A DNA stretch of 64,000 nucleotides from Arenicellales bacterium (GTDB lineage Bacteria; Pseudomonadota; Gammaproteobacteria; Arenicellales; JAHEKD01), in assembly GCA_965215945.1 (NCBI GenBank), contig CBDCFC010000046.1:175142-239141 (forward strand). Direction: 5' to 3'. Numbering within the stretch: the stretch's first letter is position 1; each line of letters begins with the position of its first letter. The notes beneath the pieces are model-generated. The model had not been told where the DNA came from. It was given only the letters and a program-made list of their open reading frames with translations, and ran no database searches. The position numbers were made by a program, and so were the translations under genes. This document shows, in pieces, positions 1 through 64,000 of the stretch.

Positions 1-1
1 T

Positions 2-88
2 CGAAGTACGGTTGAAATAGATGGCCGGACAGAAATACTGACAGGCAGGGCTTGTCGACAAGGCGATGGAACCTGGCGTGCGATCTAG
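2..88 (+). CDS. C-terminal end of an unidentified CDS cut by the window edge
   Basis: Frame 2 is open from the window edge to TAG at 86-88 (...ACRQGDGTWRAI*) and is followed by a terminator. Too short to assign. Confidence 0.2.
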   Translation, partial: RSTVEIDGRTEILTGRACRQGDGTWRAI

Positions 89-112
89 CGGCTACTAGCT
101 TTTAGTTAACTA

Positions 113-149
113 AACCGGGCTCTGTTTTAATCAGGGTCCGGTTTTTTTA
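113..149 (+). terminator. Rho-independent terminator
   Basis: AACCGGGCTCTG / CAGGGTCCGGTT imperfect stem (10 of 12 paired) with a 7-nt loop, running into a T7 tract. Confidence 0.6.
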
Positions 150-409
150 TGTAATTTAAGCACGTGTATTTAACCAATGCTTGAGCCATACTCTGCATTT
201 TTTCTTGTCGTTATCAATAATTGTAATTGCTAAGTGATACTTATGCTTGGTCTGTAAATTTTGTGTTCGTTGACGACAAGTGGTAATCTATCTGCGTTTT
301 TAAAAAATTGAGAATTCATCCGACCAAGTAATCAGACAAGATCATTTTAAAAGTCGTGGTTATTTGATTGGATTCTAATGTTATTTAGTTTTAGTTAAGG
401 AGATAAACA

Positions 410-1411
410 GTGAAAAAAACACTTGTATTAATGGCGGCTGTCGCTGCTTTAACAGTCAACACGGGAATTGCTCAGGCAAGTTGTGAGGATGGCGAATTAG
501 TTATTAAATTCAGCCACGTGACCAATACTGATAAGCATCCTAAAGGAATCGCGGCTTCACTTTTGGAAAAGCGCGTCAATGAAGAGATGAATGGCAAAGC
601 CTGTATGGAGGTTTTTCCCAATTCCAGTCTCTATGATGATGATAAAGTGCTTGAAGCACTACTGAACGGTGATGTGCAGCTGGCAGCACCTTCATTATCT
701 AAATTTGAGGAATACACCAAGAAATATCGCGTTTTCGATTTGCCGTTCTTGTTCAAGGACATAGATGCAGTTGATCGTTTTCAGAATTCAGAAACAGGAC
801 AAGCCCTGAAAGATGCGATGCAAAGGCGTGGCTTACAAGGTTTGCAGTTTTGGCACAATGGTATGAAACAGCTTTCAGCCAACAAGCCGCTGATTTCTCC
901 AGAAGATGCAAAAGGCTTAAAATTCCGAGTCCAGGCGTCTGACGTTTTGGTTGCACAATTTGAACAACTTGGCGCGAATCCGCAAAAAATGTCTTTTAAG
1001 GAAGTTTACGGCGGTTTGCAGACCAAGGTTATCGACGGGCAGGAGAACACCTGGTCGAATATTTACGGCAAGAAGTTCTTTGAAGTTCAAGATGGCGTGA
1101 CCGAGAGCAATCACGGTATTATTGATTACCTGGTTGTGACCTCAACCGAATGGTGGGAAGGGCTTGATGCGGAAATCAAAGAGCAATTTTCACAAATTCT
1201 TGCTGAAGTTACCGAAGAGCGTAATGCGGCGTCAACAGCTGTCAATGAAGATAATAAACAGTCGATTATTGACGCAGATGGTGAAGTACGCACGCTGACT
1301 GATGAACAACGTGCAGCATGGGTAGAAGCGCTTAAACCTGTCTGGGAACAGTTTGAGGGTGATATTGGTGCCGAGATTATTGAAGCTGCGGTAGCATCAA
1401 ACGAAGGTTGA
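410..1411 (+). CDS. dctP: TRAP transporter solute-binding protein, DctP family
   Basis: GTG start 7 nt after AAGGAG. Signal peptide MKKTLVLMAAVAALTVNTGIAQA. Family-typical LKFRV and FEVQ stretches. Followed by Q and M permease genes. Confidence 0.9.
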   Translation: MKKTLVLMAAVAALTVNTGIAQASCEDGELVIKFSHVTNTDKHPKGIAASLLEKRVNEEMNGKACMEVFPNSSLYDDDKVLEALLNGDVQLAAPSLSKFEEYTKKYRVFDLPFLFKDIDAVDRFQNSETGQALKDAMQRRGLQGLQFWHNGMKQLSANKPLISPEDAKGLKFRVQASDVLVAQFEQLGANPQKMSFKEVYGGLQTKVIDGQENTWSNIYGKKFFEVQDGVTESNHGIIDYLVVTSTEWWEGLDAEIKEQFSQILAEVTEERNAASTAVNEDNKQSIIDADGEVRTLTDEQRAAWVEALKPVWEQFEGDIGAEIIEAAVASNEG

Positions 1412-1427
1412 TTAAAACGTAACAATA

Positions 1428-1453
1428 GGCCGGCTGGAGATGTCCAGCCGGCC
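1428..1453 (+). promoter_or_regulatory. Intercistronic GC-rich hairpin between dctP and dctQ
   Basis: Perfect 11-bp stem GGCCGGCTGGA / TCCAGCCGGCC with a 4-nt loop and no U-tract. This placement is typical of mRNA-stabilising or attenuating hairpins after binding-protein genes. Confidence 0.5.
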
Positions 1454-1475
1454 TTAAGCGCATAGAAGGAGTAAC

Positions 1476-2099
1476 GTGTCTGAAAAAAATAGCTGGAGTT
1501 CAGCAACTGATAAATTAGAGGAGAATTTAATTGCCTTATTGATGGGCTTAATGACGGTGATCACTTTTGCCAACGTTGTTGCCCGTTATGTCTTTAACAG
1601 TAATATTCTTTGGGCACTTGAGGTCACTGTTTTTTTATTTGCCTGGCTGGTGTTGTTGGGTGTGTCCTATGGTGTCAAAAAATCGATTCACCTTGGCGTT
1701 GATGTGTTATTGAACATAGCGCCGCCACCTATCCGTCGCATTATGACCATTGTTGCTGTTTTGGCCTGCCTGTTATTTAGTTTGTTATTACTAAAGGGTA
1801 GCTGGGATTATTGGTCGCCGTTTATTGGCAAGCGAGCTTTTCTAGAAACCGAAGACGTGCCAATGCCAGATTTTCTGCAGTTTCTATCGACATGGTTAAA
1901 TGAGGGGGAGCGCTATGAAAAAATTCCACGTTTTATTCCATATTTTGCGTTACCACTGGGGATCGCGTTGTTAACGCTGCGTTATCTGCAATTGACCTGG
2001 CGAGTGATTAAAGGTGAAGCAGATTTACTTATTGCCAGCCATGAAGTCGAGGATGAGGTGATCGACGTCGACACTGATCAAAAGCAAGCCGGTAATTAG
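1476..2099 (+). CDS. dctQ: TRAP transporter small permease, DctQ family
   Basis: GTG start after GAAGGAG. About 4 hydrophobic helices. Position between the P and M genes. Confidence 0.85.
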   Translation: MSEKNSWSSATDKLEENLIALLMGLMTVITFANVVARYVFNSNILWALEVTVFLFAWLVLLGVSYGVKKSIHLGVDVLLNIAPPPIRRIMTIVAVLACLLFSLLLLKGSWDYWSPFIGKRAFLETEDVPMPDFLQFLSTWLNEGERYEKIPRFIPYFALPLGIALLTLRYLQLTWRVIKGEADLLIASHEVEDEVIDVDTDQKQAGN

Positions 2100-2101
2100 A
2101 A

Positions 2102-3466
2102 ATGGTTGTATTAATTCTGTTTCTTCTGGTTGTTGGACTACTGCTAATCGGCGTACCGATTGCCGTAGCATTAGGTTTATCGAGTATTCTGTTTTTGACC
2201 GTTTATTCTGACGGTTCGTTAAGCTCAATTGCGCAAACGCTGTTTTCAGCTTTTCATGGTCATTACACCTTGCTGGCTATCCCGTTTTTTATTCTCGCTT
2301 CCGTTTTTATGTCAACCGGAGGCGTGGCTAACCGGATTATCCGTTTCGCCATCGCTGTGGTTGGTCACCTTAAGGGCGGTCTGGCTATTGCCTCGGTGTT
2401 TGCCTGCATGATGTTTGCTGCCTTATCCGGTTCATCACCGGCCACTGTGGTGGCAATCGGTACGATAGTTATTGCCGCCATGAAACAGGTTGGGTATACA
2501 AAAGACTTTGCAGCCGGAGTGATTTGTAATGCAGGAACTTTGGGAATTTTAATACCACCTTCGATTGTAATGGTGGTTTATGCTGCGGCCACGGATGTTT
2601 CAGTCGGGCGAATGTTCTTAGCCGGTGTTTTACCTGGTCTGATTGCCGGATTAATGCTGATGATTGGCATATATGTGGCGGCCAGAATAAAAGACTTGCC
2701 TGCCCAGCCCTGGGCTGGATGGACGGAGATATTTGAATCAGCACGTGACGCAATTTGGGGTTTGCTGTTAATCGTCATCATTTTGGGCGGCATCTATGGC
2801 GGAATTTTTACACCCACAGAAGCTGCAGCTGTTGCCTCTGTTTATGCATTCTTTGTCGCTAATTTTATTTACAAGGATATGGGACCGCTGGCTGCACATA
2901 ATAATGAAACTGGAAATGTGATATGGCGGTGTATTACAGTGCTATGGCATAAAGATACTCGCAAAGCCTTATTTGAGGCCGGTAAATTAACCATCATGCT
3001 GATGTTTATTATCGCCAATGCACTAATTTTGAAACACGTGTTAACCGAGGAACGAATCCCGCAAGCCATTACGGAAGCCATGTTATCAGCCGGATTTGGC
3101 CCGATTATGTTCCTGGTGGTGGTTAATGTGATTTTGTTAATTGGTGGTCAGTTTATGGAGCCATCGGGGTTGTTAGTCATTGTGGCGCCATTAGTGTTTC
3201 CCATTGCTATCGCATTGGGGATCGATCCTATACATCTGGGTATTATCATGGTGGTAAATATGGAAATTGGCATGATTACGCCGCCAGTTGGATTAAATTT
3301 GTTCGTTACAGCCGGTGTGGCAGGGATGTCTGTGCTGAACGTTGTAAAAGCGGCATTACCATGGCTTGGAATTATGTTTATCTTCTTGATTTTAGTGACA
3401 TATGTACCCTGGATTTCAACCTGGTTACCAACCTTGATGATGGGACCTGAAATCATCACTAATTGA
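2102..3466 (+). CDS. dctM: TRAP transporter large permease, DctM family
   Basis: 454-aa polytopic membrane protein starting 2 nt after the dctQ stop. DctM-like glycine-rich helices throughout. Confidence 0.9.
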   Translation: MVVLILFLLVVGLLLIGVPIAVALGLSSILFLTVYSDGSLSSIAQTLFSAFHGHYTLLAIPFFILASVFMSTGGVANRIIRFAIAVVGHLKGGLAIASVFACMMFAALSGSSPATVVAIGTIVIAAMKQVGYTKDFAAGVICNAGTLGILIPPSIVMVVYAAATDVSVGRMFLAGVLPGLIAGLMLMIGIYVAARIKDLPAQPWAGWTEIFESARDAIWGLLLIVIILGGIYGGIFTPTEAAAVASVYAFFVANFIYKDMGPLAAHNNETGNVIWRCITVLWHKDTRKALFEAGKLTIMLMFIIANALILKHVLTEERIPQAITEAMLSAGFGPIMFLVVVNVILLIGGQFMEPSGLLVIVAPLVFPIAIALGIDPIHLGIIMVVNMEIGMITPPVGLNLFVTAGVAGMSVLNVVKAALPWLGIMFIFLILVTYVPWISTWLPTLMMGPEIITN

Positions 3467-3695
3467 ACAAATTAGAGCTTCAGCGATGGATTTTCGCTGT
3501 GCCATAACTTAATGAAATCTGGTGCCGAATGATATATACTATCTCTTCTGCTTGTGGGAGAGGAGTACGGTAGTTAAAAAACTCTGATCAGTTTTCGCTG
3601 GAAAATAATAATAAGAGCGATTACTTGCTGATTCATGGGTTTAGTCTGCATAAGGCAGGTTGCCAAATTGTAATTTAGCGGGGGTAGTCGTTAAA

Positions 3696-4610
3696 ATGAT
3701 TAGAACTAGTCGGTCCAATAATACGGTATCAATACCGAAAAGTGTTCTGTCAGTAAAAATTTTTTCCATCTTACTTGTTGGTTTGCTAGTAGCAGGAACA
3801 GTTCCGGTTACGCATTCATATCCTAGTGCGAAAGCCGATTTCAATAACATCTGGTTAGCTGCAAAAGAATTTTGGGATTCGCTGCAATTCTTTAAATCGC
3901 AACAACAAATCGACCGTGATCAAGTAGCGGAGGAAACTTTTGTCTCCACAAAAGACGATATGATGACTGAAGTCTTGAATCAAGGCTTGGAAAAACTAAA
4001 AAAGCATCCCGAATGTCGTTCAATCTATGTTTCAGAATATTTACCAACGTTTAATTCACATGTTATTGAGAAATGTGAAAAAGCGATTAAACAACACGAA
4101 CAAAAGCATTTATTTGACACCTACATCAAGCAATTGTGTTCAAACGTCACTGAATCTTCTTTAGCCCGCCAGCAAATCGGCGAAATTCAACTTCGATTGC
4201 GAAAATATTCACTGACATTTCCACAATCTAATATAAAAATAGCCGAGTCTGACATCGATGGCATATATGGCACTAAAACCTGTGAAACAGTTGCCAGCTA
4301 TCAAATTATCTCTCAATTTGATTCAATTAATGGTATAGCAGATCAGCACTTATACAATGACTTGGTAGCGGCTATTCCTTTAAGTGAGACTGAACTTGCA
4401 AGTCTAAATTGGAAAGCAAAGAAAAAACGTGCGCTTGCAGCTAAAAAAGAAAAAGCGTCAACAAAAGTCGCCGCGGCTGAACCAAATTATGAACTTCCCA
4501 CAAACCCGTTCAAGCGAATCGCTTTTTGCATACGCAATAGTCACATTAAGCAATGCAAATATTCAGCGCGAGGTATTGAAATTGCCAAAGCAGATATCAA
4601 TCACAAATAA
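3696..4610 (+). CDS. Secreted hypothetical protein with a peptidoglycan-binding-like repeat
   Basis: ATG at 3696 inside ORF 3660-4610. Hydrophobic signal anchor ILLVGLLVAGTVPV. DIDGIYGTKTCETVASYQ resembles the PG_binding_1 DGIFG..T..AV..FQ motif. Lys/Ala-rich C-terminal part. Confidence 0.5.
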   Translation: MIRTSRSNNTVSIPKSVLSVKIFSILLVGLLVAGTVPVTHSYPSAKADFNNIWLAAKEFWDSLQFFKSQQQIDRDQVAEETFVSTKDDMMTEVLNQGLEKLKKHPECRSIYVSEYLPTFNSHVIEKCEKAIKQHEQKHLFDTYIKQLCSNVTESSLARQQIGEIQLRLRKYSLTFPQSNIKIAESDIDGIYGTKTCETVASYQIISQFDSINGIADQHLYNDLVAAIPLSETELASLNWKAKKKRALAAKKEKASTKVAAAEPNYELPTNPFKRIAFCIRNSHIKQCKYSARGIEIAKADINHK

Positions 4611-4617
4611 TTAGATT

Positions 4618-5841
4618 CTAGATTATATTTTCGCTTTTTAATTGATCTAGTTCCTCATCACTTAGGCCAAGGATTTGCTTAAATACTTCCTCATTGTGAC
4701 TGCCGATTTCCAGACCCGGCCAGTTTGTTTTTCCGGGTGTTCGCTCTAACTTGGGAATAATTGCTGGAATCTTAAGTGGTTTTCCATTGATTTCAACACT
4801 TTCGAACATCCCACGTTGTTGATAATGTTTATCATTTATCATGTCCTCAACATTATAGATAGGTCCACCTGGAACACGGTTCTGCTCTAAAATTTCAATA
4901 ATCTGTTTCGAATGTTTTGATAAGCACCATTCACTTAAAGCTTTATCAATAATCGCTTCATTTTTGACTCGATCTTCATTGTTCGCCATATCCGGATTTT
5001 CAGCTATTTCCTGGTGACCAGCTGCTTTCATCAAGCGTTGGAAGATGGAATCGCCATTACCACCAATGACCACGTATTTGCCATCTTTACATCGGTAAGT
5101 ATTGGTCGGCACAATGCCGGTCAACGTCGTGCCCGAAGGCTCACGTACCACACCGGCTCCGTCATATTCAGGAATAACCGCTTCCATCAAGTTATACATA
5201 GCTTCGTAGATAGCAACGTCAACCACTTGCCCCTGTTGGTTTTTATATCGCTCTAATAGTGCTAACACAATACCAAGGGCGGCGTGAATGCCGGCAAGTG
5301 TATCGCCAATACTCAAGTTTGGCCTTACCGGCGCCTGATCTGGAAAACCGTTAATGGCTCTAAAGCCGCTAAAACCCTCGCACACTGAGGCGAAACCTGG
5401 TTTTTGTGCTAATGGACCAGTTTGTCCATAGCCCGAGATTCTTGTGTAAATCAGCTTAGGATTAAGCTGTTTGATTTTTTCAGGCCCCAGATTCCAGTTT
5501 TCCATTACGCCTGGGCGAAAGTTTTCAATCAATACATCAGCATCAGTTAATAGCGTTTTAACAATATCCCGTGCTTTTTCTTTTTTTAAATCAAGTGTGA
5601 TTGACTTTTTGTTACGACCAATACTGCGCCACCAAAGCGAAGTGCCATCTCGGACAACTCGCCAGTTACGAATTGGATCACCAGTTTGGGGTGGTTCAAC
5701 TTTGATGACCTCGGCACCGAAATAAGCCAGTATTGAACCTGCAAAGGGGCCGGCAATTAACTGGCCAAGCTCGATGACTCTGATGCCGTTTAACGGTGCG
5801 TTGGTTGGCTCGGTGGTAATGTCGCTGCTATTATTCATCAT
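4618..5841 (-). CDS. Family III CoA-transferase (CaiB/BaiF type)
   Basis: 407 aa. N-terminal L.GIRVIELGQLIAGPFAG..LA.FGAEVIKVEPP signature and an internal GD.L.G. segment typical of the family. Confidence 0.85.
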   Translation of the reverse strand: MMNNSSDITTEPTNAPLNGIRVIELGQLIAGPFAGSILAYFGAEVIKVEPPQTGDPIRNWRVVRDGTSLWWRSIGRNKKSITLDLKKEKARDIVKTLLTDADVLIENFRPGVMENWNLGPEKIKQLNPKLIYTRISGYGQTGPLAQKPGFASVCEGFSGFRAINGFPDQAPVRPNLSIGDTLAGIHAALGIVLALLERYKNQQGQVVDVAIYEAMYNLMEAVIPEYDGAGVVREPSGTTLTGIVPTNTYRCKDGKYVVIGGNGDSIFQRLMKAAGHQEIAENPDMANNEDRVKNEAIIDKALSEWCLSKHSKQIIEILEQNRVPGGPIYNVEDMINDKHYQQRGMFESVEINGKPLKIPAIIPKLERTPGKTNWPGLEIGSHNEEVFKQILGLSDEELDQLKSENII

Positions 5842-5899
5842 GATACATAGTAGTTTCTAGAATATACTTGTTCTAAATGTATTCACTTTTGTTATCACT

Positions 5900-6388
5900 A
5901 TGCAAGTCGCAATTATTTCTGACATTCATGACCATATGGCTAATCTACGTAAGGCTCTAGCGAAATTACACAACACGGATCTGTTAGTCTGCTGTGGCGA
6001 CCTGTGCTCGCCATTTATCATTAAAGAATTAGGAAAAAGGTATTCCAAGGATATTCATATCGTTTTTGGCAATAATGATGCGGATTTATTTCGCATAACA
6101 ACAAATGCTTTAAATTATCCAAATATTCAGTTACATGGCGAATTTTTGGAATTAGAAATCGATGGTAAAAAATTTGCCATCAATCATTTCGATAATATCG
6201 GACGTGCTCTGGCTTTCGGTGATAAATATGATGTGGTTTGTTTTGGGCACAATCATCAGTTTGAATTATCAACTAACAAACAAACCCTAATCATCAATCC
6301 AGGTGAAATCATGGGTGAATTAACAGGTCAGGCGACTTGTGTAATTTATAATACCGCAAGTCATCAGGCAGAGCGGATCGAGTTATAA
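5900..6388 (+). CDS. Metallophosphoesterase, YfcE/MJ0936 family
   Basis: MQVAIISDIHD, CCGDL, GNND and GHNH metal-ligand motifs in the canonical order. 162 aa. Confidence 0.8.
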   Translation: MQVAIISDIHDHMANLRKALAKLHNTDLLVCCGDLCSPFIIKELGKRYSKDIHIVFGNNDADLFRITTNALNYPNIQLHGEFLELEIDGKKFAINHFDNIGRALAFGDKYDVVCFGHNHQFELSTNKQTLIINPGEIMGELTGQATCVIYNTASHQAERIEL

Positions 6389-6545
6389 AACAATTTACTT
6401 ATATGGTATTGAAATCAAATGAGAAAATATTGTGAATTAGTTAATAGAACTTAATTGGATTTGAAATAATAATTAAAAAGAAATACTAATCATAAAGGAG
6501 GAAAGCAAGTGTCTACTTGTAAACAAACTCAGCGGTTAAACCTTA

Positions 6546-8996
6546 GTGCTTATGGACGATAAATCTAAATATAACGGGTCCAGGGTTGCTGTTCTAGCCG
6601 TACATGGGGTCGCAGACCAGTCGGTAAATAAGACAGCCCACCAAGCATGTGCAATTTTGCTGAGCGAACAACTTGATGTGGAATACGAATTTTTTGATGA
6701 GCAGAAAATCCATATCGGCCTTAATTCTATAGTGCTAGATAAACATCTTGACTTGGAAGCTGATAGTTTATGGAGTTTCCCGCCAGTTCAGTCCAGCAGT
6801 ATTAGCCACTGTGTTTACCAGCAACAGAAAATTAAATATGTAGATATGCATGATATTGAACCGAGTGAACTTGATTGTGAACAACTCGAACATGAATCAA
6901 TGCGCGAACAATTGCAGGGTTATGAAAACGAGGTTGCTGACAGTGTTCATGAAACAATTGTTTTAAAGGGTAGACGAGCATCAGATCAGGAGAACAGTGA
7001 AGATATTAAGGTAGATGTTTATGAAAGTTATTGGGCTGATTTATCAAGGTTGAAATCAGGTTATTTCACGGCTTTCTTTGAATTCTACTTGTTCCTGTTT
7101 TTTTTCTCCCGAATCGGCGGAATAACCGTTGAACGTGCGGTTGCTTTTTTTCGTTCCAGTAATGACTGGCGTCTATTACAAAAGCTGCATTGGGTCAGCG
7201 AAATCTGTTTGGTCATTGCTATACCGCTCAGCTACATGGCTTTATTAAGCCTTTCTGCAAGCGGTGCCCCTTATTTATTGCAAGCGATTGCACCAAATAT
7301 AGATCTGGGTTTGATATTTTTGGCTGTATTTGGCGTATTCGTGGCTGCTATGGGTATTTTATCGGCATGTTTTTTCGTCAAACAGAGGGGACATCGATGG
7401 TGGCCGGTTTTATTTTTACTAATTCTGGTGACAGCTACGGGCTTGATTTTGGCCATTAAACCTCTCGCGCAGGATTTGCGATTATTAGTCTTATTACTCT
7501 GGTTGCTTTGCTCTTCAGGATTTTTATGGCTTTGTTATGTTTACAATCAACGCAGGCCCGGTGCTTTTCTGTTCGGGGTGATATTTTTCACTATTACTGG
7601 AATTACGTTCACATTTTTTTTATTTGTTAGTTCTACAAATACATTGGAATATGTTTTTAATCAGGGGGTTGAAGCGACAAGATGGGTGATTAATTTGAAC
7701 ATAATCAGTTGGGTCGTGTTTGTTTTCTCCACGCTATTTTCGTCAATTACCGGTTTTTACATTACTTCAAAGTTACAAGGAAAGGAGAAAACGTTAGCTC
7801 AAAAAACAGTTTGGACTCAAACTTTAAGTCTGATTCTTCCCGGCACTTTAATAATGTTGATCTCGTTCAGTTTGTTGCAGGCCATTTATCATCTTACCAC
7901 CAAGTTAATACCTGAGGATGTGATCGCACCGTTGCAGCTATTGATAGATGAATTTATTTTTCCGCATTTATCTCATGCTCTGGGCATACTTTGTTTGGGT
8001 GTGTTGTTCGCATTCTGGATGGTTAGTCCCGCGTTATTTTTCGATAAGTTTAAACCTGATTTAGCAAAACGCGTCAAAGCCAGCAGCTGGATAGGGAAAA
8101 ATCTGACTAATGCCTACAAAAAAATGCGTTGGGTAGGTGAATTATTTCGGATTATGTTATTGGTAGCTTTACCAGTTGAATGGTTTTTACACATGGTTCC
8201 CAATGATATTGTCCATCACAATATCGACTTCCATCGGAATATTATCCTTTACGGTGGACTGCTTATTGTATTTATGATGTTTGGCTCTAAAGGTCCGCTG
8301 TCTTTTCTTGGTATGGGTTTCCGGGCAGGCCTTGATGTCGGTTTGGATGTGGCGAACTGGCTACGCTATCGGCCCAGGGAAACTAATCCCCGGGCCGCCA
8401 TTTTTCGCAGATATGTGGCAATACTTAAACATATAGCACAGTGGCGTGATCCCAAGACTGGCCAGGGTTACGATCGGCTAGTGATTGTGGCGCACAGTCA
8501 GGGCACAGTGATTACGGCCGACATACTCAGGTTTTTAACACAAGAATTTAAAAATTCTAATCTGAGTCAACGATCACCAGAGTTAGCTCGATTTTTCTTA
8601 TCGGGTACAGACAATATCCCCATCAGCTTACTGACATTTGGCAGTCCTTTAAGACAACTCTATAGTGAGAGATTCCCACTGCAATATAAGTGGGCTGGCG
8701 TAAACGCTGATAATACTAATCAAAAAGGATCGTTCCAAGGGCCTGACCCACACACTTTAGCATTGACAAGCTGGTCAAATTTGTACTGTAGTGGTGATTA
8801 TGTAGGAAGGTATTTATGGTGTGAGGAAGATGATGAATATGTTTGGTCAAACACATGGACAGATGATCAAAAATCGCACATATATCCTAACGCCAGAGAG
8901 AAGTGTCTCGGTGCAGGTGGACATACCAATTATTGGACTGGCGAACTGCCAGACGTTGCGCTTGAACTGGATAGGCTTATTCATTCACAGCCTTAA
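6546..8996 (+). CDS. Polytopic membrane protein with a split alpha/beta-hydrolase (serine hydrolase) fold
   Basis: N-terminus has RVAVLAVHGVADQ and VDVYESYWADLSR. About 12-14 hydrophobic helices follow. C-terminus has DRLVIVAHSQGTVI (nucleophile elbow), LTFGSPLRQ, CSGDYVGRY and GAGGHTNYW as Ser/Asp/His candidates. ATG at 6552 is an alternative start. Confidence 0.6.
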   Translation: MLMDDKSKYNGSRVAVLAVHGVADQSVNKTAHQACAILLSEQLDVEYEFFDEQKIHIGLNSIVLDKHLDLEADSLWSFPPVQSSSISHCVYQQQKIKYVDMHDIEPSELDCEQLEHESMREQLQGYENEVADSVHETIVLKGRRASDQENSEDIKVDVYESYWADLSRLKSGYFTAFFEFYLFLFFFSRIGGITVERAVAFFRSSNDWRLLQKLHWVSEICLVIAIPLSYMALLSLSASGAPYLLQAIAPNIDLGLIFLAVFGVFVAAMGILSACFFVKQRGHRWWPVLFLLILVTATGLILAIKPLAQDLRLLVLLLWLLCSSGFLWLCYVYNQRRPGAFLFGVIFFTITGITFTFFLFVSSTNTLEYVFNQGVEATRWVINLNIISWVVFVFSTLFSSITGFYITSKLQGKEKTLAQKTVWTQTLSLILPGTLIMLISFSLLQAIYHLTTKLIPEDVIAPLQLLIDEFIFPHLSHALGILCLGVLFAFWMVSPALFFDKFKPDLAKRVKASSWIGKNLTNAYKKMRWVGELFRIMLLVALPVEWFLHMVPNDIVHHNIDFHRNIILYGGLLIVFMMFGSKGPLSFLGMGFRAGLDVGLDVANWLRYRPRETNPRAAIFRRYVAILKHIAQWRDPKTGQGYDRLVIVAHSQGTVITADILRFLTQEFKNSNLSQRSPELARFFLSGTDNIPISLLTFGSPLRQLYSERFPLQYKWAGVNADNTNQKGSFQGPDPHTLALTSWSNLYCSGDYVGRYLWCEEDDEYVWSNTWTDDQKSHIYPNAREKCLGAGGHTNYWTGELPDVALELDRLIHSQP

Positions 8997-9090
8997 TTAA
9001 ATTTTTTCTCAAGAATTCTTCAATACAAAAAGTCAAACCAACACTGAGCTTTGTTAGACTGTAAACTGAACTTGTTTAGTCACTAAGGGC

Positions 9091-11115
9091 ATGGAAAACG
9101 ATCCATTATTACAGCCTTTCTCTATTCGTCATGTTAGATTTCGTAATCGAATCATGTCCACTAGCCATGCCTGTGGGTTAGAAGAAGACGGTGGAATGCC
9201 GGCAGAGACTTATCAACGCTATCACCAGGAAAAAGCAAAAGGTGGTTTAGGGTTAACCATGTTCGGGGGATCATCATATGTCGATGCCGATTCAACATGG
9301 AAAAGCGGGCAGCTAAATATGTCTACAGACCGAATTATTCCTTATTTGCAGTCATTTTCTGAGCGAATTCATAGTGAAGGTGCAGCACTGATGATTCAGT
9401 TAACGCATCTGGGCAGGCGGGGTGAACCCAATACCATAAACTGGTTGTCAACTATTGGACCGTCGGTAGTACGAGAAACAGGGCATCGATCATTTCCCAA
9501 GCAAATGGATAAATTTGATATCAACCGGGTGGTTAAAGCGTTTGGTGCCGCAGCTTTACGTGCAAAACAAGGTGATCTTGATGGTATGGAAACGATGATT
9601 GGCGGACATTTAATTGGTCAGTTTTTATCACCCATGACTAATAAACGAACCGACAAATTTGGTGGCTCATTAGAGAATCGTTGCCGCTTTGGATTATTAG
9701 TGCACGAAGAAATACGTAATCGGGTCGGAGATGATTTTATTGTTGGTATGCGTTTTCCTATCGATGAAGCGGTGCAGGGAGGTATGGATTTTGATGAATG
9801 TATAAGGGCAGCAAACATCTTCCAAAGGTCAGGTCTGATTGATTTTTTCAATGCCAACTATGGTCGTATCGATACAGAATTAAAATTGCTGATTGATTGC
9901 ATGCCGGCGATGGCATCTCCCATTGCACCGTGGTTACAGATCGTTGGTGCGTTTAAAAAAGAAGTTAAATTGCCAGTGTTTCATGCCGCCCGTATTACCG
10001 ATTTAGCAACAGCGCGGTATGCGATTCAGGAAGGTCTGCTCGATATGGTGGCAATGACCCGTGCGCATATTGCTGATCCGCACATCGTCAACAAAATTAT
10101 CTCAGGTGACGAGGACCGCATACGTCCCTGTGTAGGTATGACGCATTGTATGGGTGATAATCGTCCCACTTGTTTACATAATCCGGCCACAGCACGTGAG
10201 CGGTTTTGGCCGCAGATTATTCAACCAGGCGCCGAGCGAAAAAAATGCATGGTAGTTGGGGGTGGCCCGACAGGTCTGGAAGCGGCAAGAATACTCGCTC
10301 AGCGTGGCCATGAGGTTACATTGATGGAAGCAACCAAAGAGCTGGGTGGACAGCTTCGATTGGCTTGTAAGGCGCATTGGCGAAAGGATGTGATTGGCAT
10401 CATAGACTGGCGAATTTCGGAGCTTGAGAAGCTGGGCGCAACGGTCAAGACTGATTTTCTGGCCGCTGAGAGCGACATCATTAATGAATCTCCTGATCTT
10501 GTTATTATTGCGACCGGTGGTTTGCCAGATCTCGACTGGCTGCCCGGCAATCAATTCGTGACCTCAGTAAATGATTTATTAACGGGTAATGTCCCAGTTG
10601 GTGATAGTGTCATTGTTTACGACGGTACCGGTCGCCATCCTGGATTGACCGTGGCTGATTATTGCAATCAACTCGACAAACTAGAACATCTGGTTTTATT
10701 GGATACTCAGCCTGGGGCTGAGCTTGATTACGGTGAGCAAGTAATTTGGCGAAGGGAATTAGCTTTAACGAATATTCAGCCAAAACTGGAATTTAGATTG
10801 ATTTCAGTCAGGCTGCATCAAGATCGACTGCAAGCGTATTTTGTTCATGAGTTATCATGTGAAGAAATGATTCTGGACGCGGACCAAATTGTCGTTGAAC
10901 ATGGCACCAAGCCGGTCGAGGATTTATTCCAGTCTTTGCAACCGCATTCAGCTAATAATGGTGTTACCGATATTGCCAAATTTCTATCCGGAGAACCTCA
11001 GTCAACAGACAATAATGCTAATGGCTTTGAGTTGCACAGAATAGGAGACGCCCTATCAAGCCGAAATGTTGCAGCTGCTATGTTTGATGCTCTGCGTCTT
11101 TGTTCAGTGATGTAG
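9091..11115 (+). CDS. Two-domain flavoenzyme: OYE-like FMN domain plus FAD/NAD(P)-binding domain (dienoyl-CoA reductase / N-methylproline demethylase-like)
   Basis: N-terminal FRNRIMSTSH..G.. TIM-barrel OYE-like region. Central Cys-rich linker RPCVGMTHCMGDNRPTC. VVGGGPTGLEAARILAQRGHEVTLME dinucleotide fold. Confidence 0.8.
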   Translation: MENDPLLQPFSIRHVRFRNRIMSTSHACGLEEDGGMPAETYQRYHQEKAKGGLGLTMFGGSSYVDADSTWKSGQLNMSTDRIIPYLQSFSERIHSEGAALMIQLTHLGRRGEPNTINWLSTIGPSVVRETGHRSFPKQMDKFDINRVVKAFGAAALRAKQGDLDGMETMIGGHLIGQFLSPMTNKRTDKFGGSLENRCRFGLLVHEEIRNRVGDDFIVGMRFPIDEAVQGGMDFDECIRAANIFQRSGLIDFFNANYGRIDTELKLLIDCMPAMASPIAPWLQIVGAFKKEVKLPVFHAARITDLATARYAIQEGLLDMVAMTRAHIADPHIVNKIISGDEDRIRPCVGMTHCMGDNRPTCLHNPATARERFWPQIIQPGAERKKCMVVGGGPTGLEAARILAQRGHEVTLMEATKELGGQLRLACKAHWRKDVIGIIDWRISELEKLGATVKTDFLAAESDIINESPDLVIIATGGLPDLDWLPGNQFVTSVNDLLTGNVPVGDSVIVYDGTGRHPGLTVADYCNQLDKLEHLVLLDTQPGAELDYGEQVIWRRELALTNIQPKLEFRLISVRLHQDRLQAYFVHELSCEEMILDADQIVVEHGTKPVEDLFQSLQPHSANNGVTDIAKFLSGEPQSTDNNANGFELHRIGDALSSRNVAAAMFDALRLCSVM

Positions 11116-11436
11116 TAATACTAATTCGAGTTTAAGCCTTCTGTATTTTTGGATTTATTTCTAAAAATAGATTTTGGATAAAACGGTGGATGTGCCGTTA
11201 ATAACGATAGAGTCACAAATTTGAAAAGTGAGTAGCTGAGATATCGATCTGAAGCTAAGTGGTGTGAAATTAGAAAGTGAATGGTTTCTAATAAATCATG
11301 AGGAAATATTCAAATTCAAGGGTTCAATCTATTCGAACGCAGGTCGGAAAAATACTCATTTGAGACATTCAGCGATTTTGTGTCGTTGGTTACAGTTGCT
11401 TCTGCACGAATTTTGTGTACATGGTAAGTTAATATC

Positions 11437-11826
11437 ATGACACAATTTCAAGTCTTTAAAACATCGGAAGCGACGTTCGAACCATTCAGAACGGTGGGGA
11501 ATGGATATCAAAACGTATGTGAGTGGATTGGCCAAAATACCAATGCACCCTATCAAGCGGGCATTGCAGAACTCTCTCACATTTGTATCGAAGATTATAA
11601 GTTTAGTTTCCATGATTTTTTATATGTTCTAGAAGGCGAGATAATCCTAACGCAAGAACAGCGCACCGAGACACTGTCAGTTGGGCAAGCTGTCTATATA
11701 CCTGAGGGTGCAATTGTTACATTGGATGTACCTAATTATCTCTTATGGATTTATGTTGCCCGATCACATCAAGGCCATTGGAAGAGGGGCATTAGCACCC
11801 CGGGTGCTGTCGTAGAACGACAATAG
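11437..11826 (+). CDS. Cupin-domain protein
   Basis: 129 aa. HDFLYVLEGEIIL ... GQAVYIPEG pattern of a small single-domain cupin. Confidence 0.6.
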   Translation: MTQFQVFKTSEATFEPFRTVGNGYQNVCEWIGQNTNAPYQAGIAELSHICIEDYKFSFHDFLYVLEGEIILTQEQRTETLSVGQAVYIPEGAIVTLDVPNYLLWIYVARSHQGHWKRGISTPGAVVERQ

Positions 11827-11949
11827 ATAGTTAAATAGACATTTAAAATGGAGGCTCTGAGTAAATAACGGGTTTTCAGAGCTTATTGAAACTTATTAGC
11901 TAAATCTGTCAGGTCAAGTAAGTGTTTACAAGTTACATTGCGAATACAC

Positions 11950-12330
11950 TTAATTTAATGGTGCGGCGCTATCGTCCGTGACATCTTCAACATAGTGATT
12001 AATATCCGAAATTATTTGGTAACGCTCTTCCTCGGTTAAATTAGATTCACTCAAGGTGTCGAGAAGGTGCCCGACAAAAGCCCTGAAGTGTTTGGCATTG
12101 ATTCCTCTACCTTGATGGGCATGTGATAAGTTTAATCCGGAATATTCTCCCGGTCCTCCAAGGGCGATAGTGAAAAATTCTTTTTGCATGTTTTTTAATT
12201 GATGCATAGGCGTGTTCTTGAAAAAATCAACAAGCGTCTTATCATTTAAAACACGATCATAAAATGAGTCAACTAATTGAATGATGGCTGGTTCACCACC
12301 GACTTTCTCATATAAAGTTTTTTCATTCAT
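11950..12330 (-). CDS. glbN: Group I truncated hemoglobin
   Basis: 126 aa. LYEKVGGEPAI..LVDSFYDRV, FFTIALGGPGEYSG and HAHQG..I....F stretches are characteristic of 2-on-2 globins. Confidence 0.85.
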   Translation of the reverse strand: MNEKTLYEKVGGEPAIIQLVDSFYDRVLNDKTLVDFFKNTPMHQLKNMQKEFFTIALGGPGEYSGLNLSHAHQGRGINAKHFRAFVGHLLDTLSESNLTEEERYQIISDINHYVEDVTDDSAAPLN

Positions 12331-12610
12331 AGAAGGTACCTGCTCATTAAAGCTGTTGGTTGTATTCTCAATGTACCAAATTTTTTAAAACTTCAATTGA
12401 TAACGGCATCGCTAACTATTTGGCAACTTGAAAACTGCTTATTACCCAGCTATTTAAAGCTGCTAATCATATCGATTTAAACTTATTCCATATCAATTTA
12501 AAATACAAGACATGTGCCTAAATAAAACTCGATTTCATTGATATTGACAGCAAAGCGAAATACAGCTCGGAGCAAAAGGTACTGTTAAATAATATACCCG
12601 CTTAATTCAA

Positions 12611-13318
12611 TTATGACCAATAAGCATATTTTGTTAACTTTTCCACGTTCGGAATAAAAATTGAGTCCCGTTTAATTTCCAGCAATTCTTCATCTTCGAG
12701 TTGTTTTAAGATGCGAGAGAAAGTTTCTGGTGTAACAGAAATAATAGAGGCGATAGTTTGTTTGGGGGTGTCAAGCCTAATCTTAGTCGACATCGCGTTG
12801 TGGTCTGGTATAAGTCCATTCAAATAATTGACTACTCTTATGGTCGCATTTTCCAGAGTTAAGCTGTCAATCTCCTTTACTTTTCTGTGCAATCGTTGGC
12901 TTAAGTCAGCAAGCAGTGCCATTGATAGTTCTGTTGATTCATGCAATAAATTGACGAATTGTTGATTATTAAAACCAATTACTTCACTTTTTTTCAATGC
13001 AACGCAGTTTGCGGGGTAGCGATTCTCGGTCAAAAACATGACAGCTTCGGCAAATAAATGACCAGGACGGACGATTTCCAGCACTTTTTCCATGCCATGG
13101 GCGGAATTTCGAGAAATTTTAACCTGGCCTTTTTTTAGCAGATAAAAGCTATGGGCGATATCACCCATATTAAACAGTGTTTGGTCTTTTGATAATTTTA
13201 TATGATGACTGTTATCTAGTAATTCTTTTCTTTGCTTGTTCTTTAGTGTGCTGAACACAGGTAATCTGGCTAATAGTGCTAACTCTTCAGTGTCAGTCAT
13301 TGGCTTGATATAAATCAA
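12611..13318 (-). CDS. dnr: Crp/Fnr-family regulator, Dnr/NnrR type (no N-terminal Cys cluster)
   Basis: cNMP-like beta-roll followed by an HTH with the FNR-type recognition helix ...SVTPETFSRILKQL (E--SR). No FNR Fe-S cysteines at the N-terminus. TTG start at 13318, alternative ATG at 13300. Confidence 0.85.
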   Translation of the reverse strand: MIYIKPMTDTEELALLARLPVFSTLKNKQRKELLDNSHHIKLSKDQTLFNMGDIAHSFYLLKKGQVKISRNSAHGMEKVLEIVRPGHLFAEAVMFLTENRYPANCVALKKSEVIGFNNQQFVNLLHESTELSMALLADLSQRLHRKVKEIDSLTLENATIRVVNYLNGLIPDHNAMSTKIRLDTPKQTIASIISVTPETFSRILKQLEDEELLEIKRDSIFIPNVEKLTKYAYWS

Positions 13319-13498
13319 TTACATTATCATTAATAGAGCCTAATATTTTACCCTAAATCTTGCCTATGACACCCACATAGTGTTTATTAGATCTAAGATA
13401 GCTAAGCCGTATAAAAGTACGCACTGTGTAAAGACCGAAATCTCCCTTGCTCGGTTTTGATGATTTAATTAAATGAATTTAGTTTTTTGGAGACGCTC

Positions 13499-13798
13499 AT
13501 GAAAAAGTTAGTATTGATTACCGCTACCATGGCCTGGGCATTATCATGTCAGGCTAGTGAAGAGCTTGCTAGCGCTAGCAATTGTCTGGCCTGTCACAAA
13601 GCCGATGCCCAACTTGTAGGACCTTCCTATCAGGACATTGCCGCTAAATATAAAGATCAGGAGGGAGCAAGTGATGCGCTGTTCGAAAGTATTAAAAACG
13701 GCTCATCGGGAACCTGGGGTGCTGTGCCTATGCCGCCGAATGCGGCCGTTAGTGACGAAGATATCCAAGCATTGGTAGATTGGATTTTAGCCATGTAA
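13499..13798 (+). CDS. nirM: Cytochrome c551/c552 (class I monoheme, NirM-like)
   Basis: Signal peptide, CLACH heme motif followed by GPSYQDIAAKYK, distal WG.VPMPP. ATG at 13499 lies after GGAG. Confidence 0.85.
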   Translation: MKKLVLITATMAWALSCQASEELASASNCLACHKADAQLVGPSYQDIAAKYKDQEGASDALFESIKNGSSGTWGAVPMPPNAAVSDEDIQALVDWILAM

Positions 13799-13873
13799 AT
13801 CCACTTGCAAGGTTATATTTTTAACCAAAATCTTTACTTGCCTGAGTGTATGTTCACTTAAGTTAAATGCTTT

Positions 13874-14467
13874 ATGAGCGATGATTATTCTAATCCGATT
13901 GATCATTTCGCCGATTGGTATCGACTGGCATGTGAAAACAAGCACATTGAAGAAGCCAATGCGATGAATTTAGCTACTGCATCAGCTTCAGGAATGCCTA
14001 CCAGTCGTATGGTGCTTCTTAAGGCATTTGATGAGAATGGTTTTGTATTTTATACCAACCTTAATAGCCGAAAAGGGCAACAATTGAAAGTTAACCCATT
14101 GGCGGCTTTGTGTTTTTATTGGGAGCCGTTAGCCAGGCAAGTCAGAATTGAAGGCCAGGTTGTTGTCGTTGATGATGAACAGGCTGATGAATATTTCGCT
14201 TCACGACCGTTTAAAAGCAAAATAGGAGCCTGGGCATCAAGGCAGTCACAACCACTGGATCATCAAAAAACACTGCTTAAGGAGATTGCCAAACAAACCG
14301 CCAAGTATGTTACAAAGACAGTTCCAAGGCCTGTCTTCTGGTCAGGTTTCTGCTTGCTGCCGGATCGTATTGAATTTTGGCAAAGAGGAGAGTATCGTTT
14401 GCACAGGCGGCAATCTTATGAGCTTGATGAAAGCGGACAGTGGCAAGCACAGTTACTCTATCCGTAA
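13874..14467 (+). CDS. pdxH: Pyridoxamine 5'-phosphate oxidase
   Basis: 197 aa. SRMVLLK, FVFYTN..S.KG, IEFWQ....RLH.R C-terminal signature of PdxH. Confidence 0.85.
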   Translation: MSDDYSNPIDHFADWYRLACENKHIEEANAMNLATASASGMPTSRMVLLKAFDENGFVFYTNLNSRKGQQLKVNPLAALCFYWEPLARQVRIEGQVVVVDDEQADEYFASRPFKSKIGAWASRQSQPLDHQKTLLKEIAKQTAKYVTKTVPRPVFWSGFCLLPDRIEFWQRGEYRLHRRQSYELDESGQWQAQLLYP

Positions 14468-14561
14468 ACATAAACAACAAAAATCACCGCTACGATAGTC
14501 TTTGCTTTTGTCATATTGTCACTATCATCATAGCGAGTTCTAATGCTAATCTCTTGGCTGT

Positions 14562-15986
14562 ATGACCAGGCAACCATTGGTTGTATTATTTCCTGATTTA
14601 GACATCTTGAAAAATATTTTAGTGCGCATGATGCAGTCTGAACCCTACCAGTTAACCATCTCTACCCAGAACATGAGACGCACGACCACATCATGGTTAA
14701 TTCTTGGTTTGCTTTCACTTGTAGCGGCGGGTTTGTATTCAGTTTTACTGGTGCTAGCGCGAACGCCTGTTGTTCAACAATGGATACCGTTTGTGGATTT
14801 TTTTCACACTTCTCTGGTTGTCCACGTAAATCTATCCGTTTTTGTCTGGTTATTATCATTTTCTGCTGCCATGTGGAGTCTAAGTGCAAACACCGACTTT
14901 CCAAACTGGGATAAGACATCTTTTCTACTGTCGGCAGTCGGAACACTGGTAATTATTATTTCCCCTTTTGTAGGTGCAGGCCGGCCTTTATTAAATAACT
15001 ACATGCCCATATTACAACATTCGATTTTCTATTTTGGTTTGATTATTTTTGCCATCGGCATTACCAGTCATTTAATCCGCTCAATTTTCTCTGTCTCTTT
15101 GCCAGGGCAGGGATTGGATAGTGTTACTGTGTTGAAATTTGGTATTTCACTTTCGGCTGTTGTGACAGCAATCGCCATACTTTCATTTTTAGCATCATAT
15201 TTTGGTATTGATAAGAACATTCAGGGACAGGTGTTTTTCGAGTTTTTATTTTGGGGGTCGGGGCATGTGATTCAATTTAGTTATACCATTTTGATGCTGA
15301 TTTGCTGGGTTGTTCTGGCTAACACTAGTTTTTGCAGCTACACCTTGAGCCCAAGATTGACAATGTTGTTTCTGGTTTTGCTGGCGCTACCGGTCATCAC
15401 AGTCCCGTTTTTATATTTCGCACATGATATTGTTTCCCCCGGACACCGATTGGCATTTACTGAATTAATGAAGTACGGTGGTTTATCTTCTTTGCCGTTG
15501 GGGCTGGCAATCTTGGTCGCAATGATAAATGCTAAAGTGCCGCATGGTGAAGGTATTTATTTGCGCTCAGCGCTAAATATGTCAGTGTTGCTATTTGCCG
15601 TTGGTGGGATCTTGGGGTTTATGATCAGTGGTCTGGATATTGTCATACCCGCACATTATCATGGATCCACAGTCGCAGTAACTATTGCGTTTATGGGGCT
15701 TTCATATTATTTATTGCCCAGATTGGGATTTGCTGCACCAACAGCACGTCTGACTTTCTGGCAACCCTATATTTACGGCGTGGGTCAGTTAATCCATATC
15801 ACAGGTTTGGCAATTAGCGGTGGCTATGGTGTGCAAAGAAAAACGGCTGGTCTGGCTCAGGGTGTGGATCGCTTCGGTGAAATTGCTGGAATGGGCTTAA
15901 TGGGGACAGGGGGATTAATTTCTGTTATCGGTGGGATATTGTTTCTGATTATCACCTGTCAATCAATTTTAAGTAATCGGTCATGA
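14562..15986 (+). CDS. Orphan heme-copper oxidase-superfamily catalytic subunit (subunit I-like), divergent, candidate NO reductase
   Basis: About 12 TM helices. His in LVVHVNLSVF (helix II-like). FWGSGHVIQF aligns with W.GHP.VY. FAHDIVSPG aligns with ba3 FHHQFADPG. PAHYHGSTV aligns with GHFH. The true start may be internal (MMQSEP at 14628 or MRRTTT at 14673). Confidence 0.65.
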   Translation: MTRQPLVVLFPDLDILKNILVRMMQSEPYQLTISTQNMRRTTTSWLILGLLSLVAAGLYSVLLVLARTPVVQQWIPFVDFFHTSLVVHVNLSVFVWLLSFSAAMWSLSANTDFPNWDKTSFLLSAVGTLVIIISPFVGAGRPLLNNYMPILQHSIFYFGLIIFAIGITSHLIRSIFSVSLPGQGLDSVTVLKFGISLSAVVTAIAILSFLASYFGIDKNIQGQVFFEFLFWGSGHVIQFSYTILMLICWVVLANTSFCSYTLSPRLTMLFLVLLALPVITVPFLYFAHDIVSPGHRLAFTELMKYGGLSSLPLGLAILVAMINAKVPHGEGIYLRSALNMSVLLFAVGGILGFMISGLDIVIPAHYHGSTVAVTIAFMGLSYYLLPRLGFAAPTARLTFWQPYIYGVGQLIHITGLAISGGYGVQRKTAGLAQGVDRFGEIAGMGLMGTGGLISVIGGILFLIITCQSILSNRS

Positions 15987-16165
15987 TGGAAATTATCATA
16001 TTTACTCTAAACGGCATTTTTGTTTATCTGTTTTCAGATTGGATATTGAGATTGATTGAACGTTATCGCAATAAAAATTTTGAAAACAGATCGATCATTT
16101 TCTTTATGATATTTTTACCTTTGATCTTGCTGTCGTTTCAAGTCATTAATAAGTTCATTAAGTAA
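15983..16165 (+). CDS. Small two-helix membrane protein, translationally coupled to the HCO-like gene
   Basis: ATGA stop/start overlap with the upstream gene. 60 aa with two hydrophobic segments. No recognisable family. Confidence 0.4.
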   Translation: MMEIIIFTLNGIFVYLFSDWILRLIERYRNKNFENRSIIFFMIFLPLILLSFQVINKFIK

Positions 16166-16179
16166 ATTTCAATACTCTC

Positions 16180-16581
16180 TTAATGTGAATGCGGTAGATC
16201 TCTATGCAGTCGGGCATCAAACGTGGAGAAATGGTTTCGAAACCATTGACTCAAGCGTTCTTGCAGTATTACAGAGCCATTTTTTTGATCGTCTACAAAA
16301 TCATCCATGATGTTGAGAATTTGGTCTAACAGGTCCTCATGATCTTCTTTATGGGCCTCATATTCTACATATTGAGCTTTTTGCATAATTTGTTCCTCGT
16401 GGGCAAAATGAGCGGCAATTCCTGCATAAATATCACCTAAGAATTGTTCGATTTCTTCAGCCGGTGCATTTAATTCAAGCTTTTCGTAGGTCGCATTAAT
16501 CAAATCAATCATTTCACGATGCTCTTCATCAATTGAAGCGACTCCGACCGAATATTCGGGTTTCCATTCAATGTAAGTCAT
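16180..16581 (-). CDS. Hemerythrin-like (bacteriohemerythrin) protein
   Basis: IEWKPEYSVGV..IDEEHREMIDLIN, HFAHEE..M, H..DH and WF.NH....D iron-ligand pattern. ATG at 16581 lies after GAGGAA inside ORF 16180-16626. Confidence 0.85.
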   Translation of the reverse strand: MTYIEWKPEYSVGVASIDEEHREMIDLINATYEKLELNAPAEEIEQFLGDIYAGIAAHFAHEEQIMQKAQYVEYEAHKEDHEDLLDQILNIMDDFVDDQKNGSVILQERLSQWFRNHFSTFDARLHRDLPHSH

Positions 16582-16706
16582 AGCTGATTCCTCAATTAAC
16601 AATAAATTTATTTGTAATTTCATCAAATTCTATAAACACATGCTGGCCAGCAGAAAGCTTCAATTCAGCAGTATGTTTATAATCAAAATCCTCTTCTATT
16701 TTCGAA

Positions 16707-18603
16707 TCACGCATGCCGACAAAAAGCTGATGATTGCCTTGGGGGATTTTTAAATTGTTGATATACCGTTATCTCACCATCATCCCAAATGCCTGTTGGT
16801 GGCAGACTTTGTTGATACAAGATTTCATCGTTGAGCCTTAACATTACATCAACATTTTGTCTTTCACGCTGACAATCTTCAGCTTTGCGCATATTTGCAG
16901 GCAGTTGATCAAGCTCAGCCTGAGTCAACTTTCGGCATTCGTGTAATAATTGCCCGGCATGAGAAAAAGCTAACGAAACTACCGCTTGATGAGGGTCGCG
17001 TAGTTTAGTTTTTGGCCAGTTTGAAAAACGCGCAATTAAAGCTGTCAACAGAATACAGGTTGTAGCAATTGCCAGTAGTTTCATTGGTTTGTATGAATTC
17101 AGTGTGGCAATTGAATTTGTCTCAGTACCTTTGGCAGCAGGATGTAGGGTGCTAGCAAAGGCACTGAGTTGTTCACCGACGCTTCTATAACCCGACCAGG
17201 GGGCTTGCCAGCCCAGAGCTAGTCGATTCGGGTCAACTCGTTTACGTAAGTGTGGATCCCGCTTACGATCAATACGTTGCTCGGTCCACTGCGTTCCAAA
17301 CCGGTATTTACATTCATCCTGGCCACAGCCGGTCATTAAAATCCCGTCAGCGTAATTTCGGCTGAGAATATAATCAATAAAAGCAGGCGGTAGGTGTCCC
17401 ATGCAGGCGACTTGTAAAACGCCTTCATGATGAGATGATATTTTTTTGACTGAACTGTCTTTTTGGCAGGCAATAATCATTATCCGTTGCTCTGAAGTAA
17501 ATTCACTCGCCGCCTCATGGATCATGGTTCGAAGTTGTGCAGCACTTAACTCAGGTAAGTCTATTCCAGGAATCAACTCGCTGCGGGAGCGAAATGGCAT
17601 GGCAGTGGGACAGGCACCAACACAGATTCCACAACTGACACACAGATCAGCATCAACGACGGCCTCTTGTTCATGCACAGCGTCGTCACTGCGGGGCATC
17701 ATTGATATAGCACCGTATGGGCAATCGTTTGCGCAACGCTCACACCCATTACAGTTGTCAAGATCGACCAGAGCAGCTCGTTTTAGCTTGGCTGGTGGCA
17801 CCCAAGGTGCAAGGAACAGCAACATGGTCAAGCCGATCAATAATGCCCAAACTCCCGCAGGCGACCAGAACTGAATGAAAGGATAGATCAACAGATAAAA
17901 CCAGTCGAGACTGAGCGACTGTGGAACTTGTGTTAAATCAACCTTGTCCTGACTGAGGGCCGGGTAGAGCAAAGATAATATTACCAGCGCAGCTAATGTT
18001 GTGATCATCAATTGTCTTGGTGGATTAATCCGTGGCCCACTAATTCTGAATACATGCAGCCAGATGGCAAAAACAAAAAAGATGGGTAATCCGATTACGT
18101 GCAAAAAAACCATTAATGTGAAAAATCGGTCACTTAGATTTGAATCAGCTAAAAAGTTTCGGGCCATGGAGTTAGTAAAAATAGGCAGTGAATCCAACAG
18201 TTCGGCGGTCCGTAATGCTACATAGTGTGCTAACTCATCCCATACCAGCCAATAACCTGTAATACCTAAGATAAATAACAACCAGATTAAGGGAACACCG
18301 CATTACCCAGCTAAACCAGTGCTTACCCCGTTGATGGTCAATCGAGAACTCCCTGATGATATGCAGCGTTAGCAAAACGACCGCAGCATCTGAGGCATAG
18401 CGATGCAGACTGCGCATCACTGAGCCAAAGTACCATTGTTGATGAGTGATCAATTCGACTGATTGATAGGCGCCATCAACACTGGTGCGAAAAAAGATTA
18501 ATAACCAGATGCCGCTGATTAAAACAATCCAACAGAAAAATATGGTCAGTGCACCAAGATATTGAAAGGGATTCAGTTGATGATTAGTAGCCTGATTTAA
18601 CAA
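16707..18603 (-). pseudogene. Cytochrome b-like membrane domain + 2x[4Fe-4S] ferredoxin + MvhD/FlpD-like domain fusion, split by a +1 frameshift (orf1-like gene of the sNOR cluster)
   Basis: ORFs 18235-18603 and 16707-18281 overlap in different frames. The N-terminal part has RSLHRYASDAAVVLLTLHII (cyt b-like bis-His helix). Then LGITGYWLVWDEL, CNGCERCANDCP, CVSCGICVGACP, and ACQKDS...ACMGHLPPAFIDYIL...GCGQDECKY (MvhD-like). The break could also be a sequencing error. Confidence 0.7.
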
Positions 18604-18813
18604 CCAGCGAAGTGGAAAATAATACCAAGTTTGTGCAACGTTGCAGGGAAGTCAGCAAGATAGCCTGCATTTCTCACCAGGATGTGAAAAGAGATTGGGC
18701 CAAAAACCAAGCAGGACACAGTGCCATGCTTGGGTGTTTGTATATCCATTGGCAATGCTTTGCTTCATATTACTTTTTCTCATCTGTCTTGTCGGCCTGG
18801 TGAGAAATACGGG

Positions 18814-19675
18814 CTAACCTTGAGAAGATTTGAAGTGTTTTGATTCACGGTATAAGTAAATCCCTACTGAAACGACTACAAATAATCCAATCAAAATTTG
18901 AATGAATAGTGAATAATCGATTCGATAACGGCCTGTATTGGGATTATATACAGTGCAGAATATTTTTACTTTTGCGATAAAGTCAGCAATCAGATGGTGC
19001 TCTGATGCTGGCCGGTTAAAAACCAGTTCCTTTAACGGTTCAAACTAACCAGGGCAATTCAAAGATTTCACCGTAAACCTGTTGGTAAATGCTGCCTTGT
19101 TGGTCGACTATGCTTATCTGGGTGATGTGATCGAATCCACGCGGCGAAGGGAAATAACTGAAACCTAGCTCACGGGTCAAAGTGTTGAGTGCCGATTCTG
19201 TGCCGCTTAAAAAATTCCAATTTTCAAGATTTATATTTTGCTGGCGGGCAAATACATGCATATTCTCTGGTGTGTCTCTTTGCGTGTCAAAGCCGATGGT
19301 CACAACATTAAAACTGTCATCACCTAATGCGTCAAGCGCTGCTGTTACAGCTAATTTTAGTTGTTTGGTTGTTACCGGACAGGTTAAATGGCAGGAAGTG
19401 AATACCAGGCTAATCAATAATGGTTTGCCCTGGTAGTCACTCAGCTTGACGCTTTGTCCGTCTTGATTGATAAAGTTTAAATCACTTAACTTGTTACCAA
19501 TAGCTGCCTGGGACAAATCAAGTGCTATTTTCGAGTCATATTCTTTGCTTGTTTGTGCCGTCAGTTCAGTCGGATTCACTAAAAAGCAGCTCAACATAAT
19601 ACCTGTTCCAAACAAGATATCGTGGCTGCCGAACAACGCTGAGTCCGTTACTAAATAAACAACATAACAGCTCAA
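18814..19675 (-). pseudogene. senC: SCO1/SenC-family copper chaperone with a C-terminal membrane-anchored extension now out of frame
   Basis: FTSCHLTCP (CxxxC) plus downstream His, thioredoxin-like fold. The annotated stop is at 19040. The +1 frame continues stop-free as FEPLKELVFNRP...KIFCTVYNPNTGRYRIDYSLF plus a TM helix, ending at TAG 18814-18816, and has no start codon of its own. Confidence 0.6.
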
Positions 19676-19718
19676 AACCTCTGGGGTATTTCATTGATTG
19701 CTGGCAGTCGATAGTTGT

Positions 19719-21432
19719 CTATGACATAGGCCAGACCGAGGCTAAGTATTTCCAGTTGACGGAAAAATATATAACGAATATCACCAGAAAAAACATGGCC
19801 AGAACGAAGGTGCCAGGTGCTGCAAAACCCCATTTTCCGGCAGCCGCATGATCAGCCGCAGAAACAGTAAGCGGATCTGCTTTCATTAGGCGCGTCGTGG
19901 CAGTGCCGTAATCAGATTGTGAGTCAACAGGTTTGCCAAAAAATACCGATACGACGGTAATCAGTACAAAAATAGCTCCACCCAGGATCGCAATGACACC
20001 GCTTACCCCGACCAGCCCCATTAGTGTGAATGCCGTGGCGGAATAATCAAAGCCTAATAATGAATCATTAAATGCCATGTCCCAGTGACGTCGCTCAACG
20101 CCCAGAGTACCGGCACCCATCATGACCAGGGTGAAGACCGCCATACCGCCACCAAATAAATAAGGGTTGCCATTTGGCCAAGCCGGGCAAAAATACTTGT
20201 CGCCGAAACAATACCGGTATCAGAAAATAAGTCAGCGACATGAATGCCAGTGTGGTGCCAAGAACAACGGTGGCATGAAAGTGACCCGGAACATAAATTG
20301 TATTATGAATAATGATGTTGATCTGTTCGGTGCCCATCACCACACCGGATATTCCGCCAATAAATCCGAATCCCACCAAAGAAATAAACATTCCTGAAAA
20401 AACCGGATTACCCCAGGGAGCCTTGCGCAGCCATTCGAATAACCCACGTTTAAAGCCTTTGGCTCTTTGCGCGACTTCAATCGACCCGGGTACAGTCAGA
20501 CCATGGATCATGCTTGCCAGAACGGCGAGATACATGGCATAGCTGGTGTTAAATATCTTCCAGGTTGAGCTGATGCCTGGATCGACTAATACGTGGTGAG
20601 CCGAGGCCAGTTGCAAAAAGAAAATATAGAGCAAAAAAGCCATACGACTGACTTTTTCGGATAATGGTCGCGCCCCAAACACAATCGCAGCAATGGCGTA
20701 CCAGACTGCAACATGCGCAGCGACGTTAATCTGCTGCGATGAATGGCCAAAGCCCCACCAGACCAAGCGGTACATAACTGCGTCAATGTGCCCGATCAGG
20801 CCTAATGACCACAACCAAGTGGGAACTAATATGATAGCACCGGCTGAAATTGTAAAAATAGCGATAATACAAGCGGTTAAAGCACCAAAAGTAACCAGTG
20901 GAATTGATCCTTCGTAAGTGTTTTCTTCCTTAGCAACGACTAGTGTGCCGAGAAATATAAAACAACCGATCAGCGCACCAACGGCAAAAAGAATAAGCCC
21001 CAAATAAAAATTTGGGTTGGCCGGCATCGGCACATAAGAGGTCATCATCACCGATGAATCGCCACCTAATACCGCAAAGTTGTTAACCGCAGCTCCAATC
21101 ACCATTAAGGCAAACGCCAACCAACCTAGGCGGGGCGTTGCTAGGCGGCAGCGAAGGAGTGTCGAGCAGCAAAAGTACAAAACCGCAATTTCAAAAAATA
21201 TAATCCAGTACACCAGCATATTAATGCCGTGAATCGTCAATAGTTGGTAAAAGCGATCTGCCGGCAGTAGATGAATGGCAGGCCAGCGTGTTAACGTGAC
21301 CAGTAATGCGGTAATACCGCCAATCAATAGCATTACCACTGCCATCACTGCATTGGCGCGCATTAACATTTCCGCAGGTTTATGAAATTGCAGACCTGAT
21401 TCCGGACAAGTTCGAAATTGTTCCTGTGTCAT
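19719..21432 (-). pseudogene. norS: Heme-copper oxidase-superfamily subunit I, B-family-like / sNOR-type (norS-like), split by a +1 frameshift
   Basis: Aligns along its length with ba3-type subunit I: TIHGINMLVYW, WWGFGHSSQQ (no Tyr), SAHHVLVDPG, HNTIYVPGHFHATV. ORFs 20095-21432 and 19719-20144 overlap. The frame changes near 20152-20166 (WQP | YLFGGGMAVF). Confidence 0.8.
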
Positions 21433-21980
21433 TGCCCTGCCTCCGTTACGTAAATCTTACCCACCATATTATGATGACCGATACCACAAAACTCATTGCA
21501 AATAATAGTCTGATCAATGTCTGTATCTGGGGTAATAGTTAAAACCATTTCATAGCCTGGCACGATTTGTGTGTTGATATTGACCGGTTGTAAAGAAAAA
21601 CCATGCTGCCAGTCCATGGATGAAATATGAAGCCGGTAGGTCTGGTCTTTCTCCAGTTCAAGCAGCGGCCACCATGACCATAATCGGGCAACCAGATATA
21701 CATCGCTGCCTGGAGGGGGATGGACGACCGGAATATTTTGCTCCGTTTCAGTACGAACGGTATATTGATCTACCATCGCCTTTGCTTTATCCATAAAGGC
21801 GGCCGGTGTAGTGCGATAGGCTTCGTTGGAGAGATTTTGTTTGCCATAGACATGCCATAGTGGCATCATAATAAACATAATCAATGACCAGGCCAGGGCA
21901 ATAAGTATCCAGGTAAACTCAACCCTGTCCAACGGTTGTTTCCACCAGACGGTTTCCGATGGTGGTTGGATTGTACTCAT
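21429..21980 (-). CDS. norY: Heme-copper oxidase subunit II with CuA site (norY-like)
   Basis: N-terminal TM helix. Cupredoxin domain with DWQHGF and CNEFCGIGHHNM (C-x-E-x-C-G-x2-H-x2-M CuA motif). 4-nt overlap with the subunit I start. Confidence 0.85.
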   Translation of the reverse strand: MSTIQPPSETVWWKQPLDRVEFTWILIALAWSLIMFIMMPLWHVYGKQNLSNEAYRTTPAAFMDKAKAMVDQYTVRTETEQNIPVVHPPPGSDVYLVARLWSWWPLLELEKDQTYRLHISSMDWQHGFSLQPVNINTQIVPGYEMVLTITPDTDIDQTIICNEFCGIGHHNMVGKIYVTEAGQ

Positions 21981-22001
21981 GAGTCCGACTCCTTTAGATA
22001 A

Positions 22002-22163
22002 TTATTGACTGATGGGGATGGTGATAATTTCCATGATTCCCCATACAATATAAAAGACGGTCGGCATCACAATGCCAATGAATAACAGCAAAAACGGATT
22101 GTCCAGAATTTTTTGCATTACCGGAATTCGTTCTTTTGGTGTATCGTTATCTTCCTGACTCAT
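22002..22163 (-). CDS. Small single-helix membrane protein at the head of the norY-norS operon (below the ORF-track cutoff)
   Basis: Hand translation gives MSQEDNDTPKERIPVMQKILDNPFLLLFIGIVMPTVFYIVWGIMEIITIPISQ* (53 aa). It lies 21 nt upstream of the subunit II start, downstream of an FNR box. Confidence 0.45.
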   Translation of the reverse strand: MSQEDNDTPKERIPVMQKILDNPFLLLFIGIVMPTVFYIVWGIMEIITIPISQ

Positions 22164-22244
22164 AGTTGCTCCTGGTGAGAATTAAACAAAATTTTTACGC
22201 AGCTACACGCAGATTAAGGCTAGCATATTAGACACCGGCGGGAA

Positions 22245-22258
22245 TTGATGTACATCAA
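22245..22258. promoter_or_regulatory. FNR/Dnr box (perfect TTGAT-N4-ATCAA)
   Basis: TTGATGTACATCAA, centred about 88 bp upstream of the small ORF that heads the norY/norS operon. Identical 14-mer to the nirS box. Confidence 0.8.
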
Positions 22259-22275
22259 GCTCGATGTACTATTGG

Positions 22276-22289
22276 TTGATTTATATCAA
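22276..22289. promoter_or_regulatory. Second FNR/Dnr box in the divergent intergenic region
   Basis: TTGATTTATATCAA, perfect half-sites, 31 bp centre-to-centre from the first box. It faces the + strand DUF1566-ctaA-sco-hemN-nnrS genes. Confidence 0.7.
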
Positions 22290-22423
22290 GTATTTGATGG
22301 GGCTTTAAAACTATAGTTTTGGGTTATATATTGGACCAATGATCTGAAGACTTATTAAGTGTTCTATCGTAAATTTCAGTTTCGAAATCCGTTAATGATG
22401 TTAAAAAAATTATTAATAACGCA

Positions 22424-23065
22424 ATGAAAACCAGCCATGTTGTTATGATTGTGATTTGTATCACTGGGTTACTTGGTTGTGATCAACAACCTTCATCTGC
22501 ACCTGATATTCATGATGCAAAATACCAGGCTATTGATGCGGATGGAGAACCGCTTGATGGCGAGGGGCATAATGGTGTTTGCGTGCTGGATCAGTTTACC
22601 GGTTTGATGTGGCAAGTAAAATCCGACACGCCCGGACTTAATGATTGGCGCAATACTTATAGCTGGTACAATCCTGAAGAGTCCAGTGGTCCCGAACTGG
22701 ATTATCGTGGCACGGCCAATGGTGGTGTGTGTCAGGGCAGTAAGTGTGACACCTGGGACTATGTCAAAGCTTTTAATAAAACAGGACTTTGCGGTTATAA
22801 AGACTGGCGGGTTCCTTCCCGGGATGCGTTGGCCTCAATTAGTGATATCAGAAAACTGCAGTCACCGCCGACAATAAATATAAAATATTTTCCTCATGCC
22901 CAGGCCGATGAATACTGGTCCAGTAATGATTATCAGTTTCAATGGGATTCCGCCTGGGTCTGGAATTACAAATACGGCCACGATCGGGTTGACTGGAAGG
23001 CTTCACCTAAATATTTACGTTTGGTTAGAGGAACAGCCTTGCAGCTAGAGCGTGTTAAAGATTAA
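22424..23065 (+). CDS. DUF1566 (Lcl C-terminal domain)-like lipoprotein
   Basis: Lipobox LLGC. WRVPSRDAL and YWSS..Y motifs typical of DUF1566. Confidence 0.6.
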   Translation: MKTSHVVMIVICITGLLGCDQQPSSAPDIHDAKYQAIDADGEPLDGEGHNGVCVLDQFTGLMWQVKSDTPGLNDWRNTYSWYNPEESSGPELDYRGTANGGVCQGSKCDTWDYVKAFNKTGLCGYKDWRVPSRDALASISDIRKLQSPPTINIKYFPHAQADEYWSSNDYQFQWDSAWVWNYKYGHDRVDWKASPKYLRLVRGTALQLERVKD

Positions 23066-23086
23066 ACATGACCACAACATTGCAAT

Positions 23087-24055
23087 ATGAAAACACTGAT
23101 TAATATATCGCTATTATTAGTTATCGTGCTGGTGTCATTAAGCGCCTATATCAGGTTGGCACATTCTGGTATCGGTTGTGCCGACTGGCCGGGGTGCTAT
23201 GGTCGAATCGGTGATGTAGTTGAGGTAATGCCTGATTCAGAGCAGGCCTATCAGGATATAGTTCAAAAGGCTAACCAGCCATTAGCCTGGGCCACACCTC
23301 TGCATCGGCTTGTGGCCAGTGTGTTGGGGTTGTTAATTATTTTTTTGGCGATTGCAGCTTTACGAACCAGGCGAGCGCGCATAATTAGCCTGAGTTTACT
23401 GGGGCTAACCGTTTATCTGTCGATTTTGGGAATCCGTTCTGGTAGTTTGTACGATCCTGTCATCATCATGGGCAATCTTGTCGGCGGCTTTTTGATGCTT
23501 GGTTTGCTGGCATGGCTAAGGTTCTCTTTTGCTAATCCAACTAATAACCCGGCCAAGTCTAGAGCGTCAAGTCTAAGCCGTTGGGCGCTAGTGGCATTGA
23601 TGGTGTTATCGTTACAAATTCTGCTTGGTGGGTTGACCAGCGCAAATTTCGCGGCTACAGCCTGCCAAACTATCCCGGATTGCCATGGCTCCTGGTTGCC
23701 AGATGAATATCTGGTTAAAGCATTTGATTTGTCAAGACGGCACCAGGTCAATGAATCCGGTGTAGTGATCGGTGGTGCTGAACGAATGGCGATTCATAAA
23801 TTACACCGTCTGGGTGCTATCGTATCCCTGTTATTGCTGCTGTTTGTAGGTATCACGGCCGTGCGTCATAGTTCAGCATTTGCTGTGGTTGGTTATACGG
23901 TTATTTTGTTAGTCAGTCTGGAGTTTGCCATCGGTGTGTTCGCAGTGACCAATGCCTTACCGATTGCACTGGCGGTATTACACAACTGGTTAGCGGCTTT
24001 GTTAGTAGTGGCTTTACTATGGCTGCTAAGTATCAGCACTGGTCGGGCAACTTGA
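23087..24055 (+). CDS. ctaA: Heme A synthase (CtaA/COX15 family)
   Basis: 8-TM protein. CADWPGCYG cysteine pair. TPLHRL and AIHKLHRLGA histidine helices. Confidence 0.8.
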   Translation: MKTLINISLLLVIVLVSLSAYIRLAHSGIGCADWPGCYGRIGDVVEVMPDSEQAYQDIVQKANQPLAWATPLHRLVASVLGLLIIFLAIAALRTRRARIISLSLLGLTVYLSILGIRSGSLYDPVIIMGNLVGGFLMLGLLAWLRFSFANPTNNPAKSRASSLSRWALVALMVLSLQILLGGLTSANFAATACQTIPDCHGSWLPDEYLVKAFDLSRRHQVNESGVVIGGAERMAIHKLHRLGAIVSLLLLLFVGITAVRHSSAFAVVGYTVILLVSLEFAIGVFAVTNALPIALAVLHNWLAALLVVALLWLLSISTGRAT

Positions 24056-24101
24056 TTGACGATTCACAACTAAAGATACATCGATTATAGTGTGGTAATG
24101 A

Positions 24102-24722
24102 ATGGTGACTAAAGTAAATCTGGCTTTAATTGGTTTGATCGTCCTGATGGTAGCAGTGTGGTTTACTATGAATCGTACAAATACAAAGACGATTATCCAA
24201 CAGGAAACCGGCTTTGTTTATTCTCCAGCAAAACAAATCGGTGATTTCAATCTCATAGATTTAAATAATACTGAAATTGACCAAAGTCGCTTTATTGGTA
24301 AATGGTGGCTGGTTTATTTCGGTTTTACGTTTTGTCCGGATGCCTGTCCGTTGGCGTTGGGCGATATGAAAAAAATAAAAAATGAACTGGATGAGTCAAG
24401 CAAACAAAACACCGGTTTTGTTTTTATTTCCGTCGATCCTGATCGTGACACACCACAGCGGTTAAAGGAGTATGTGCAGTATTTTGACCCCGAATTTTAT
24501 GCGGCGACGGGTGAACCTGATGAATTGGAGAAATTGGCGACAAGCATGGGTGTGGTTTTTGCTGTGCCTGAAAATCCTGCCGATGAAAATTATCTTGTCG
24601 GTCATTCCAGCTTTATGTTATTGCTAAACCCGGACACGGAATTAGCGGCTGTGTTTAAAGTGCCGCACAAACCTGATGTGATAGCCGAAGGGTTTATGAA
24701 AATACAGGAATTCACTAAATAA
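24102..24722 (+). CDS. SCO1/SenC-family copper chaperone (second paralog)
   Basis: N-terminal TM anchor. FGFTFCPDACP CxxxC motif. DPDRDTP and VGHSS conserved His region. Confidence 0.85.
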   Translation: MVTKVNLALIGLIVLMVAVWFTMNRTNTKTIIQQETGFVYSPAKQIGDFNLIDLNNTEIDQSRFIGKWWLVYFGFTFCPDACPLALGDMKKIKNELDESSKQNTGFVFISVDPDRDTPQRLKEYVQYFDPEFYAATGEPDELEKLATSMGVVFAVPENPADENYLVGHSSFMLLLNPDTELAAVFKVPHKPDVIAEGFMKIQEFTK

Positions 24723-24744
24723 AATAGTACGGTTATTTTATAAA

Positions 24745-26097
24745 GTGAACTTGATTCAAAAATATAATATTCCTGGCCCTCGATATACCTCTTATCCGAC
24801 GGTGCCATATTGGGATCAAGAAAAATTTTCCATTCCCTTGTGGCACAAAAACCTTGGTTGCTCACTCAGCCAAGTTAACAACGAGCAGGGTATCAGTTTA
24901 TATATTCATTTACCGTTTTGTGAATCACTCTGTACGTTTTGTGCCTGTAACAAACACATTACCCGCAATCACGATGTTGAAACGCAATATATTGGCTATT
25001 TGCTGAAGGAATGGCAGCAGATTAGATCACGAATGCCACGGCCACCTGTCATCAAGGAACTTCATCTAGGCGGTGGCACGCCGACATTTTTTAGCCCACA
25101 TAATATTAAACATCTTATTAAAGAGATCACGACATCCGCTGTAGTACCTGAGCAACATGAATACAGCGTTGAAGGTCACCCTAATAACACCACACGGGAT
25201 CATCTGGAAGTATTGTTTGAATTAGGTTTTGACAGAGTGAGTTTTGGTGTGCAGGACTATGCCGCCCAAGTGCAACGGGCGATTAATCGGATTCAACCCT
25301 TCGAGCGGGTGCGGCAGGTGACTAATATGGCCCGTGAAATTGGATTCGCTTCAGTCACACATGATCTGATTTTCGGCTTACCCTTTCAAACTCTACTCAG
25401 TATGGAAGATACCATTAACAAAACGCTGAATCTGAGGCCAGACAGGATTGCGTTTTACAGTTATGCCCATGTCCCCTGGGTCAAGGGCAGCGGACAGAGG
25501 GCCTACAAAGAAAGCGATTTACCAAGCGAGCATAACAAGAGAAAGCTCTATGAAAGCGGCAAACAAAAGTTGCAAGACGCCGGCTATTTGGAGATCGGAA
25601 TGGATCATTTTGCTTTGCCCGAAGATCGTCTTTACAAGGCTCAGCAGGAACATCGGTTGCACAGAAATTTTATGGGTTATAGCGAAAGCCGCACTGATGT
25701 TTTAATTGGTCTGGGACTATCTGCCATTAGTGATTGCTGGACTGCATTCGCACAGAATGAAAAGACTGTTCGTGAATACTATGCCAAGCTGGACAGGGAT
25801 AATTCGCCGATACTGCGTGGACACTTGCTCACTGCAGAGGATGTAGTAATCCGTCAACATATTCTCAACCTGATGTGCAGTTTTGAAACTCGCTGGCAAG
25901 TGCAAGATGAGCATTGCCGGGGTGAAATTTTGCAGAATTTGAAGGAATTTGAAAAAGACCAGCTGGTAGGGCTTAAACCCGAAGGTGTAAATGTAACCGA
26001 TAAGGGCAGAACATTTATCCGCAATATTTGTATGGCATTTGATTTGCACATGTTTCACGATAAATCCAGTTATCAGTTATTTTCAATGACAGTATGA
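24745..26097 (+). CDS. hemN: Oxygen-independent coproporphyrinogen III oxidase (radical SAM)
   Basis: YNIPGPRYTSYPT N-terminus. HLPFCESLCTFCAC (CxxxCxxC). GGGTPTF. 450 aa. Confidence 0.9.
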   Translation: MNLIQKYNIPGPRYTSYPTVPYWDQEKFSIPLWHKNLGCSLSQVNNEQGISLYIHLPFCESLCTFCACNKHITRNHDVETQYIGYLLKEWQQIRSRMPRPPVIKELHLGGGTPTFFSPHNIKHLIKEITTSAVVPEQHEYSVEGHPNNTTRDHLEVLFELGFDRVSFGVQDYAAQVQRAINRIQPFERVRQVTNMAREIGFASVTHDLIFGLPFQTLLSMEDTINKTLNLRPDRIAFYSYAHVPWVKGSGQRAYKESDLPSEHNKRKLYESGKQKLQDAGYLEIGMDHFALPEDRLYKAQQEHRLHRNFMGYSESRTDVLIGLGLSAISDCWTAFAQNEKTVREYYAKLDRDNSPILRGHLLTAEDVVIRQHILNLMCSFETRWQVQDEHCRGEILQNLKEFEKDQLVGLKPEGVNVTDKGRTFIRNICMAFDLHMFHDKSSYQLFSMTV

Positions 26098-26110
26098 GGC
26101 TTTGCTGATC

Positions 26111-27298
26111 ATGAACTCATCCAATTCAAACGATATGGCTTTATGGCAGTCTGGATTCCGTCCGTTCTTCTTAGGGGCAGGCTGTTGGGCGGTGATCTCC
26201 ATGTTCATATGGTTTGGCCTGTTGCAGTTAAACTGGCAATTTGGTTTAAATAATCTTTCGCCCGTAATCTGGCATGCTCACGAGATGGTGTTCGGTTATG
26301 CTGTCGCTGTCGTGGCTGGTTTTCTCCTTACTGCGGTACCGACGTGGACCAATTGCCGGGCGTTTAGTGGTTTTAGACTGATTGGTGTATTCTCCTTCTG
26401 GCTTTTAGCCCGGATTACAGGTTTAATGGGTGAGGGTTCGATGTTACCTGTAACGGCCTGTCTCGACATATTATTTATTCTGGGCTTATTCGTGCTAATT
26501 AGCTGGCCGATAATCAAATCCAGACAGTATCGCCAATTCGGGATTTTGACCAAAGTATTGTTGCTAGGGGCATCAAATATCAGCTTTTACCTGGGGACGG
26601 GGGGTGTATTTGAAAATGGTATACATTATGGCTTGTATACAGGATTTTACTTAATCATTGCCCTGATTCTTACAATCGGTGGTAGGGTCATACCATTTTT
26701 TATCCAAAGGGGTTTAAATTTGGAAAAACCACTTCAAAACCGAATCTGGGTGAATATTGCCAGTCTTGTGTTGTTTTTATTATTCTGGATTCCGGAGGTA
26801 TTTTTTTCTGTTCCTCAATTAACGGCGCTAGTCGCATTGCTTTTGCTGATCGTACATAGCATCAGACTTTTTGATTGGTATGAAACGCGTATTTGGAAAA
26901 AACCGCTTCTGTGGGTGTTATATATATCTTATTCATTCATTGTTTTAGGTTTTGGACTAAAAGCCGGGCTATTGGTTAAGCTATCAGTGTCTTCTCAACT
27001 TGTTTTGCATATGTTTGCGATCGGCGGAGTAGGTTTGATGACCTGCGGAATGATGTCACGAGTTTCACTGGGCCATAGCGGCAGAAATATCCATAAAATA
27101 AGCATTCCTATTGTGCTGGCTTTTATCGCTATTGCATCTGCGGCAGTTGTTCGGGTGTTTTTTCCATTATTCGATTCTCAGCATTATCCACTGTGGATCT
27201 CTGTATCACAGGGACTATGGATTACAGGTTTTTGCTCCTTTTTGCTTGTATTCTTTCCCATATTAACAACTTCGCGGATAGACGGTCGTTCCGGTTAA
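26111..27298 (+). CDS. nnrS: NnrS-family heme/copper membrane protein
   Basis: LWQSGFRPFFL and WHAHEMVFGY motifs, about 12 TM helices. ATG at 26111 inside ORF 26102-27298. Confidence 0.85.
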   Translation: MNSSNSNDMALWQSGFRPFFLGAGCWAVISMFIWFGLLQLNWQFGLNNLSPVIWHAHEMVFGYAVAVVAGFLLTAVPTWTNCRAFSGFRLIGVFSFWLLARITGLMGEGSMLPVTACLDILFILGLFVLISWPIIKSRQYRQFGILTKVLLLGASNISFYLGTGGVFENGIHYGLYTGFYLIIALILTIGGRVIPFFIQRGLNLEKPLQNRIWVNIASLVLFLLFWIPEVFFSVPQLTALVALLLLIVHSIRLFDWYETRIWKKPLLWVLYISYSFIVLGFGLKAGLLVKLSVSSQLVLHMFAIGGVGLMTCGMMSRVSLGHSGRNIHKISIPIVLAFIAIASAAVVRVFFPLFDSQHYPLWISVSQGLWITGFCSFLLVFFPILTTSRIDGRSG

Positions 27299-27323
27299 CT
27301 CGCATCTCTATCGGCAGTTTTGT

Positions 27324-27659
27324 ATGTTTAAAGTCATTATAAGTTTGTTCATGCTGGTGATTGTTTTTATGCCTCAGAAACTTGTTGTCCATGCCGCTGA
27401 TTCAGATTCTATTGTTAATGAACGCATTCCCGTCACGGCCAAGCAACTTGAGTTGCATTGGAAAGTTGACTGTGAACTTACCTTGAGTGAGACATTGACT
27501 TATTTGCAAAATGCAAATTATCATCGCCAGACTGAGCAAAAACTGTCGGCGAATTTGAAAAAATGCGAACATATCTATAATACAGTTGATTCTGTTCATT
27601 ATAAGCCACTGCCAGACTATCGATCGCTATCGGGAAAACTCAGCAATCTTCATGAATGA
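27324..27659 (+). CDS. Small secreted hypothetical protein
   Basis: Signal peptide MFKVIISLFMLVIVFMPQKLVVHA. No recognisable motif. Confidence 0.4.
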   Translation: MFKVIISLFMLVIVFMPQKLVVHAADSDSIVNERIPVTAKQLELHWKVDCELTLSETLTYLQNANYHRQTEQKLSANLKKCEHIYNTVDSVHYKPLPDYRSLSGKLSNLHE

Positions 27660-27666
27660 AGTTTGC

Positions 27667-28134
27667 TTAAATTCGCAAACCAGTTTTTTTTAAAATGCGT
27701 TTGCTGTAGAGGATTTCATGGCCTTTATTATCATCTCCTAATAAATCGGCAATCGTTTTCGCATGCCTTTCGACTTCATTGCGGTCATGGGCATGAATCA
27801 TGGCAAAAAGATTATAGTTCCAGATGCCTGGATGCCGTGGTCGTTGATAACAATGACTGACAAATGGAAACTCGCCAATACGTTCACCGTATTCGATGAT
27901 TTTATCATCGGCCACATCCCATACGCTCATGCCATTAGCAACATAACCAAGTTTATAATGGTTAGGCACCGCAGCAACGCGTCGAATGATGCCGGAATCA
28001 AGCATCTGTTGCATTCGCTTGATCACTTCTGATTCGTCTGTATTTAACTGCTCAGCAATTTCAAGATAGGGTTGAGGGCAAAGGGGCAAACCCGCCTGGG
28101 TAGCGCGGATAATTTCTCTATCGGTCTTATCCAT
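27667..28134 (-). CDS. nirH: Siroheme decarboxylase subunit NirH (Lrp/AsnC-like)
   Basis: AsnC-type wHTH N-terminus (D.EII...Q.GLPL...PY) plus a C-terminal NirDL-type domain (HCYQRP....WNYNLFAMIH). Last of four tandem paralogs. Confidence 0.8.
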   Translation of the reverse strand: MDKTDREIIRATQAGLPLCPQPYLEIAEQLNTDESEVIKRMQQMLDSGIIRRVAAVPNHYKLGYVANGMSVWDVADDKIIEYGERIGEFPFVSHCYQRPRHPGIWNYNLFAMIHAHDRNEVERHAKTIADLLGDDNKGHEILYSKRILKKTGLRI

Positions 28135-28137
28135 AGG

Positions 28138-28605
28138 CTAAACTGGTAAATAAAGGTTAACAAAAAAGGAATGTTGTTTGGGCATGTTGTAAACCGTTAA
28201 ACCCGTTTTAGTTTCGATACGATCAATAACTACATCAACATCCTGTTGACACTCGGTGGCTAATACAAACCACATATTTAGATCGTGTTCGCGTTCATAG
28301 TTATGGGCAACTTCCTTTATAGTGTTTAGGCGCTCAGTAATCGCTTCAAACTGATCCGCCGGCACCTTCATTGCCGCAAGTGTCAAGCCGCCGCCGAATT
28401 CAGCCGCATCATACATGGGGCCAAATCGAGTGAGGAATTTTTCATTCAATAACCGCTTAAGTCTGGTTATTAAATCAGTTTCATTCAGTCCAAGGTCTTC
28501 TGCTGCCTGTAAATACGGTCTGGAACAAATCGGGAAACCTTTTTGTAAGGTGTTGATGATTTTTTTGTCTATCTCATCAAGCTGATAATCATCAGTTTCA
28601 GACAT
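28138..28605 (-). CDS. nirG: Siroheme decarboxylase subunit NirG
   Basis: Same two-domain architecture (LDEIDKKIINTLQKGFPI..RPY ... HNYEREHDLNMWFV). ATG at 28605 overlaps the nirL stop by 8 nt. Confidence 0.8.
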   Translation of the reverse strand: MSETDDYQLDEIDKKIINTLQKGFPICSRPYLQAAEDLGLNETDLITRLKRLLNEKFLTRFGPMYDAAEFGGGLTLAAMKVPADQFEAITERLNTIKEVAHNYEREHDLNMWFVLATECQQDVDVVIDRIETKTGLTVYNMPKQHSFFVNLYLPV

Positions 28606-29074
28606 ATTTTGCGCCTCTTTGCTTATAGGCCTTCTCGCCGAATAAAATTGCCCTGGGATACTGTTCAATTTCCAGTTCAGACTGGATTGTCACCAGACTG
28701 TCATGAACAAATTCACGACTTTTCGCGTGAATCATGCAGAACAAATTATAAGGCCAGTCAGGCAATACTCGAGGGCGTCGATAGCATAAGTTAACACTGT
28801 TGAAATTGGCCATTTTTGTGGCTATTTCATCGACCAACTCATCTGGAATATTCCATACGACCATGGCATTATGTTGATATCCCAGAGTTCGGTGCATGAT
28901 AATCAGGCCAAAACGGGAAATGATTTTCTCTGCCTGTTTCGATCGAATAAAATTCAATACATCAGCTTCCCGGCAGCCAACTTTTTTAGCAATGTTCAAA
29001 TAAGGTTCTGATTCTAACGGTAAGCCATTTTGCAGTTCACAGAGTATTTTTTTCTCAAGCTCAGTCAATCTCAA
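28598..29074 (-). CDS. nirL: Siroheme decarboxylase subunit NirL
   Basis: LTELEKKILCELQNGLPL...PY ... CYRRPRVLPDWPYNLFCMIH. Overlaps the nirD stop. Confidence 0.8.
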   Translation of the reverse strand: MRLTELEKKILCELQNGLPLESEPYLNIAKKVGCREADVLNFIRSKQAEKIISRFGLIIMHRTLGYQHNAMVVWNIPDELVDEIATKMANFNSVNLCYRRPRVLPDWPYNLFCMIHAKSREFVHDSLVTIQSELEIEQYPRAILFGEKAYKQRGAKYV

Positions 29075-29528
29075 ATCCCAGGTTTAAATAATAGGCCGCT
29101 TCCAAAGGCAGACTGAGCACCTTTAATCCGCTCTTTTGGGAAATGGAATCCAGTGTTTTTGATAGATGTTGTTGGTTTTGGGCTGTAATAACAAACCACA
29201 GGTTAAATTCATGACTGCGTTGGTAGTTATGATTTACCTCGTCGAATGAGTTTATTATCTGAGCAATTTTATCAATTTCAGTGTTCGCTACAGCCATAGC
29301 ACAAAGTGTGCTGACGCCAATGGTATTGGGTGTAATGATGGCACCGATGCGGGAGAGGATTTTATTTTTTTTTAAGCGATTTAGACGTTTAATTACCTCG
29401 GCTTCAGTGATAGAGCATTGCTCAGCGATTTGTTTGTAGGGTCGAGGTGTCACCGGAAAGTTATCCTGAAACATATTGATGATGAATTTATCTACAGAAT
29501 CAAGCAGTTGAAGGTTTTCTTGGTTCAT
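29061..29528 (-). CDS. nirD: Siroheme decarboxylase subunit NirD
   Basis: LDSVDKFIINMFQDNFPV..RPY ... HNYQRSHEFNLWFV. 4-nt overlap with nirF. Confidence 0.8.
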   Translation of the reverse strand: MNQENLQLLDSVDKFIINMFQDNFPVTPRPYKQIAEQCSITEAEVIKRLNRLKKNKILSRIGAIITPNTIGVSTLCAMAVANTEIDKIAQIINSFDEVNHNYQRSHEFNLWFVITAQNQQHLSKTLDSISQKSGLKVLSLPLEAAYYLNLGFEID

Positions 29529-30694
29529 AAGCCGATCTGATGCGCTCTGTGCGTCATGAATATACCGCTGGGTTTATCGGCTGACAGTGATTTGACGACA
29601 CAATCACAGGCTGTGTCATAGATGTCGATTCGATTTTCATCTCGCACTGATACCCAGACTGTTTCTCCACGAGATGAAAATTCCATGTGCAAAATACCTT
29701 TTCCGGCTTCAAATGTTTTACTTATTTGATTTGTTCTGGCATCGATAATCTGGATTTTGTCGTTTTTTGGATGAGCAAAATTGACCCATATCTCACGTTC
29801 CGTCGGGCTGGCCATAACAAACACAGGTTGACCATAGGTTTTAATTCGTTTTGTAATTTGAAAACCCGGTTTATCGATCAACAGCACTTCGTGATGGCCA
29901 ACACCTGGAATATAAAAATATTGTTCTGAATTTGCCCAGCCTTCCAGATGCGGCATTTTATAGACAGGCATTTTCGGATCACTTTTTTTGTATTCGGGTA
30001 ATATTCGTGAAATGCCTTGCTCAGGATGCCATAAATCGAGCATTACCATGCCGTCTTCACCAAACAGTCCCGCCAGATAATAACGCCCATTACGGGTAAT
30101 CAATCCATCATAAGGATTTTTGCCGACCTCAGTATATTTGCTTAATTGCTGATCATTGTTTAAATGCCAGATTTCGCCCGTGTCCCAAAGACTGAACATA
30201 AATCCGTTTCCAGGGGTGTCCACAAGCCCAACGACTTTGCTGTTTTTACCATCTATTGGTGTGGCAGGGATATCGGCCAAAATATCCAGGCTTTGTGCAT
30301 CAAATAGCTTTACACCTCCGGGTTCATAATTCGATACGGCGATAACTTTTCCATCCTGGGAGATGGCACCGCCAATGCTGTTACCTGCCTGAATAATACG
30401 TTTAACAATACCTTGAGTAAGCAAATCTATCTTGGTTAAGCCGCCGTCTCTGCCGAAGATATAGGCATAACGCTGATCACGGCTGAAGACAACTGATGCG
30501 TGTGACAAATCACCAAACCCTTCGATTCGTTTAATGACAGTCTGTCGACTTGTATCCGCGATCAAAACACTTGCTTGCTCACGTTCAATGATCACAGCCA
30601 GGTCACCTGTGCCTCGCAATGTCGATTGAGTATTAACACAGCCTGAGAGGCCTGTCATTAACAAGACAATGGCAAAAAGAAACTTAGTCATCAT
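29525..30694 (-). CDS. nirF: Heme d1 biosynthesis protein NirF (cd1-type beta-propeller, lipoprotein)
   Basis: Lipobox LSGC. Eight-bladed-propeller-like sequence homologous to the NirS/NirN d1 domain but without a heme c motif. ATG at 30694 inside ORF 29525-30736. Confidence 0.8.
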   Translation of the reverse strand: MMTKFLFAIVLLMTGLSGCVNTQSTLRGTGDLAVIIEREQASVLIADTSRQTVIKRIEGFGDLSHASVVFSRDQRYAYIFGRDGGLTKIDLLTQGIVKRIIQAGNSIGGAISQDGKVIAVSNYEPGGVKLFDAQSLDILADIPATPIDGKNSKVVGLVDTPGNGFMFSLWDTGEIWHLNNDQQLSKYTEVGKNPYDGLITRNGRYYLAGLFGEDGMVMLDLWHPEQGISRILPEYKKSDPKMPVYKMPHLEGWANSEQYFYIPGVGHHEVLLIDKPGFQITKRIKTYGQPVFVMASPTEREIWVNFAHPKNDKIQIIDARTNQISKTFEAGKGILHMEFSSRGETVWVSVRDENRIDIYDTACDCVVKSLSADKPSGIFMTHRAHQIGL

Positions 30695-31022
30695 TGTCTT
30701 GTTCCGCTTTAAGTTTGATTGCCAAATAGCGCGCATCTTCAGCGCTAAGCAAATTTTCCCATGGAGGCATAGCGGTGCCGGGCAGTCCGTTAAGAATAAT
30801 GGTGGCTAATGATTCCACTGTATGTTTTTCCATATCGCTTGCGAGCAGTGATGGGCCCAGACCGCCTTTGCGATTGAGGCCGTGACATGAGCCACAATCG
30901 TGTTTGAGTAGGTTGTCCAGTTGTTGTTGCTTGTCTTGTGGTATTTGTGCATAGCTATGCAGATTGATACTAATAACTAGAAATGCGCAGCATAGTCTTG
31001 ATCTGGTTTTACTTATTGCCAT
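30684..31022 (-). CDS. nirC: Monoheme cytochrome c55X NirC
   Basis: Signal peptide. CGSCHG heme motif. GLPGTAMPPW distal Met region. 112 aa. Confidence 0.8.
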   Translation of the reverse strand: MAISKTRSRLCCAFLVISINLHSYAQIPQDKQQQLDNLLKHDCGSCHGLNRKGGLGPSLLASDMEKHTVESLATIILNGLPGTAMPPWENLLSAEDARYLAIKLKAEQDNDD

Positions 31023-31031
31023 CGTGATAAA

Positions 31032-32519
31032 TTAGTGACTGGTTCCCTCAGATAATGTGATTTTGTTGTAAATGTTGTATTTGCCGGACGGCTTTTTCAT
31101 CGGAATACGTTTTACTTCTTCCAGCGTCCGCATGTTATAAATCACCAATGCGCCGTCATCTTCCCAAATACTAACTAGTGCATGACAGCCATGTCGGTCA
31201 AATTCAATATGCGCACTGGTTTTGCCTGCCTCAGGAATTAATGTTTTGACAATGTCCAGTGTTTGTTTGTCTATTACTAAAATTTGCTCTTTTTGTTCGC
31301 CAAAAAATACATCAGCCATGGCATAGGCTGATTTTTCATGGCTGCGCATAAAAAATCCAGGACCAGGTGTTTTCAATTGTTTGATGATTTGCCAGTTGCT
31401 CATATCAATAAAAGAAATTTCATTTTTGCGTAAGTTCTGACTAGCCAGAACCCGAGTGTCGTTATAGTCGAAACTAAACCCAGAGCCCAGATGTGGTAAA
31501 CCTTCAAGCGCCACTTCGGCGATTGTTTGATGATTATCCAGATTGATAACCGCCGCTTTTCCACCTTCTCGAGTGCTACCGATAAGATATTGGTAATCTT
31601 GCGAAAAGAAGAAATCGTCAATAATGTTATCTGTCTCAATACGTGTCGGCTCCAGTATTGACGATTGTGCTGACTGATAGGTGATTTCCCACACCTGGGG
31701 AATATCTTTTAACGCCGCAATAAAGCTATCGCGAGGTGGGGCAGTATAAACCGCGCTGACACGCGAGGATTTTTCACCCGCTGTGACGTTAATTTCTGAT
31801 TTAAATGACAGATCGTCGGCATCGAGTGCAACAATACTATGTGGAAGGTAGTTGGCAACCAGAATTGTTTTGTTATCGGCTGACAGAGCAATATTGCGGG
31901 TGTTAATTCCAGCCCGAATTTCAAAAAGCGTCTTGAGATTGTAAATATCAAATTTGGAAATCCAGCCGTCGCGTGAAGCAAAATAAACATAACGTCCATC
32001 GGTTGAAAACTTTGGACCGCCATGCAGCGCCGGACGGGTTTTGAAACGATGAATTACTTTAAAAGCGTCACCATCAAGCAGGCTGGCACTGTGATCACCC
32101 AACTCAACAACGATGAACATGTTCAGTTTATCGGCAACAGGATAAATCGGCTCGGAAGATAAGTTGTCATGTTGATGGTCAACGTGACTGGCCTCGATTT
32201 GGGGTCTGGACCACACTGGCACTTGCGCTAAAGGTGTATAGATATATTCAACCAGCTCATCAATTTCAGCTTCAGAAAGTCTATCTGCAAACGCTGGCAT
32301 TTGGGTTAAAGGACGTCCGGCTGAAATGATTTCCTTAGCCGCTATTTTTTTTAAACGCTTGAGATTCTCGGGTAACAAGGCTGAGCCGAGCGCACCCAAT
32401 CTGTCACTTCCATGACAACTAGAGCAATGTTGCTGATATAAGGTCTTTATTGTTGAGTCTTCTGCGAAAGCAGGGTAGTTAAGTGCAATAAAAAGCAGAG
32501 CGGTGTTAAACCACTTCAT
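31032..32519 (-). CDS. nirN: Dihydro-heme d1 dehydrogenase NirN (cytochrome c + cd1 propeller)
   Basis: Signal peptide. CSSCHG heme c domain. cd1-type propeller paralogous to nirS. 495 aa. Confidence 0.8.
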   Translation of the reverse strand: MKWFNTALLFIALNYPAFAEDSTIKTLYQQHCSSCHGSDRLGALGSALLPENLKRLKKIAAKEIISAGRPLTQMPAFADRLSEAEIDELVEYIYTPLAQVPVWSRPQIEASHVDHQHDNLSSEPIYPVADKLNMFIVVELGDHSASLLDGDAFKVIHRFKTRPALHGGPKFSTDGRYVYFASRDGWISKFDIYNLKTLFEIRAGINTRNIALSADNKTILVANYLPHSIVALDADDLSFKSEINVTAGEKSSRVSAVYTAPPRDSFIAALKDIPQVWEITYQSAQSSILEPTRIETDNIIDDFFFSQDYQYLIGSTREGGKAAVINLDNHQTIAEVALEGLPHLGSGFSFDYNDTRVLASQNLRKNEISFIDMSNWQIIKQLKTPGPGFFMRSHEKSAYAMADVFFGEQKEQILVIDKQTLDIVKTLIPEAGKTSAHIEFDRHGCHALVSIWEDDGALVIYNMRTLEEVKRIPMKKPSGKYNIYNKITLSEGTSH

Positions 32520-34530
32520 AATTCAATAGCTTGTCAGGTAAGGCTTCTGAATTGAACCAGGACAAATCTTCAGCCAATCTGACAACATCACCAATAATGA
32601 TTAAAACCGGTGATTTCATCGCTTTGGTTTTGTCAGGCAGGCTTTGAATCGTTCCTTTAATAACCACTTGACTTTCAGTTGTTCCGTTGTAAATGGCTGC
32701 TGCCGGAGTGTTAACAGACAGGCCATGGCGAATGAGTTCAGAGGATAACTTCGGAAAACTGGACAGTGCCATAAAAAAGACAATAGTATGATTACAATTG
32801 GCCAAATAATTGAAATCTAAATCCAGTTTGTCCTCTTTGCAGTGACCGGTCACAAAAGTTACGCTCTGGGTGTAATCGCGATGGGTCAGGGGTATGCCGC
32901 TGTAAGCACCACAGCCATTCGCGGCACTAATGCCTGGAACAACTTCATGGGCGATGCCTGCTTTTACCAGAGCCTGTAATTCTTCCCCGCCACGCCCAAA
33001 TATGAACGGATCGCCACCTTTCAGCCTAACTACGGATTTATTGGTTTGCGCCAGTTTGATTAGCAATTGATTAATGCTGTCTTGAGCTAAACTGTGATTC
33101 GACATTTGTTTGCCAACATTGATCACCTCAGTGGTTTTGGGTATCAAATCAAGCACGCCTTTTGAAATAAGCCGGTCATGTACCACGACATCAGCGTTCT
33201 GGATAAGCGTTAATGCTTTAACTGTTAATAACCCGGGATCACCCGGGCCTGCACCGACTAAATAAACTTTGCCGTTTTTTGCTGTTTGAGTAGCCAACTT
33301 TAATTTTGCAGGTTTTTTCCTGGTTTTTTCGGGATCAAAACGAACTGTTTTGGGCATTAACCAGTTTTCCAGCGCCTTGGTAGGATTGTTTTTCAACTCA
33401 ATTTCATTATCGGTAAGATAACAACCCGGATCTTCACCCATAGGATCACCGCTAGAAACATAGGCTCTGACCCGGGTGTTACCATTACAGATCGAGCTAT
33501 ACGAACAATTCCCGCAACGTCCTTTCAATTCACGTGGTGATTGTCTGAATTTATGAATTAAAGGATCATCAGTTTGTTGCCAGATTTGTGAAAAAGGCTT
33601 GTCTTTTACATTGCCGATCGAATAATTCCACCAGAATGTGTCAGGATGTACATTGCCAATGTTGTCGATATTGGCGATAAACTTGCCGGTTGAGTTGCCG
33701 CCCCAAGCGACTAAACGCCGCTTAATTGTCTCAGCCTGCTCTGGAAATCGTTTTTTCACCCAATGATAAAAATACACGCCGTCGGCATCGTTATTACCGG
33801 TGACATATTCCCGATTGATGCCTGCTGTTAAGTCTTTGAGGCAATTTTCAAATAACAGATCAATAGCAGTACGGGTCATTTTATGGTGAGCGTCATCACG
33901 CCGGTTTGTTCTGCCCCGCCCTGAGTAATTCAGATGTGACAGATAAAACTTATCGACGTTGAATTCCCGCAGTGTATCGATAATATCTTCAAGATCGGCA
34001 AAGTTGTCTTTGGTAAGCGTAAAGCGTAAGCCGACTTTAATATCATTTTGACTGCATAAAGAAAGTCCGCGCATAGCATCATCAAAACCGCCTTGCCTAC
34101 GTCTAAAATAATCATGATTCTCACGATTGCCGTCTATGCTGATGCCGACATAGTTATAACCTGCGGCTTTAATTTGTTTAATATTATTTTCTGTGATCAA
34201 GGTGCCATTGCTGGAAAGTCCGACATACAAGTGTTTGCTTTTAGCATATTGTGTCAGTTCAAAAATATCATGTCGCAACAACGGTTCTCCACCGGATAAT
34301 ATTAAGGCCGGGACTGAATAGCCAGCTAAATCATCAATTACAGATTTAGCCTGCTCGGTCGTCAGTTCACCGGGAAAATCAATATCGGCGGAAGTAGAGT
34401 AGCAATGACGGCAGGTTAGATTACACCTTCGAATCAGATTCCAGATCACCACAGGCGCTTTGGGTGTGCGAATAGGGCGCATACTACCCGGTGATAGCAC
34501 CTCCTGCATCATTTGGCTGATTCTAAACAT
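32506..34530 (-). CDS. nirJ: Fusion of radical-SAM NirJ and SAM-dependent uroporphyrinogen-III C-methyltransferase (NirE/CobA)
   Basis: N-terminus has CNLTCRHCY radical-SAM motif, GGEPLL, and SPASM-like CGNCSYSSICNG. After a Lys-rich linker the C-terminus has VYLVGAGPGDPGLLTVKAL..ADVVVHD, VVRLKGGDPFIFGRGGEE (SUMT). Confidence 0.85.
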   Translation of the reverse strand: MFRISQMMQEVLSPGSMRPIRTPKAPVVIWNLIRRCNLTCRHCYSTSADIDFPGELTTEQAKSVIDDLAGYSVPALILSGGEPLLRHDIFELTQYAKSKHLYVGLSSNGTLITENNIKQIKAAGYNYVGISIDGNRENHDYFRRRQGGFDDAMRGLSLCSQNDIKVGLRFTLTKDNFADLEDIIDTLREFNVDKFYLSHLNYSGRGRTNRRDDAHHKMTRTAIDLLFENCLKDLTAGINREYVTGNNDADGVYFYHWVKKRFPEQAETIKRRLVAWGGNSTGKFIANIDNIGNVHPDTFWWNYSIGNVKDKPFSQIWQQTDDPLIHKFRQSPRELKGRCGNCSYSSICNGNTRVRAYVSSGDPMGEDPGCYLTDNEIELKNNPTKALENWLMPKTVRFDPEKTRKKPAKLKLATQTAKNGKVYLVGAGPGDPGLLTVKALTLIQNADVVVHDRLISKGVLDLIPKTTEVINVGKQMSNHSLAQDSINQLLIKLAQTNKSVVRLKGGDPFIFGRGGEELQALVKAGIAHEVVPGISAANGCGAYSGIPLTHRDYTQSVTFVTGHCKEDKLDLDFNYLANCNHTIVFFMALSSFPKLSSELIRHGLSVNTPAAAIYNGTTESQVVIKGTIQSLPDKTKAMKSPVLIIIGDVVRLAEDLSWFNSEALPDKLLNYEVV

Positions 34531-34589
34531 TGGTGATCCTTAGAGTGCGGTGATCTGAATGATTTTATTTAAATTAGGCAATGAGATAC

Positions 34590-34603
34590 TTGATGTATGT
34601 CAA
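34590..34603. promoter_or_regulatory. FNR/Dnr-like box upstream of nirJ::E
   Basis: TTGATGTATGTCAA (one mismatch in the right half-site), centred about 66 bp upstream of the nirJ start. Confidence 0.6.
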
Positions 34604-34684
34604 GCTTAATAGATACTCTGGATATAATGATGTATTACTAGCGATTTTATTGCCTAAAGGCCAATCGAAAACGAGTGCTTACGG

Positions 34685-35314
34685 TTATAGGCAAACCCAA
34701 ATTTGATTGTTATCAACTTTGTACTCAATGCGAGTAAGTGGTTGATCACCTTTTTCAATACACTCACCGTTTGTAATATCAAACTTCCAGTCATGTTTAG
34801 GGCAGGTTAGTACCTTGTCATTCAATGATTCATCGGTAATTGCAGTTGCCTGGTGCGGACAGTGTTGATCAAAAACAATAATTGATGCTTCCTTGTTCAT
34901 GTGAACAAAAATTCCACGATTAGCGATTTCACGATATAGGGTTTCATTTGGCTTTAATTCGTCAATATCCATAACTTTATGCCAAGTTGTTTCATTAACC
35001 AGATTTTCAGGCCTGAATTCTGGTAAATCCATTTCGATTACTATTTCTATGGCCCAGACAATTTTGGTCAGCCCAAGCGTTGGAAAAGCAACCATCATGG
35101 CATCAATTATTTCGTTAGCGGAAACCCCGATGTCTAATGCTCTTTTTAAATATTGTTTGAAGCCTTTTTCAGTCTGATTATCGACTTTTGTAATGACAGA
35201 GATTATTGCCTTTGTTCTATCATCAAGTGAGCCACTAGATTTCTTAATGAAACTAAAATAAGCTTGCATTGCATCCGGCCGGACTTTCAATAAATAATTC
35301 AGTGCTTCGCTCAT
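34685..35314 (-). CDS. Fusion of a carboxymuconolactone-decarboxylase (AhpD-like) domain and a Rieske [2Fe-2S] domain
   Basis: N-terminus has the CMD-family pattern (LDDRTKAIISV...ALDIGVSANEIIDAMMVA). C-terminus has HCPHQ ... TCPKHDWKFD (C-x-H ... C-x2-H Rieske ligands), NirD-small-subunit-like size. Confidence 0.7.
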   Translation of the reverse strand: MSEALNYLLKVRPDAMQAYFSFIKKSSGSLDDRTKAIISVITKVDNQTEKGFKQYLKRALDIGVSANEIIDAMMVAFPTLGLTKIVWAIEIVIEMDLPEFRPENLVNETTWHKVMDIDELKPNETLYREIANRGIFVHMNKEASIIVFDQHCPHQATAITDESLNDKVLTCPKHDWKFDITNGECIEKGDQPLTRIEYKVDNNQIWVCL

Positions 35315-35394
35315 GGATTATCGAATTTGATTATGCAGATAATAAAGTTTTAATTACAATTATAACGATGAATTGATGTCCTGTTCATCATAGT

Positions 35395-35416
35395 AAAGGC
35401 CGGACGAATCCGGCCT
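35395..35416 (-). terminator. Hairpin after nirS
   Basis: AAGGCCGGA cgaa TCCGGCCTT, perfect 9-bp stem, 29 nt after the nirS stop. Only a short T-run follows on the minus strand. Confidence 0.5.
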
Positions 35417-35444
35417 TGTATTAGTTTTAAAGTTTAGTTTTTAA

Positions 35445-37178
<1,734 letters not shown>

Positions 37179-37241
37179 TTATACCGTCCTTCGGTAGATT
37201 GACTTGTTTCTGAATGATAAAAAAAATAGCCTCAGTTTTCT

Positions 37242-37255
37242 TTGATGTACATCAA
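37242..37255. promoter_or_regulatory. FNR/Dnr box upstream of nirS
   Basis: Perfect TTGATGTACATCAA centred about 73 bp upstream of the nirS ATG. Confidence 0.85.
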
Positions 37256-37393
37256 GAATTCATCATTTATTGACCAGGTTGAAGCTGGCTGAAATCAAAT
37301 TATCAATCCTGCTTTTTGAAACGTTTTATTTTGCAGCTAACTTATTCAGTATACTAGCTGCACATGGAAACTAAGCCCAGGAGATTATAGATT

Positions 37394-38857
37394 ATGGCGA
37401 GGATAGCGGTGGGGGGCTGGCAGCATGAGACCAACACATTTGCTCCTTTTCTGGCGGAGTATGAAGATTTTGTTGAAACTGATGAGTGGCCGGGACTGGC
37501 GATTGGGGATAAGTTGTTTAGTGCAACAGAAGGTGTGCATTTACCTATTACCGGGTCATTAAAAACACTAAGGCAAACTGATCATGAGCTTTTACCGCTT
37601 TTATGGTGCTCCGCTCGTCCATCTTCTTATGTTACTGATAATGCTTTTGAGCGCATTAGCAACATCCTTTTAGATCAAATTCGCCTGCACATGCCGCTTG
37701 ATGGAATTTATCTGGATTTGCATGGTGCCATGGTGACCCAAACTTATGCTGATGGTGAAAGTGAGATTTTAAGACGCGTTCGCCGGATGGTTGGTGATGA
37801 AGTGCCAATAGCAGTGAGTCTGGATATGCATGCTAATGTAACCAAGCGCATGGTGGATTTAGCAACGGTCATTGATATATTTCGCACTTACCCGCATATC
37901 GACATGGGCGAAACGGGTGCTAGAACAGCCAGTCATTTATTACGCTTGCTCAATGAAAAACATTGGTATAAGTCCATACGCAAAGCAGATTTTTTAATTC
38001 CCCTTAACTGGGGATATACATGGATGGAACCTACTTCGTCGATTTATGCTGGATTATCTGAGGAAATCAATAACGAAGTTTATGCCGCTGCAATCGCTGT
38101 CGGTTTTCATCTGTCTGATATTGAGCAGGTTGGGCCGGCCGTGGTCGCATACGGTCAATCACAGAATGCCGTTGATTCTGCCACCAAAAAATTACTAAAC
38201 GTGATTAATATAAACAGAAATAACTTTAAAGGTGAAATTCTATCTGCAAGAGATGCCGTTGCGCAGGCTGTTGGGATAAGTTCTGATGCTGACAAACCTG
38301 TCATACTGGCTGATACTCAGGATAATCCGGGTGGTGGCGGCACTGGTGATACTACAGGCATTCTAAGAGAACTGATTGCTCAGCAGGTAGAAGACGCCGT
38401 TGTTGCAGTCATTGTTGATGCAGAGGTAGCTGCAAAATCACATCAGTCAGGAAAAGAAGCAATCATAGATATTGAGCTAGGCGACAAATCGGGTATGCCG
38501 GGACATTCGCCACTTTCTACTCAAGCCAAAGTCCTCGAATTGGGTGATGGTTGTTTTACCGGAACCGGCCCAATGTATCTCGGCGCACGCATGCAATTAG
38601 GCCTGATGGCACTATTAGATATCGCTGGAATAAAGGTTATTGTGAGTTCAAAAAAAATACAGGTTGCTGATCAGTCGATTCTTCGCCATTTAGGAATTGA
38701 ACCTATAAAAGAAAAAATCATTGTATTGAAGAGCTCTGTACATTTCAGAAATGATTTTCAGGATATTTCAGAAAGAGTAATACTCGCCAAATCGCCTGGT
38801 GCAGTGATCGCCGATCCGCTTGAACTCGACTATAAAAATGCTAGTATCAAAGTCTGA
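37394..38857 (+). CDS. M81-family metallopeptidase (MlrC/DUF1485-like)
   Basis: MARIAVGGWQHETNTF N-terminus and DLHGAM, SLDMHAN and TYPHIDM stretches typical of MlrC-type proteins. 487 aa. Confidence 0.7.
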   Translation: MARIAVGGWQHETNTFAPFLAEYEDFVETDEWPGLAIGDKLFSATEGVHLPITGSLKTLRQTDHELLPLLWCSARPSSYVTDNAFERISNILLDQIRLHMPLDGIYLDLHGAMVTQTYADGESEILRRVRRMVGDEVPIAVSLDMHANVTKRMVDLATVIDIFRTYPHIDMGETGARTASHLLRLLNEKHWYKSIRKADFLIPLNWGYTWMEPTSSIYAGLSEEINNEVYAAAIAVGFHLSDIEQVGPAVVAYGQSQNAVDSATKKLLNVININRNNFKGEILSARDAVAQAVGISSDADKPVILADTQDNPGGGGTGDTTGILRELIAQQVEDAVVAVIVDAEVAAKSHQSGKEAIIDIELGDKSGMPGHSPLSTQAKVLELGDGCFTGTGPMYLGARMQLGLMALLDIAGIKVIVSSKKIQVADQSILRHLGIEPIKEKIIVLKSSVHFRNDFQDISERVILAKSPGAVIADPLELDYKNASIKV

Positions 38858-38973
38858 CTTTATGCCGTAACACTGAATACTTAGTAGCTATTTGGTCGTT
38901 ATAAAAAACAACAGCTAAACTGACAAGCGTTGTTTATGTTTAGTTATTTCGATAAATCTACACGGAGGAAACC

Positions 38974-40590
38974 ATGAACCATATCAACACCAAGAAAACA
39001 ATTTCTAATCTGCTCTCACAAGGTAAGAGAAATCTGATCACAAGGCGCGAATTCATGCAAACCATGATCGCTATCGGTGTAACTACAAGTAGTGCATCAA
39101 TGCTTTGGTCAACTGATGTTGAGGCTCAGACAGTGAAAAAAGGCGGTAAACTGCGTGCCGGGATTGCTCATGGTGCAACCAGTGACTCATTGGATCCGGC
39201 CACCTGGGAGAACGGTTTCGAATTGGCACGAGCCTATAGTGTCAATAATTATCTCACCGAAGTAGATCACAACAGCGGCGTTAAATCTGAACTGGCTGAA
39301 AGCTGGGAAGCCTCCGCCGATGCAGCAACCTGGACATTTAAAATACGTCAGGGAGTTAGCTTTCACAACGGTAAAGACTTGACGGCAGATGATGTATTGG
39401 CATCAATCAATCACCATAGGGGGGAAGCGTCCCAATCAGCAGCTAAACCTATTTTGTCGCCGATAAAGGAAATTATAGCCGACGGCAGTCACACTGTGGT
39501 ATTTAATCTTGAATCTGGAAATGCTGATTTTCCATTCATCATGAGTGATTACCACTTGCCCATATTGCCTGCCAAGGATGATGGAAGTCTTGACTGGCAA
39601 TCAGGCGCAGGCTGCGGAGCGTACGTGCAAAAAACATATGATCCTGGTGTGCGGATGGATATGGAAAAAAATTCGAATTACTGGAAATCAGATCGAGGTC
39701 ATGTGGACACCGTGGAACTAATTTCTATTATAGACCCGGCCTCGCGTACGAATGCACTGGTTTCAGGTGAAGTGGATATTATAGACAGGGTTGACTTAAA
39801 AACGGTAAATTTGCTGCAACGTAGTCCTGAAGTAAACATCCATGAAACTACCGGCACACAGCATTACACTTTTCCAATGCGTACCAATATAGCCCCGTTC
39901 GATAATAATGATGTCCGCCTGGCTTTAAAATATGCCATTAACCGCGAGGAAATTCTGGAAAAGGTCTTGCAGGGTTATGGTGTGATTGGTAACGATCATC
40001 CGATTGGATCAGCAACAAAGTTTTATGCTGCGGGTCTTGAACAAACTAGCTATGACCCGGATCGTGCAAAAGATCATCTGAAAAAAGCCGGTATGGAATC
40101 ACTTTCAGTCGACTTGCATACCGCAGACGCTGCTTACCCGGGTGCCGTGGATGCTTCAGTGTTATTCGCAGAACATGCAAAACCTGCCGGTATTAATATC
40201 AATGTAGTACGAGAGCCGAATGATGGCTACTGGGCCAATGTTTGGAATACAAAACCATTTTGCGCATGCTATTGGGGCGGCAGGCCAACCGTTGACTGGA
40301 TGTTATCCACTGCCTACGCATCGGGTGTGCCCTGGAACGATACTGCTTTTGAACATGAGCATTTTAATGAGCTGCTGGTGGCTGCCAGGGCAGAGCTGGA
40401 TGAAGGTAAACGCGAGCAAATGTATTTCGAATTACAGCAAATTTTAAATCGTGAAGGTGGAGTAATTGTGCCTATGTTTGCTTCCTATGTTTTTGCCACT
40501 TCGAACAAAGTGGGAGTCTCAGAATCACTGGCCTCTAACTTTGATCTGGATGGTTCGCGTTTTATTGAACGTTGGTGGTTAAATAGTTAG
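38974..40590 (+). CDS. ABC transporter substrate-binding protein, family 5 (peptide/nickel type), Tat-exported
   Basis: TRREFMQTMIAIGV twin-arginine leader. Family-5 core (KFHNG..LTADDV, NP.YW). No cognate permease or ATPase genes nearby. Confidence 0.8.
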   Translation: MNHINTKKTISNLLSQGKRNLITRREFMQTMIAIGVTTSSASMLWSTDVEAQTVKKGGKLRAGIAHGATSDSLDPATWENGFELARAYSVNNYLTEVDHNSGVKSELAESWEASADAATWTFKIRQGVSFHNGKDLTADDVLASINHHRGEASQSAAKPILSPIKEIIADGSHTVVFNLESGNADFPFIMSDYHLPILPAKDDGSLDWQSGAGCGAYVQKTYDPGVRMDMEKNSNYWKSDRGHVDTVELISIIDPASRTNALVSGEVDIIDRVDLKTVNLLQRSPEVNIHETTGTQHYTFPMRTNIAPFDNNDVRLALKYAINREEILEKVLQGYGVIGNDHPIGSATKFYAAGLEQTSYDPDRAKDHLKKAGMESLSVDLHTADAAYPGAVDASVLFAEHAKPAGININVVREPNDGYWANVWNTKPFCACYWGGRPTVDWMLSTAYASGVPWNDTAFEHEHFNELLVAARAELDEGKREQMYFELQQILNREGGVIVPMFASYVFATSNKVGVSESLASNFDLDGSRFIERWWLNS

Positions 40591-40819
40591 CTTGATATTG
40601 ACTGTCGGATTTCAATTTGCAGGGCTTGAACATTTTTGATCTCAACACATTAATAAAGTTGTTATTTTTGCTGCGGCTTGCCAAGCAAAATTAAAACTTG
40701 TAAACTGTTCGTAGTGAATCGGAGTTTAGTCTCCATGTTCACTTTCCTTCCTCTGGCACAGGACTTACTCAGGGCCGTATTGTAGAAGATATCTCATTGG
40801 AGAAAGGTCTTGAAAAGTT

Positions 40820-41455
40820 ATGCGGCTATTAGTGGTTTATTGTCATCCTATTAATACCAGTTTTTGTGCGGCCTTGCGTGATATGGTTGTGTCAACAGTC
40901 AAGCGCAATGGGCATGACATTCAACTATTGGATTTGTATGCCTTAAAATTTAATCCTGTTATGAACGAGCAGGAGCGGCTGAATTACCACACCGCCCAGT
41001 TAAACGAACAGCCGGTCAAGACTCATTTGGAACTGCTGCGTTGGTGTGAGGGATTAATTTTCATCTATCCGACCTGGTGGTATGGGCAGCCGGCAATGTT
41101 AAAAGGATGGATCGACCGTGTCTGGGTACCGTATGCCACATTCGAGTTGCCTACTTCGGATAATCCATGGAAACGCAAATTGGAAAACATTCGCCTGATC
41201 GGCGTGGTATCGACATTTGGTTCCCCCCGATGGTGGTGGTCGATGGTGATGGGGGCGCCCGGGCGAAAGCTAATCATGCGTTCTTTAAAATTGTGTTGCC
41301 ATCGCCGTTGCAAATCATTTTGGTTGGGTTTGCATAATATTGATTCGTCCACCGATGCCCAGCGCCAGGCATTTATTAAAAAAGTCCAAAGCCGGTTGGA
41401 GCGCATTCTAAAAGACGAGCACGTATCAAAACCAAGCATGGGAAGAGCATTTTGA
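40820..41455 (+). CDS. Flavodoxin-like fold NAD(P)H:quinone oxidoreductase family protein
   Basis: MRLLVVYCHP...SF and LIFIYPTWWYGQPAMLKGWIDRV signature of Flavodoxin_2/NQO-type proteins. Confidence 0.75.
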   Translation: MRLLVVYCHPINTSFCAALRDMVVSTVKRNGHDIQLLDLYALKFNPVMNEQERLNYHTAQLNEQPVKTHLELLRWCEGLIFIYPTWWYGQPAMLKGWIDRVWVPYATFELPTSDNPWKRKLENIRLIGVVSTFGSPRWWWSMVMGAPGRKLIMRSLKLCCHRRCKSFWLGLHNIDSSTDAQRQAFIKKVQSRLERILKDEHVSKPSMGRAF

Positions 41456-41862
41456 CTCATTCGCATTTTACTCCTCCCAATATTCATCCACCCTTTGCCC
41501 GTTATTCACATGGCGTGATGGTGCGTGCTGATTCAGACATTCTATTTTGTTCGGGCCAGCTCGGCATAGGGCAAGATAATGTCATTCCGGAACAGGCTGG
41601 AGAACAAGCGCAGCTTTGCTTTAATAATATCGGCCAGGTTCTTTCAGCCGCCGGCATGATGGCTTCCGACATCATTCGCTTAAGTGCTTATGTCACTGAC
41701 AGGAAGTATATGCATGATTATATGCGTGCCAGAGATGAGTTTATTAAGGATATAAATCCTCCACCAGCATCGACTCTAATGATTGTCAGTGGATTTACCC
41801 ATGAGGATTTTAAAGTAGAGATAGAGGCGATAGCCGCTAAAAAACCACGGGGAAATAGCTAA
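41452..41862 (+). CDS. RidA/YjgF-family protein
   Basis: 136 aa. YSHGV..G..LFCSGQLG and VEIEAIA C-terminus. 4-nt overlap with the upstream gene. Confidence 0.8.
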   Translation: MTHSHFTPPNIHPPFARYSHGVMVRADSDILFCSGQLGIGQDNVIPEQAGEQAQLCFNNIGQVLSAAGMMASDIIRLSAYVTDRKYMHDYMRARDEFIKDINPPPASTLMIVSGFTHEDFKVEIEAIAAKKPRGNS

Positions 41863-42657
41863 ATGCTCAACACACACTATTGGTCAGATATGACTGCTGA
41901 TGAATTTCGGCAACTGGATGGCAAAAACACGATTGCGGTGTTGCCTGTCGGTGCCATTGAGCAACACGGTTCCCACCTTCCAGTATCGGTGGACAGAGAT
42001 ATTGTTGATGAGGTCATTCGCCGAACTGTACCTAGACTGGGTGATTTACCGGTATTGTTTCTTCCCAGCATGCCGATCGGCAAAAGCAACGAGCATCTGT
42101 ATTTCCCTGGAACGTTGAGCTTTTCCGCACAAACACTGATACATATCGGGATGGAGATAGGCGAATCCGTAGCGCGTGCAGGTGTGGGTAAATTGCTGTT
42201 TTTTAACGGCCATGGTGGCAATGTTTCGGTACTGGACATCGTCGCCAGAGATTTACGATTGGAACATGATCTGATCACCGCTTATTGCTCCTGGTTTTCA
42301 TTATTTGATAGCAGTGATTTGCTGGATCCCGATGAATATCGTCATGGTCTGCACGCCGGTGAATCAGAAACATCTGTCATGTTGGCTTGCCGTAAAGAGT
42401 TGGTTGCAAAGGATAAAGCCAGAAATTTTGTTTCTAGCGGTGAGTCATGGGCACAACAGTTTGATTACATTGGTCCTGGAGGTGGCGCGGTGAAACTGGG
42501 CTGGTCGATTGATGACTTAAACCTGGAAGGCGCCTGCGGTAATGCAGCAAGTGCATCCACTGAAAAGGGTGAAATTTTGCTTGAACGTGCAGTAGAAAAC
42601 TTTGTTGCCATGCTGGATGAATTTAATCGGTTTTCCATACCGGCAAAAGGTAAATGA
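41863..42657 (+). CDS. Creatininase-family amidohydrolase
   Basis: AVLPVGAIEQHGSHLPV..D and FNGHGGN, HAGE.ETS motifs of the creatinine amidohydrolase family. Confidence 0.8.
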   Translation: MLNTHYWSDMTADEFRQLDGKNTIAVLPVGAIEQHGSHLPVSVDRDIVDEVIRRTVPRLGDLPVLFLPSMPIGKSNEHLYFPGTLSFSAQTLIHIGMEIGESVARAGVGKLLFFNGHGGNVSVLDIVARDLRLEHDLITAYCSWFSLFDSSDLLDPDEYRHGLHAGESETSVMLACRKELVAKDKARNFVSSGESWAQQFDYIGPGGGAVKLGWSIDDLNLEGACGNAASASTEKGEILLERAVENFVAMLDEFNRFSIPAKGK

Positions 42658-43976
42658 TGATGCCGGATAAATTGATTATTCAAAATGCCCGAATTCCGGC
42701 AGCGCTTGCATCAGAAAAATCACCACTGCATGCCAGAGCTGAACAGGATTGCTTATACGGTGACTTATTGTGTGTTGATGGTGCAATACAAGGGTTTATA
42801 CAGAATGGCAACTTCACCTCGACCCCGATAGTTGATATTAAAGGGCAAGTCATGCTTCCCTTGTTGGTTGAACCACATTGTCACCTGGATAAGTGTTATA
42901 CCGCGCACAGATTGGGTGCTATCGGCGGTAATTTGAACCACGCTATTGAGATTCAATCTCAGGATAAACAGAACTGGACTGAAGATGACATCTATTTGAG
43001 AGCTAGGAGGGGGCTTGAGGAACTTTATGCAAGTGGTTGCAGACTGGTTCGCACGCATGTGGACTGGTCTTCGAATGGACATGATCCTAAAGAAACGCCG
43101 ACTGCGTGGCGGGTCATGGAACAACTTGCAGAAGAATATGCCGATCGGCTAGAGCTTGAAAGAAGTCCGTTACTATCATTAGAACTATTCGATAATGAAG
43201 ATACCATAGATGCCATATGCAGACAGATAGCAACCAAACCGAATGGCCTCTCTGGCGGCGCTGTGTTGGGTGTGTTTTTACTTGGACAGAATAATGTCGA
43301 AACAAGGTTAATTAAGGTTTTTAATCTGGCTGAAAAGTATGATTTGAAACTGGACTTTCATGTTGATGAAAGTCTGGAGGAGCTAAGTGGCTTGTCCCAG
43401 ATCGCGAAAACCATGCTCGATCTTGAATTTCAAGGGCCCGTACTATGTGGCCATGTCTGCGCTTTGATGAATAGTCGCGGCAGTGAACTCCAACGGGTTA
43501 TTGATTTGGTGCTCAAATCAGGTCTGTCTGTCGTCACGTTGCCTTCGACAAATTTGTACCTGCAGGGAAGAAATCAGGGAACCCCTGATCGCAGAGGTAT
43601 TACCCGGGTAAAAGAGTTGGTGGATGCCGAAATCAATGTTTCTATTGGCTGCGACAACGTTGCCGATGCTTTTTGTCCGATTGGAAAATTCGATCCCATG
43701 CACTCGCTTTCATTGGCAACTTTAGCGGGGCACCTTGATCCTCCATTTGACCGTTGGCTGCGCTCCATCACTACGATGGCGAGTAAAAGCCTGGGTCATA
43801 CGCCTGTATTTGTTGACAAAGCAAATGTATCAGCTCTTTTGCTTTGTAATGCAACCAATACTTCGGCTGTAGTTGGTGGCGCTTCGCGGATGCGCTTGGA
43901 TGAGTATTTGCGTTGTCAGTCTTGGCAGGATTTAAAAAACTCCGCTTTTAATACATTAAAACAACAGGCTTTGTAA
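42654..43976 (+). CDS. Metal-dependent amidohydrolase, cytosine-deaminase-like
   Basis: VEPHCHLDK (HxH), DFHVDE, GHVCAL and GCDNVAD(A)F metal-ligand pattern of the cytosine deaminase branch. Confidence 0.7.
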   Translation: MMMPDKLIIQNARIPAALASEKSPLHARAEQDCLYGDLLCVDGAIQGFIQNGNFTSTPIVDIKGQVMLPLLVEPHCHLDKCYTAHRLGAIGGNLNHAIEIQSQDKQNWTEDDIYLRARRGLEELYASGCRLVRTHVDWSSNGHDPKETPTAWRVMEQLAEEYADRLELERSPLLSLELFDNEDTIDAICRQIATKPNGLSGGAVLGVFLLGQNNVETRLIKVFNLAEKYDLKLDFHVDESLEELSGLSQIAKTMLDLEFQGPVLCGHVCALMNSRGSELQRVIDLVLKSGLSVVTLPSTNLYLQGRNQGTPDRRGITRVKELVDAEINVSIGCDNVADAFCPIGKFDPMHSLSLATLAGHLDPPFDRWLRSITTMASKSLGHTPVFVDKANVSALLLCNATNTSAVVGGASRMRLDEYLRCQSWQDLKNSAFNTLKQQAL

Positions 43977-44059
43977 AATGACAAGTAATCGTCAGATTGA
44001 CTGGGAAAAATTTAGTGCTGAACTGGGTGATATTCCTTGTTTTCGTCAGGAAACAATTC

Positions 44060-44305
44060 GCCGGGTTAAATCCACGATTTAACGAATTACTATTGCTGGC
44101 CAAAAAAGAGCTCGATGCGGCCAGGCGCACGGAAATGTACGCTGAAATGATGACCCTGTGCCGGGACGATGGCGGTACGGTTACACCGGTGTTCGGAAAT
44201 TATGTCATGGGACGGCGAAAAAATGTTGAACATGGCCCCAATATCGCCAGTAACTGGACCTTGGATGGTGCCCGCTCCTACCACCGTTGGTGGTTTAGCA
44301 GCTAA
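44060..44305 (+). pseudogene. 3' remnant of a second family-5 substrate-binding protein gene
   Basis: ...FNELLLLAKKELDAARRTEMYAEMMTLCRDDGGTVTPVFGNYVMG...LDGARSYHRWWFSS aligns with the last ~80 aa of the 38974-40590 product (FNELLVAARAELDEGKREQMYFEL...LDGSRFIERWWLNS). The upstream ~450 codons are missing. Visibly GC-richer. Confidence 0.75.
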
Positions 44306-44330
44306 ACTAATTCAACAAAGACGCCAAAAG

Positions 44331-44353
44331 CGTGCCGCATCAAGCGGCACGCG
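44331..44353 (+). terminator. Hairpin after the SBP remnant
   Basis: GCGTGCCGC atcaa GCGGCACGC, perfect 9-bp stem with a weak T-tract. Probably the terminator of the truncated gene. Confidence 0.45.
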
Positions 44354-44655
44354 CTTATCGACTCATTTGCAGTAACCACAAACTACGCTTCTCGCGTCAT
44401 ATCAGGACACAAGTCAGAACTCACGAAAGGATGTGACTGAATATCAACAGACCCTAGTCAATAATATCAACATGTTAAATTGATGGAGAAGCTTACTCGT
44501 AAGGAATTCATAACCACTATTAATAAGTTGTGATCTGGTTTAATCTTAGTCAGTGTTTATTGCGCATGCAGAATCCCGTACCAATGGCGGGGAGATTGAA
44601 TTTGCATAATCACAGGTTTGTATAATTTTTAAAACTACCAAAGGAATAAGCAAGT

Positions 44656-45738
44656 ATGAGTACAATATCCAGCATCAGAAATACAACAGGGCGCGGACGA
44701 CTCTTCGATAGTGTTCTGGACACGGTCGGTGACACCCCTTGCATCCGTATCAACAATTTAAGCCCTAAAGACGTCGAAATCTATGTCAAGGCTGAATATT
44801 TCAATCCTGCAAGTTCGGTTAAGGACCGACTGGCTTTGAATATCATCGAAGCAGCCGAAAGGGAAGGCCGGTTAGAATCTGGGCAAACTGTCGTAGAAGC
44901 CACCAGTGGAAACACCGGTATTGGTCTGGCGATGGTGTGTGCTCAAAAGGGCTATCCGCTCGTGGTCACCATGGCTGAAAGTTTTTCGATAGAACGTCGG
45001 AAATTGATGCGTCTGTTGGGGGCTAAAGTGGTTTTAACACCCAAAGAGCAAAAGGGTACCGGCATGTATAACAAAGCCGTTGAACTGGCCAATGAAAATG
45101 GCTGGTTTCTGGCCAGGCAGTTTGAAACCGATGCCAATGCCGATATTCATGAATCAACCACCGCCAATGAAATTATGGCAGACTTCGATGGCAAACGCCT
45201 TGACTACTGGGTAACCGGTTATGGTACTGGAGGTACTATCAGCGGTGTTGCGCGTGTTCTAAGATCACAGCGACCTGAAACCAAAATAATTCTCAGCGAA
45301 CCGAAGAATGCGGCATTGGTCACCAGTGGACATGCCCAGGAACGCGGCGAAGAAAATGAGCCGGCGGCCAGTCATCCTGCTTTTGAACCACATCCAATTC
45401 AAGGTTGGACACCGGACTTTATTCCATATGTGCTGCAGGAAGCGATCGATAAGAAATTTTACGATGAGTTGATTCCGGTAGCCGGTCCGGATGGCATTCA
45501 TTGGACACAGCAACTGGCTGCAAAAGAAGGAATCCTAACCGGTATCTCCGGCGGTTCAACCTTTGCCATTGCAATGCAGATTGCTGAACGGGCAGAGCCT
45601 GGGGCTGTCATATTATGTATGTTGCCGGATACCGGTGAGCGCTATATGACAACACCCTTATTTGAGTCGATCGGTGAAGATATGGATGAGGACGAGATGA
45701 AGCTTTCGAAGTCAACACCAGGCTATCAACTGACGTAG
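44656..45738 (+). CDS. PLP-dependent cysteine synthase / cystathionine beta-synthase family protein
   Basis: NPASSVKDRLA (PLP lysine), TSGNTGIGLA, GTGGT loop. 360 aa with a C-terminal extension. Confidence 0.8.
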   Translation: MSTISSIRNTTGRGRLFDSVLDTVGDTPCIRINNLSPKDVEIYVKAEYFNPASSVKDRLALNIIEAAEREGRLESGQTVVEATSGNTGIGLAMVCAQKGYPLVVTMAESFSIERRKLMRLLGAKVVLTPKEQKGTGMYNKAVELANENGWFLARQFETDANADIHESTTANEIMADFDGKRLDYWVTGYGTGGTISGVARVLRSQRPETKIILSEPKNAALVTSGHAQERGEENEPAASHPAFEPHPIQGWTPDFIPYVLQEAIDKKFYDELIPVAGPDGIHWTQQLAAKEGILTGISGGSTFAIAMQIAERAEPGAVILCMLPDTGERYMTTPLFESIGEDMDEDEMKLSKSTPGYQLT

Positions 45739-46021
45739 GTTAAACTTGATCCATAGATTGTGGGTTGCAATACTGTGTTTGTTGAAAGTTAAAGTGCTGG
45801 CGAATGATGTACAAATCTAAAATTGACTGCTCACTTGTTTCACTGTACTCAACGAAAATAACAGGTATAGTCAATTTCACATATAGTGAAACAATCTCGC
45901 AATCTTAAAGGGTCTGGATTGCTTCGTTACGCTTTTATGCCCGAATGGGTGCGTTTATGCCCTTTGGGTGCAATGACTATATGTCGTTCTACAACTCGCT
46001 GTGGATCAATTTTATAACACT

Positions 46022-46912
46022 TTAATTTATAAGGTAGCGAATGATCTGGGAATCACTGTCATCATGCTTTACAGCAGGGGAAATCATACCCGAACCCGCT
46101 AAAAGTACACTGTCGCGGTGGATAAAAAACTCATACCCATCTTGAGTTAAAACATAACTTCCGGTAGAGCTTTGATCCTTGTACTCAATTCTGCCCTGGC
46201 GGTGAACTATTAGCGCATGCTGTCGGGAGACCCAGGGTTTGTCTATAACAACATCACTTTCCTGGGCTCGGCCAATGGTCAATGAATCACCTTCCGAGAG
46301 CATGTATGTTTTATCACTGCAAGTTAGACAAATTTCTGCATGACCGCTGTTGGCAGAGTTTGAAGCTTGTTTTGCCGCAAGAGAATCTACCATTATGGTG
46401 CGCGGCGCATCTTCCTGTTCAACCAGAGCAAAGATCACCGTCGGCGATGACTTTCCCTTGAGTGTGATGCTTTCCAGAGGATTAAATAATTGCTTCTCAT
46501 GGGTTGGAAGTTGTTCAATGAAATCTATGCTGGCTAGAATCTCTCCGGTTTTAGCCAGTTTTGTTAATCGATCGGTCAAATTAATGGTATCGCCAAAAAC
46601 ATCTTCTTGAAAATTGACGATTTGCCCATAGTGAATTCCAACGTAAATATCCAGAGTGGAGTTGGTTTGTATTGCGACCATCTTACGGGCCGCGTTTAAC
46701 GCCTGGCTGGCATTAGAAAATGCACCCAGCACATCGTCTCCTTTTGATCGAATAAATTTGCCGCTCTCAGCTTCCAACACCGACCTTAAATTCTCTAAAC
46801 ACTCCCCAATCAGACGATATCCCTTGTCGTTTCCAACCTTCTCTAGCACAGCCGTACTGCCACTGATATCTGCGATCACTATAGTAACCTCATGATGTCT
46901 GTCAGTATTCAA
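46022..46912 (-). CDS. Class III adenylate/guanylate cyclase domain fused to a C-terminal FHA domain
   Basis: N-terminus has VTIVIADISGST...RSKGDDVLGAF...GDTINLTDRL (cyclase). C-terminus has LTIGRAQESDVVIDKPWVSRQHALIV...STGSYV (FHA phosphothreonine-binding). Confidence 0.8.
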   Translation of the reverse strand: MNTDRHHEVTIVIADISGSTAVLEKVGNDKGYRLIGECLENLRSVLEAESGKFIRSKGDDVLGAFSNASQALNAARKMVAIQTNSTLDIYVGIHYGQIVNFQEDVFGDTINLTDRLTKLAKTGEILASIDFIEQLPTHEKQLFNPLESITLKGKSSPTVIFALVEQEDAPRTIMVDSLAAKQASNSANSGHAEICLTCSDKTYMLSEGDSLTIGRAQESDVVIDKPWVSRQHALIVHRQGRIEYKDQSSTGSYVLTQDGYEFFIHRDSVLLAGSGMISPAVKHDDSDSQIIRYLIN

Positions 46913-47112
46913 GAGCAGCTCCTCGCTACTATTATTTCGGTGTTAGATTTCGACACTCAGTTTTTAGTATAGCAGGACATGGTTTTCAAAAAATCCACAA
47001 AGTTGCATTTTAGAGCAAGCAGTGTTAAAAAAACCAAGGAACTTCATTATTGAGGATTTGTTTTTACTTATTGATGAAGAGTTAATTTAAATAATACTAA
47101 GGAGGAATTTAA

Positions 47113-47580
47113 ATGGTTATCAACCGCCGTCATTACAGGACCTTTGTAAGTCCATTGCGCTGGGCTATTGTATTGTTTTTAATTGCAGCTGGTAATGTAT
47201 CAGCGGATGAGCTTCCCAATGCCTGTCCGATAGATGGTTGTGTGGTCGAAATCACTAATATTGCACCTGCTGGAGATGAGCTGGAAATAACCTTCGACTC
47301 CAATTTCAAACCCGATAATGACAAAAATCATTTTCATGTTTGGTGGGGTGATCTTTATGCTGTTGAACAAGTGGGAAGAGGTGCTGAACCTGAGTACAAT
47401 GTGACACAGGGTCAGTGGCACAGGCACGATGATTATCCGGTTTATATAACCACTGGATCAGCTTCAACCAGTGTCAGAGAAGGGACCACCAAGGTTTGTG
47501 TCACTGCCTCGAATCGTGACCACATGATTATTGATACAAATATCTTTCACTGTGTGGATGCGGCTGAGCACCTGAAATAG
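47113..47580 (+). CDS. Secreted hypothetical protein, co-oriented with and 35 nt upstream of the kinase gene
   Basis: GGAGGA RBS. Signal peptide ...AIVLFLIAAGNVSA. 4 Cys. No recognisable family. Confidence 0.5.
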   Translation: MVINRRHYRTFVSPLRWAIVLFLIAAGNVSADELPNACPIDGCVVEITNIAPAGDELEITFDSNFKPDNDKNHFHVWWGDLYAVEQVGRGAEPEYNVTQGQWHRHDDYPVYITTGSASTSVREGTTKVCVTASNRDHMIIDTNIFHCVDAAEHLK

Positions 47581-47615
47581 ATAGCTGGTAGTTGCTGGCG
47601 ATTATCACCTAAGCC

Positions 47616-50600
47616 ATGGCTTTGCCATCTTATATTGGCCGTTATTCGGTTAGAGAAGAAATTGCAAGGGGTGGCTTTGCACACGTTGTTCAGGCTTTTG
47701 ATGAAGAGCTTGAATCATACGTCGCTATCAAAATTCTTTTGCCAGAAATGGCAAAAAATCAGGAACTACTAAACCGGTTTTTGGAAGAAGCGCGTTTGTT
47801 GCGTCGCATACGCTGTTCAAATGTCATCACGGTGCATGATGTTGGCCGGCTAGGCAATGGGTGCCCCTATTTCGTGATGGATTATGCCGACCGGGGGACA
47901 TTAGTTCCACGTCTGAAAAAATACTCCAGCAAAAGTGATTTACACAATGTTTCTATTCTTGTCGATGCGATCAGCAATGGTTTGGCTGCATTACATGAAT
48001 CTGGAATTGTGCACCGGGATATCAAACCGGCAAACATTCTGTTTCAGCTAGCCCGGCGCCAACCGGTTGCCAGCAATCAGACTGACGATTTAAACACCAG
48101 AAGCCTGGTAAAGCCTGATGAGCGTGTATTAATCGGTGACCTGGGCATTGCAAAAGATATGTTACGTCATTCAGGACTAACCACCGTAATGGCAGGCACC
48201 CCTCTGTACCAGGCTCCGGAACAGTTGGATCCTAAAGCGATGGTGGAAACAACAGCGGATATTTACGCTGCCAGTGCCATGCTATGGCATATTCTTACTG
48301 GTAATAACCCGCCCCAGCCTTATCAGGTTGAACAGTCTCTCGAAAACTTACCAGTGATGTGGCACGATGTGCTCAGCCAGGGAATGGCAATCGATCCGCA
48401 CAGTAGGTTTGACAGTATTGACGAGTGGCGTGTGGCTATTCATCGAGTTTTGTCCGGTCAGGACTTGGCGGGTGATTCAGGCTCTGTGACTGCAAGCGTG
48501 ACGCAGTCTGCTCAGTGTCCATACAAGGGGTTGGCAGCATATCAGCCCGAAGACGCTCAGTTTTTCTTTGGACGGGACGATTTGATTGATGAGTTAGTGC
48601 GTCGAATTCAGTCGAACTCCGTGCTAATTGTTTCGGGTTCATCCGGTAGCGGCAAATCATCACTGGTGCGAGCCGGTTTGATTCCGGCTTTGCAAGCAGG
48701 CTCGATCACAGGCAGTGGCAAATGGCGATTAGGGCTTTTTACACCGGGGCGCGATCCAATGGCTGAACTTTATTTGCAGTTAAAAAGCCTGGCCCCGGAA
48801 ATGTCCACCCCAATCTCACTCGATGATCTGCTCTTACATCCTGCTATGGCACGCCATCTAAGCTGGTCAGAGGGCAGCGGCGAAGATGCACCTCTGGTCC
48901 TGTTTATTGATCAGTTTGAAGAATTGTTTACACTTGCCCCTGAGTCACAAATTGAACCTTTTATTGAAGCACTGTCAGCCATGACTGATCCTGTGCATAG
49001 CAAGGTGCGGGTGGTGATTACTGTGCGAGCAGATTTTTATGGTGCCTGCTCAAAAATTCCCTGGCTAGCTGAGCGAATTACCCAGAATCAGGTGCTGGTG
49101 GGGCCGATGACTGCGGCTGAACTACGTCGTGCGATAAGTGGACCGGCACAGCAAAGTAAACTCTATCTGGAAAGTGAGCTGGTCGATACGATTGTCGAAG
49201 AAGCTGGCAGCGAGACCGGCACATTGCCGCTGGTGGCACATGCTTTGCTAGAAACCTGGACTCGCCGCCGTGGCAATACGCTGACACTTGAGGCCTATAA
49301 ACAAGCGGGCGGGATGATCGGGGCCATCAGCCAGACGGCTGATTCGATATATGAGCAAAGTTTCGATGAGCAGCAAAGACAAGTAACTCGACGCCTTTTC
49401 CTGCGTTTAGTGACTCCAGGTGATGGCACACCGGATACCCGCCGGATACTAGATCAGTCCGATATTGATAAAGACGAAAACCCACAAGTTACCCGAAAAG
49501 TTATCGAAACCCTGGTTAATGCAAGACTGTTGACACTGGATGATACTTCGGTGCAGATTGCTCACGAAGCAATACTGAGAAACTGGCCCAGGCTGAATCA
49601 GTGGATTGATCAATCACGCGATGATCTGCGCACCAGACAGCGAATTTCCTATGCAGCACAGCAATGGGATGGTGAACAAAGAAATGTTGATCTGTTATAT
49701 AGAGGAACACAATTGCTTGCCGCGCTTGAATGGGCTGATCAAAACCCGGATCAACTCGGCCTGCTGGAGCAGGAATTCTTGAATGCCTCCGAGAAGGTGA
49801 AAATTGAAACTGAGGCCATCGCAGCAGAGCAAGAAAACAAAGCACGCCGAAACAGACAAATAGCGGTAACACTGCTTTCGATTCTCGCTATCGGTGCGAC
49901 GGTCGCCTCGCTGATTGCTTTTCTTGGTTTTAAGCAAGCCCGCCATAATGAACAGCGAGCGGAATTTGCCACTATCGAAGCCCACGAGCGGTTTGCAGGT
50001 GCATTAGGGTCTGCAGCACATGGCCTGGTCTCAGATGATCCGCTGCTAGCACTGGTTTTAGGTGCTGAGGCCATCCAGCGTGCAGAAATTAACCCTCCTG
50101 ATTTTCAAGCCAGGGCGACATTGGTTCAGGCTCGGCATGAACTGGCTCGAAGCTTTCTGCATCCGGTTGGCAGCCCAATCGAAGCAGGGGATGCCATTGC
50201 TGTTGCCTTGAGTCCTGATGGAAGCTTGTTGGCCTCCGGGCGAAGGGATGGCAGTATCGGTCTGATTGACGTGGCAAGTGGCCAGCAAAAGCAAAATCTT
50301 ACCGGTCACCAAGGCGGAGTTCGAGATTTGGATTTCACCAAAGACGGCAACAGGCTGGTGTCAATAGGCACTGACGGTACCATCAGATTATGGCAGCTAA
50401 AAGATGGCTTAAGTGTTGATGACAGTATTATCGGCAAGACAGGCGATGTCATCATGGGATTGGGTCTTAATTTACAAGGTACACATGCCGCGACGGCTAA
50501 CGGTGATGGCAAGCTGCAACTCTGGGACTTATCTCAACAGAGCGGTGATGGAGAAATACTTCTGCAAGATACGCTGGAGTTCAACGCAGTAACATTTAGC

Positions 50601-52028
50601 CCCGATGGTCAAGGTTTAGTTACAGGGTACAGTGATGGAACGATGTATGGCCTGAATCTGGTTACTCAGGAACCATTGTTTGATCCGATCAAAAATGCAC
50701 ATGGCAGTAATTATCGTTTCATTATTATGAGTCCGAACGGCAAGCGCTTTGCCACGGTGAGCGTAGACAGTACTTCTAAATTATTCGACTATCCAAGCGG
50801 TAAACTTGATAGCCAACTGTTTGACAGCGTCAAGCACATTGGTGCAGTTGCGTTTACTTCAGATGACCGATATTTGATCGGTGGTACTGGCGATGGCAGT
50901 CTAAAAATATGGGATTTAGTTGAAAGGAAAGTTGTTGCATCAACAACCGCCGGACACGATCAATCGATTGTTGATATGCAAACCGACCGAAATAATATTC
51001 TACTGGCTACTTTAGGACGTGAACAACTGATTAGAATGTGGCGTGCCAACTATCAATATCCTGTGGCGGCCAGTTACGCTGTTGAAGGAAAAGCCAGGGG
51101 TGTCGCTTTCAGTGCTGATGGAAAATGGCTGGCCATCGGTGCCGACTCCGGGATAGTAAAGATTTGGAACATCCAATCCGGTGAGCAATCTCAAACAATA
51201 ACAGGACATAATCAACAAGTTTGGGCGTTGGCATTTTCGCCGGATAGTCGTTTTCTGGCCTCAGCAGACCGATCCGGGCAATTAAACGTATGGGATATTG
51301 AAAGCGGGGAGGTCCAATGGAGTGTCAATTCTGATGATATACCGATTTGGTCTGTTGCATTTATCAATGATGGCAAGCAACTGGTCACAGCCAGTGATCA
51401 GCGTATCAAAATTCGGGAGAATGCAACGGGTGAATTGATAAATAATATATCAAACGGTGATACTTTGACTAGAATGACCGTGTTCCCAGATGGCCATCGT
51501 ATTGCTGTGTCCACTTCAAATGGTCAAGCCAAAATCTGGGATATAGAAAAAGGGGAAATAATCAACACATTTACGGTAGATGATAACTTGATTTGGAGTG
51601 TTGCTATTTCACCCGATGGCCTTCAGTTGGCAACAGCTTCCAGCGATGAAGTCGTTGTTTTGTGGAGTGTCGAATCCGGTGAGCAACTGGCAGTACTCAC
51701 AGGGCACACTGGCGGTGCAACCGATTCGGCTTATCTGGCTGATGGTGTCACGCTTGTTGTGACGGATCGCAGCGGTAAACTGCATTTCTGGGACACCATA
51801 ACCCGACGTCGACTAGACAAGCCCATTTCAGCTCATAGCGGCGCGAGCTGGCGCGTTGCCTTGCACCCGGATGGATTCCGGTTTGCCACCAGTGGAGAAG
51901 ATGGTCTAGCCAGGGCTTGGGATGAATTAAGCATTGAAAAAGCTTGCGAAATAGGCCTCCCTGGATTTGATGCCAAACGTCGTGAACAATACATTGGCAT
52001 TAATGAGAAATCTGTAGCCTGTGACTAG
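47616..52028 (+). CDS. Ser/Thr protein kinase - STAND-type P-loop NTPase - single TM helix - about 14 WD40 repeats (1470 aa)
   Basis: Kinase: HRDIKPANILF, DLGIAKD, GTPLYQAPEQ. NTPase: FFGRD.., VSGSSGSGKSSLV (Walker A), LVLFIDQFEELF (Walker B). TM: IAVTLLSILAIGATVASLIAFLGF (nt 49861-49932). Then repeated GH....V..LAFSPDG..LA(T/S)...D..(I/V)..W(D/N) units. Confidence 0.9.
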   Translation: MALPSYIGRYSVREEIARGGFAHVVQAFDEELESYVAIKILLPEMAKNQELLNRFLEEARLLRRIRCSNVITVHDVGRLGNGCPYFVMDYADRGTLVPRLKKYSSKSDLHNVSILVDAISNGLAALHESGIVHRDIKPANILFQLARRQPVASNQTDDLNTRSLVKPDERVLIGDLGIAKDMLRHSGLTTVMAGTPLYQAPEQLDPKAMVETTADIYAASAMLWHILTGNNPPQPYQVEQSLENLPVMWHDVLSQGMAIDPHSRFDSIDEWRVAIHRVLSGQDLAGDSGSVTASVTQSAQCPYKGLAAYQPEDAQFFFGRDDLIDELVRRIQSNSVLIVSGSSGSGKSSLVRAGLIPALQAGSITGSGKWRLGLFTPGRDPMAELYLQLKSLAPEMSTPISLDDLLLHPAMARHLSWSEGSGEDAPLVLFIDQFEELFTLAPESQIEPFIEALSAMTDPVHSKVRVVITVRADFYGACSKIPWLAERITQNQVLVGPMTAAELRRAISGPAQQSKLYLESELVDTIVEEAGSETGTLPLVAHALLETWTRRRGNTLTLEAYKQAGGMIGAISQTADSIYEQSFDEQQRQVTRRLFLRLVTPGDGTPDTRRILDQSDIDKDENPQVTRKVIETLVNARLLTLDDTSVQIAHEAILRNWPRLNQWIDQSRDDLRTRQRISYAAQQWDGEQRNVDLLYRGTQLLAALEWADQNPDQLGLLEQEFLNASEKVKIETEAIAAEQENKARRNRQIAVTLLSILAIGATVASLIAFLGFKQARHNEQRAEFATIEAHERFAGALGSAAHGLVSDDPLLALVLGAEAIQRAEINPPDFQARATLVQARHELARSFLHPVGSPIEAGDAIAVALSPDGSLLASGRRDGSIGLIDVASGQQKQNLTGHQGGVRDLDFTKDGNRLVSIGTDGTIRLWQLKDGLSVDDSIIGKTGDVIMGLGLNLQGTHAATANGDGKLQLWDLSQQSGDGEILLQDTLEFNAVTFSPDGQGLVTGYSDGTMYGLNLVTQEPLFDPIKNAHGSNYRFIIMSPNGKRFATVSVDSTSKLFDYPSGKLDSQLFDSVKHIGAVAFTSDDRYLIGGTGDGSLKIWDLVERKVVASTTAGHDQSIVDMQTDRNNILLATLGREQLIRMWRANYQYPVAASYAVEGKARGVAFSADGKWLAIGADSGIVKIWNIQSGEQSQTITGHNQQVWALAFSPDSRFLASADRSGQLNVWDIESGEVQWSVNSDDIPIWSVAFINDGKQLVTASDQRIKIRENATGELINNISNGDTLTRMTVFPDGHRIAVSTSNGQAKIWDIEKGEIINTFTVDDNLIWSVAISPDGLQLATASSDEVVVLWSVESGEQLAVLTGHTGGATDSAYLADGVTLVVTDRSGKLHFWDTITRRRLDKPISAHSGASWRVALHPDGFRFATSGEDGLARAWDELSIEKACEIGLPGFDAKRREQYIGINEKSVACD

Positions 52029-52270
52029 CCTGGATATTTCATAAATCGGACTAGCAAATTGAGAAAATAACTAATGAATCAAACAGATAGTAAGCTTTTT
52101 CAATCTATTGTACATGAACAGATTGTCCTGTTTGAGTTCAGGTCCAATCTGTCGTCACATTTCGATCGATCCTTTCCGCGCCCTATTTCAATAAGGCTGC
52201 GCCAACGATCGCCCGAACTGTCTAGTCAGATTGACCCTGATTCTCAAAGATTCATGAAATATCCAGGCTA
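52026..52270. mobile_element. MITE-like 245-bp element bounded by 22-bp terminal inverted repeats
   Basis: TAGCCTGGATATTTCATAAATC (52026-52047) against GATTCATGAAATATCCAGGCTA (52249-52270), 21 of 22 complementary. Sits exactly between the kinase stop codon and the PP2C gene. Confidence 0.45.
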
Positions 52271-52287
52271 GCCTAGGTGATGATGCC

Positions 52288-53028
52288 ATGAATCCTCTAT
52301 ATTCCGTCTGCGCCAAAACTAATGTGGGTTTGCATCGTAATTTTAATGAAGATGCAATGTTAATTGATGAGCATATTATTCAGGCCGATATTACAGATTA
52401 TTGTTCCCAAGTGAGACGACGATCAGGTATTGGAACAGCAGTATTTGTTGCCGATGGCCTTGGTGGATTACCTGGAGGCGCACAGGCCAGCTATTGTGCA
52501 TTAGAGACTTTAAAGCAGCTTGCCCAGAACGGCAGTACAATTTTTGATGCAGATAAAATAGTTCATCAGATTAACAGCAACGTCATCGATGAAGGCTACA
52601 AAAAACGAATGCCGCAGATGAGTACGACGCTTAGCGGAATATTGTTGCAGGAGAAACAAATCACTATTTTAAATGTTGGCGATAGCCGGGTTTATCAATT
52701 TCAATCAAATGCACTGAGATGCTTAACTCGGGATCACAATCTAGGTAATGCCCCCAACTCAGATGGGGGCTCTCGACATATGTTGACTAACTGCGTCGGC
52801 AGCAACAGATGTTATGTGGATACTTGCACAATCCCCTACCCAGACTCAGACGCTCTGTTTATGATCTGCAGCGATGGTTTGCATGGCTATGTTAGCGATG
52901 AAGCTATTGGGCAGAGCATAAAAGATCACCGGTCTGACCTGCAAATCTGCACAGACCAACTTGTCAATGCATCATTACAGGCCGGTGGATGGGATAATGT
53001 CAGTGTCATAGTACTGAAAATTGGTTGA
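52288..53028 (+). CDS. PP2C-family Ser/Thr phosphatase
   Basis: GLHRNFNEDA, FVADGLGG, NVGDSRVY, LTRDH, CSDGLHG and GGWDNVSVIVL metal-binding motif series. Confidence 0.85.
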   Translation: MNPLYSVCAKTNVGLHRNFNEDAMLIDEHIIQADITDYCSQVRRRSGIGTAVFVADGLGGLPGGAQASYCALETLKQLAQNGSTIFDADKIVHQINSNVIDEGYKKRMPQMSTTLSGILLQEKQITILNVGDSRVYQFQSNALRCLTRDHNLGNAPNSDGGSRHMLTNCVGSNRCYVDTCTIPYPDSDALFMICSDGLHGYVSDEAIGQSIKDHRSDLQICTDQLVNASLQAGGWDNVSVIVLKIG

Positions 53029-53109
53029 ACATTAACCTTTACCTTGTTAATGATTGATGCACTTTTATGGTTTAACAATATGAATTTTAGTCATTAGAAG
53101 TGATTCCAA

Positions 53110-53211
53110 ATGAATACTATCATTAACCGTATAACTGTAGATCCCGTTGTCATGAATAGACAGGTTTGCATACAAGGTATGTGTATCACGGTGAAGCGTG
53201 TATTAGTTTAG
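53110..53211 (+). pseudogene. Truncated DUF433-like gene fragment
   Basis: Hand translation gives MNTIINRITVDPVVMNRQVCIQGMCITVKRVLV*. It resembles the first third of DUF433 proteins (I..DP.I..G.P.I.GTRI.V..VL) and then stops. Confidence 0.35.
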
Positions 53212-53287
53212 TTTTTTCACAAAATCTTTTGTTCTGAAGTGTGCATAAAAATTGCTTGGAGATCCTGATTAATGATAGTCTGATTGC

Positions 53288-54322
53288 ATGAATGCAACCG
53301 TTGGCATTATTGCAAATCCGGTTTCGGCACGCGACATCAGGCGTTTATTGACTAATGCGTCCAGTCTGCAGATTGCTGACCGTGCCAATATCGTGATGCG
53401 ATTGCTGGCCGCATTGGGTGCAATAGGGATTAAACAAGTGATGATGATGCCTGATAATGGTGGTGTGCGCGGCCATGTACAAAGAGGGATTTTGAGAGAA
53501 TCCAATGCGGGTAACACTCACTGGCCTGAGATCGAATTTTTGGATATGCCGGTCACCTCCTCGGTAGAGGATACGCTTGCCGCTGTTCGTATAATGGTAG
53601 AACAGCAGGTTTCGGCGATCATCGTTTTAGGTGGTGACGGCACCCATCGTGCAGTAGTCAGTGAATGCAAACAGATTCCGGTGGCAGGTTTATCGACAGG
53701 CACAAACAATGCGTTCCCGGATTACCGTGAACCGACGGTCACCGGTTTGGCAACCGGACTTTACGTTGTCGGGCGCATTAACCACCAAAATGCCTGCGTC
53801 GCTAACAAGATGCTTGAAGTTCAAGTAAATGGCGAGCATAATAGATTTATCGCGCTGGTGGATGTTGTATTCACCACCGATCGTTACGTAGGTGCGCGTG
53901 CATTGTGGCGGACCGAAACGTTCACAGAGCTTTATGTAACGTATGGAGAAGCGCACTCAGTTGGGATGTCATCTATTGCTGGTTTGATTCAACCTGTTGA
54001 TCGTCAGGATTTACACGGTCTGAGAATTGAACTCGGTCCGCATAATGAGTGTCCACATACCCTGCTTGCACCGATTGCACCCGGTTTAATGAAGCCGGTT
54101 GGGATCAGGCGTGTCGAACAATTGGTTCCCGGTAGGCTGTTTTCACCTTTGACCCGGGCTGGATCAATTGCGCTGGATGGCGAACGCGAAATCGAATTCA
54201 GTGAAAAAGACACAATTGAAATTTCACTTAGCACACAGGCTTTTTACACAATTGATGTTGAACGTGTCATGTCTTATGCGGCAAATAATCAATTGCTGTT
54301 GTCGGTAAGTGAGACTATTTAA
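53288..54322 (+). CDS. acoX: AcoX-like protein (ATP-NAD kinase fold) of the acetoin operon
   Basis: VGIIANP.S..D, IIVLGGDGT and GT.NAF motifs of the NAD-kinase/diacylglycerol-kinase fold. Sits directly upstream of acoA. Confidence 0.7.
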   Translation: MNATVGIIANPVSARDIRRLLTNASSLQIADRANIVMRLLAALGAIGIKQVMMMPDNGGVRGHVQRGILRESNAGNTHWPEIEFLDMPVTSSVEDTLAAVRIMVEQQVSAIIVLGGDGTHRAVVSECKQIPVAGLSTGTNNAFPDYREPTVTGLATGLYVVGRINHQNACVANKMLEVQVNGEHNRFIALVDVVFTTDRYVGARALWRTETFTELYVTYGEAHSVGMSSIAGLIQPVDRQDLHGLRIELGPHNECPHTLLAPIAPGLMKPVGIRRVEQLVPGRLFSPLTRAGSIALDGEREIEFSEKDTIEISLSTQAFYTIDVERVMSYAANNQLLLSVSETI

Positions 54323-54361
54323 AAATATAGACCACAACAAACAGACTGGGAGAACTTGAAT

Positions 54362-55348
54362 ATGGACGAAGCTAATCCTTTTCCTCTCAATAAAGAGGAA
54401 CTACTAAACGTTTATAGAACCATGCGATCCATTCGTGAATTTGAGGAACGTGTGCATCTGGAATTTGCTAAAGGGGAAATACCGGGGTTTGTGCACTTGT
54501 ATGCCGGAGAGGAAGCCTGTGCCGCGGGTATTATGTATCACCTTCGACCCGACGATCGCATCGCCAGTACGCACCGTGGCCACGGGCACTGTATAGCCAA
54601 GGGTGTGGATATCCACGGCATGATGGCCGAGATTTACGGCAAGGCCAGTGGTGTGTGTGTCGGCAAGGGCGGTTCCATGCATATTGCCGATCTGGACACG
54701 GGCATGATGGGCGCCAACGGGATTCTTGGCGCAGGGGCGCCGCTGGTATGCGGTGCGGCGCTGGCTGCAAAATTCCAGAACAACCAGGGTGTTGCCATCA
54801 GCTTTGTGGGCGACGGGGCTTCAAATCAGGGCATGATGCTGGAAAGTCTCAATCTGGCTACGGTCTGGAATCTGCCGGCCATATTTGTGGTTGAAAATAA
54901 CGGTTATGCCGAATCCACTTCCGCTGAATGGGCGGTTTCCTGCGACAGCTATGTGGACCGGGCATCGGGATTCGGAATGCCGGGCATTTCAGTGGACGGT
55001 TTTGACTTTTTTGCGGTCTATGAGGCTGCCGGCGAAGCGGTTGCACGCGCTCGCGGTGGCGGCGGCCCCAGCCTGATGGAAGTACGAACCGGTCGATTCT
55101 TCGGCCATTTTGAAGGGGATGCGCAAACTTACCGCGGTGAAAATGAAGTCGAAACTATGCGCGAGCAAAGCGATTGCATCAAAATATTTTCAAAGAAAAT
55201 TCTCGATGCGGACGTGGTTGAGCAAAGCGAACTGGATGCCATCGATACTGAGGTACTGGCATTAATCGATGATGCGGTCGAAAAAGCGGTGGCTGCGCCG
55301 GAGCCTGCGGAGGCCGAATTACATACTGACGTTTATGTCAGCTATTAA
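54362..55348 (+). CDS. acoA: Acetoin:acceptor oxidoreductase E1 alpha subunit (TPP-dependent)
   Basis: MRSIREFE, GFVHLYAGEEA, HRGHGHCIAKG and GDGASNQG..ES.N.A..W.LP..FV.ENN TPP motif. Confidence 0.9.
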   Translation: MDEANPFPLNKEELLNVYRTMRSIREFEERVHLEFAKGEIPGFVHLYAGEEACAAGIMYHLRPDDRIASTHRGHGHCIAKGVDIHGMMAEIYGKASGVCVGKGGSMHIADLDTGMMGANGILGAGAPLVCGAALAAKFQNNQGVAISFVGDGASNQGMMLESLNLATVWNLPAIFVVENNGYAESTSAEWAVSCDSYVDRASGFGMPGISVDGFDFFAVYEAAGEAVARARGGGGPSLMEVRTGRFFGHFEGDAQTYRGENEVETMREQSDCIKIFSKKILDADVVEQSELDAIDTEVLALIDDAVEKAVAAPEPAEAELHTDVYVSY

Positions 55349-55374
55349 TCTGAATTAAAAATGAGGAGTGAATA

Positions 55375-56379
55375 ATGGCTAGAACACTGAGTTTTAAAGA
55401 CGCGATAAATGAGGCCCTGGACCAGGAAATGGCCCGCGATGAAAGCGTTATTGTGATGGGCGAAGATGTTGTCGGTGGCACAGGTAGCCCGGGTGAAGAA
55501 GATGCCTGGGGCGGTGTATTAGGCGTGACCAAGGGGCTGTATGCAAAGCACGGAGAGCGCATGATGGATACGCCATTGAGTGAATCCGCCTATGTGGGTG
55601 CCGCAATCGGTGCAGCGACCTGCGGCATGCGTCCGGTGGCCGAATTAATGTTTGTTGATTTTTTTGGGGTCTGTATGGATCAGATTTACAATCAGGCGGC
55701 GAAGTTTCGCTATATGTTCGGCGGCAAGGCTGAAACGCCTGTTGTTATCCGTTGTATGGTGGGCGCCGGTTTTCGGGCAGCCGCACATCATTCGCAGATG
55801 TTAACGTCGATTTTTACCCACATTCCGGGACTGAAAGTCGTACTTCCATCCAATGCCTATGACGCCAAAGGCCTGCTGATTCAATCCATCCGTGATAACG
55901 ACCCGGTGATCTTTTGTGAACATAAAATGCTTTACGGTACCGAGGCGGATGTACCGGAAGAGGCGTATGCGATTCCCTTTGGCGAGGCCGACATACCCCG
56001 TGAAGGCAGTGATATCACAATCGTTTCGCTGGGCGCTATGGTCGGAAAATCCCTTGAGGCAGCCGAAGAGCTTGCCAAAGATGGAATCTCCTGTGAAGTG
56101 ATAGATTTGCGAACAACTTCGCCCATGGATGAAGACACGATTTATGAGAGCGTCGAAAAAACGGGACGACTGGTTGTGGTGGATGAATCCCACCCCCGTT
56201 GTAGTATTGCCTCCGATGTTTCATCACTGGTGGCCCAAAACTGCTTTGGCAATTTGAAAGGTAAAATTCAAATGGTGACCGCGCCGCATGTGCCGCCGCC
56301 ATTCGCTGCCAATCTGGAGGATCTGTACATTCCGGATACCGGGGATATCAATCAGGCGGTCAGAGCCGTTGCTGCTTGA
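55375..56379 (+). CDS. acoB: Acetoin:acceptor oxidoreductase E1 beta subunit
   Basis: Transketolase-like pyrimidine-binding and C-terminal domains (DTPLSE....GAAIGAA..G.RPV.E.MF.DF). 334 aa. Confidence 0.9.
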   Translation: MARTLSFKDAINEALDQEMARDESVIVMGEDVVGGTGSPGEEDAWGGVLGVTKGLYAKHGERMMDTPLSESAYVGAAIGAATCGMRPVAELMFVDFFGVCMDQIYNQAAKFRYMFGGKAETPVVIRCMVGAGFRAAAHHSQMLTSIFTHIPGLKVVLPSNAYDAKGLLIQSIRDNDPVIFCEHKMLYGTEADVPEEAYAIPFGEADIPREGSDITIVSLGAMVGKSLEAAEELAKDGISCEVIDLRTTSPMDEDTIYESVEKTGRLVVVDESHPRCSIASDVSSLVAQNCFGNLKGKIQMVTAPHVPPPFAANLEDLYIPDTGDINQAVRAVAA

Positions 56380-56408
56380 GTGACAACTTTCGTCCTGGCA
56401 AAGAAAAA

Positions 56409-57553
56409 ATGAACAGTACACGGATAGCGGCTATCAAGATGCCCAAATGGGGCTTATCCATGTCCGAAGGTAAAGTAGGCAACTGGTTGGTCGACGTCGG
56501 CGCCACGGTCAACGTGGGCGATGAAATTCTCGATGTAGAGACGGACAAGATTGCCAGTGCCGTAGAAGCCACACAAACGGGTGTGCTGCGGCGACAGGTC
56601 GGAAAATTCGATGAGACCATTCCGGTCGGCGGGCTGCTGGGCGTGCTTGCCGATCCGGCGGTGTCTGAAAGCGACATTGATGCATTCATTGAAGAATTCC
56701 AGGCCAACTTCGTTCCCGAAGAAGACGAAGATGATGACGCGGCAGCCAGTGCTTACGCAACAATAACAATCGATGGAATCCGGCTTCGCTACCTGCAGCA
56801 GGGAGAAGGTGAAGAAAACATCGTACTTATACATGGTTTTGGCGGCGATATCGACAATTGGCTATTCAACCTGAATGAACTCTCGGCAAAAGCGAATGTT
56901 CATGCCCTAGATTTACCGGGGCACGGACACTCTGCCAAGGATATCAGCGAAGGTGGTGTAGAAACGTTGGCACGCCTGGTCGTCGGTTTTATGACTGAGG
57001 TCAATTGTGCACCGGCCCATCTGGTCGGCCATTCTCTGGGTGGAGCGATCGCTCAGCAAATTGCCATAGATCATGGTGAGCAAGTGAAATCGCTAAACCT
57101 GATTGCCAGTGCCGGAGTGGGTAATGAGATTAATCAGGCGTATATTGACGGTTTTATTCAAGCGAACTCCCGCCGCCAACTAAAACCTTTTTTACAACAA
57201 CTGTTTGCGGATACTGAATTGGTCACCCGGCAGATGATTGATGATATTTTAAAATATAAAAGATTGGATGGAGTCAGTCAGGCCTTGCAGACCGTCGGGG
57301 ATGCAAATTTTATAAAGGGTCAGCAGCAGTCTATATTGTTTGATCGCATTAACAATCCGGACCTTCCGGTACAGGTTATTTGGGGCGTGAGGACAAGATA
57401 ATACCCGTTGCTCATGCCGAAGCGGTTGGACAAAACTTACCGGTTGTGATTGTTGATAATGCCGGCCATATGGTCCATATGGAAGCATCAAGCGATGTCA
57501 ACAAGGCACTCTTAGAATTTATGCAACTGTATAAAAGCGCGGATGGGGCATGA
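56409..57553 (+). pseudogene. acoC: AcoC (lipoyl domain + alpha/beta-hydrolase E2-like component) interrupted by a -1 frameshift near the 3' end
   Basis: Lipoyl motif VETDKIASAVEA. LIHGFGGD, GHSLGG. The annotated frame stops at 57401 (..VIWGVRTR*). The next frame, from 57389, reads EDKIIPVAHAEAVGQNLPVVIVDNAGHMVHMEASSDVNKALLEFM... to TGA 57551-57553. Confidence 0.8.
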
Positions 57554-58010
57554 GACGAAAAAGTTCAATGTCAGAGTCTATGGTCTGCTGATTGATCAAA
57601 ACAGGGTGTTGCTGGTAGACGAGTTTGTCAAGAATAGCAAAATCACCAAGTTTCCGGGAGGGGGATTGGAGTGGGGAGAAGGTCCGGTCGAGTGCCTGAT
57701 ACGTGAGTTCCGGGAAGAAACCGGCATCGATGTCAGGGTGGAAAGGCACATTTATACCACCGACTTTTTTCAGCCGTCCGCATTTGTTCCCGGGGATCAA
57801 ATCATCAGCATCTATTACCGGGTTTCGCCTCTCGGTCTGCTTGCTGACAACCCCATTGAAGTAGATCAAGATCGTCTCCAACCCAACGAGGAAATTCTCG
57901 GTTTCCACTGGATCGATTTGTCGCAACTTGAGGTTGATCGCGTATCTTTGCCAATTGACAAGTACGTTGTGGAACAAATTCTTGAATCCGAGGGTGGGTT
58001 TATTGCGTAA
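57543..58010 (+). CDS. NUDIX hydrolase
   Basis: Nudix box GGGLEWGEGPVECLIREFREETG. 155 aa. Confidence 0.85.
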   Translation: MGHETKKFNVRVYGLLIDQNRVLLVDEFVKNSKITKFPGGGLEWGEGPVECLIREFREETGIDVRVERHIYTTDFFQPSAFVPGDQIISIYYRVSPLGLLADNPIEVDQDRLQPNEEILGFHWIDLSQLEVDRVSLPIDKYVVEQILESEGGFIA

Positions 58011-58415
58011 ATAAAAACCTGCACCTATACACCGAGAAGTTCGACGCAACATCATCAGTCCAACATGCAGTTTAAATATTTAGGAAGGATGATTCGAAAA
58101 ATTTAACGTAAAATTTCGAATATTAATGACGAATGATCTGAATACATCCAGTGCTAAGCAGATCTAAAGCTAATGGTGTCATGATTGAGGTAAATTTGCA
58201 TTCAGTTTTGTTTTAGAAATCTGGTTACTTTATTGATGTACTGTTCTGATTTCTAGCTGGCCGATGATTCCCAGATAAAATAAAGACCACGATTGCTGCA
58301 TTGTATTACGTTAGAAATTATCGGGTTGACCACATCCTGTTTTCTTGGAATGGGAGTAGTCAATTTAGTTCGCTGATTTCAACTACTGAAAAGATTTTCA
58401 GATCGCATAAGTATG

Positions 58416-58481
58416 TGGTACCCCGACCAGGAGTCGAACCTGGGACCTGTCGCTTAGAGCCTGTCCCGGACTTGATCCGGG
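58416..58481 (-). other. tRNA-derived 3' fragment (T-arm + acceptor 3' strand + CCA), likely att-site remnant marking an island boundary
   Basis: The minus strand reads ...CCCGGATCAAGTCCGGGACAGGCTCTAAGCGACAGGTC CCAGG TTCGACT CCTGG TCGGGGT A CCA. The T-stem/loop and CCA end are canonical. No matching 5' acceptor strand (ACCCCGA) or D-arm lies upstream, so it is not an intact tRNA. Confidence 0.6.
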
Positions 58482-58698
58482 AAGTCCAATAAAGGGTCTT
58501 TTTGAATCAATAACTTAGAACAACTATTCTTTTAATATCAATAATTTATCATCATCTTGTTACACTTTAAATCACACTGATCCACGATCCCACTGGAGCA
58601 GAATTGGAGCAGGTTTTAGGGTGTCAAGCAGAAGAATTGCTACTAGGTTAGGCAGGTAGCATATAATATACCGATATAGTGATCTATTGTGATAAATA

Positions 58699-58989
58699 AT
58701 GAACCGCAGCCGTGCAATTGAACTTCTCAAACGCTCAAAACCTGAGCTGATGGACCGCTTTGGTGTGACCAAGCTTGCCTTGTTTGGTTCGACTGTGCGT
58801 GATGAGGCGAAGGAACAAAGCGATCTTGATGTCCTGGTCGCGTTTGATGGCCCGGCAACTTCCAAACGTTATTTTGGTGTCCAATTCTATTTGGAAGATT
58901 TATTTAATTGTTCGGTTGATCTGGTAACAGAAAAAGCACTGCGCCCAGAACTGCGTCCATATATCGAAAGCGAAGCTGTCCATGTCTGA
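58699..58989 (+). CDS. mntA: MNT-type nucleotidyltransferase (MntA antitoxin)
   Basis: LFGSTVRDEAKEQSDLDVLV (GS...DxD) minimal nucleotidyltransferase motif. 96 aa. Overlaps the HEPN gene by 8 nt. Confidence 0.85.
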   Translation: MNRSRAIELLKRSKPELMDRFGVTKLALFGSTVRDEAKEQSDLDVLVAFDGPATSKRYFGVQFYLEDLFNCSVDLVTEKALRPELRPYIESEAVHV

Positions 58990-59317
58990 GCGGCAATGGC
59001 AGTTTTACATTAGTGATATGCTTGCTTTTGCAGAAAAGGTTATTGCCTACACTGATGGATTCAGCCAACAAGAATTTGTGGAAAGTGAGTTAAATTACGA
59101 TGCCACGCTTCGCAACTTGGAGCTCATCGGGGAAGCTGCTCGTCATATCCCTGATTCTGTCCGCAACGAAAATGATGAGATTCCTTGGCGTATGATTATC
59201 GCTACACGCAACCGTTTAATCCACGGCTATCTGGGTATTGATGACGATACGCTGTGGAGCATTATTCAGGACGATATTCCCATGCTTCTTGAGGAATTGA
59301 AAAAATTAGAATCTTGA
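58982..59317 (+). CDS. hepT: HEPN/DUF86 toxin (HepT)
   Basis: RNRLIHGY (R-x4-H HEPN motif). 111 aa. Canonical pairing with the upstream MNT gene. Confidence 0.85.
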   Translation: MSERQWQFYISDMLAFAEKVIAYTDGFSQQEFVESELNYDATLRNLELIGEAARHIPDSVRNENDEIPWRMIIATRNRLIHGYLGIDDDTLWSIIQDDIPMLLEELKKLES

Positions 59318-59344
59318 TGAAAGCAGACTTGGACTGCATTACAG

Positions 59345-60751
59345 TTGACCCATATGACTTTAAAGCAATCTGAACCCGACAGTCTCACTGGACAGAGAGA
59401 ACCACCTCCAGATGTTCTATCCTCAGATACTCATGTTGTGCGTCATACCCAACAAGATGCACTGACGGATTTGCGTTTAGTATTGCGTTTGGTAGAACAG
59501 AAAAAAATCCAAGTAAGTGAGAAAACAGGTCGTCCCAGCAAAGCCTGTACGCTCATGTTAGAGGAAGCTCTCACCAACAATGATTTTTATAAAATTCGAC
59601 TAAAGAAAAACAAGTGGGATCAGGAGATAGGGGCGATTAAATCTTTCGCCTGGCCGCTTTTAGTTCAAGCTTCTGGACTTGCTATACGACAAGGGCGCTA
59701 TCTAATCCTGAGCAAAACAGGAATAAAGTTATTCGTATTACCGCCTGCCGAAAACATCCGCCTGATCTGGGAAAAATGGCTGACATCAAAGTTTATTGAC
59801 GAATTCAATAGAATTGACGAGATAAAGGGACAATATTCCAAAGGTGGAAATCTAACTCCCGTAGTACATCGTCGAAAGGTAGTTAATCGAGCCCTAGCTG
59901 ATTGTGAGGTAAACGGCTGGATATCTGTCGATGAATTTTTCAGTTTCATGAAATCTGATCGGTATGACTTTGATATCACTTATGATCCATGGGGACTTTA
60001 TATTGAAGATCAGGAATATGGTTCATTAGGATATGATGGTTTTCATGAATGGACATTCCTCCAGGGGCGCTATGTCCTATGCCTATTATTCGAATATGCC
60101 GCAACCTTGGGAATGATTGATTTGGTCTATTCTAGTCCAGTAGGTGCTCGAGATGATTTTCGCTATAACTGGGGGACAGATGAGTTGGATTATTTAAGTC
60201 GCTATGATGGTTTGCAATATTTCAGAGTGACGCCGTTAGGAGAATATTGCCTTGGTAATTCCGATAGTTTTTCTCCCAATGAGACTGAAACTGAACATCG
60301 ATGTTCAATTGCAGTGATGCCAAGTCTGAGAATTAATTTTAAGAACGGGAAGCCTTCTTTAGATGTCTTGCAACTGTTAGACATTTGGGCAATACAGGAG
60401 TCAGAAGATTGCTGGAAGCTCGATAGGATGAAATCTATCAACGCAATCGAGCGTGGTTTCGATATTAACTTGCTTGAAACATTTCTTGCTAAGCACGACG
60501 ACCAACCGTTGCCAGAAAAAGTAGAATCTTTTATAGATAAATGCAGAAAGCAAGGTGCTGCCCTTAAACTTGATGGAAGCGTGCTTCTAATTGATTGTTT
60601 TTCAAAAGGCCTTGCTTGTGAATTAGCCGAGCACAAGGAAACAAGGAGGTTGTGCCAACGTGCCGGCGAAACACAGTTGATTATTAAGTCAACAGATGAA
60701 AAAAAATTTCGCCGAGCTATTAATATTATCGGTTATGGAATGCCTCTGTAA
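59345..60751 (+). CDS. Hypothetical protein resembling the N-terminal DNA-binding region of bacterial XPB/helicase-associated proteins
   Basis: 468 aa. FAWPLLVQASGLAIRQGRYLILSKTGIKL...IWEKWL and C-terminal WKLDRMKSINAIERGFDINLLETFLAKHDDQPLPEKVESFIDKCRKQG...LACELAEHKE...LIIKSTDEKKFRRAINIIGYGMP recall that domain type, from memory and not searched. ATG at 59354 is an alternative start. Confidence 0.45.
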   Translation: MTHMTLKQSEPDSLTGQREPPPDVLSSDTHVVRHTQQDALTDLRLVLRLVEQKKIQVSEKTGRPSKACTLMLEEALTNNDFYKIRLKKNKWDQEIGAIKSFAWPLLVQASGLAIRQGRYLILSKTGIKLFVLPPAENIRLIWEKWLTSKFIDEFNRIDEIKGQYSKGGNLTPVVHRRKVVNRALADCEVNGWISVDEFFSFMKSDRYDFDITYDPWGLYIEDQEYGSLGYDGFHEWTFLQGRYVLCLLFEYAATLGMIDLVYSSPVGARDDFRYNWGTDELDYLSRYDGLQYFRVTPLGEYCLGNSDSFSPNETETEHRCSIAVMPSLRINFKNGKPSLDVLQLLDIWAIQESEDCWKLDRMKSINAIERGFDINLLETFLAKHDDQPLPEKVESFIDKCRKQGAALKLDGSVLLIDCFSKGLACELAEHKETRRLCQRAGETQLIIKSTDEKKFRRAINIIGYGMPL

Positions 60752-60825
60752 TGTTGTTATTGAACATATTTTCATGAATAATCGTCAAGATTTAGTCTCG
60801 CCAGACACCGTAGTTACAAAATTCT

Positions 60826-62985
60826 ATGTCCAGACTATCCAGACAACAACGTGTCAATTTATTTTGCTCTCTTTTTCGTGCTCGGGAGGATGTTTTTGCC
60901 AGACGTTGGGAGAATGACGAAACGGGGGGAGCTGGTTATGCTCCAGTTTTCACAGATTGGCAGAAAAAATCATACAAACCGCTATCGCAAAGTGATTTTG
61001 AGAATCATTTGATTGGTAATACGGTCCTAGGAGTTTATCCGTTATTAAAAGATCATAAATCACATTTCATCGCTGCCGACTTTGATAAGAAACAATGGCA
61101 AGAGGATGTAAAGAGCTTCGTTGTTATATGTGGTAAATACCAGTTACCTATTTCTATAGAAATCTCACGTTCTGGCAACGGCGCGCATGCGTGGAGTTTT
61201 TTCGAGAACTCATTTCCAGCATCTAAATCTCGTAAGATATTTCTTGCACTGTTACGCGAAGCAGGATGTATTGATGACTATAGTCATGACGAAAGCTTTG
61301 ACAGATTATTTCCGAATCAAGACCTCCACTCTGGCAAAGGGCTTGGTAATCTTATTGCACTGCCATTACAAGGGCTGTCTCGCAAGGAAGGCAAAACAGT
61401 TTTTGTTAATCCAGTAACTCTAAATCCGTACTCGGATCAGTGGAGTTACCTTACAAGCGTTGAGCAGGTCTCCAGTAAAACGTTTGACAATTTGTATCTA
61501 CAATTTACTGAAGATTCTGGTGTACTCCAAAACAACTCATCATCGTTGGAACATGAGGCTTCGAAAAAACTGCAAATTGAAGTCTCAAATATGCTGAAAC
61601 TGCCAAAACATCAAGTTTCACCCATTCTCGTGTCTCATTTGCGTGATAGTCTGAATTTTTTCAATAGTGAATATTTTGCAAAATCTAAGATTGGTTTTTC
61701 GACACATACAATCGAGAAATTTTTCAAAAGTGTTTATGCTGATGATTACTTTGTATATGTCCCAAGGGGGCATATCAATACCTTGATAAATTTTCTCATT
61801 GAACATGACATTGCGTTTGGGATTTCAGATAAGACAATCACTCATGAAGAAATAGGCCTTAATCAAGATATTTCACTCTATCCCTTTCAGGAAAAAGCAG
61901 TGCGCGCTTTTAATAATCACAACCAAGGTATTCTTGTTGCACCGCCTGGTGCAGGCAAAACAGTGATGGGATTAATGATAGCTTTATCTAAGAAGCAGCC
62001 AGCGTTAATCATTACTCACCGGCAGAACATTTTTGATCAATGGGTGGAGAGTATAGAGAATTTTTTTGCAATCCCCAAAAATAATATCGGTCGTTATGGC
62101 AGTTCAACGAAGAAAGTAAGAACACCGTTTACAGTTGCCATGATCCAAACACTTGCACGTTCAGATGATCTGACAAAGATTTTAGATCAATTTGGCTGTG
62201 TGCTTATTGACGAGTGTCATCATGTTCCGGCGAAAACATATCGTAGTGTCGTTTCACAAATATCATCGAAATATCTCTATGGTCTGACAGCTACGCCAAA
62301 ACGCAAATACAATGATGAAAAATTAATTCATGCGTATCTGGGAGAAACAGTCCATACGTTTTCCAGTGATTACAAAGAAACCAATGTTTCTGATATGCAG
62401 GAACCTGCCCAGACTACGATCACGATTCTCAGAAGTTTTTTCTCAGTGCCTTATGATGTAAAAGTTTCCGACTTCACCCACATTCAGAAATTACTATCGC
62501 TCGATGTTCAAAGAAATTATCTTATTGCTAAGACTATTCAATCAGAGGTGGCCAAGAAGCGTCAGATTTTGGTTCTGTGTCAGTGTAAAGAACATGTAAA
62601 GGCTCTATGGCATTTCCTTAAGGGCTCTGTTGAAGTTTTTGCTATGACTGGCAGTCTGTCTGCTAAACAGAAAAAATATCGAACAACTCGTATCAAAAAT
62701 GGCACTTTTCAAGTGGTGCTTGCGACTGCTCAGTTATTCGGAGAAGGTGTGGACATTGCACACTTCCATTCATTGTTTCTTGTCTCGCCACATTCTTTTG
62801 AAAGTAAAATTATTCAATACATTGGCCGTTTACGCGGGAATGGAAATGATAAACGAGTTTTTGACGTTCGTGACCCACAAATTACATTGCTTGAAAAATC
62901 ATTCAAGAAACGTATGACGCTGTACAACAAACTACTTAAATCTTGTGATGTTATATCAGTGTCTGAAAACGACTTATTACTTTGA
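60826..62985 (+). CDS. Archaeo-eukaryotic-primase-like N-terminal domain fused to an SF2 (XPB/type III Res-like) DExH helicase
   Basis: N-terminus: FRAREDVFARRWE, VLGVYPLL, FIAADFD (DxD), SRSGNGAHAW (sGxGxH), FDRLFPNQD. C-terminus: VAPPGAGKT (motif I), LIDECHH (II), GLTATP (III), FGEGVDI (V), QYIGRLRG (VI). 719 aa. Confidence 0.7.
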   Translation: MSRLSRQQRVNLFCSLFRAREDVFARRWENDETGGAGYAPVFTDWQKKSYKPLSQSDFENHLIGNTVLGVYPLLKDHKSHFIAADFDKKQWQEDVKSFVVICGKYQLPISIEISRSGNGAHAWSFFENSFPASKSRKIFLALLREAGCIDDYSHDESFDRLFPNQDLHSGKGLGNLIALPLQGLSRKEGKTVFVNPVTLNPYSDQWSYLTSVEQVSSKTFDNLYLQFTEDSGVLQNNSSSLEHEASKKLQIEVSNMLKLPKHQVSPILVSHLRDSLNFFNSEYFAKSKIGFSTHTIEKFFKSVYADDYFVYVPRGHINTLINFLIEHDIAFGISDKTITHEEIGLNQDISLYPFQEKAVRAFNNHNQGILVAPPGAGKTVMGLMIALSKKQPALIITHRQNIFDQWVESIENFFAIPKNNIGRYGSSTKKVRTPFTVAMIQTLARSDDLTKILDQFGCVLIDECHHVPAKTYRSVVSQISSKYLYGLTATPKRKYNDEKLIHAYLGETVHTFSSDYKETNVSDMQEPAQTTITILRSFFSVPYDVKVSDFTHIQKLLSLDVQRNYLIAKTIQSEVAKKRQILVLCQCKEHVKALWHFLKGSVEVFAMTGSLSAKQKKYRTTRIKNGTFQVVLATAQLFGEGVDIAHFHSLFLVSPHSFESKIIQYIGRLRGNGNDKRVFDVRDPQITLLEKSFKKRMTLYNKLLKSCDVISVSENDLLL

Positions 62986-63030
62986 ATCTCTGATTGAAAT
63001 TGAGTGACAAATTCTGGGCAAAAACACAGA

Positions 63031-63260
63031 TGGTATAAGGAGTGCAAAAGTGGATAAAAGAGGATTATTGATACAATAAGTTGTATTGGGCGTGTAAAAA
63101 ATAACTATTTGCCTCCTTTTTGGTGTATCATAACTCATTGAAAATTAAGTAAAAATTTCGTAATTTTGCTCACCATCTTGAGGGGGTAGTGTGCAAAAAG
63201 TGGTATAAACTGATTTTAAGTTACTGTGAATGTTGAAAAGTGATGAAAAGAGGATTTATT
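63031..63260. repeat. Cluster of short direct repeats next to the integrase 3' end (candidate arm-type or regulatory sites)
   Basis: GTGCAAAAGTGGATAAAAGAGGATTATT (63042-63069) against GAAAAGTGATGAAAAGAGGATTTATT (63235-63260). GTGCAAAAAGTGGTATAAAC at 63191-63210. TGGTATAA also at 63031. Confidence 0.4.
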
Positions 63261-63262
63261 TT

Positions 63263-64000
63263 TCAGCCAACTTTATCAACTAAATCCTCAGCTCGAAGAT
63301 GTGTGTAACGTCTAAGCATTGCTAAATCTTTGTGCCCGGTAATTGCGCTGACTTCCATAATTGAAAGTCCTTTTTCAAAGAATCGACTAGTGGCTTCATG
63401 TCGCAGATCGTGGAAACGGAAATCCTCCATGTCAGCTTCTTTTCTGACGCGTTCGAAGGCTCGTGTAATTGAGTCTGGTCTCATGATAAAGACTTTGCCT
63501 GAGATATTCCTTGGCATGTCTTTGAGCAGTTTGTATGCTTTTTCAGTTAAGGGGATGATCCGGTCTTCTGTATTTTTTGTGTCATAGAGAAGGGCAGTTC
63601 GTTTTGATAGATTTATGTCTTTCCATCTAAGTTTGGCAATTTCTCCACGGCGCATGGCTGTTTCAATTGCCAGAATAATGATGTTGTAAATCTCGCCTCC
63701 GTAAGCTTGGGCGGCATCAAGTATCCGTTCTTCTTCATCGCCGACTAGTCTCCGGTCTCTACCTTTAGGTTGAGTTGGAATGGATACTGAATCAACTGGA
63801 TTGCCTCTAGGTAGATATATCTCCCATTCCTTTTGTGCTTGTACAAGAACCCTCCTGATGAGGAGCAAATCTTTGCGCACAGTATGCCCTTTAACTTTCT
63901 TACGGCGCAAATCTCTGAAATTAGCAAGGATCGAAGGGGTTAGGGCAGTAAGGCTAAGATGGCCTAATTCACGTTTGATAGTTTTACACTGTGATATGAC
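63263..64000 (-). CDS. int: Tyrosine recombinase / phage-type integrase, N-terminus beyond the window
   Basis: Catalytic region RRGEIAKLRW, HDLRHEATSRF and GHKDLAMLRRYTH (R..HxxR..Y). The frame stays open from 63910 to the window end (...TPSILANFRDLRRKK...). Confidence 0.85.
   Translation of the reverse strand, partial: VISQCKTIKRELGHLSLTALTPSILANFRDLRRKKVKGHTVRKDLLLIRRVLVQAQKEWEIYLPRGNPVDSVSIPTQPKGRDRRLVGDEEERILDAAQAYGGEIYNIIILAIETAMRRGEIAKLRWKDINLSKRTALLYDTKNTEDRIIPLTEKAYKLLKDMPRNISGKVFIMRPDSITRAFERVRKEADMEDFRFHDLRHEATSRFFEKGLSIMEVSAITGHKDLAMLRRYTHLRAEDLVDKVG

Follow-up and report, generated by a model that had tools for sequence, protein, structure and literature searches.

Operons of the sNOR type have been described with the gene order norS-norY-senC (PMC3772326, PMC6967387), where norS encodes subunit II and norY encodes subunit I (PMC6967387). 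The missing cross-linked tyrosine of the active site serves as a criterion for new NOR families, and NO reductase activity of the sNOR family has been both predicted (PMC11214002) and disputed (PMC6967387). The window considered here, a stretch of 64 kb, carries a complete sNOR-type operon that is a member of the denitrification regulon. In its deposited form, three genes of this operon are interrupted by five frame lesions, for which local consensus error is favoured over very recent genuine inactivation.

The operon lies on the minus strand in the order small ORF, subunit II, subunit I, SenC, cytochrome b-FeS-MvhD and hemerythrin. Its first gene is an intact membrane ORF of 53 aa (22002-22163) with a strong Shine-Dalgarno sequence (AGGAG), and the orthologues in the related loci L081-L084 are likewise of 53 aa and 90-92% identical. 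The next is an intact cupredoxin of 183 aa, the norS-like subunit II (21429-21980), in which the CuA ligands H...CxxxCxxxHxxM are complete upon alignment to T. thermophilus ba3 subunit II. The norY-like subunit I (19719-21432) is deposited as two ORFs of 445 and 141 aa, which yield 570 aa after removal of one T, and shares 94% identity with its intact counterpart P0002 of locus L081. SenC/Sco, a copper chaperone extended at its C-terminus by a membrane helix (18814-19675), has 286 aa when repaired. It is followed by a cytochrome b - 2x[4Fe-4S] - MvhD/FlpD-like fusion with a C-terminal membrane domain (16592-18658), whose true start is the TTG at 18658-56 and whose repaired product of 687 aa equals the Elongatibacter orthologue in length. 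An intact hemerythrin-domain protein (16180-16581) is the last conserved gene of the cluster. Convergent to the operon, the plus strand encodes an intact, very divergent COX1-like protein of 474 aa together with a 60-aa membrane partner (14562-16165); most relatives show the same synteny of gene and operon, and a PDB sequence search with the protein gave no match.

Subunit I matches Pfam COX1 (2e-59) and holds all six canonical His ligands, the equivalents of ba3 H72, H233, H282, H283, H384 and H386 in the alignment to T. thermophilus ba3. The cross-linked Tyr is absent, as GHSSQQ stands in place of ba3 GHPIVY and Tyr237 is replaced by Gln. Subunit I is a tyrosine-less, B-family-derived heme-copper protein. 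The order subunit II - subunit I - senC recurs in about 70 related loci. The sequence-only reading had recognised this norSY-senC-type order correctly but had exchanged the labels norY and norS (PMC6967387). The assignment of the operon to the sNOR type is supported, and its most likely product, as in its relatives, is a copper-dependent NO (or low-O2) reductase that has an electron-input module of its own.

Upstream of the operon there are two perfect FNR/DNR-type boxes (22245-22289), namely TTGATGTACATCAA at 22245-58 and TTGATTTATATCAA at 22276-89, the former being identical to the box located 5' of nirS (37242-55). The box pattern has 14 matches in the window against 5.9 expected. The nir, ctaA and nnrS genes flanking the operon are intact, which for the nir genes had been noticed before. 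An Rfam scan of the whole window found nothing. Elsewhere in the window, the ORF at 47616-52028 had been taken as GltB; this was rejected, as a protein search shows a WD40/kinase nSTAND protein, which is taxonomically uninformative.

The lesions were defined by codon-level alignment to the orthologous loci L081-L084, L013, L002 and L007. Five breaks are spread across three genes, and on the most parsimonious reading each consists of a single additional T in the coding (minus) strand. In subunit I, the extra T is located at 20162-20163 (CCC[T]TAT) at the junction WQP/YLFGGG. In SenC, it is found at 19042-19044 (GTT[T]GAA, PWLV/EPLKELVF); the deposited SenC ends at the UGA at 19040, and the truncated product of 185 aa (P0131) is present in the public protein database. 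The cytochrome b gene contains the other three. Thirteen codons past its TTG start, a T-run reads TTTT (18616-18619) against TTT in L081, at LVLF/PLRWLLNQ. A further T at 18302 falls within a Ser codon (A[T]GC) outside homopolymers, and the last, at 16752-16754 (CAA[T]TTA, YQQ/LKIPQGNHQ), shifts the final ~50 codons of the gene into the ORF 16592-16714. Deletion of the five T's gives the three proteins of 570, 286 and 687 aa without stop codons, and the junction peptides expected from the repaired frames include AKWQPYLFGGGMAVF, ELPWLVEPLKELVF, LVLFPLR, HWFSWVSGVPLIW and VYQQLKIPQGNH. The broken ORFs of the source contig are already in the public protein database, showing that the frame breaks belong to the deposit.

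Three of these frame switches, one each in subunit I, SenC and the cytochrome b gene, had been called by the sequence-only reading and were found at those places, all of them +1. Its total of three was too low, as the sites at 18616-9 and 16752-4 had been missed. A nonsense codon had also been suspected near the 5' end of the cytochrome b gene; the TGA concerned (18654-52) was rejected because the lesion at 18619-16 puts it out of frame.

The repaired proteins are collinear with intact orthologues in all related loci long enough to show it, including L013 and L081-L084, and subunit I is in one frame in all related loci. The relatives are Woeseiaceae and 'Lysobacterales' MAGs and Elongatibacter, and their orthologues proved to be uninterrupted. 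Apparent frame changes in the relatives' cytochrome b-FeS gene were rejected as lesions; the two-frame matches, seen in many loci, arise from its natural division into two neighbouring genes. When the protein database was queried with the 445-aa ORF and the repaired SenC for a same-species copy, nothing but the broken ORFs of the source contig itself came back, and the next relative has 96% protein identity and about 81% nucleotide identity. Similarly, the JGI metagenomes gave no same-species sequence, whether scanned by exact pattern or with protein guidance, and exact look-ups of proteins of the window led to no recorded contig. Neither a short-read Logan assembly nor a JGI contig of the species was found, and the species is known from one deposit.

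The sequence-only reading had regarded the lesions as signs of an operon decaying under relaxed selection. Several lesions in one operon, with frames disrupted relative to intact orthologues, are what such long-standing decay would produce; however, the constraint on the repaired genes makes it very improbable. Subunit I shows no deviation at 305 residues that are invariant in 117 homologues. In otherwise-invariant columns, no deviation occurs in subunit II or SenC and three occur in cytochrome b-FeS, figures that do not exceed the relatives' median. Tajima relative-rate tests against L081, the closest relative, reveal no acceleration in the window lineage, and against more distant relatives 2 of about 48 tests reach a nominal, uncorrected P<0.05. 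The dN/dS analysis, which had been suggested as a check, likewise indicates no relaxation: against L081 the ratio is 0.01-0.18, far below 1, in each segment with estimable dS, including all those 3' of a shift. Moreover, neither stop codons nor deletions occur in the repaired operon genes. Accelerated rates, altered invariant residues and raised dN/dS, looked for as signs of decay, gave no signal beyond the multiple-testing expectation. According to a simulation over 5.1 kb, a load of more than 15 neutral substitutions would show up with P>0.95, and one of 40 with P>0.999; at most about 15 are allowed, and 40 or more are excluded (P<0.001). Since the rest of the operon looks fully maintained, slow gene decay is a less likely origin of the breaks than consensus errors or very recent mutations.

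Mutational spectra point in the same direction. In mutation-accumulation spectra, indels amount to about one fifth of substitutions, deletions are two to three times as frequent as insertions, and 20-36% of indels are single-nucleotide events, so that many tens of substitutions as well as deletions are predicted beside five single-base insertions in bacteria (PMC5854121). Measured against these spectra, five single-base insertions without deletions are an abnormal neutral spectrum (PMC5854121). Together with the lack of any relaxed-constraint signal, this means that the lesions are either non-biological or extremely recent.

The clustering of the lesions in one operon is beyond chance, as had been supposed: five of the six frame lesions of the window fall within 3.4 kb, and at least five of six would fall into the 5.6-kb operon by chance with P = 2.8e-5, a value that correction for window choice raises to about 3e-4. 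The sixth, in acoC, is the loss of one nucleotide from a G-run (57381-86); the sequence-only reading had rightly named acoC as the sole other frame disruption, and Pfam scans revealed no further split genes among about 50 other ORFs. The lesion stretch is bounded by 2 kb of clean operon and by clean neighbours. All lesion sites originally lay in runs of 0-3 nt, while none of the 11 homopolymer runs of at least 6 nt in the operon and none of the 271 runs of at least 5 nt in other intact genes is affected.

The identical +T event on one strand at five sites points to a biased technical process, and we infer with modest confidence that the five extra T's are local consensus errors. Sequencing, assembly or polishing errors in a weakly supported part of a contig of metagenomic origin would have added the five T's, and the real operon would be intact and functional beneath them. 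As expected of an artefact, the lesions are pure single-base indels without substitution errors, and each can be mended by a one-base edit. The perfect regulatory boxes, the limitation of the lesions to 3.4 kb and the absence of relaxed constraint also speak for it. Furthermore, gene-fragmenting indel consensus errors are a known property of low-coverage long-read assemblies and MAGs (PMC9262707). Assembly error, a caveat in the sequence-only reading, has in this way become the leading explanation. Some observations count against it. The lesions are not concentrated in long homopolymers, although homopolymer-driven miscalls should strike just those runs that are spared here, and the 85-fold local error excess requires some particular cause, for instance a drop in coverage or a strain bubble. 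Additionally, the same operon contains a real inverted-repeat insertion.

This MITE-like insertion of 153-156 nt (18661-18816) has terminal inverted repeats of 19-21 nt (TAGCCYGYATTTCTCACCAGG...CCTGGTGAGAAATRCRGGCTA) and lies precisely in the gap that separates the stop codon of SenC from the start codon of the cytochrome b gene. It is missing from L081 and from 94 of 94 related loci. TA is present at both flanks, a repeat of ~6 nt (AGGYTA) being also possible, and the element occurs once in the 64 kb. It is undoubtedly a real lineage-specific change, which means that real mutation has touched the locus.

A very recent genuine inactivation is conceivable, in which the operon was no longer needed or losing it was advantageous, and the five +T frameshifts and the MITE-like insertion are too young for substitutions to be visible; alternatively, they might stem from one localised error-prone event. 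The confinement of the lesions to one transcription unit is the prediction of an operon-level loss of selection, and every gene 3' of the first hit is broken. The insertion inside the same operon and the frameshift in acoC, a second gene of the window, agree with it, as does the sparing of long homopolymers, unlike classic sequencing miscalls. The operon also runs head-on to the replication direction inferred from GC skew, an orientation reported to raise mutagenesis. Nevertheless, genuine inactivation is rather unlikely, as five insertions with no deletions, no nonsense codons and at most about 15 neutral substitutions contradict bacterial spectra (PMC5854121). Slippage-type indels should prefer the 11 long runs of the operon, all of which are untouched; moreover, the same base on the same strand is involved at all five lesions, and the promoter boxes are perfect.

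The lesions could also be real and the products still be made, either through five +1 recoding events or as split or truncated polypeptides. For example, helices I-X of subunit I could be made separately, with a restart at the conserved Met 20144, and SenC could lack its C-terminal helix. The same +1 correction would serve at all five sites, the downstream frames are perfectly conserved, and the first subunit I ORF holds all six His ligands. If true, recoding would jointly explain the +T-only events, the preserved downstream frames and the limitation to one transcription unit. Formally slippery sites exist at 18619-16 (UUU-U), 20163 (CCC-U) and 19044-40 (GUU-UGA), the last resembling prfB CUU-UGA. 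As regards P-site slipperiness, these three fit loosely, whereas AUG-CGG at 18302 (GUA-AUG-CGG) does not fit and allows no re-pairing. None of the five sites is present in any orthologue, and inspection of the surrounding sequence revealed neither a motif common to all five, nor a methylation-type context, nor a GGAGG-like element within 15 nt 5' of any site. No other +1 site occurs in the window's 51 kb of coding sequence, which argues against a genome-wide tolerance of frameshifts. To our knowledge, there is no precedent for a cytochrome b split between helices B and C and again near the N-terminus, and we know of no U-deletion editing in bacteria. Production of the proteins despite real lesions is consequently quite improbable, and correction of genuine T's at expression, by +1 ribosomal frameshifts or by U removal from the transcript, is extremely so.

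Taken at face value, the genome would belong to a nirS nitrite reducer freshly without its heme-copper NO reductase, a loss that would alter how NO and N2O handling is predicted for a sediment or soil lineage of gammaproteobacteria about which little is known. Such a call cannot rest on the deposit alone, given that the operon is otherwise fully constrained and the pattern fits a technical cause better. The case calls for caution in pathway inference from single MAGs, and the five exact positions are identified. Should the lesions be real, they would offer a snapshot of very recent loss by an unusual +T-only mutational pattern.

The lesions and the insertion can be set beside several known phenomena. 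Like frameshift pseudogenes under relaxed selection, the locus has several frameshifts in one dispensable functional unit while the relatives' orthologues are intact; unlike them, it has no substitutions at constrained sites, nonsense codons or deletions, and its promoter is intact. The programmed +1 frameshift of prfB (RF2) shares the need for a +1 shift, and GUU-UGA-A in SenC likewise presents a shift-prone codon and then a stop codon. However, the prfB site is conserved across bacteria with an upstream Shine-Dalgarno stimulator, whereas the present sites are confined to one genome, heterogeneous and stimulator-less. The insertion resembles MITEs, for instance the TA-targeting ones derived from IS630/Tc1-mariner, in its length of ~150 nt, terminal inverted repeats, non-coding nature, TA flanks and empty orthologous site; it differs in the single copy visible in 64 kb, the ambiguous target-site duplication and the lack of an identified parent transposase. 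With the indel errors of long-read assemblies and MAGs, the lesions share the single-base indels without substitutions, the restoration of full length by a one-base edit and the patchy distribution (PMC9262707). Typical long-read errors lie in long homopolymers and include deletions (PMC9262707), whereas the present five are all +T and fall in runs of 0-3 nt.

The closest known counterparts of the operon itself are the sNOR of ammonia oxidisers and the sNOR family in Murali et al. 2024, with which it shares the order subunit II, subunit I, SenC (PMC11214002; PMC6967387; PMC3772326). Also in common are a B-family-related subunit I with all His ligands and without the cross-linked tyrosine, the CuA ligands kept in subunit II and a link to NO or low-oxygen physiology. 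In contrast to the ammonia oxidisers, the host is a nirS denitrifier-type gammaproteobacterium, and the locus additionally possesses the 53-aa leader gene, the cytochrome b-FeS-MvhD fusion, the hemerythrin and the adjacent divergent COX1-like gene. The five frame lesions set the present copy apart from known sNOR operons.

A compact minus-strand gene cluster lies between 22163 and 16180, as read from the ORFs and Pfam matches of the window. It comprises a 53-aa membrane ORF (22163-22002), a cupredoxin subunit II of 183 aa (21980-21429), heme-copper subunit I (21432-19719), a SenC/Sco protein (19675-18814), a cytochrome b-2x[4Fe-4S]-MvhD/FlpD fusion (18658-16592), and a hemerythrin (16581-16180). 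Elongatibacter sediminis CH-27 (L013) has the identical arrangement with no interruptions (54, 183, 570, 282, 687, and 138 aa), and the four nearest relatives (L081-L084, from ENA and Logan assemblies) share it with genes likewise uninterrupted. Subunit I is a single frame in 88 of 88 related loci, followed by SenC and then the cytochrome b-FeS gene wherever the contig reaches, except in one Thioploca MAG. In many relatives, including L006, L008, and L010-L012, the last ~190 residues of the cytochrome b-FeS-MvhD protein come from their own gene, next door and in a different frame, and thus the fused 687-aa form here is one of two natural architectures. Facing the operon on the plus strand (14562-16165), and kept in most relatives, is a gene for a very divergent COX1-like protein of 474 aa, together with one for a 60-aa membrane partner. 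The COX1-like protein scores just 51 bits against Pfam COX1, matches no PDB sequence, and has six invariant His with H-x6-H (His288/His295) instead of the usual adjacent HH; a subunit II gene is absent from its vicinity.

The three +1 frame switches described in the sequence-only reading do exist. By codon-level alignment to orthologues, each is one extra nucleotide, with no accompanying substitution required when the extra base is taken as a coding-strand (minus) T: CCC[T]TAT in subunit I (20163/2), GTT[T]GAA in SenC (19044-42), and A[T]GC in the cytochrome b-FeS gene (18302). Two more lesions in the latter gene had been missed. One, CAA[T]TTA at 16754-52 (minus), shifts the last ~50 codons into a small ORF at 16592-16714. 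The other is an extra T in the minus-strand T-run 18619-16. The true start of this gene is a TTG just past the SenC stop, as in L081, L082, and L083; the N-terminus reads M-L-T-S-L-Q-R-C-T-N-L-V-L-F, and a +1 is needed to resume P-L-R-W-L-L-N-Q. Given this start and lesion, the TGA at 18654-52 is out of frame, which removes the possible nonsense codon suspected earlier. Deletion of the five T's restores ORFs of 570, 286, and 687 aa with zero stops. The broken products (445, 141, 524, and 185 aa) occur verbatim in a public protein collection, on one 248,935-nt contig, and hence the lesions belong to the deposit and were not introduced downstream. In the closest species-representative genome, the 3' end of one contig (L001, JAHEKD010000269.1; SPAdes, coverage ~1.9) aligns exactly to the subunit I lesion at 20163, probably by coincidence.

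Among ~50 further ORFs, a Pfam scan found full-length domain coverage with the sole exception of acoC (56376-57553, plus; lipoyl and alpha/beta-hydrolase domains). As already recognised, this is the one other frame disruption in the window: a 1-nt deletion in the G-run 57381-57386, and one added G gives a 392-aa protein reading VIWGREDKIIP. All genes common to the window and L081, the closest relative, are collinear over 12.6-27.3 kb. Elsewhere, a 1470-aa WD40-repeat Ser/Thr-kinase nSTAND-type protein (47616-52028, plus) lies where G+C is locally raised (0.50 vs ~0.43), its nearest relatives being merely ~60% identical and from diverse phyla. The segment 58699-63910 is likely a defence and mobile island, carrying an MNT/HepT toxin-antitoxin pair, a TOTE-system AEP primase-helicase (PF22548), a phage-type integrase, and a 468-aa protein with no Pfam match.

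Five of the six frame lesions of the 64 kb fall within 3.4 kb (P = 2.8e-5 for the operon; ~3e-4 allowing for window choice); the clustering is real. The relaxed selection earlier read from it was not supported. In the repaired operon, no other sign of relaxed selection was found in invariant residues, rate tests, or dN/dS. After repair, subunit I shares 94% identity with the nearest relative and deviates at none of the 305 residues invariant among 117 homologues; nor do subunit II and SenC deviate at such positions, and the cytochrome b-FeS protein does so at three, about the median of relatives. Tajima relative-rate tests with three outgroups did not show the window lineage evolving faster than L081; against more distant relatives, 2 of ~48 reached nominal P<0.05, uncorrected. 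The dN/dS against L081, a check proposed with the decay reading, was 0.01-0.18 wherever dS could be estimated, corrected-frame segments past the lesions included, although it covers the long term only, since dS is saturated. Long-term decay is disfavoured by these tests and deserves almost no credence. The recent past was bounded by simulating random substitutions in 5.1 kb: the chance of no stop and no change at invariant subunit I residues was 5% after 15 substitutions and <0.1% after 40, which also disfavours long-term decay.

In gammaproteobacterial mutation-accumulation data, indels are about one fifth as numerous as substitutions, deletions outnumber insertions two- to threefold, and just 20-36% of indels are single-nucleotide events, with single-base indels of repair-deficient lines clustering in long homopolymers (PMC5854121). 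By these spectra, five single-base insertions would be expected alongside many tens of substitutions and several deletions, and preferentially in the operon's 11 runs of at least 6 nt. None of these runs was hit; the lesions lie in runs originally of 0-3 nt. Ordinary neutral decay is thus not a good description. The +1-only pattern and the conserved frames would follow from recoding or from functional split products, but the sites occur in no orthologue or other window gene, share no motif or stimulator, and in one case lack a slippery context, which makes this explanation highly unlikely. A bacterial operon that depends on five +1 corrections would be the sole remarkable reading, and it carries a very small probability.

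Consensus error in the deposited sequence is somewhat probable as the source of the five T's. It would account for lesions that are all indels and uniformly +T, for the perfectly kept coding information and promoter, and for the confinement to a few kilobases, the scale of a read; long-read assemblies and MAGs of low coverage are known to carry gene-fragmenting indels (PMC9262707). The position of the lesions outside long homopolymers speaks against it. The same species was found in no other assembly, short-read Logan assemblies included. A genuine, very recent inactivation is possible, if rather doubtful: the lesions cluster across the operon and acoC is frameshifted too, but an unusual T-specific, insertion-only process would be required. 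Such inactivation also draws support from an element genuinely inserted in this operon. The SenC stop and cytochrome b start adjoin in L081 (TAG GC TTG), whereas the window has 153-156 nt exactly between them (18661-18816). This element, present once in the window and in none of 94 loci examined, ends in 19-21-nt inverted repeats (TAGCCYGYATTTCTCACCAGG) with TA at both sides and folds to a long hairpin. It looks like a MITE-type insertion and, in contrast to the one-base lesions, is not something that base-calling error could produce. The frame lesions are either artefact or fresh pseudogenisation, both of known kinds.

Perfect FNR/DNR-type boxes (TTGAT-N4-ATCAA) occur at 13305-13318, 22245-22289, 34703-34716, and 37242-37255, and matches with at most one mismatch are enriched in the window (14 vs 5.9 expected); one box overlaps the start of a Crp-family regulator gene. 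A 674-aa fusion of radical-SAM (NirJ-like) and tetrapyrrole methylase domains (32506-34530, minus) lies inside the nir heme d1 gene cluster. Two perfect boxes precede the operon, and one is identical to that before nirS (TTGATGTACATCAA), which places the operon in the denitrification regulon. Subunit I aligns to the B-family ba3 oxidase with all six His ligands kept and Gln at the cross-linked Tyr position (GHSSQQ vs GHPIVY); subunit II retains the CuA ligands. The missing tyrosine is the criterion by which the new NO-reductase families that stem from B-type oxidases are recognised; sNOR operons run subunit II (norS), subunit I (norY), senC (PMC11214002, PMC3772326, PMC6967387). The earlier sNOR-type assignment is thus upheld, with its norS and norY labels exchanged. 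NO reduction by sNOR itself is only predicted. Judged by sequence, the locus would be a further member of a widespread, already known operon family in Woeseiaceae-like and other proteobacterial MAGs, resembling sNOR in its subunit II-subunit I-senC order and its tyrosine-less B-type subunit I.

Follow-up and report, generated by a model that had tools for sequence, protein, structure and literature searches.

CAPP-like Prim-Pol fused to an XPB-like helicase, beside a p52/Tfb2-like protein, in a small integrase island

Introduction

Near the 3′ end of the window (the whole stretch of 64,000 nt analysed here), two co-oriented genes, ORF A and ORF B, are separated by a gap of 74 nt. The earlier note on this DNA had read them as a module in which a primase-like head is joined to an XPB-like helicase, while the XPB N-terminal region is encoded by a separate gene. 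This raises the question of what each protein is, whether the two genes belong together, and whether they serve conflict with foreign DNA, replication or repair.

Genomic context

A small, GC-poor island carries the locus as its cargo, with a tRNA-type att site and a tyrosine integrase as mobiliser (Table 1). The visible part of the island measures at least 5.6 kb, with a GC content of 0.40 compared to 0.47 in the flanking chromosome. A tRNA 3′-end-like fragment is probably an att remnant that marks the left island edge. Its pattern, GGTTCGANTCC-N11-CCA, has a single match in the window, where 0.00 are expected from shuffles, and neither ARAGORN nor Rfam detected a complete tRNA gene.

The island also possesses a HepT/MntA cassette, located 5′ of ORF A and not in the gap between ORF A and ORF B, whose two genes share an overlap of 8 nt. 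The MntA-like gene additionally matches NCBIfam MntA_antitoxin (1.4e-10, under the cut-off) and the PADLOC candidate PDC-S09 (3.8e-29), and the HepT-like gene matches NCBIfam HepT_toxin (7.5e-9, likewise under the cut-off). Translation of the integrase is free of stops up to position 64000; it is therefore not truncated, and its N-terminus lies beyond the window. The open reading frames with their 74-nt gap, the eight motifs of ORF B and, in the surroundings, the HepT/MntA genes, integrase and tRNA fragment were all recovered where the earlier note had placed them, and the island context that it described was confirmed.

Table 1. Features of the island and of the proteins encoded by ORF A and ORF B.
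Feature	Position	Strand	Evidence
tRNA 3′-end-like fragment (T-loop, 3′ acceptor strand, CCA), 25-mer	58416..58440	-	pattern GGTTCGANTCC-N11-CCA
MntA-like minimal nucleotidyltransferase, antitoxin of type VII HepT/MntA pair	58699..58989	+	Pfam NTP_transf_2 8.5e-16
HepT-like HEPN RNase toxin	58982..59317	+	Pfam HepT-like 3.5e-28
ORF A, p52/Tfb2-like protein, 468 aa	59345..60751	+	AF2 fold and family alignment
ORF A C-terminal Helicase_C_3 ('clutch'/XPB-NTD-type) domain	about 60437-60658	+	
ORF B, fusion of CAPP-like Prim-Pol (AEP-TOTE) and XPB-like SF2 helicase, 719 aa	60826..62985	+	
AEP/Prim-Pol catalytic domain, ORF B residues 9-222	60850..61491	+	PF22548 4.5e-74
Small alpha/beta domain ahead of helicase core, ORF B residues ~247-338	61564..61839	+	AF2 secondary structure, confident
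SF2 helicase core, ORF B residues ~345-705	61858..62940	+	ResIII 2.6e-28, Helicase_C 2.3e-10
Tyrosine integrase	63263..64000	-	Phage_integrase 9.2e-32

Domains and motifs of ORF B

The N-terminal domain of ORF B is a full-length member of the Pfam family PF22548 AEP-TOTE (249 bits, cut-off 27), which is the conflict-system AEP label mentioned in the earlier note. Its Prim-Pol domain matches the CRISPR-associated PrimPol profile of PADLOC with 1.4e-65; PADLOC has no system model for the family besides this profile. The domain carries the motifs AADFD (DxD, residues 83-87), SRSGNGAHAW (sGxGxH, 114-123) and FDRLFPNQD (motif III, 158-166). It is recognisably related by sequence to the CAPP structures 7nqd/7nqf (phmmer, 1e-11), and in the AF2 model of ORF B (pLDDT 82.8) it superposes on CAPP structures with a Foldseek TM of 0.79-0.80 at 25% identity.

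The helicase part possesses GAGKT (Walker A, 375-379), DECHH (462-466), TATP (488-491), FGEGVDI (638-644) and QYIGRLRG (motif VI, 664-671). Catalytic residues in the ORF B motifs are invariant in the family alignment (n=19 sequences). Together with the profile matches in Table 1, which lie far beyond chance, and the CAPP superposition, this bears out the earlier reading of an AEP head on a complete XPB-type SF2 core.

The solved structures nearest to the helicase core are XPBII, AfXPB, UvsW and SauUSI. Taken with the small domain that precedes it, the core of the AF2 model matches archaeal XPB chains in their entirety (E 1e-22), and in the fold search the alignments to archaeal XPB chains of 437-441 residues cover 480-500 columns. 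Since this is about the chain length, the alignment appears to include the archaeal XPB N-terminal domain. The small domain is thus predicted to be DRD-like, placed in the model where archaeal XPB and UvsW carry their N-terminal DRD-type domain; it has no profile similarity to ORF A. Compared to XPB, ORF B lacks only the Helicase_C_3-type N-terminal domain. The description of the pair as a split, re-wired XPB needs correction in that ORF B keeps a predicted DRD-like domain of its own.

ORF A resembles p52/Tfb2

The earlier note had likened ORF A to the XPB N-terminal region. A Helicase_C_3 domain is indeed present: the match of ORF A itself is weak (E 1.3e-3, under the gathering score), and the domain was matched in 12 of the 12 family members tested (best 4.7e-9). 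As a whole, however, the modelled protein is closer to p52/Tfb2 than to a detached XPB N-terminus. Foldseek with the AF2 model (mean pLDDT 75) returned TFIIH p52/Tfb2 chains first (E 1e-6, prob 1.0) and the XPB N-terminal region after them, and the p52/Tfb2 match extends over most of the ORF A length. This likeness is at the level of the fold, with a 12-sequence alignment underlying the model, and no sequence search from ORF A recovered p52.

The family search with ORF A yielded 3,541 matches, typically of ~590-640 aa, and no member of the family was found in the 2.9 million contigs of IMG/VR. According to the alignment, ORF A lacks the SAP-like N-terminus (~130 residues) of its family, of which there is no trace upstream, and its first ~28 residues are unlike the family and modelled with low confidence. 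The remainder is an intact frame of 440 residues that keeps all family-invariant residues. ORF A may be decaying.

Association of ORF A and ORF B

A two-gene module is only partly supported, and the pair is not conserved as such. Within 10 kb of the ORF B relatives at 80 genome loci there is no ORF A-family gene, and the loci of nine closer relatives (55-79% identity) have no ORF A-type gene either. Seen from the other gene, an AEP-helicase occurs at about 6 of 84 ORF A-family loci. These fall into three separate clades with differing gene orders (the window; L004/L100; L165/L159/L164). Where an ORF B relative does accompany an ORF A-type gene, it comes from another subfamily, whose members are longer and start with an N-terminal leader. 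We regard ORF A as a facultative accessory and not a core component.

It is a serious possibility, if not the one we prefer, that the adjacency is incidental, in which case ORF B, alone as it is in nearly all relatives, would be the functional unit and ORF A the 5′-truncated remnant of an unrelated island gene, with no two-gene system. The lost N-terminus and the family-unrelated first residues of ORF A agree with this, as does the absence of the partner from all 89 loci of ORF B relatives. Most ORF A-family genes are likewise solitary or lie beside RecD2-like helicases, CcbP-like genes, metH and others. Nevertheless, the rest of ORF A is intact, and three clades show AEP-helicases recurring beside ORF A-family genes, with orientations that vary, at a rate estimated to be far above that of random gene pairs. 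The pairing of a p52-like protein with a neighbouring XPB-like motor is also specific and meaningful.

Distribution and neighbourhood of the ORF B family

The homologue search with ORF B gave 7,981 matches, the best 120 of which are all AEP-TOTE+SF2 fusions, mostly of ~700 aa. The fusion is widespread: homologues of ~700 aa number in the thousands and occur in Bacteroidota, in CPR bacteria and on plasmids. It is neither rare nor unnamed, being classified in Pfam (PF22548) and noted as an architecture in the CAPP paper (PMC8211822). The earlier note had asked whether the pair matches a named and characterised system: ORF B is filed under a named AEP-TOTE/'CAPP-helicase' family, which is catalogued but uncharacterised, and we found no experimental characterisation of the fusion family in the literature.

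The gene just 5′ of ORF B relatives is usually of toxin or Abi type. Among 48 same-strand genes immediately upstream at the genome loci we found AbiEii (9), Fic (9), SLFN_AlbA_2+HATPase_c_4 (5), HipA (3), RhuM (1) and YhcG (1); other 5′ neighbours are HigB (on an Acinetobacter plasmid), RHH+PIN, DUF433 and, in the island described here, MntA/HepT. Full-length relatives were absent from 50,697 phage records and numbered ~28 in the 2.9 million IMG/VR contigs.

Proposed role

We consider the locus to be cargo of the island for opening and priming DNA, formed by ORF B with the facultative ORF A, and acting in conflict or defence rather than in replication, with a probability of about 0.5. ORF B would be a single-chain 'open-and-prime' enzyme, composed of an XPB-type dsDNA translocase/helicase and a CAPP-related Prim-Pol. 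The motor would unwind the duplex locally, and the fused Prim-Pol would start a primer on the exposed strand and then extend it. By analogy with p52 and XPB in TFIIH, ORF A may use winged-helix domains to bind DNA, and may anchor the ORF B motor or stimulate it. In TFIIH, p52 anchors XPB and stimulates its ATPase via the clutch/XPB-NTD interface (reviewed in PMC13024598). The Helicase_C_3-type N-terminal domain with which XPB contacts p52 is missing from ORF B, which speaks against the analogy.

A role against incoming DNA seems likelier than the element's own replication because the ORF B family usually lies directly 3′ of toxin or abortive-infection genes, because full-length copies are absent from the searched phage genomes and rare in IMG/VR, and because the closest studied relatives are associated with immunity. 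However, toxin-antitoxin genes nearby may be no more than a sign of a variable hotspot.

Alternative roles

An unlikely alternative, though one with several points in its favour, is that the genes serve to replicate a minimal integrative element. Once the integrase has excised the island, ORF B would open an origin and prime replication of the circular form, ORF A would be an origin-binding or loading factor, and HepT/MntA a stabilising addiction module. On mobile elements, fusions of an AEP with a helicase generally serve as replicases (PMC5862659; PMC11724360), and the tiny island consists of an integrase, a primase-helicase and a toxin-antitoxin pair. Also in agreement are an integrase within 6 kb of the ORF B relative at 7 of the 80 genome loci and in L001, and near-full-length relatives on 98 plasmid records. 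However, the surroundings of most relatives contain neither an integrase nor another mobility gene, and some relatives lie amid housekeeping genes, for example dnaG and rpoD at L167. On an inspected plasmid, pDSJ06, the ORF B relative co-exists with a standard IncFII RepA gene 2 kb away. No iteron- or origin-like repeat array adjoins ORF A or ORF B, and the deposited phage genomes searched, in which replicases of mobile elements are common, contain no full-length member of the family. Moreover, deletion of the Prim-Pol of Thermus ICETh2 left replication of the element unchanged and raised transformation 100-1000-fold (PMC7693054).

DNA-damage tolerance or repair, in the host or the element, appears improbable; here the XPB-like motor would open stalled forks or lesions, and the Prim-Pol would re-prime or perform translesion or end-joining synthesis. 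Prim-Pols are commonly active in repair (PMC11724360), XPB and p52 function in repair and transcription, and two of the closest ORF B relatives adjoin SOS-mutagenesis cassettes (LexA/ImuB/DnaE2-type or S24/IMS). This association is nevertheless limited to those two loci, toxins and Abi genes rather than repair genes dominate the neighbourhood, and a patchy, island-borne spread is atypical of core repair.

The Pfam name of the N-terminal domain would suggest a canonical TOTE conflict system, composed of a TPR-OB sensor, a TBP-domain protein and an effector, here ORF B. This was rejected as very improbable: TPR, S1/CSD/OB and TBP domains are found in none of the five island genes, and the TPR-OB and TBP partner genes that define such systems, with the components as listed in PMC12458937, are missing from the locus and from all 48 upstream neighbours of the surveyed ORF B relatives.

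Comparison with known systems

Among the closest known systems are the class CAPP_A enzymes of 'CAPP-Helicase' type (Zabrady et al. 2021, PMC8211822; 7nqd/7nqf/7p9j). CAPPs are primase-polymerases, and the CAPP-Helicase shares with ORF B a homologous Prim-Pol domain and the domain order, Prim-Pol followed by helicase. Prim-Pol plus helicase is the most prevalent non-CRISPR CAPP architecture and is found in mobile elements (PMC8211822). Unlike for CAPPs, neither the island nor the 64,000-nt window yielded any cas gene or CRISPR array, and ORF B scores 102 bits against NCBIfam PrimPol_Msp, with a cut-off of 200. The XPB-like nature of the ORF B helicase and its p52-like neighbour go beyond the analysis in PMC8211822.

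ORF B has the AEP domain in common with the TOTE systems of Aravind, Iyer & Burroughs (2022), cited in PMC12458937; the label AEP-TOTE goes back to a computational prediction.

XPB/Ssl2/Rad25 with p52/Tfb2 in TFIIH, archaeal XPB-Bax1 and bacterial XPB are comparable through the helicase core and preceding small domain of ORF B, which superpose on archaeal XPB, and through the p52/Tfb2-like fold of ORF A. The Helicase_C_3-type domain is N-terminal in bacterial and eukaryotic XPB and C-terminal in ORF A, and in ORF B the XPB N-terminal domain is swapped for the Prim-Pol. ORF B is no XPB orthologue (NCBIfam repair_heli_XPB, 87 bits with a cut-off of 610; rad25, 63 with a cut-off of 329), the RED motif of XPB is not literally conserved (TATPKRKYNDEK), and in contrast to XPB-Bax1, the ORF A/ORF B locus has no Bax1-like nuclease.

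Also comparable are the Ppol/Hel of Thermus ICETh2 (PMC7693054) and the pAgo-associated AgaPP with its PriCT-DUF3987 helicase (PMC11724360), which also combine a Prim-Pol and a helicase on a mobile element or island. Their reported roles are to limit the uptake of foreign DNA, or replication and repair (PMC7693054; PMC11724360). In these systems the proteins are separate and the helicases are of SF3/DUF3987 or other type, whereas in ORF B the Prim-Pol is fused to an SF2 XPB-like motor.

Organisation of the island

The genes of the p52/Tfb2-like protein ORF A and of the primase-helicase fusion ORF B have the positions, sizes, strand and intergenic gap claimed for them in the earlier note, and the proposed surroundings (HepT/MntA pair, integrase and tRNA fragment) are each present. 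The GC content is 0.40 from the tRNA-like fragment to the window end vs 0.47 in the adjoining chromosome, and searches of the window found no complete tRNA gene. We interpret the locus as a small island that has integrated here; the intact tRNA and the second copy of att probably lie past position 64000. Plasmid searches revealed no close DNA relatives of the island, and the scan for promoters and terminators gave nothing above chance.

Upstream of ORF A, the island harbours an adjacent MNT nucleotidyltransferase gene and HEPN RNase gene, the arrangement of type VII HepT/MntA pairs. The two genes overlap and match NTP_transf_2 (8.5e-16) and HepT-like (3.5e-28) in Pfam, while the NCBIfam equivalog scores (41 and 35.5) are below the cut-off of 60. 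The MntA-like gene also matches the PADLOC candidate PDC-S09.

The window end falls inside the open frame of the tyrosine integrase; the gene is thus cut by the window, and the mechanically listed 215-aa ORF represents just the C-terminal portion of a longer protein. A truncated integrase was rejected, the apparent shortness being run-off at the window edge. The integrase is unrelated to the short integrase beside a Cupriavidus homologue of ORF A. Between ORF B and the integrase there is an imperfect direct repeat, possibly a regulatory site or an arm-type site for a recombinase. To the left of the island (53288-58010), the chromosome encodes an apparent acetoin/2-oxoacid dehydrogenase cluster, as judged from translations only.

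Features of the island and of the adjoining chromosome (window positions)
Feature	Position	Strand	Remarks
E1 alpha	54356-55348		translation only
E1 beta	55375-56379		translation only
Lipoyl/hydrolase-type E2-like ORF	56376-57401		translation only
NUDIX-like ORF	57543-58010		translation only
tRNA T-loop, 3' acceptor strand and CCA	58416-58440	-	25-mer, unique; 0.00 matches expected from shuffles
MntA-like/HepT-like overlapping gene pair	58699-59317
ORF A	59345-60751	+	468 aa
ORF B	60826-62985	+	719 aa; gap after ORF A 74 nt
21-nt imperfect direct repeat, first copy	63046-63066		AAAAGTGGATAAAAGAGGATT
21-nt imperfect direct repeat, second copy	63236-63256		AAAAGTGATGAAAAGAGGATT
Tyrosine integrase	63263-64000	-	frame open to window end

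Primase-polymerase and helicase domains of ORF B

ORF B possesses a Prim-Pol domain homologous to that of MpCAPP, the Marinitoga CRISPR-associated primase-polymerase (CAPP). Residues 9-222 correspond to Pfam PF22548, 'TOTE conflict system, Archaeo-Eukaryotic Primase domain' (E 4.5e-74; 249.3 bits vs a gathering cut-off of 27; profile positions 2-229 of 230), which is the conflict-system AEP label half remembered in the earlier note. The primase region also matches the PADLOC profile for CRISPR-associated PrimPol, PDLC01465 (1.4e-65), and, by sequence, the Marinitoga CAPP Prim-Pol domain (7nqd/7nqf, E 1.4e-11 to 2.3e-11). The AF2 model of ORF B (pLDDT 82.8) resembles these structures with TM 0.79-0.80 (target-normalised), rmsd of about 3.9 and 25% identity. 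Because the model has a CAPP-like fold, the concern that structure prediction would reveal no AEP fold can be set aside.

All primase and helicase motifs noticed earlier were located in ORF B. Their catalytic residues do not vary across an alignment of 19 family sequences: the AEP motifs DxD, sGxGxH and motif III are conserved throughout, and the invariant residues comprise D85, D87, S116-G117-N118-G119, H121 and D159 in the Prim-Pol, and G377-K378-T379, D462-E463-C464-H465-H466, T488-A489-T490-P491, Q664, G667 and R668 in the helicase.

Residues ~345-705 form an SF2 core, with matches to ResIII, DEAD and Helicase_C. Its best solved relatives, in sequence and fold, are archaeal XPB, eukaryotic XPB/Ssl2, T4 UvsW and the SauUSI helicase. 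The top Foldseek matches of ORF B are StXPBII, AfXPB and eukaryotic XPB (E 1e-22 to 1e-17), and the model contains a DRD-like domain together with both RecA lobes, as in the XPB-type fold. A confidently modelled alpha/beta domain (AF2, residues ~247-338) lies between primase and helicase. As the alignments to archaeal XPB span nearly the whole chain (about 480-500 aligned columns in Foldseek vs 437-441 chain residues), this linker probably corresponds to the DRD-type domain at the N-terminus of XPB. The linker and ORF A share no domain according to hhalign (probability 0.3%).

Judged by its profile scores, ORF B is XPB-like and not an XPB orthologue. The curated cut-offs for XPB/Rad25 are not reached (NCBIfam repair_heli_XPB, 87.4 bits vs 610; rad25, 63.3 bits vs 328.7), and the match to repair_heli_XPB is confined to profile positions 178-467 of 548, which indicates that the XPB N-terminal domain of the full-length family is missing. 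Profile searches of ORF B found no Helicase_C_3-type domain.

A p52/Tfb2-like protein encoded by ORF A

ORF A belongs to a family with 3,541 matches, whose members normally have 590-640 aa. The sole sequence signal in ORF A is a weak Helicase_C_3 (PF13625) match at residues 365-438; the same domain was matched in twelve out of twelve family members (best 4.7e-9). Searches of PDB sequences gave nothing by phmmer, and nothing at E<=10 by profile. No match was obtained in NCBIfam, PHROGs or PADLOC. Pfam Tfb2 did not match any of the 12 family members at E<=1, so the family is not recognisable by sequence as TFIIH p52/Tfb2.

The AF2 model of ORF A (pLDDT 75, pTM 0.59) was built from a 12-sequence alignment. 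The 15 best PDB matches in Foldseek were all p52/Tfb2 chains, including human and yeast, the remainder presumably being Chaetomium p52/Tfb2 entries (E 1e-6 to 3e-4, probability 0.99-1.0, 320-480 aligned columns). XPB N-terminal regions come after them in the ranking. TM values to p52/Tfb2 are only 0.2-0.3 because the domains are flexibly linked, and, given these values and the mean pLDDT, the model gives moderate support to a p52-like fold, with a winged-helix array and a C-terminal clutch domain. The partner had been described as XPB-N-terminal-like, and some sources annotate relatives of ORF A as 'Helicase XPB/Ssl2 N-terminal domain-containing protein'. The Helicase_C_3 domain agrees with that description, but the top Foldseek matches make p52/Tfb2-like a better label for the modelled protein than 'detached XPB N-terminus'.

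ORF A lacks the first ~130 residues of the family, including a SAP-like motif present in homologues of the alignment, and the ~28 residues at its own start show no relation to the family. The apparently short homologues L122 and L153 still encode the N-terminus upstream, whereas tblastn found no remnant upstream in the window. The 5' part of ORF A therefore appears to be missing, with the break immediately behind the HepT stop codon. The start codon is TTG, or ATG three codons later, 28-37 nt past the HepT stop and with no obvious Shine-Dalgarno sequence (59345-59430). These features fit a 5' truncation where the gene meets the toxin-antitoxin cassette.

Association of ORF A and ORF B

The adjacency of the two genes, interpreted in the earlier note as a two-gene module, is real and recurs in three clades, but it is not conserved. 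No ORF A-family gene was found within 10 kb at any of 80 genome loci of ORF B relatives (37-47% identity), nor at any of the nine closer relatives placed on contigs (55-79% identity). ORF B does not need ORF A.

The survey of ORF A relatives covered the window, 80 metagenome loci and four further loci. An AEP-TOTE helicase gene lies near the ORF A-family gene at L004/L005, L100, L165, L159, L164 and in the window: directly upstream at L100, divergent at L004, about 2 kb off at L165, and as decayed fragments at L159 and L164. The helicase-associated homologues belong to three separate clades of a distance tree, and in two of these the helicase is present at about half of the loci whose flanks are long enough. 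These helicases come from another subfamily, whose members are longer and begin with an N-terminal leader. At L004:3725-6100, L100:2424-4955 and L165:4532-7411 they have 791-959 aa, exceeding the ORF B of the window, and the extra N-terminal leader looks like a coiled coil. The gene order at L100 is helicase, ORF A homologue and MNT-type nucleotidyltransferase. We regard the association of ORF A with AEP-helicases as real but facultative and lineage-restricted.

Most copies of the ORF A family are solitary. Other recurrent neighbours are a CcbP-like protein (6 loci) and a divergent RecD2-like helicase (5 loci), so the p52-like family may accompany more than one kind of helicase. The RecD2-like protein is an SF1 helicase, seen at L002:5676-10684 and four other loci, e.g. 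L128. In the window, the toxin-antitoxin cassette is located upstream of ORF A and not directly before ORF B, which weakly suggests that the two genes are handled as a single unit.

Distribution and neighbours of ORF B relatives

A search for ORF B relatives yielded 7,981 proteins at E<=1e-10. The best 120 of these all possess PF22548 and helicase domains, most have ~700 aa, and many come from CPR bacteria and Bacteroidota. The genome scan gave at least 595 loci. Copies covering >=80% of the protein occur in 98 plasmid records and in none of 50,697 deposited phage genomes. The 2.9 million IMG/VR contigs yielded only about 28 copies of full length.

At 48 genome loci a same-strand gene ends <=400 nt upstream of the ORF B relative. 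These genes include those for AbiEii (nine out of 48), Fic (9), SLFN_AlbA_2+HATPase_c_4 (5), HipA (3), RhuM (1) and YhcG/DUF1016 (1). AbiEi-type antitoxin genes are present further upstream in some loci, and other upstream genes encode HigB with a regulator (Acinetobacter plasmid), RHH+PIN, DUF433 and Bro-N. A co-directional toxin/Abi-type gene upstream is usual at L006-L085, and was also seen at L172:6129-9268 and L001:7197-10148. The MntA/HepT pair of the window fits this rule. The same toxin/Abi gene set is often embedded, by hitch-hiking, in type I restriction-modification operons.

SOS-mutagenesis cassettes adjoin two of the closest relatives of ORF B (L001:11737-17698; L169:2242-5587). 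One cassette encodes a LexA-like protein, ImuB/IMS and a DnaE2-like polymerase, the other an S24 peptidase, IMS and an RNase_T-UvrC_M protein.

Predicted function

A conflict function of ORF B is favoured on four counts: the family lies among toxin/Abi genes, it is missing from deposited phage genomes, it has CRISPR-associated relatives, and a Thermus mobile-element Prim-Pol offers a precedent, as it had no effect on element replication, yet restricted DNA uptake (PMC7693054). Replication of the small mobile element by ORF B is a serious alternative, in line with the integrase, the carriage on plasmids and the general rule for AEP-helicase fusions (PMC5862659); however, we found no convincing origin-like repeats, and mobility genes are frequently absent near ORF B relatives. 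A role in DNA repair is hinted at only, by the two relatives beside SOS-mutagenesis cassettes.

Both the Prim-Pol and the XPB-type motor have intact catalytic motifs, and a p52-like gene adjoins them in a tRNA-site island that also holds a toxin-antitoxin pair. In the proposed mechanism, the motor of ORF B would open duplex DNA and the fused Prim-Pol would prime on the exposed strand. Within TFIIH, XPB is anchored and its ATPase stimulated through a pseudo-symmetric pairing of its N-terminal domain with the p52 'clutch' domain (PMC13024598); by analogy, ORF A may hold the motor of ORF B in place or stimulate it. This analogy is limited, as ORF B lacks the domain that p52 normally contacts and ORF A is truncated. 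In its most far-reaching form, ORF A and ORF B would constitute a bacterial p52-XPB-like holoenzyme, in which a primase-polymerase replaces the XPB N-terminal domain and the p52-like subunit both loads and activates the duplex-opening motor, so that the Prim-Pol primes on foreign DNA that is otherwise double-stranded, as a new immune effector with the upstream toxin cassette. We consider this unlikely, with a probability of roughly 15%.

If the holoenzyme reading is true, the locus would show that the p52-XPB regulatory pair of eukaryotic TFIIH has a prokaryotic precedent; if the pairing is incidental, it is merely another island-borne member of a catalogued family. Two leads emerge. One is a Prim-Pol::XPB-like enzyme abundant in Bacteroidota, CPR bacteria, Proteobacteria and on plasmids, whose steady position behind toxin/Abi cassettes makes it a good candidate for a conflict function. 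The other is a p52/Tfb2-like bacterial family found repeatedly, not obligatorily, beside XPB-like motors, which is relevant to the prokaryotic ancestry of the XPB-p52 module in TFIIH. The two proteins also offer a simple system for cofactor control of an XPB-type translocase.

Comparison with known systems

In PMC12458937, a TOTE system is defined by a TPR-OB protein, a TBP-domain protein and an effector. TPR, S1 and CSD domains were not matched in any of the five island genes up to position 64000, nor was a TBP domain; the fold of ORF A matches p52/Tfb2 rather than TBP. TPR-OB is likewise missing from the listed families (25/29) matched by the 48 upstream neighbours of ORF B relatives. Since neither TPR-OB nor TBP genes were found in the window or among these neighbours, a canonical TOTE system was rejected. 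Genomic association with cas1/cas2 and a CRISPR array, typical of CAPP, was not found either: PADLOC matched no Cas protein among the island genes, the 64-kb window contains no tandem array and no Rfam CRISPR-DR match, and ORF B scores 102 bits vs a cut-off of 200 for NCBIfam PrimPol_Msp. The only PADLOC matches were the CRISPR-associated PrimPol profile, generic helicases and PDC-S09.

The earlier note considered the pairing of a primase with an SF2 helicase unusual. The fusion is real, but it is widespread and already named in Pfam and in the CAPP paper (PMC8211822), which lists a 'CAPP-Helicase' type and reports the helicase-bearing architecture as the commonest among non-CRISPR CAPP homologues, in mobile elements. 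With this listing and the naming of PF22548, the Prim-Pol::XPB-like fusion is catalogued and named. A match to a system both named and characterised was another concern raised; our literature search found neither experimental work on the fusion, nor characterisation of the ORF A or ORF B family, nor work under AEP-TOTE or on TOTE with a primase. With the family named and the module not conserved, the locus is less novel than first estimated. ORF B adds a member to a catalogued family for which we found no experimental study, and the locus as a whole, owing to its p52-like neighbour, is a variant.
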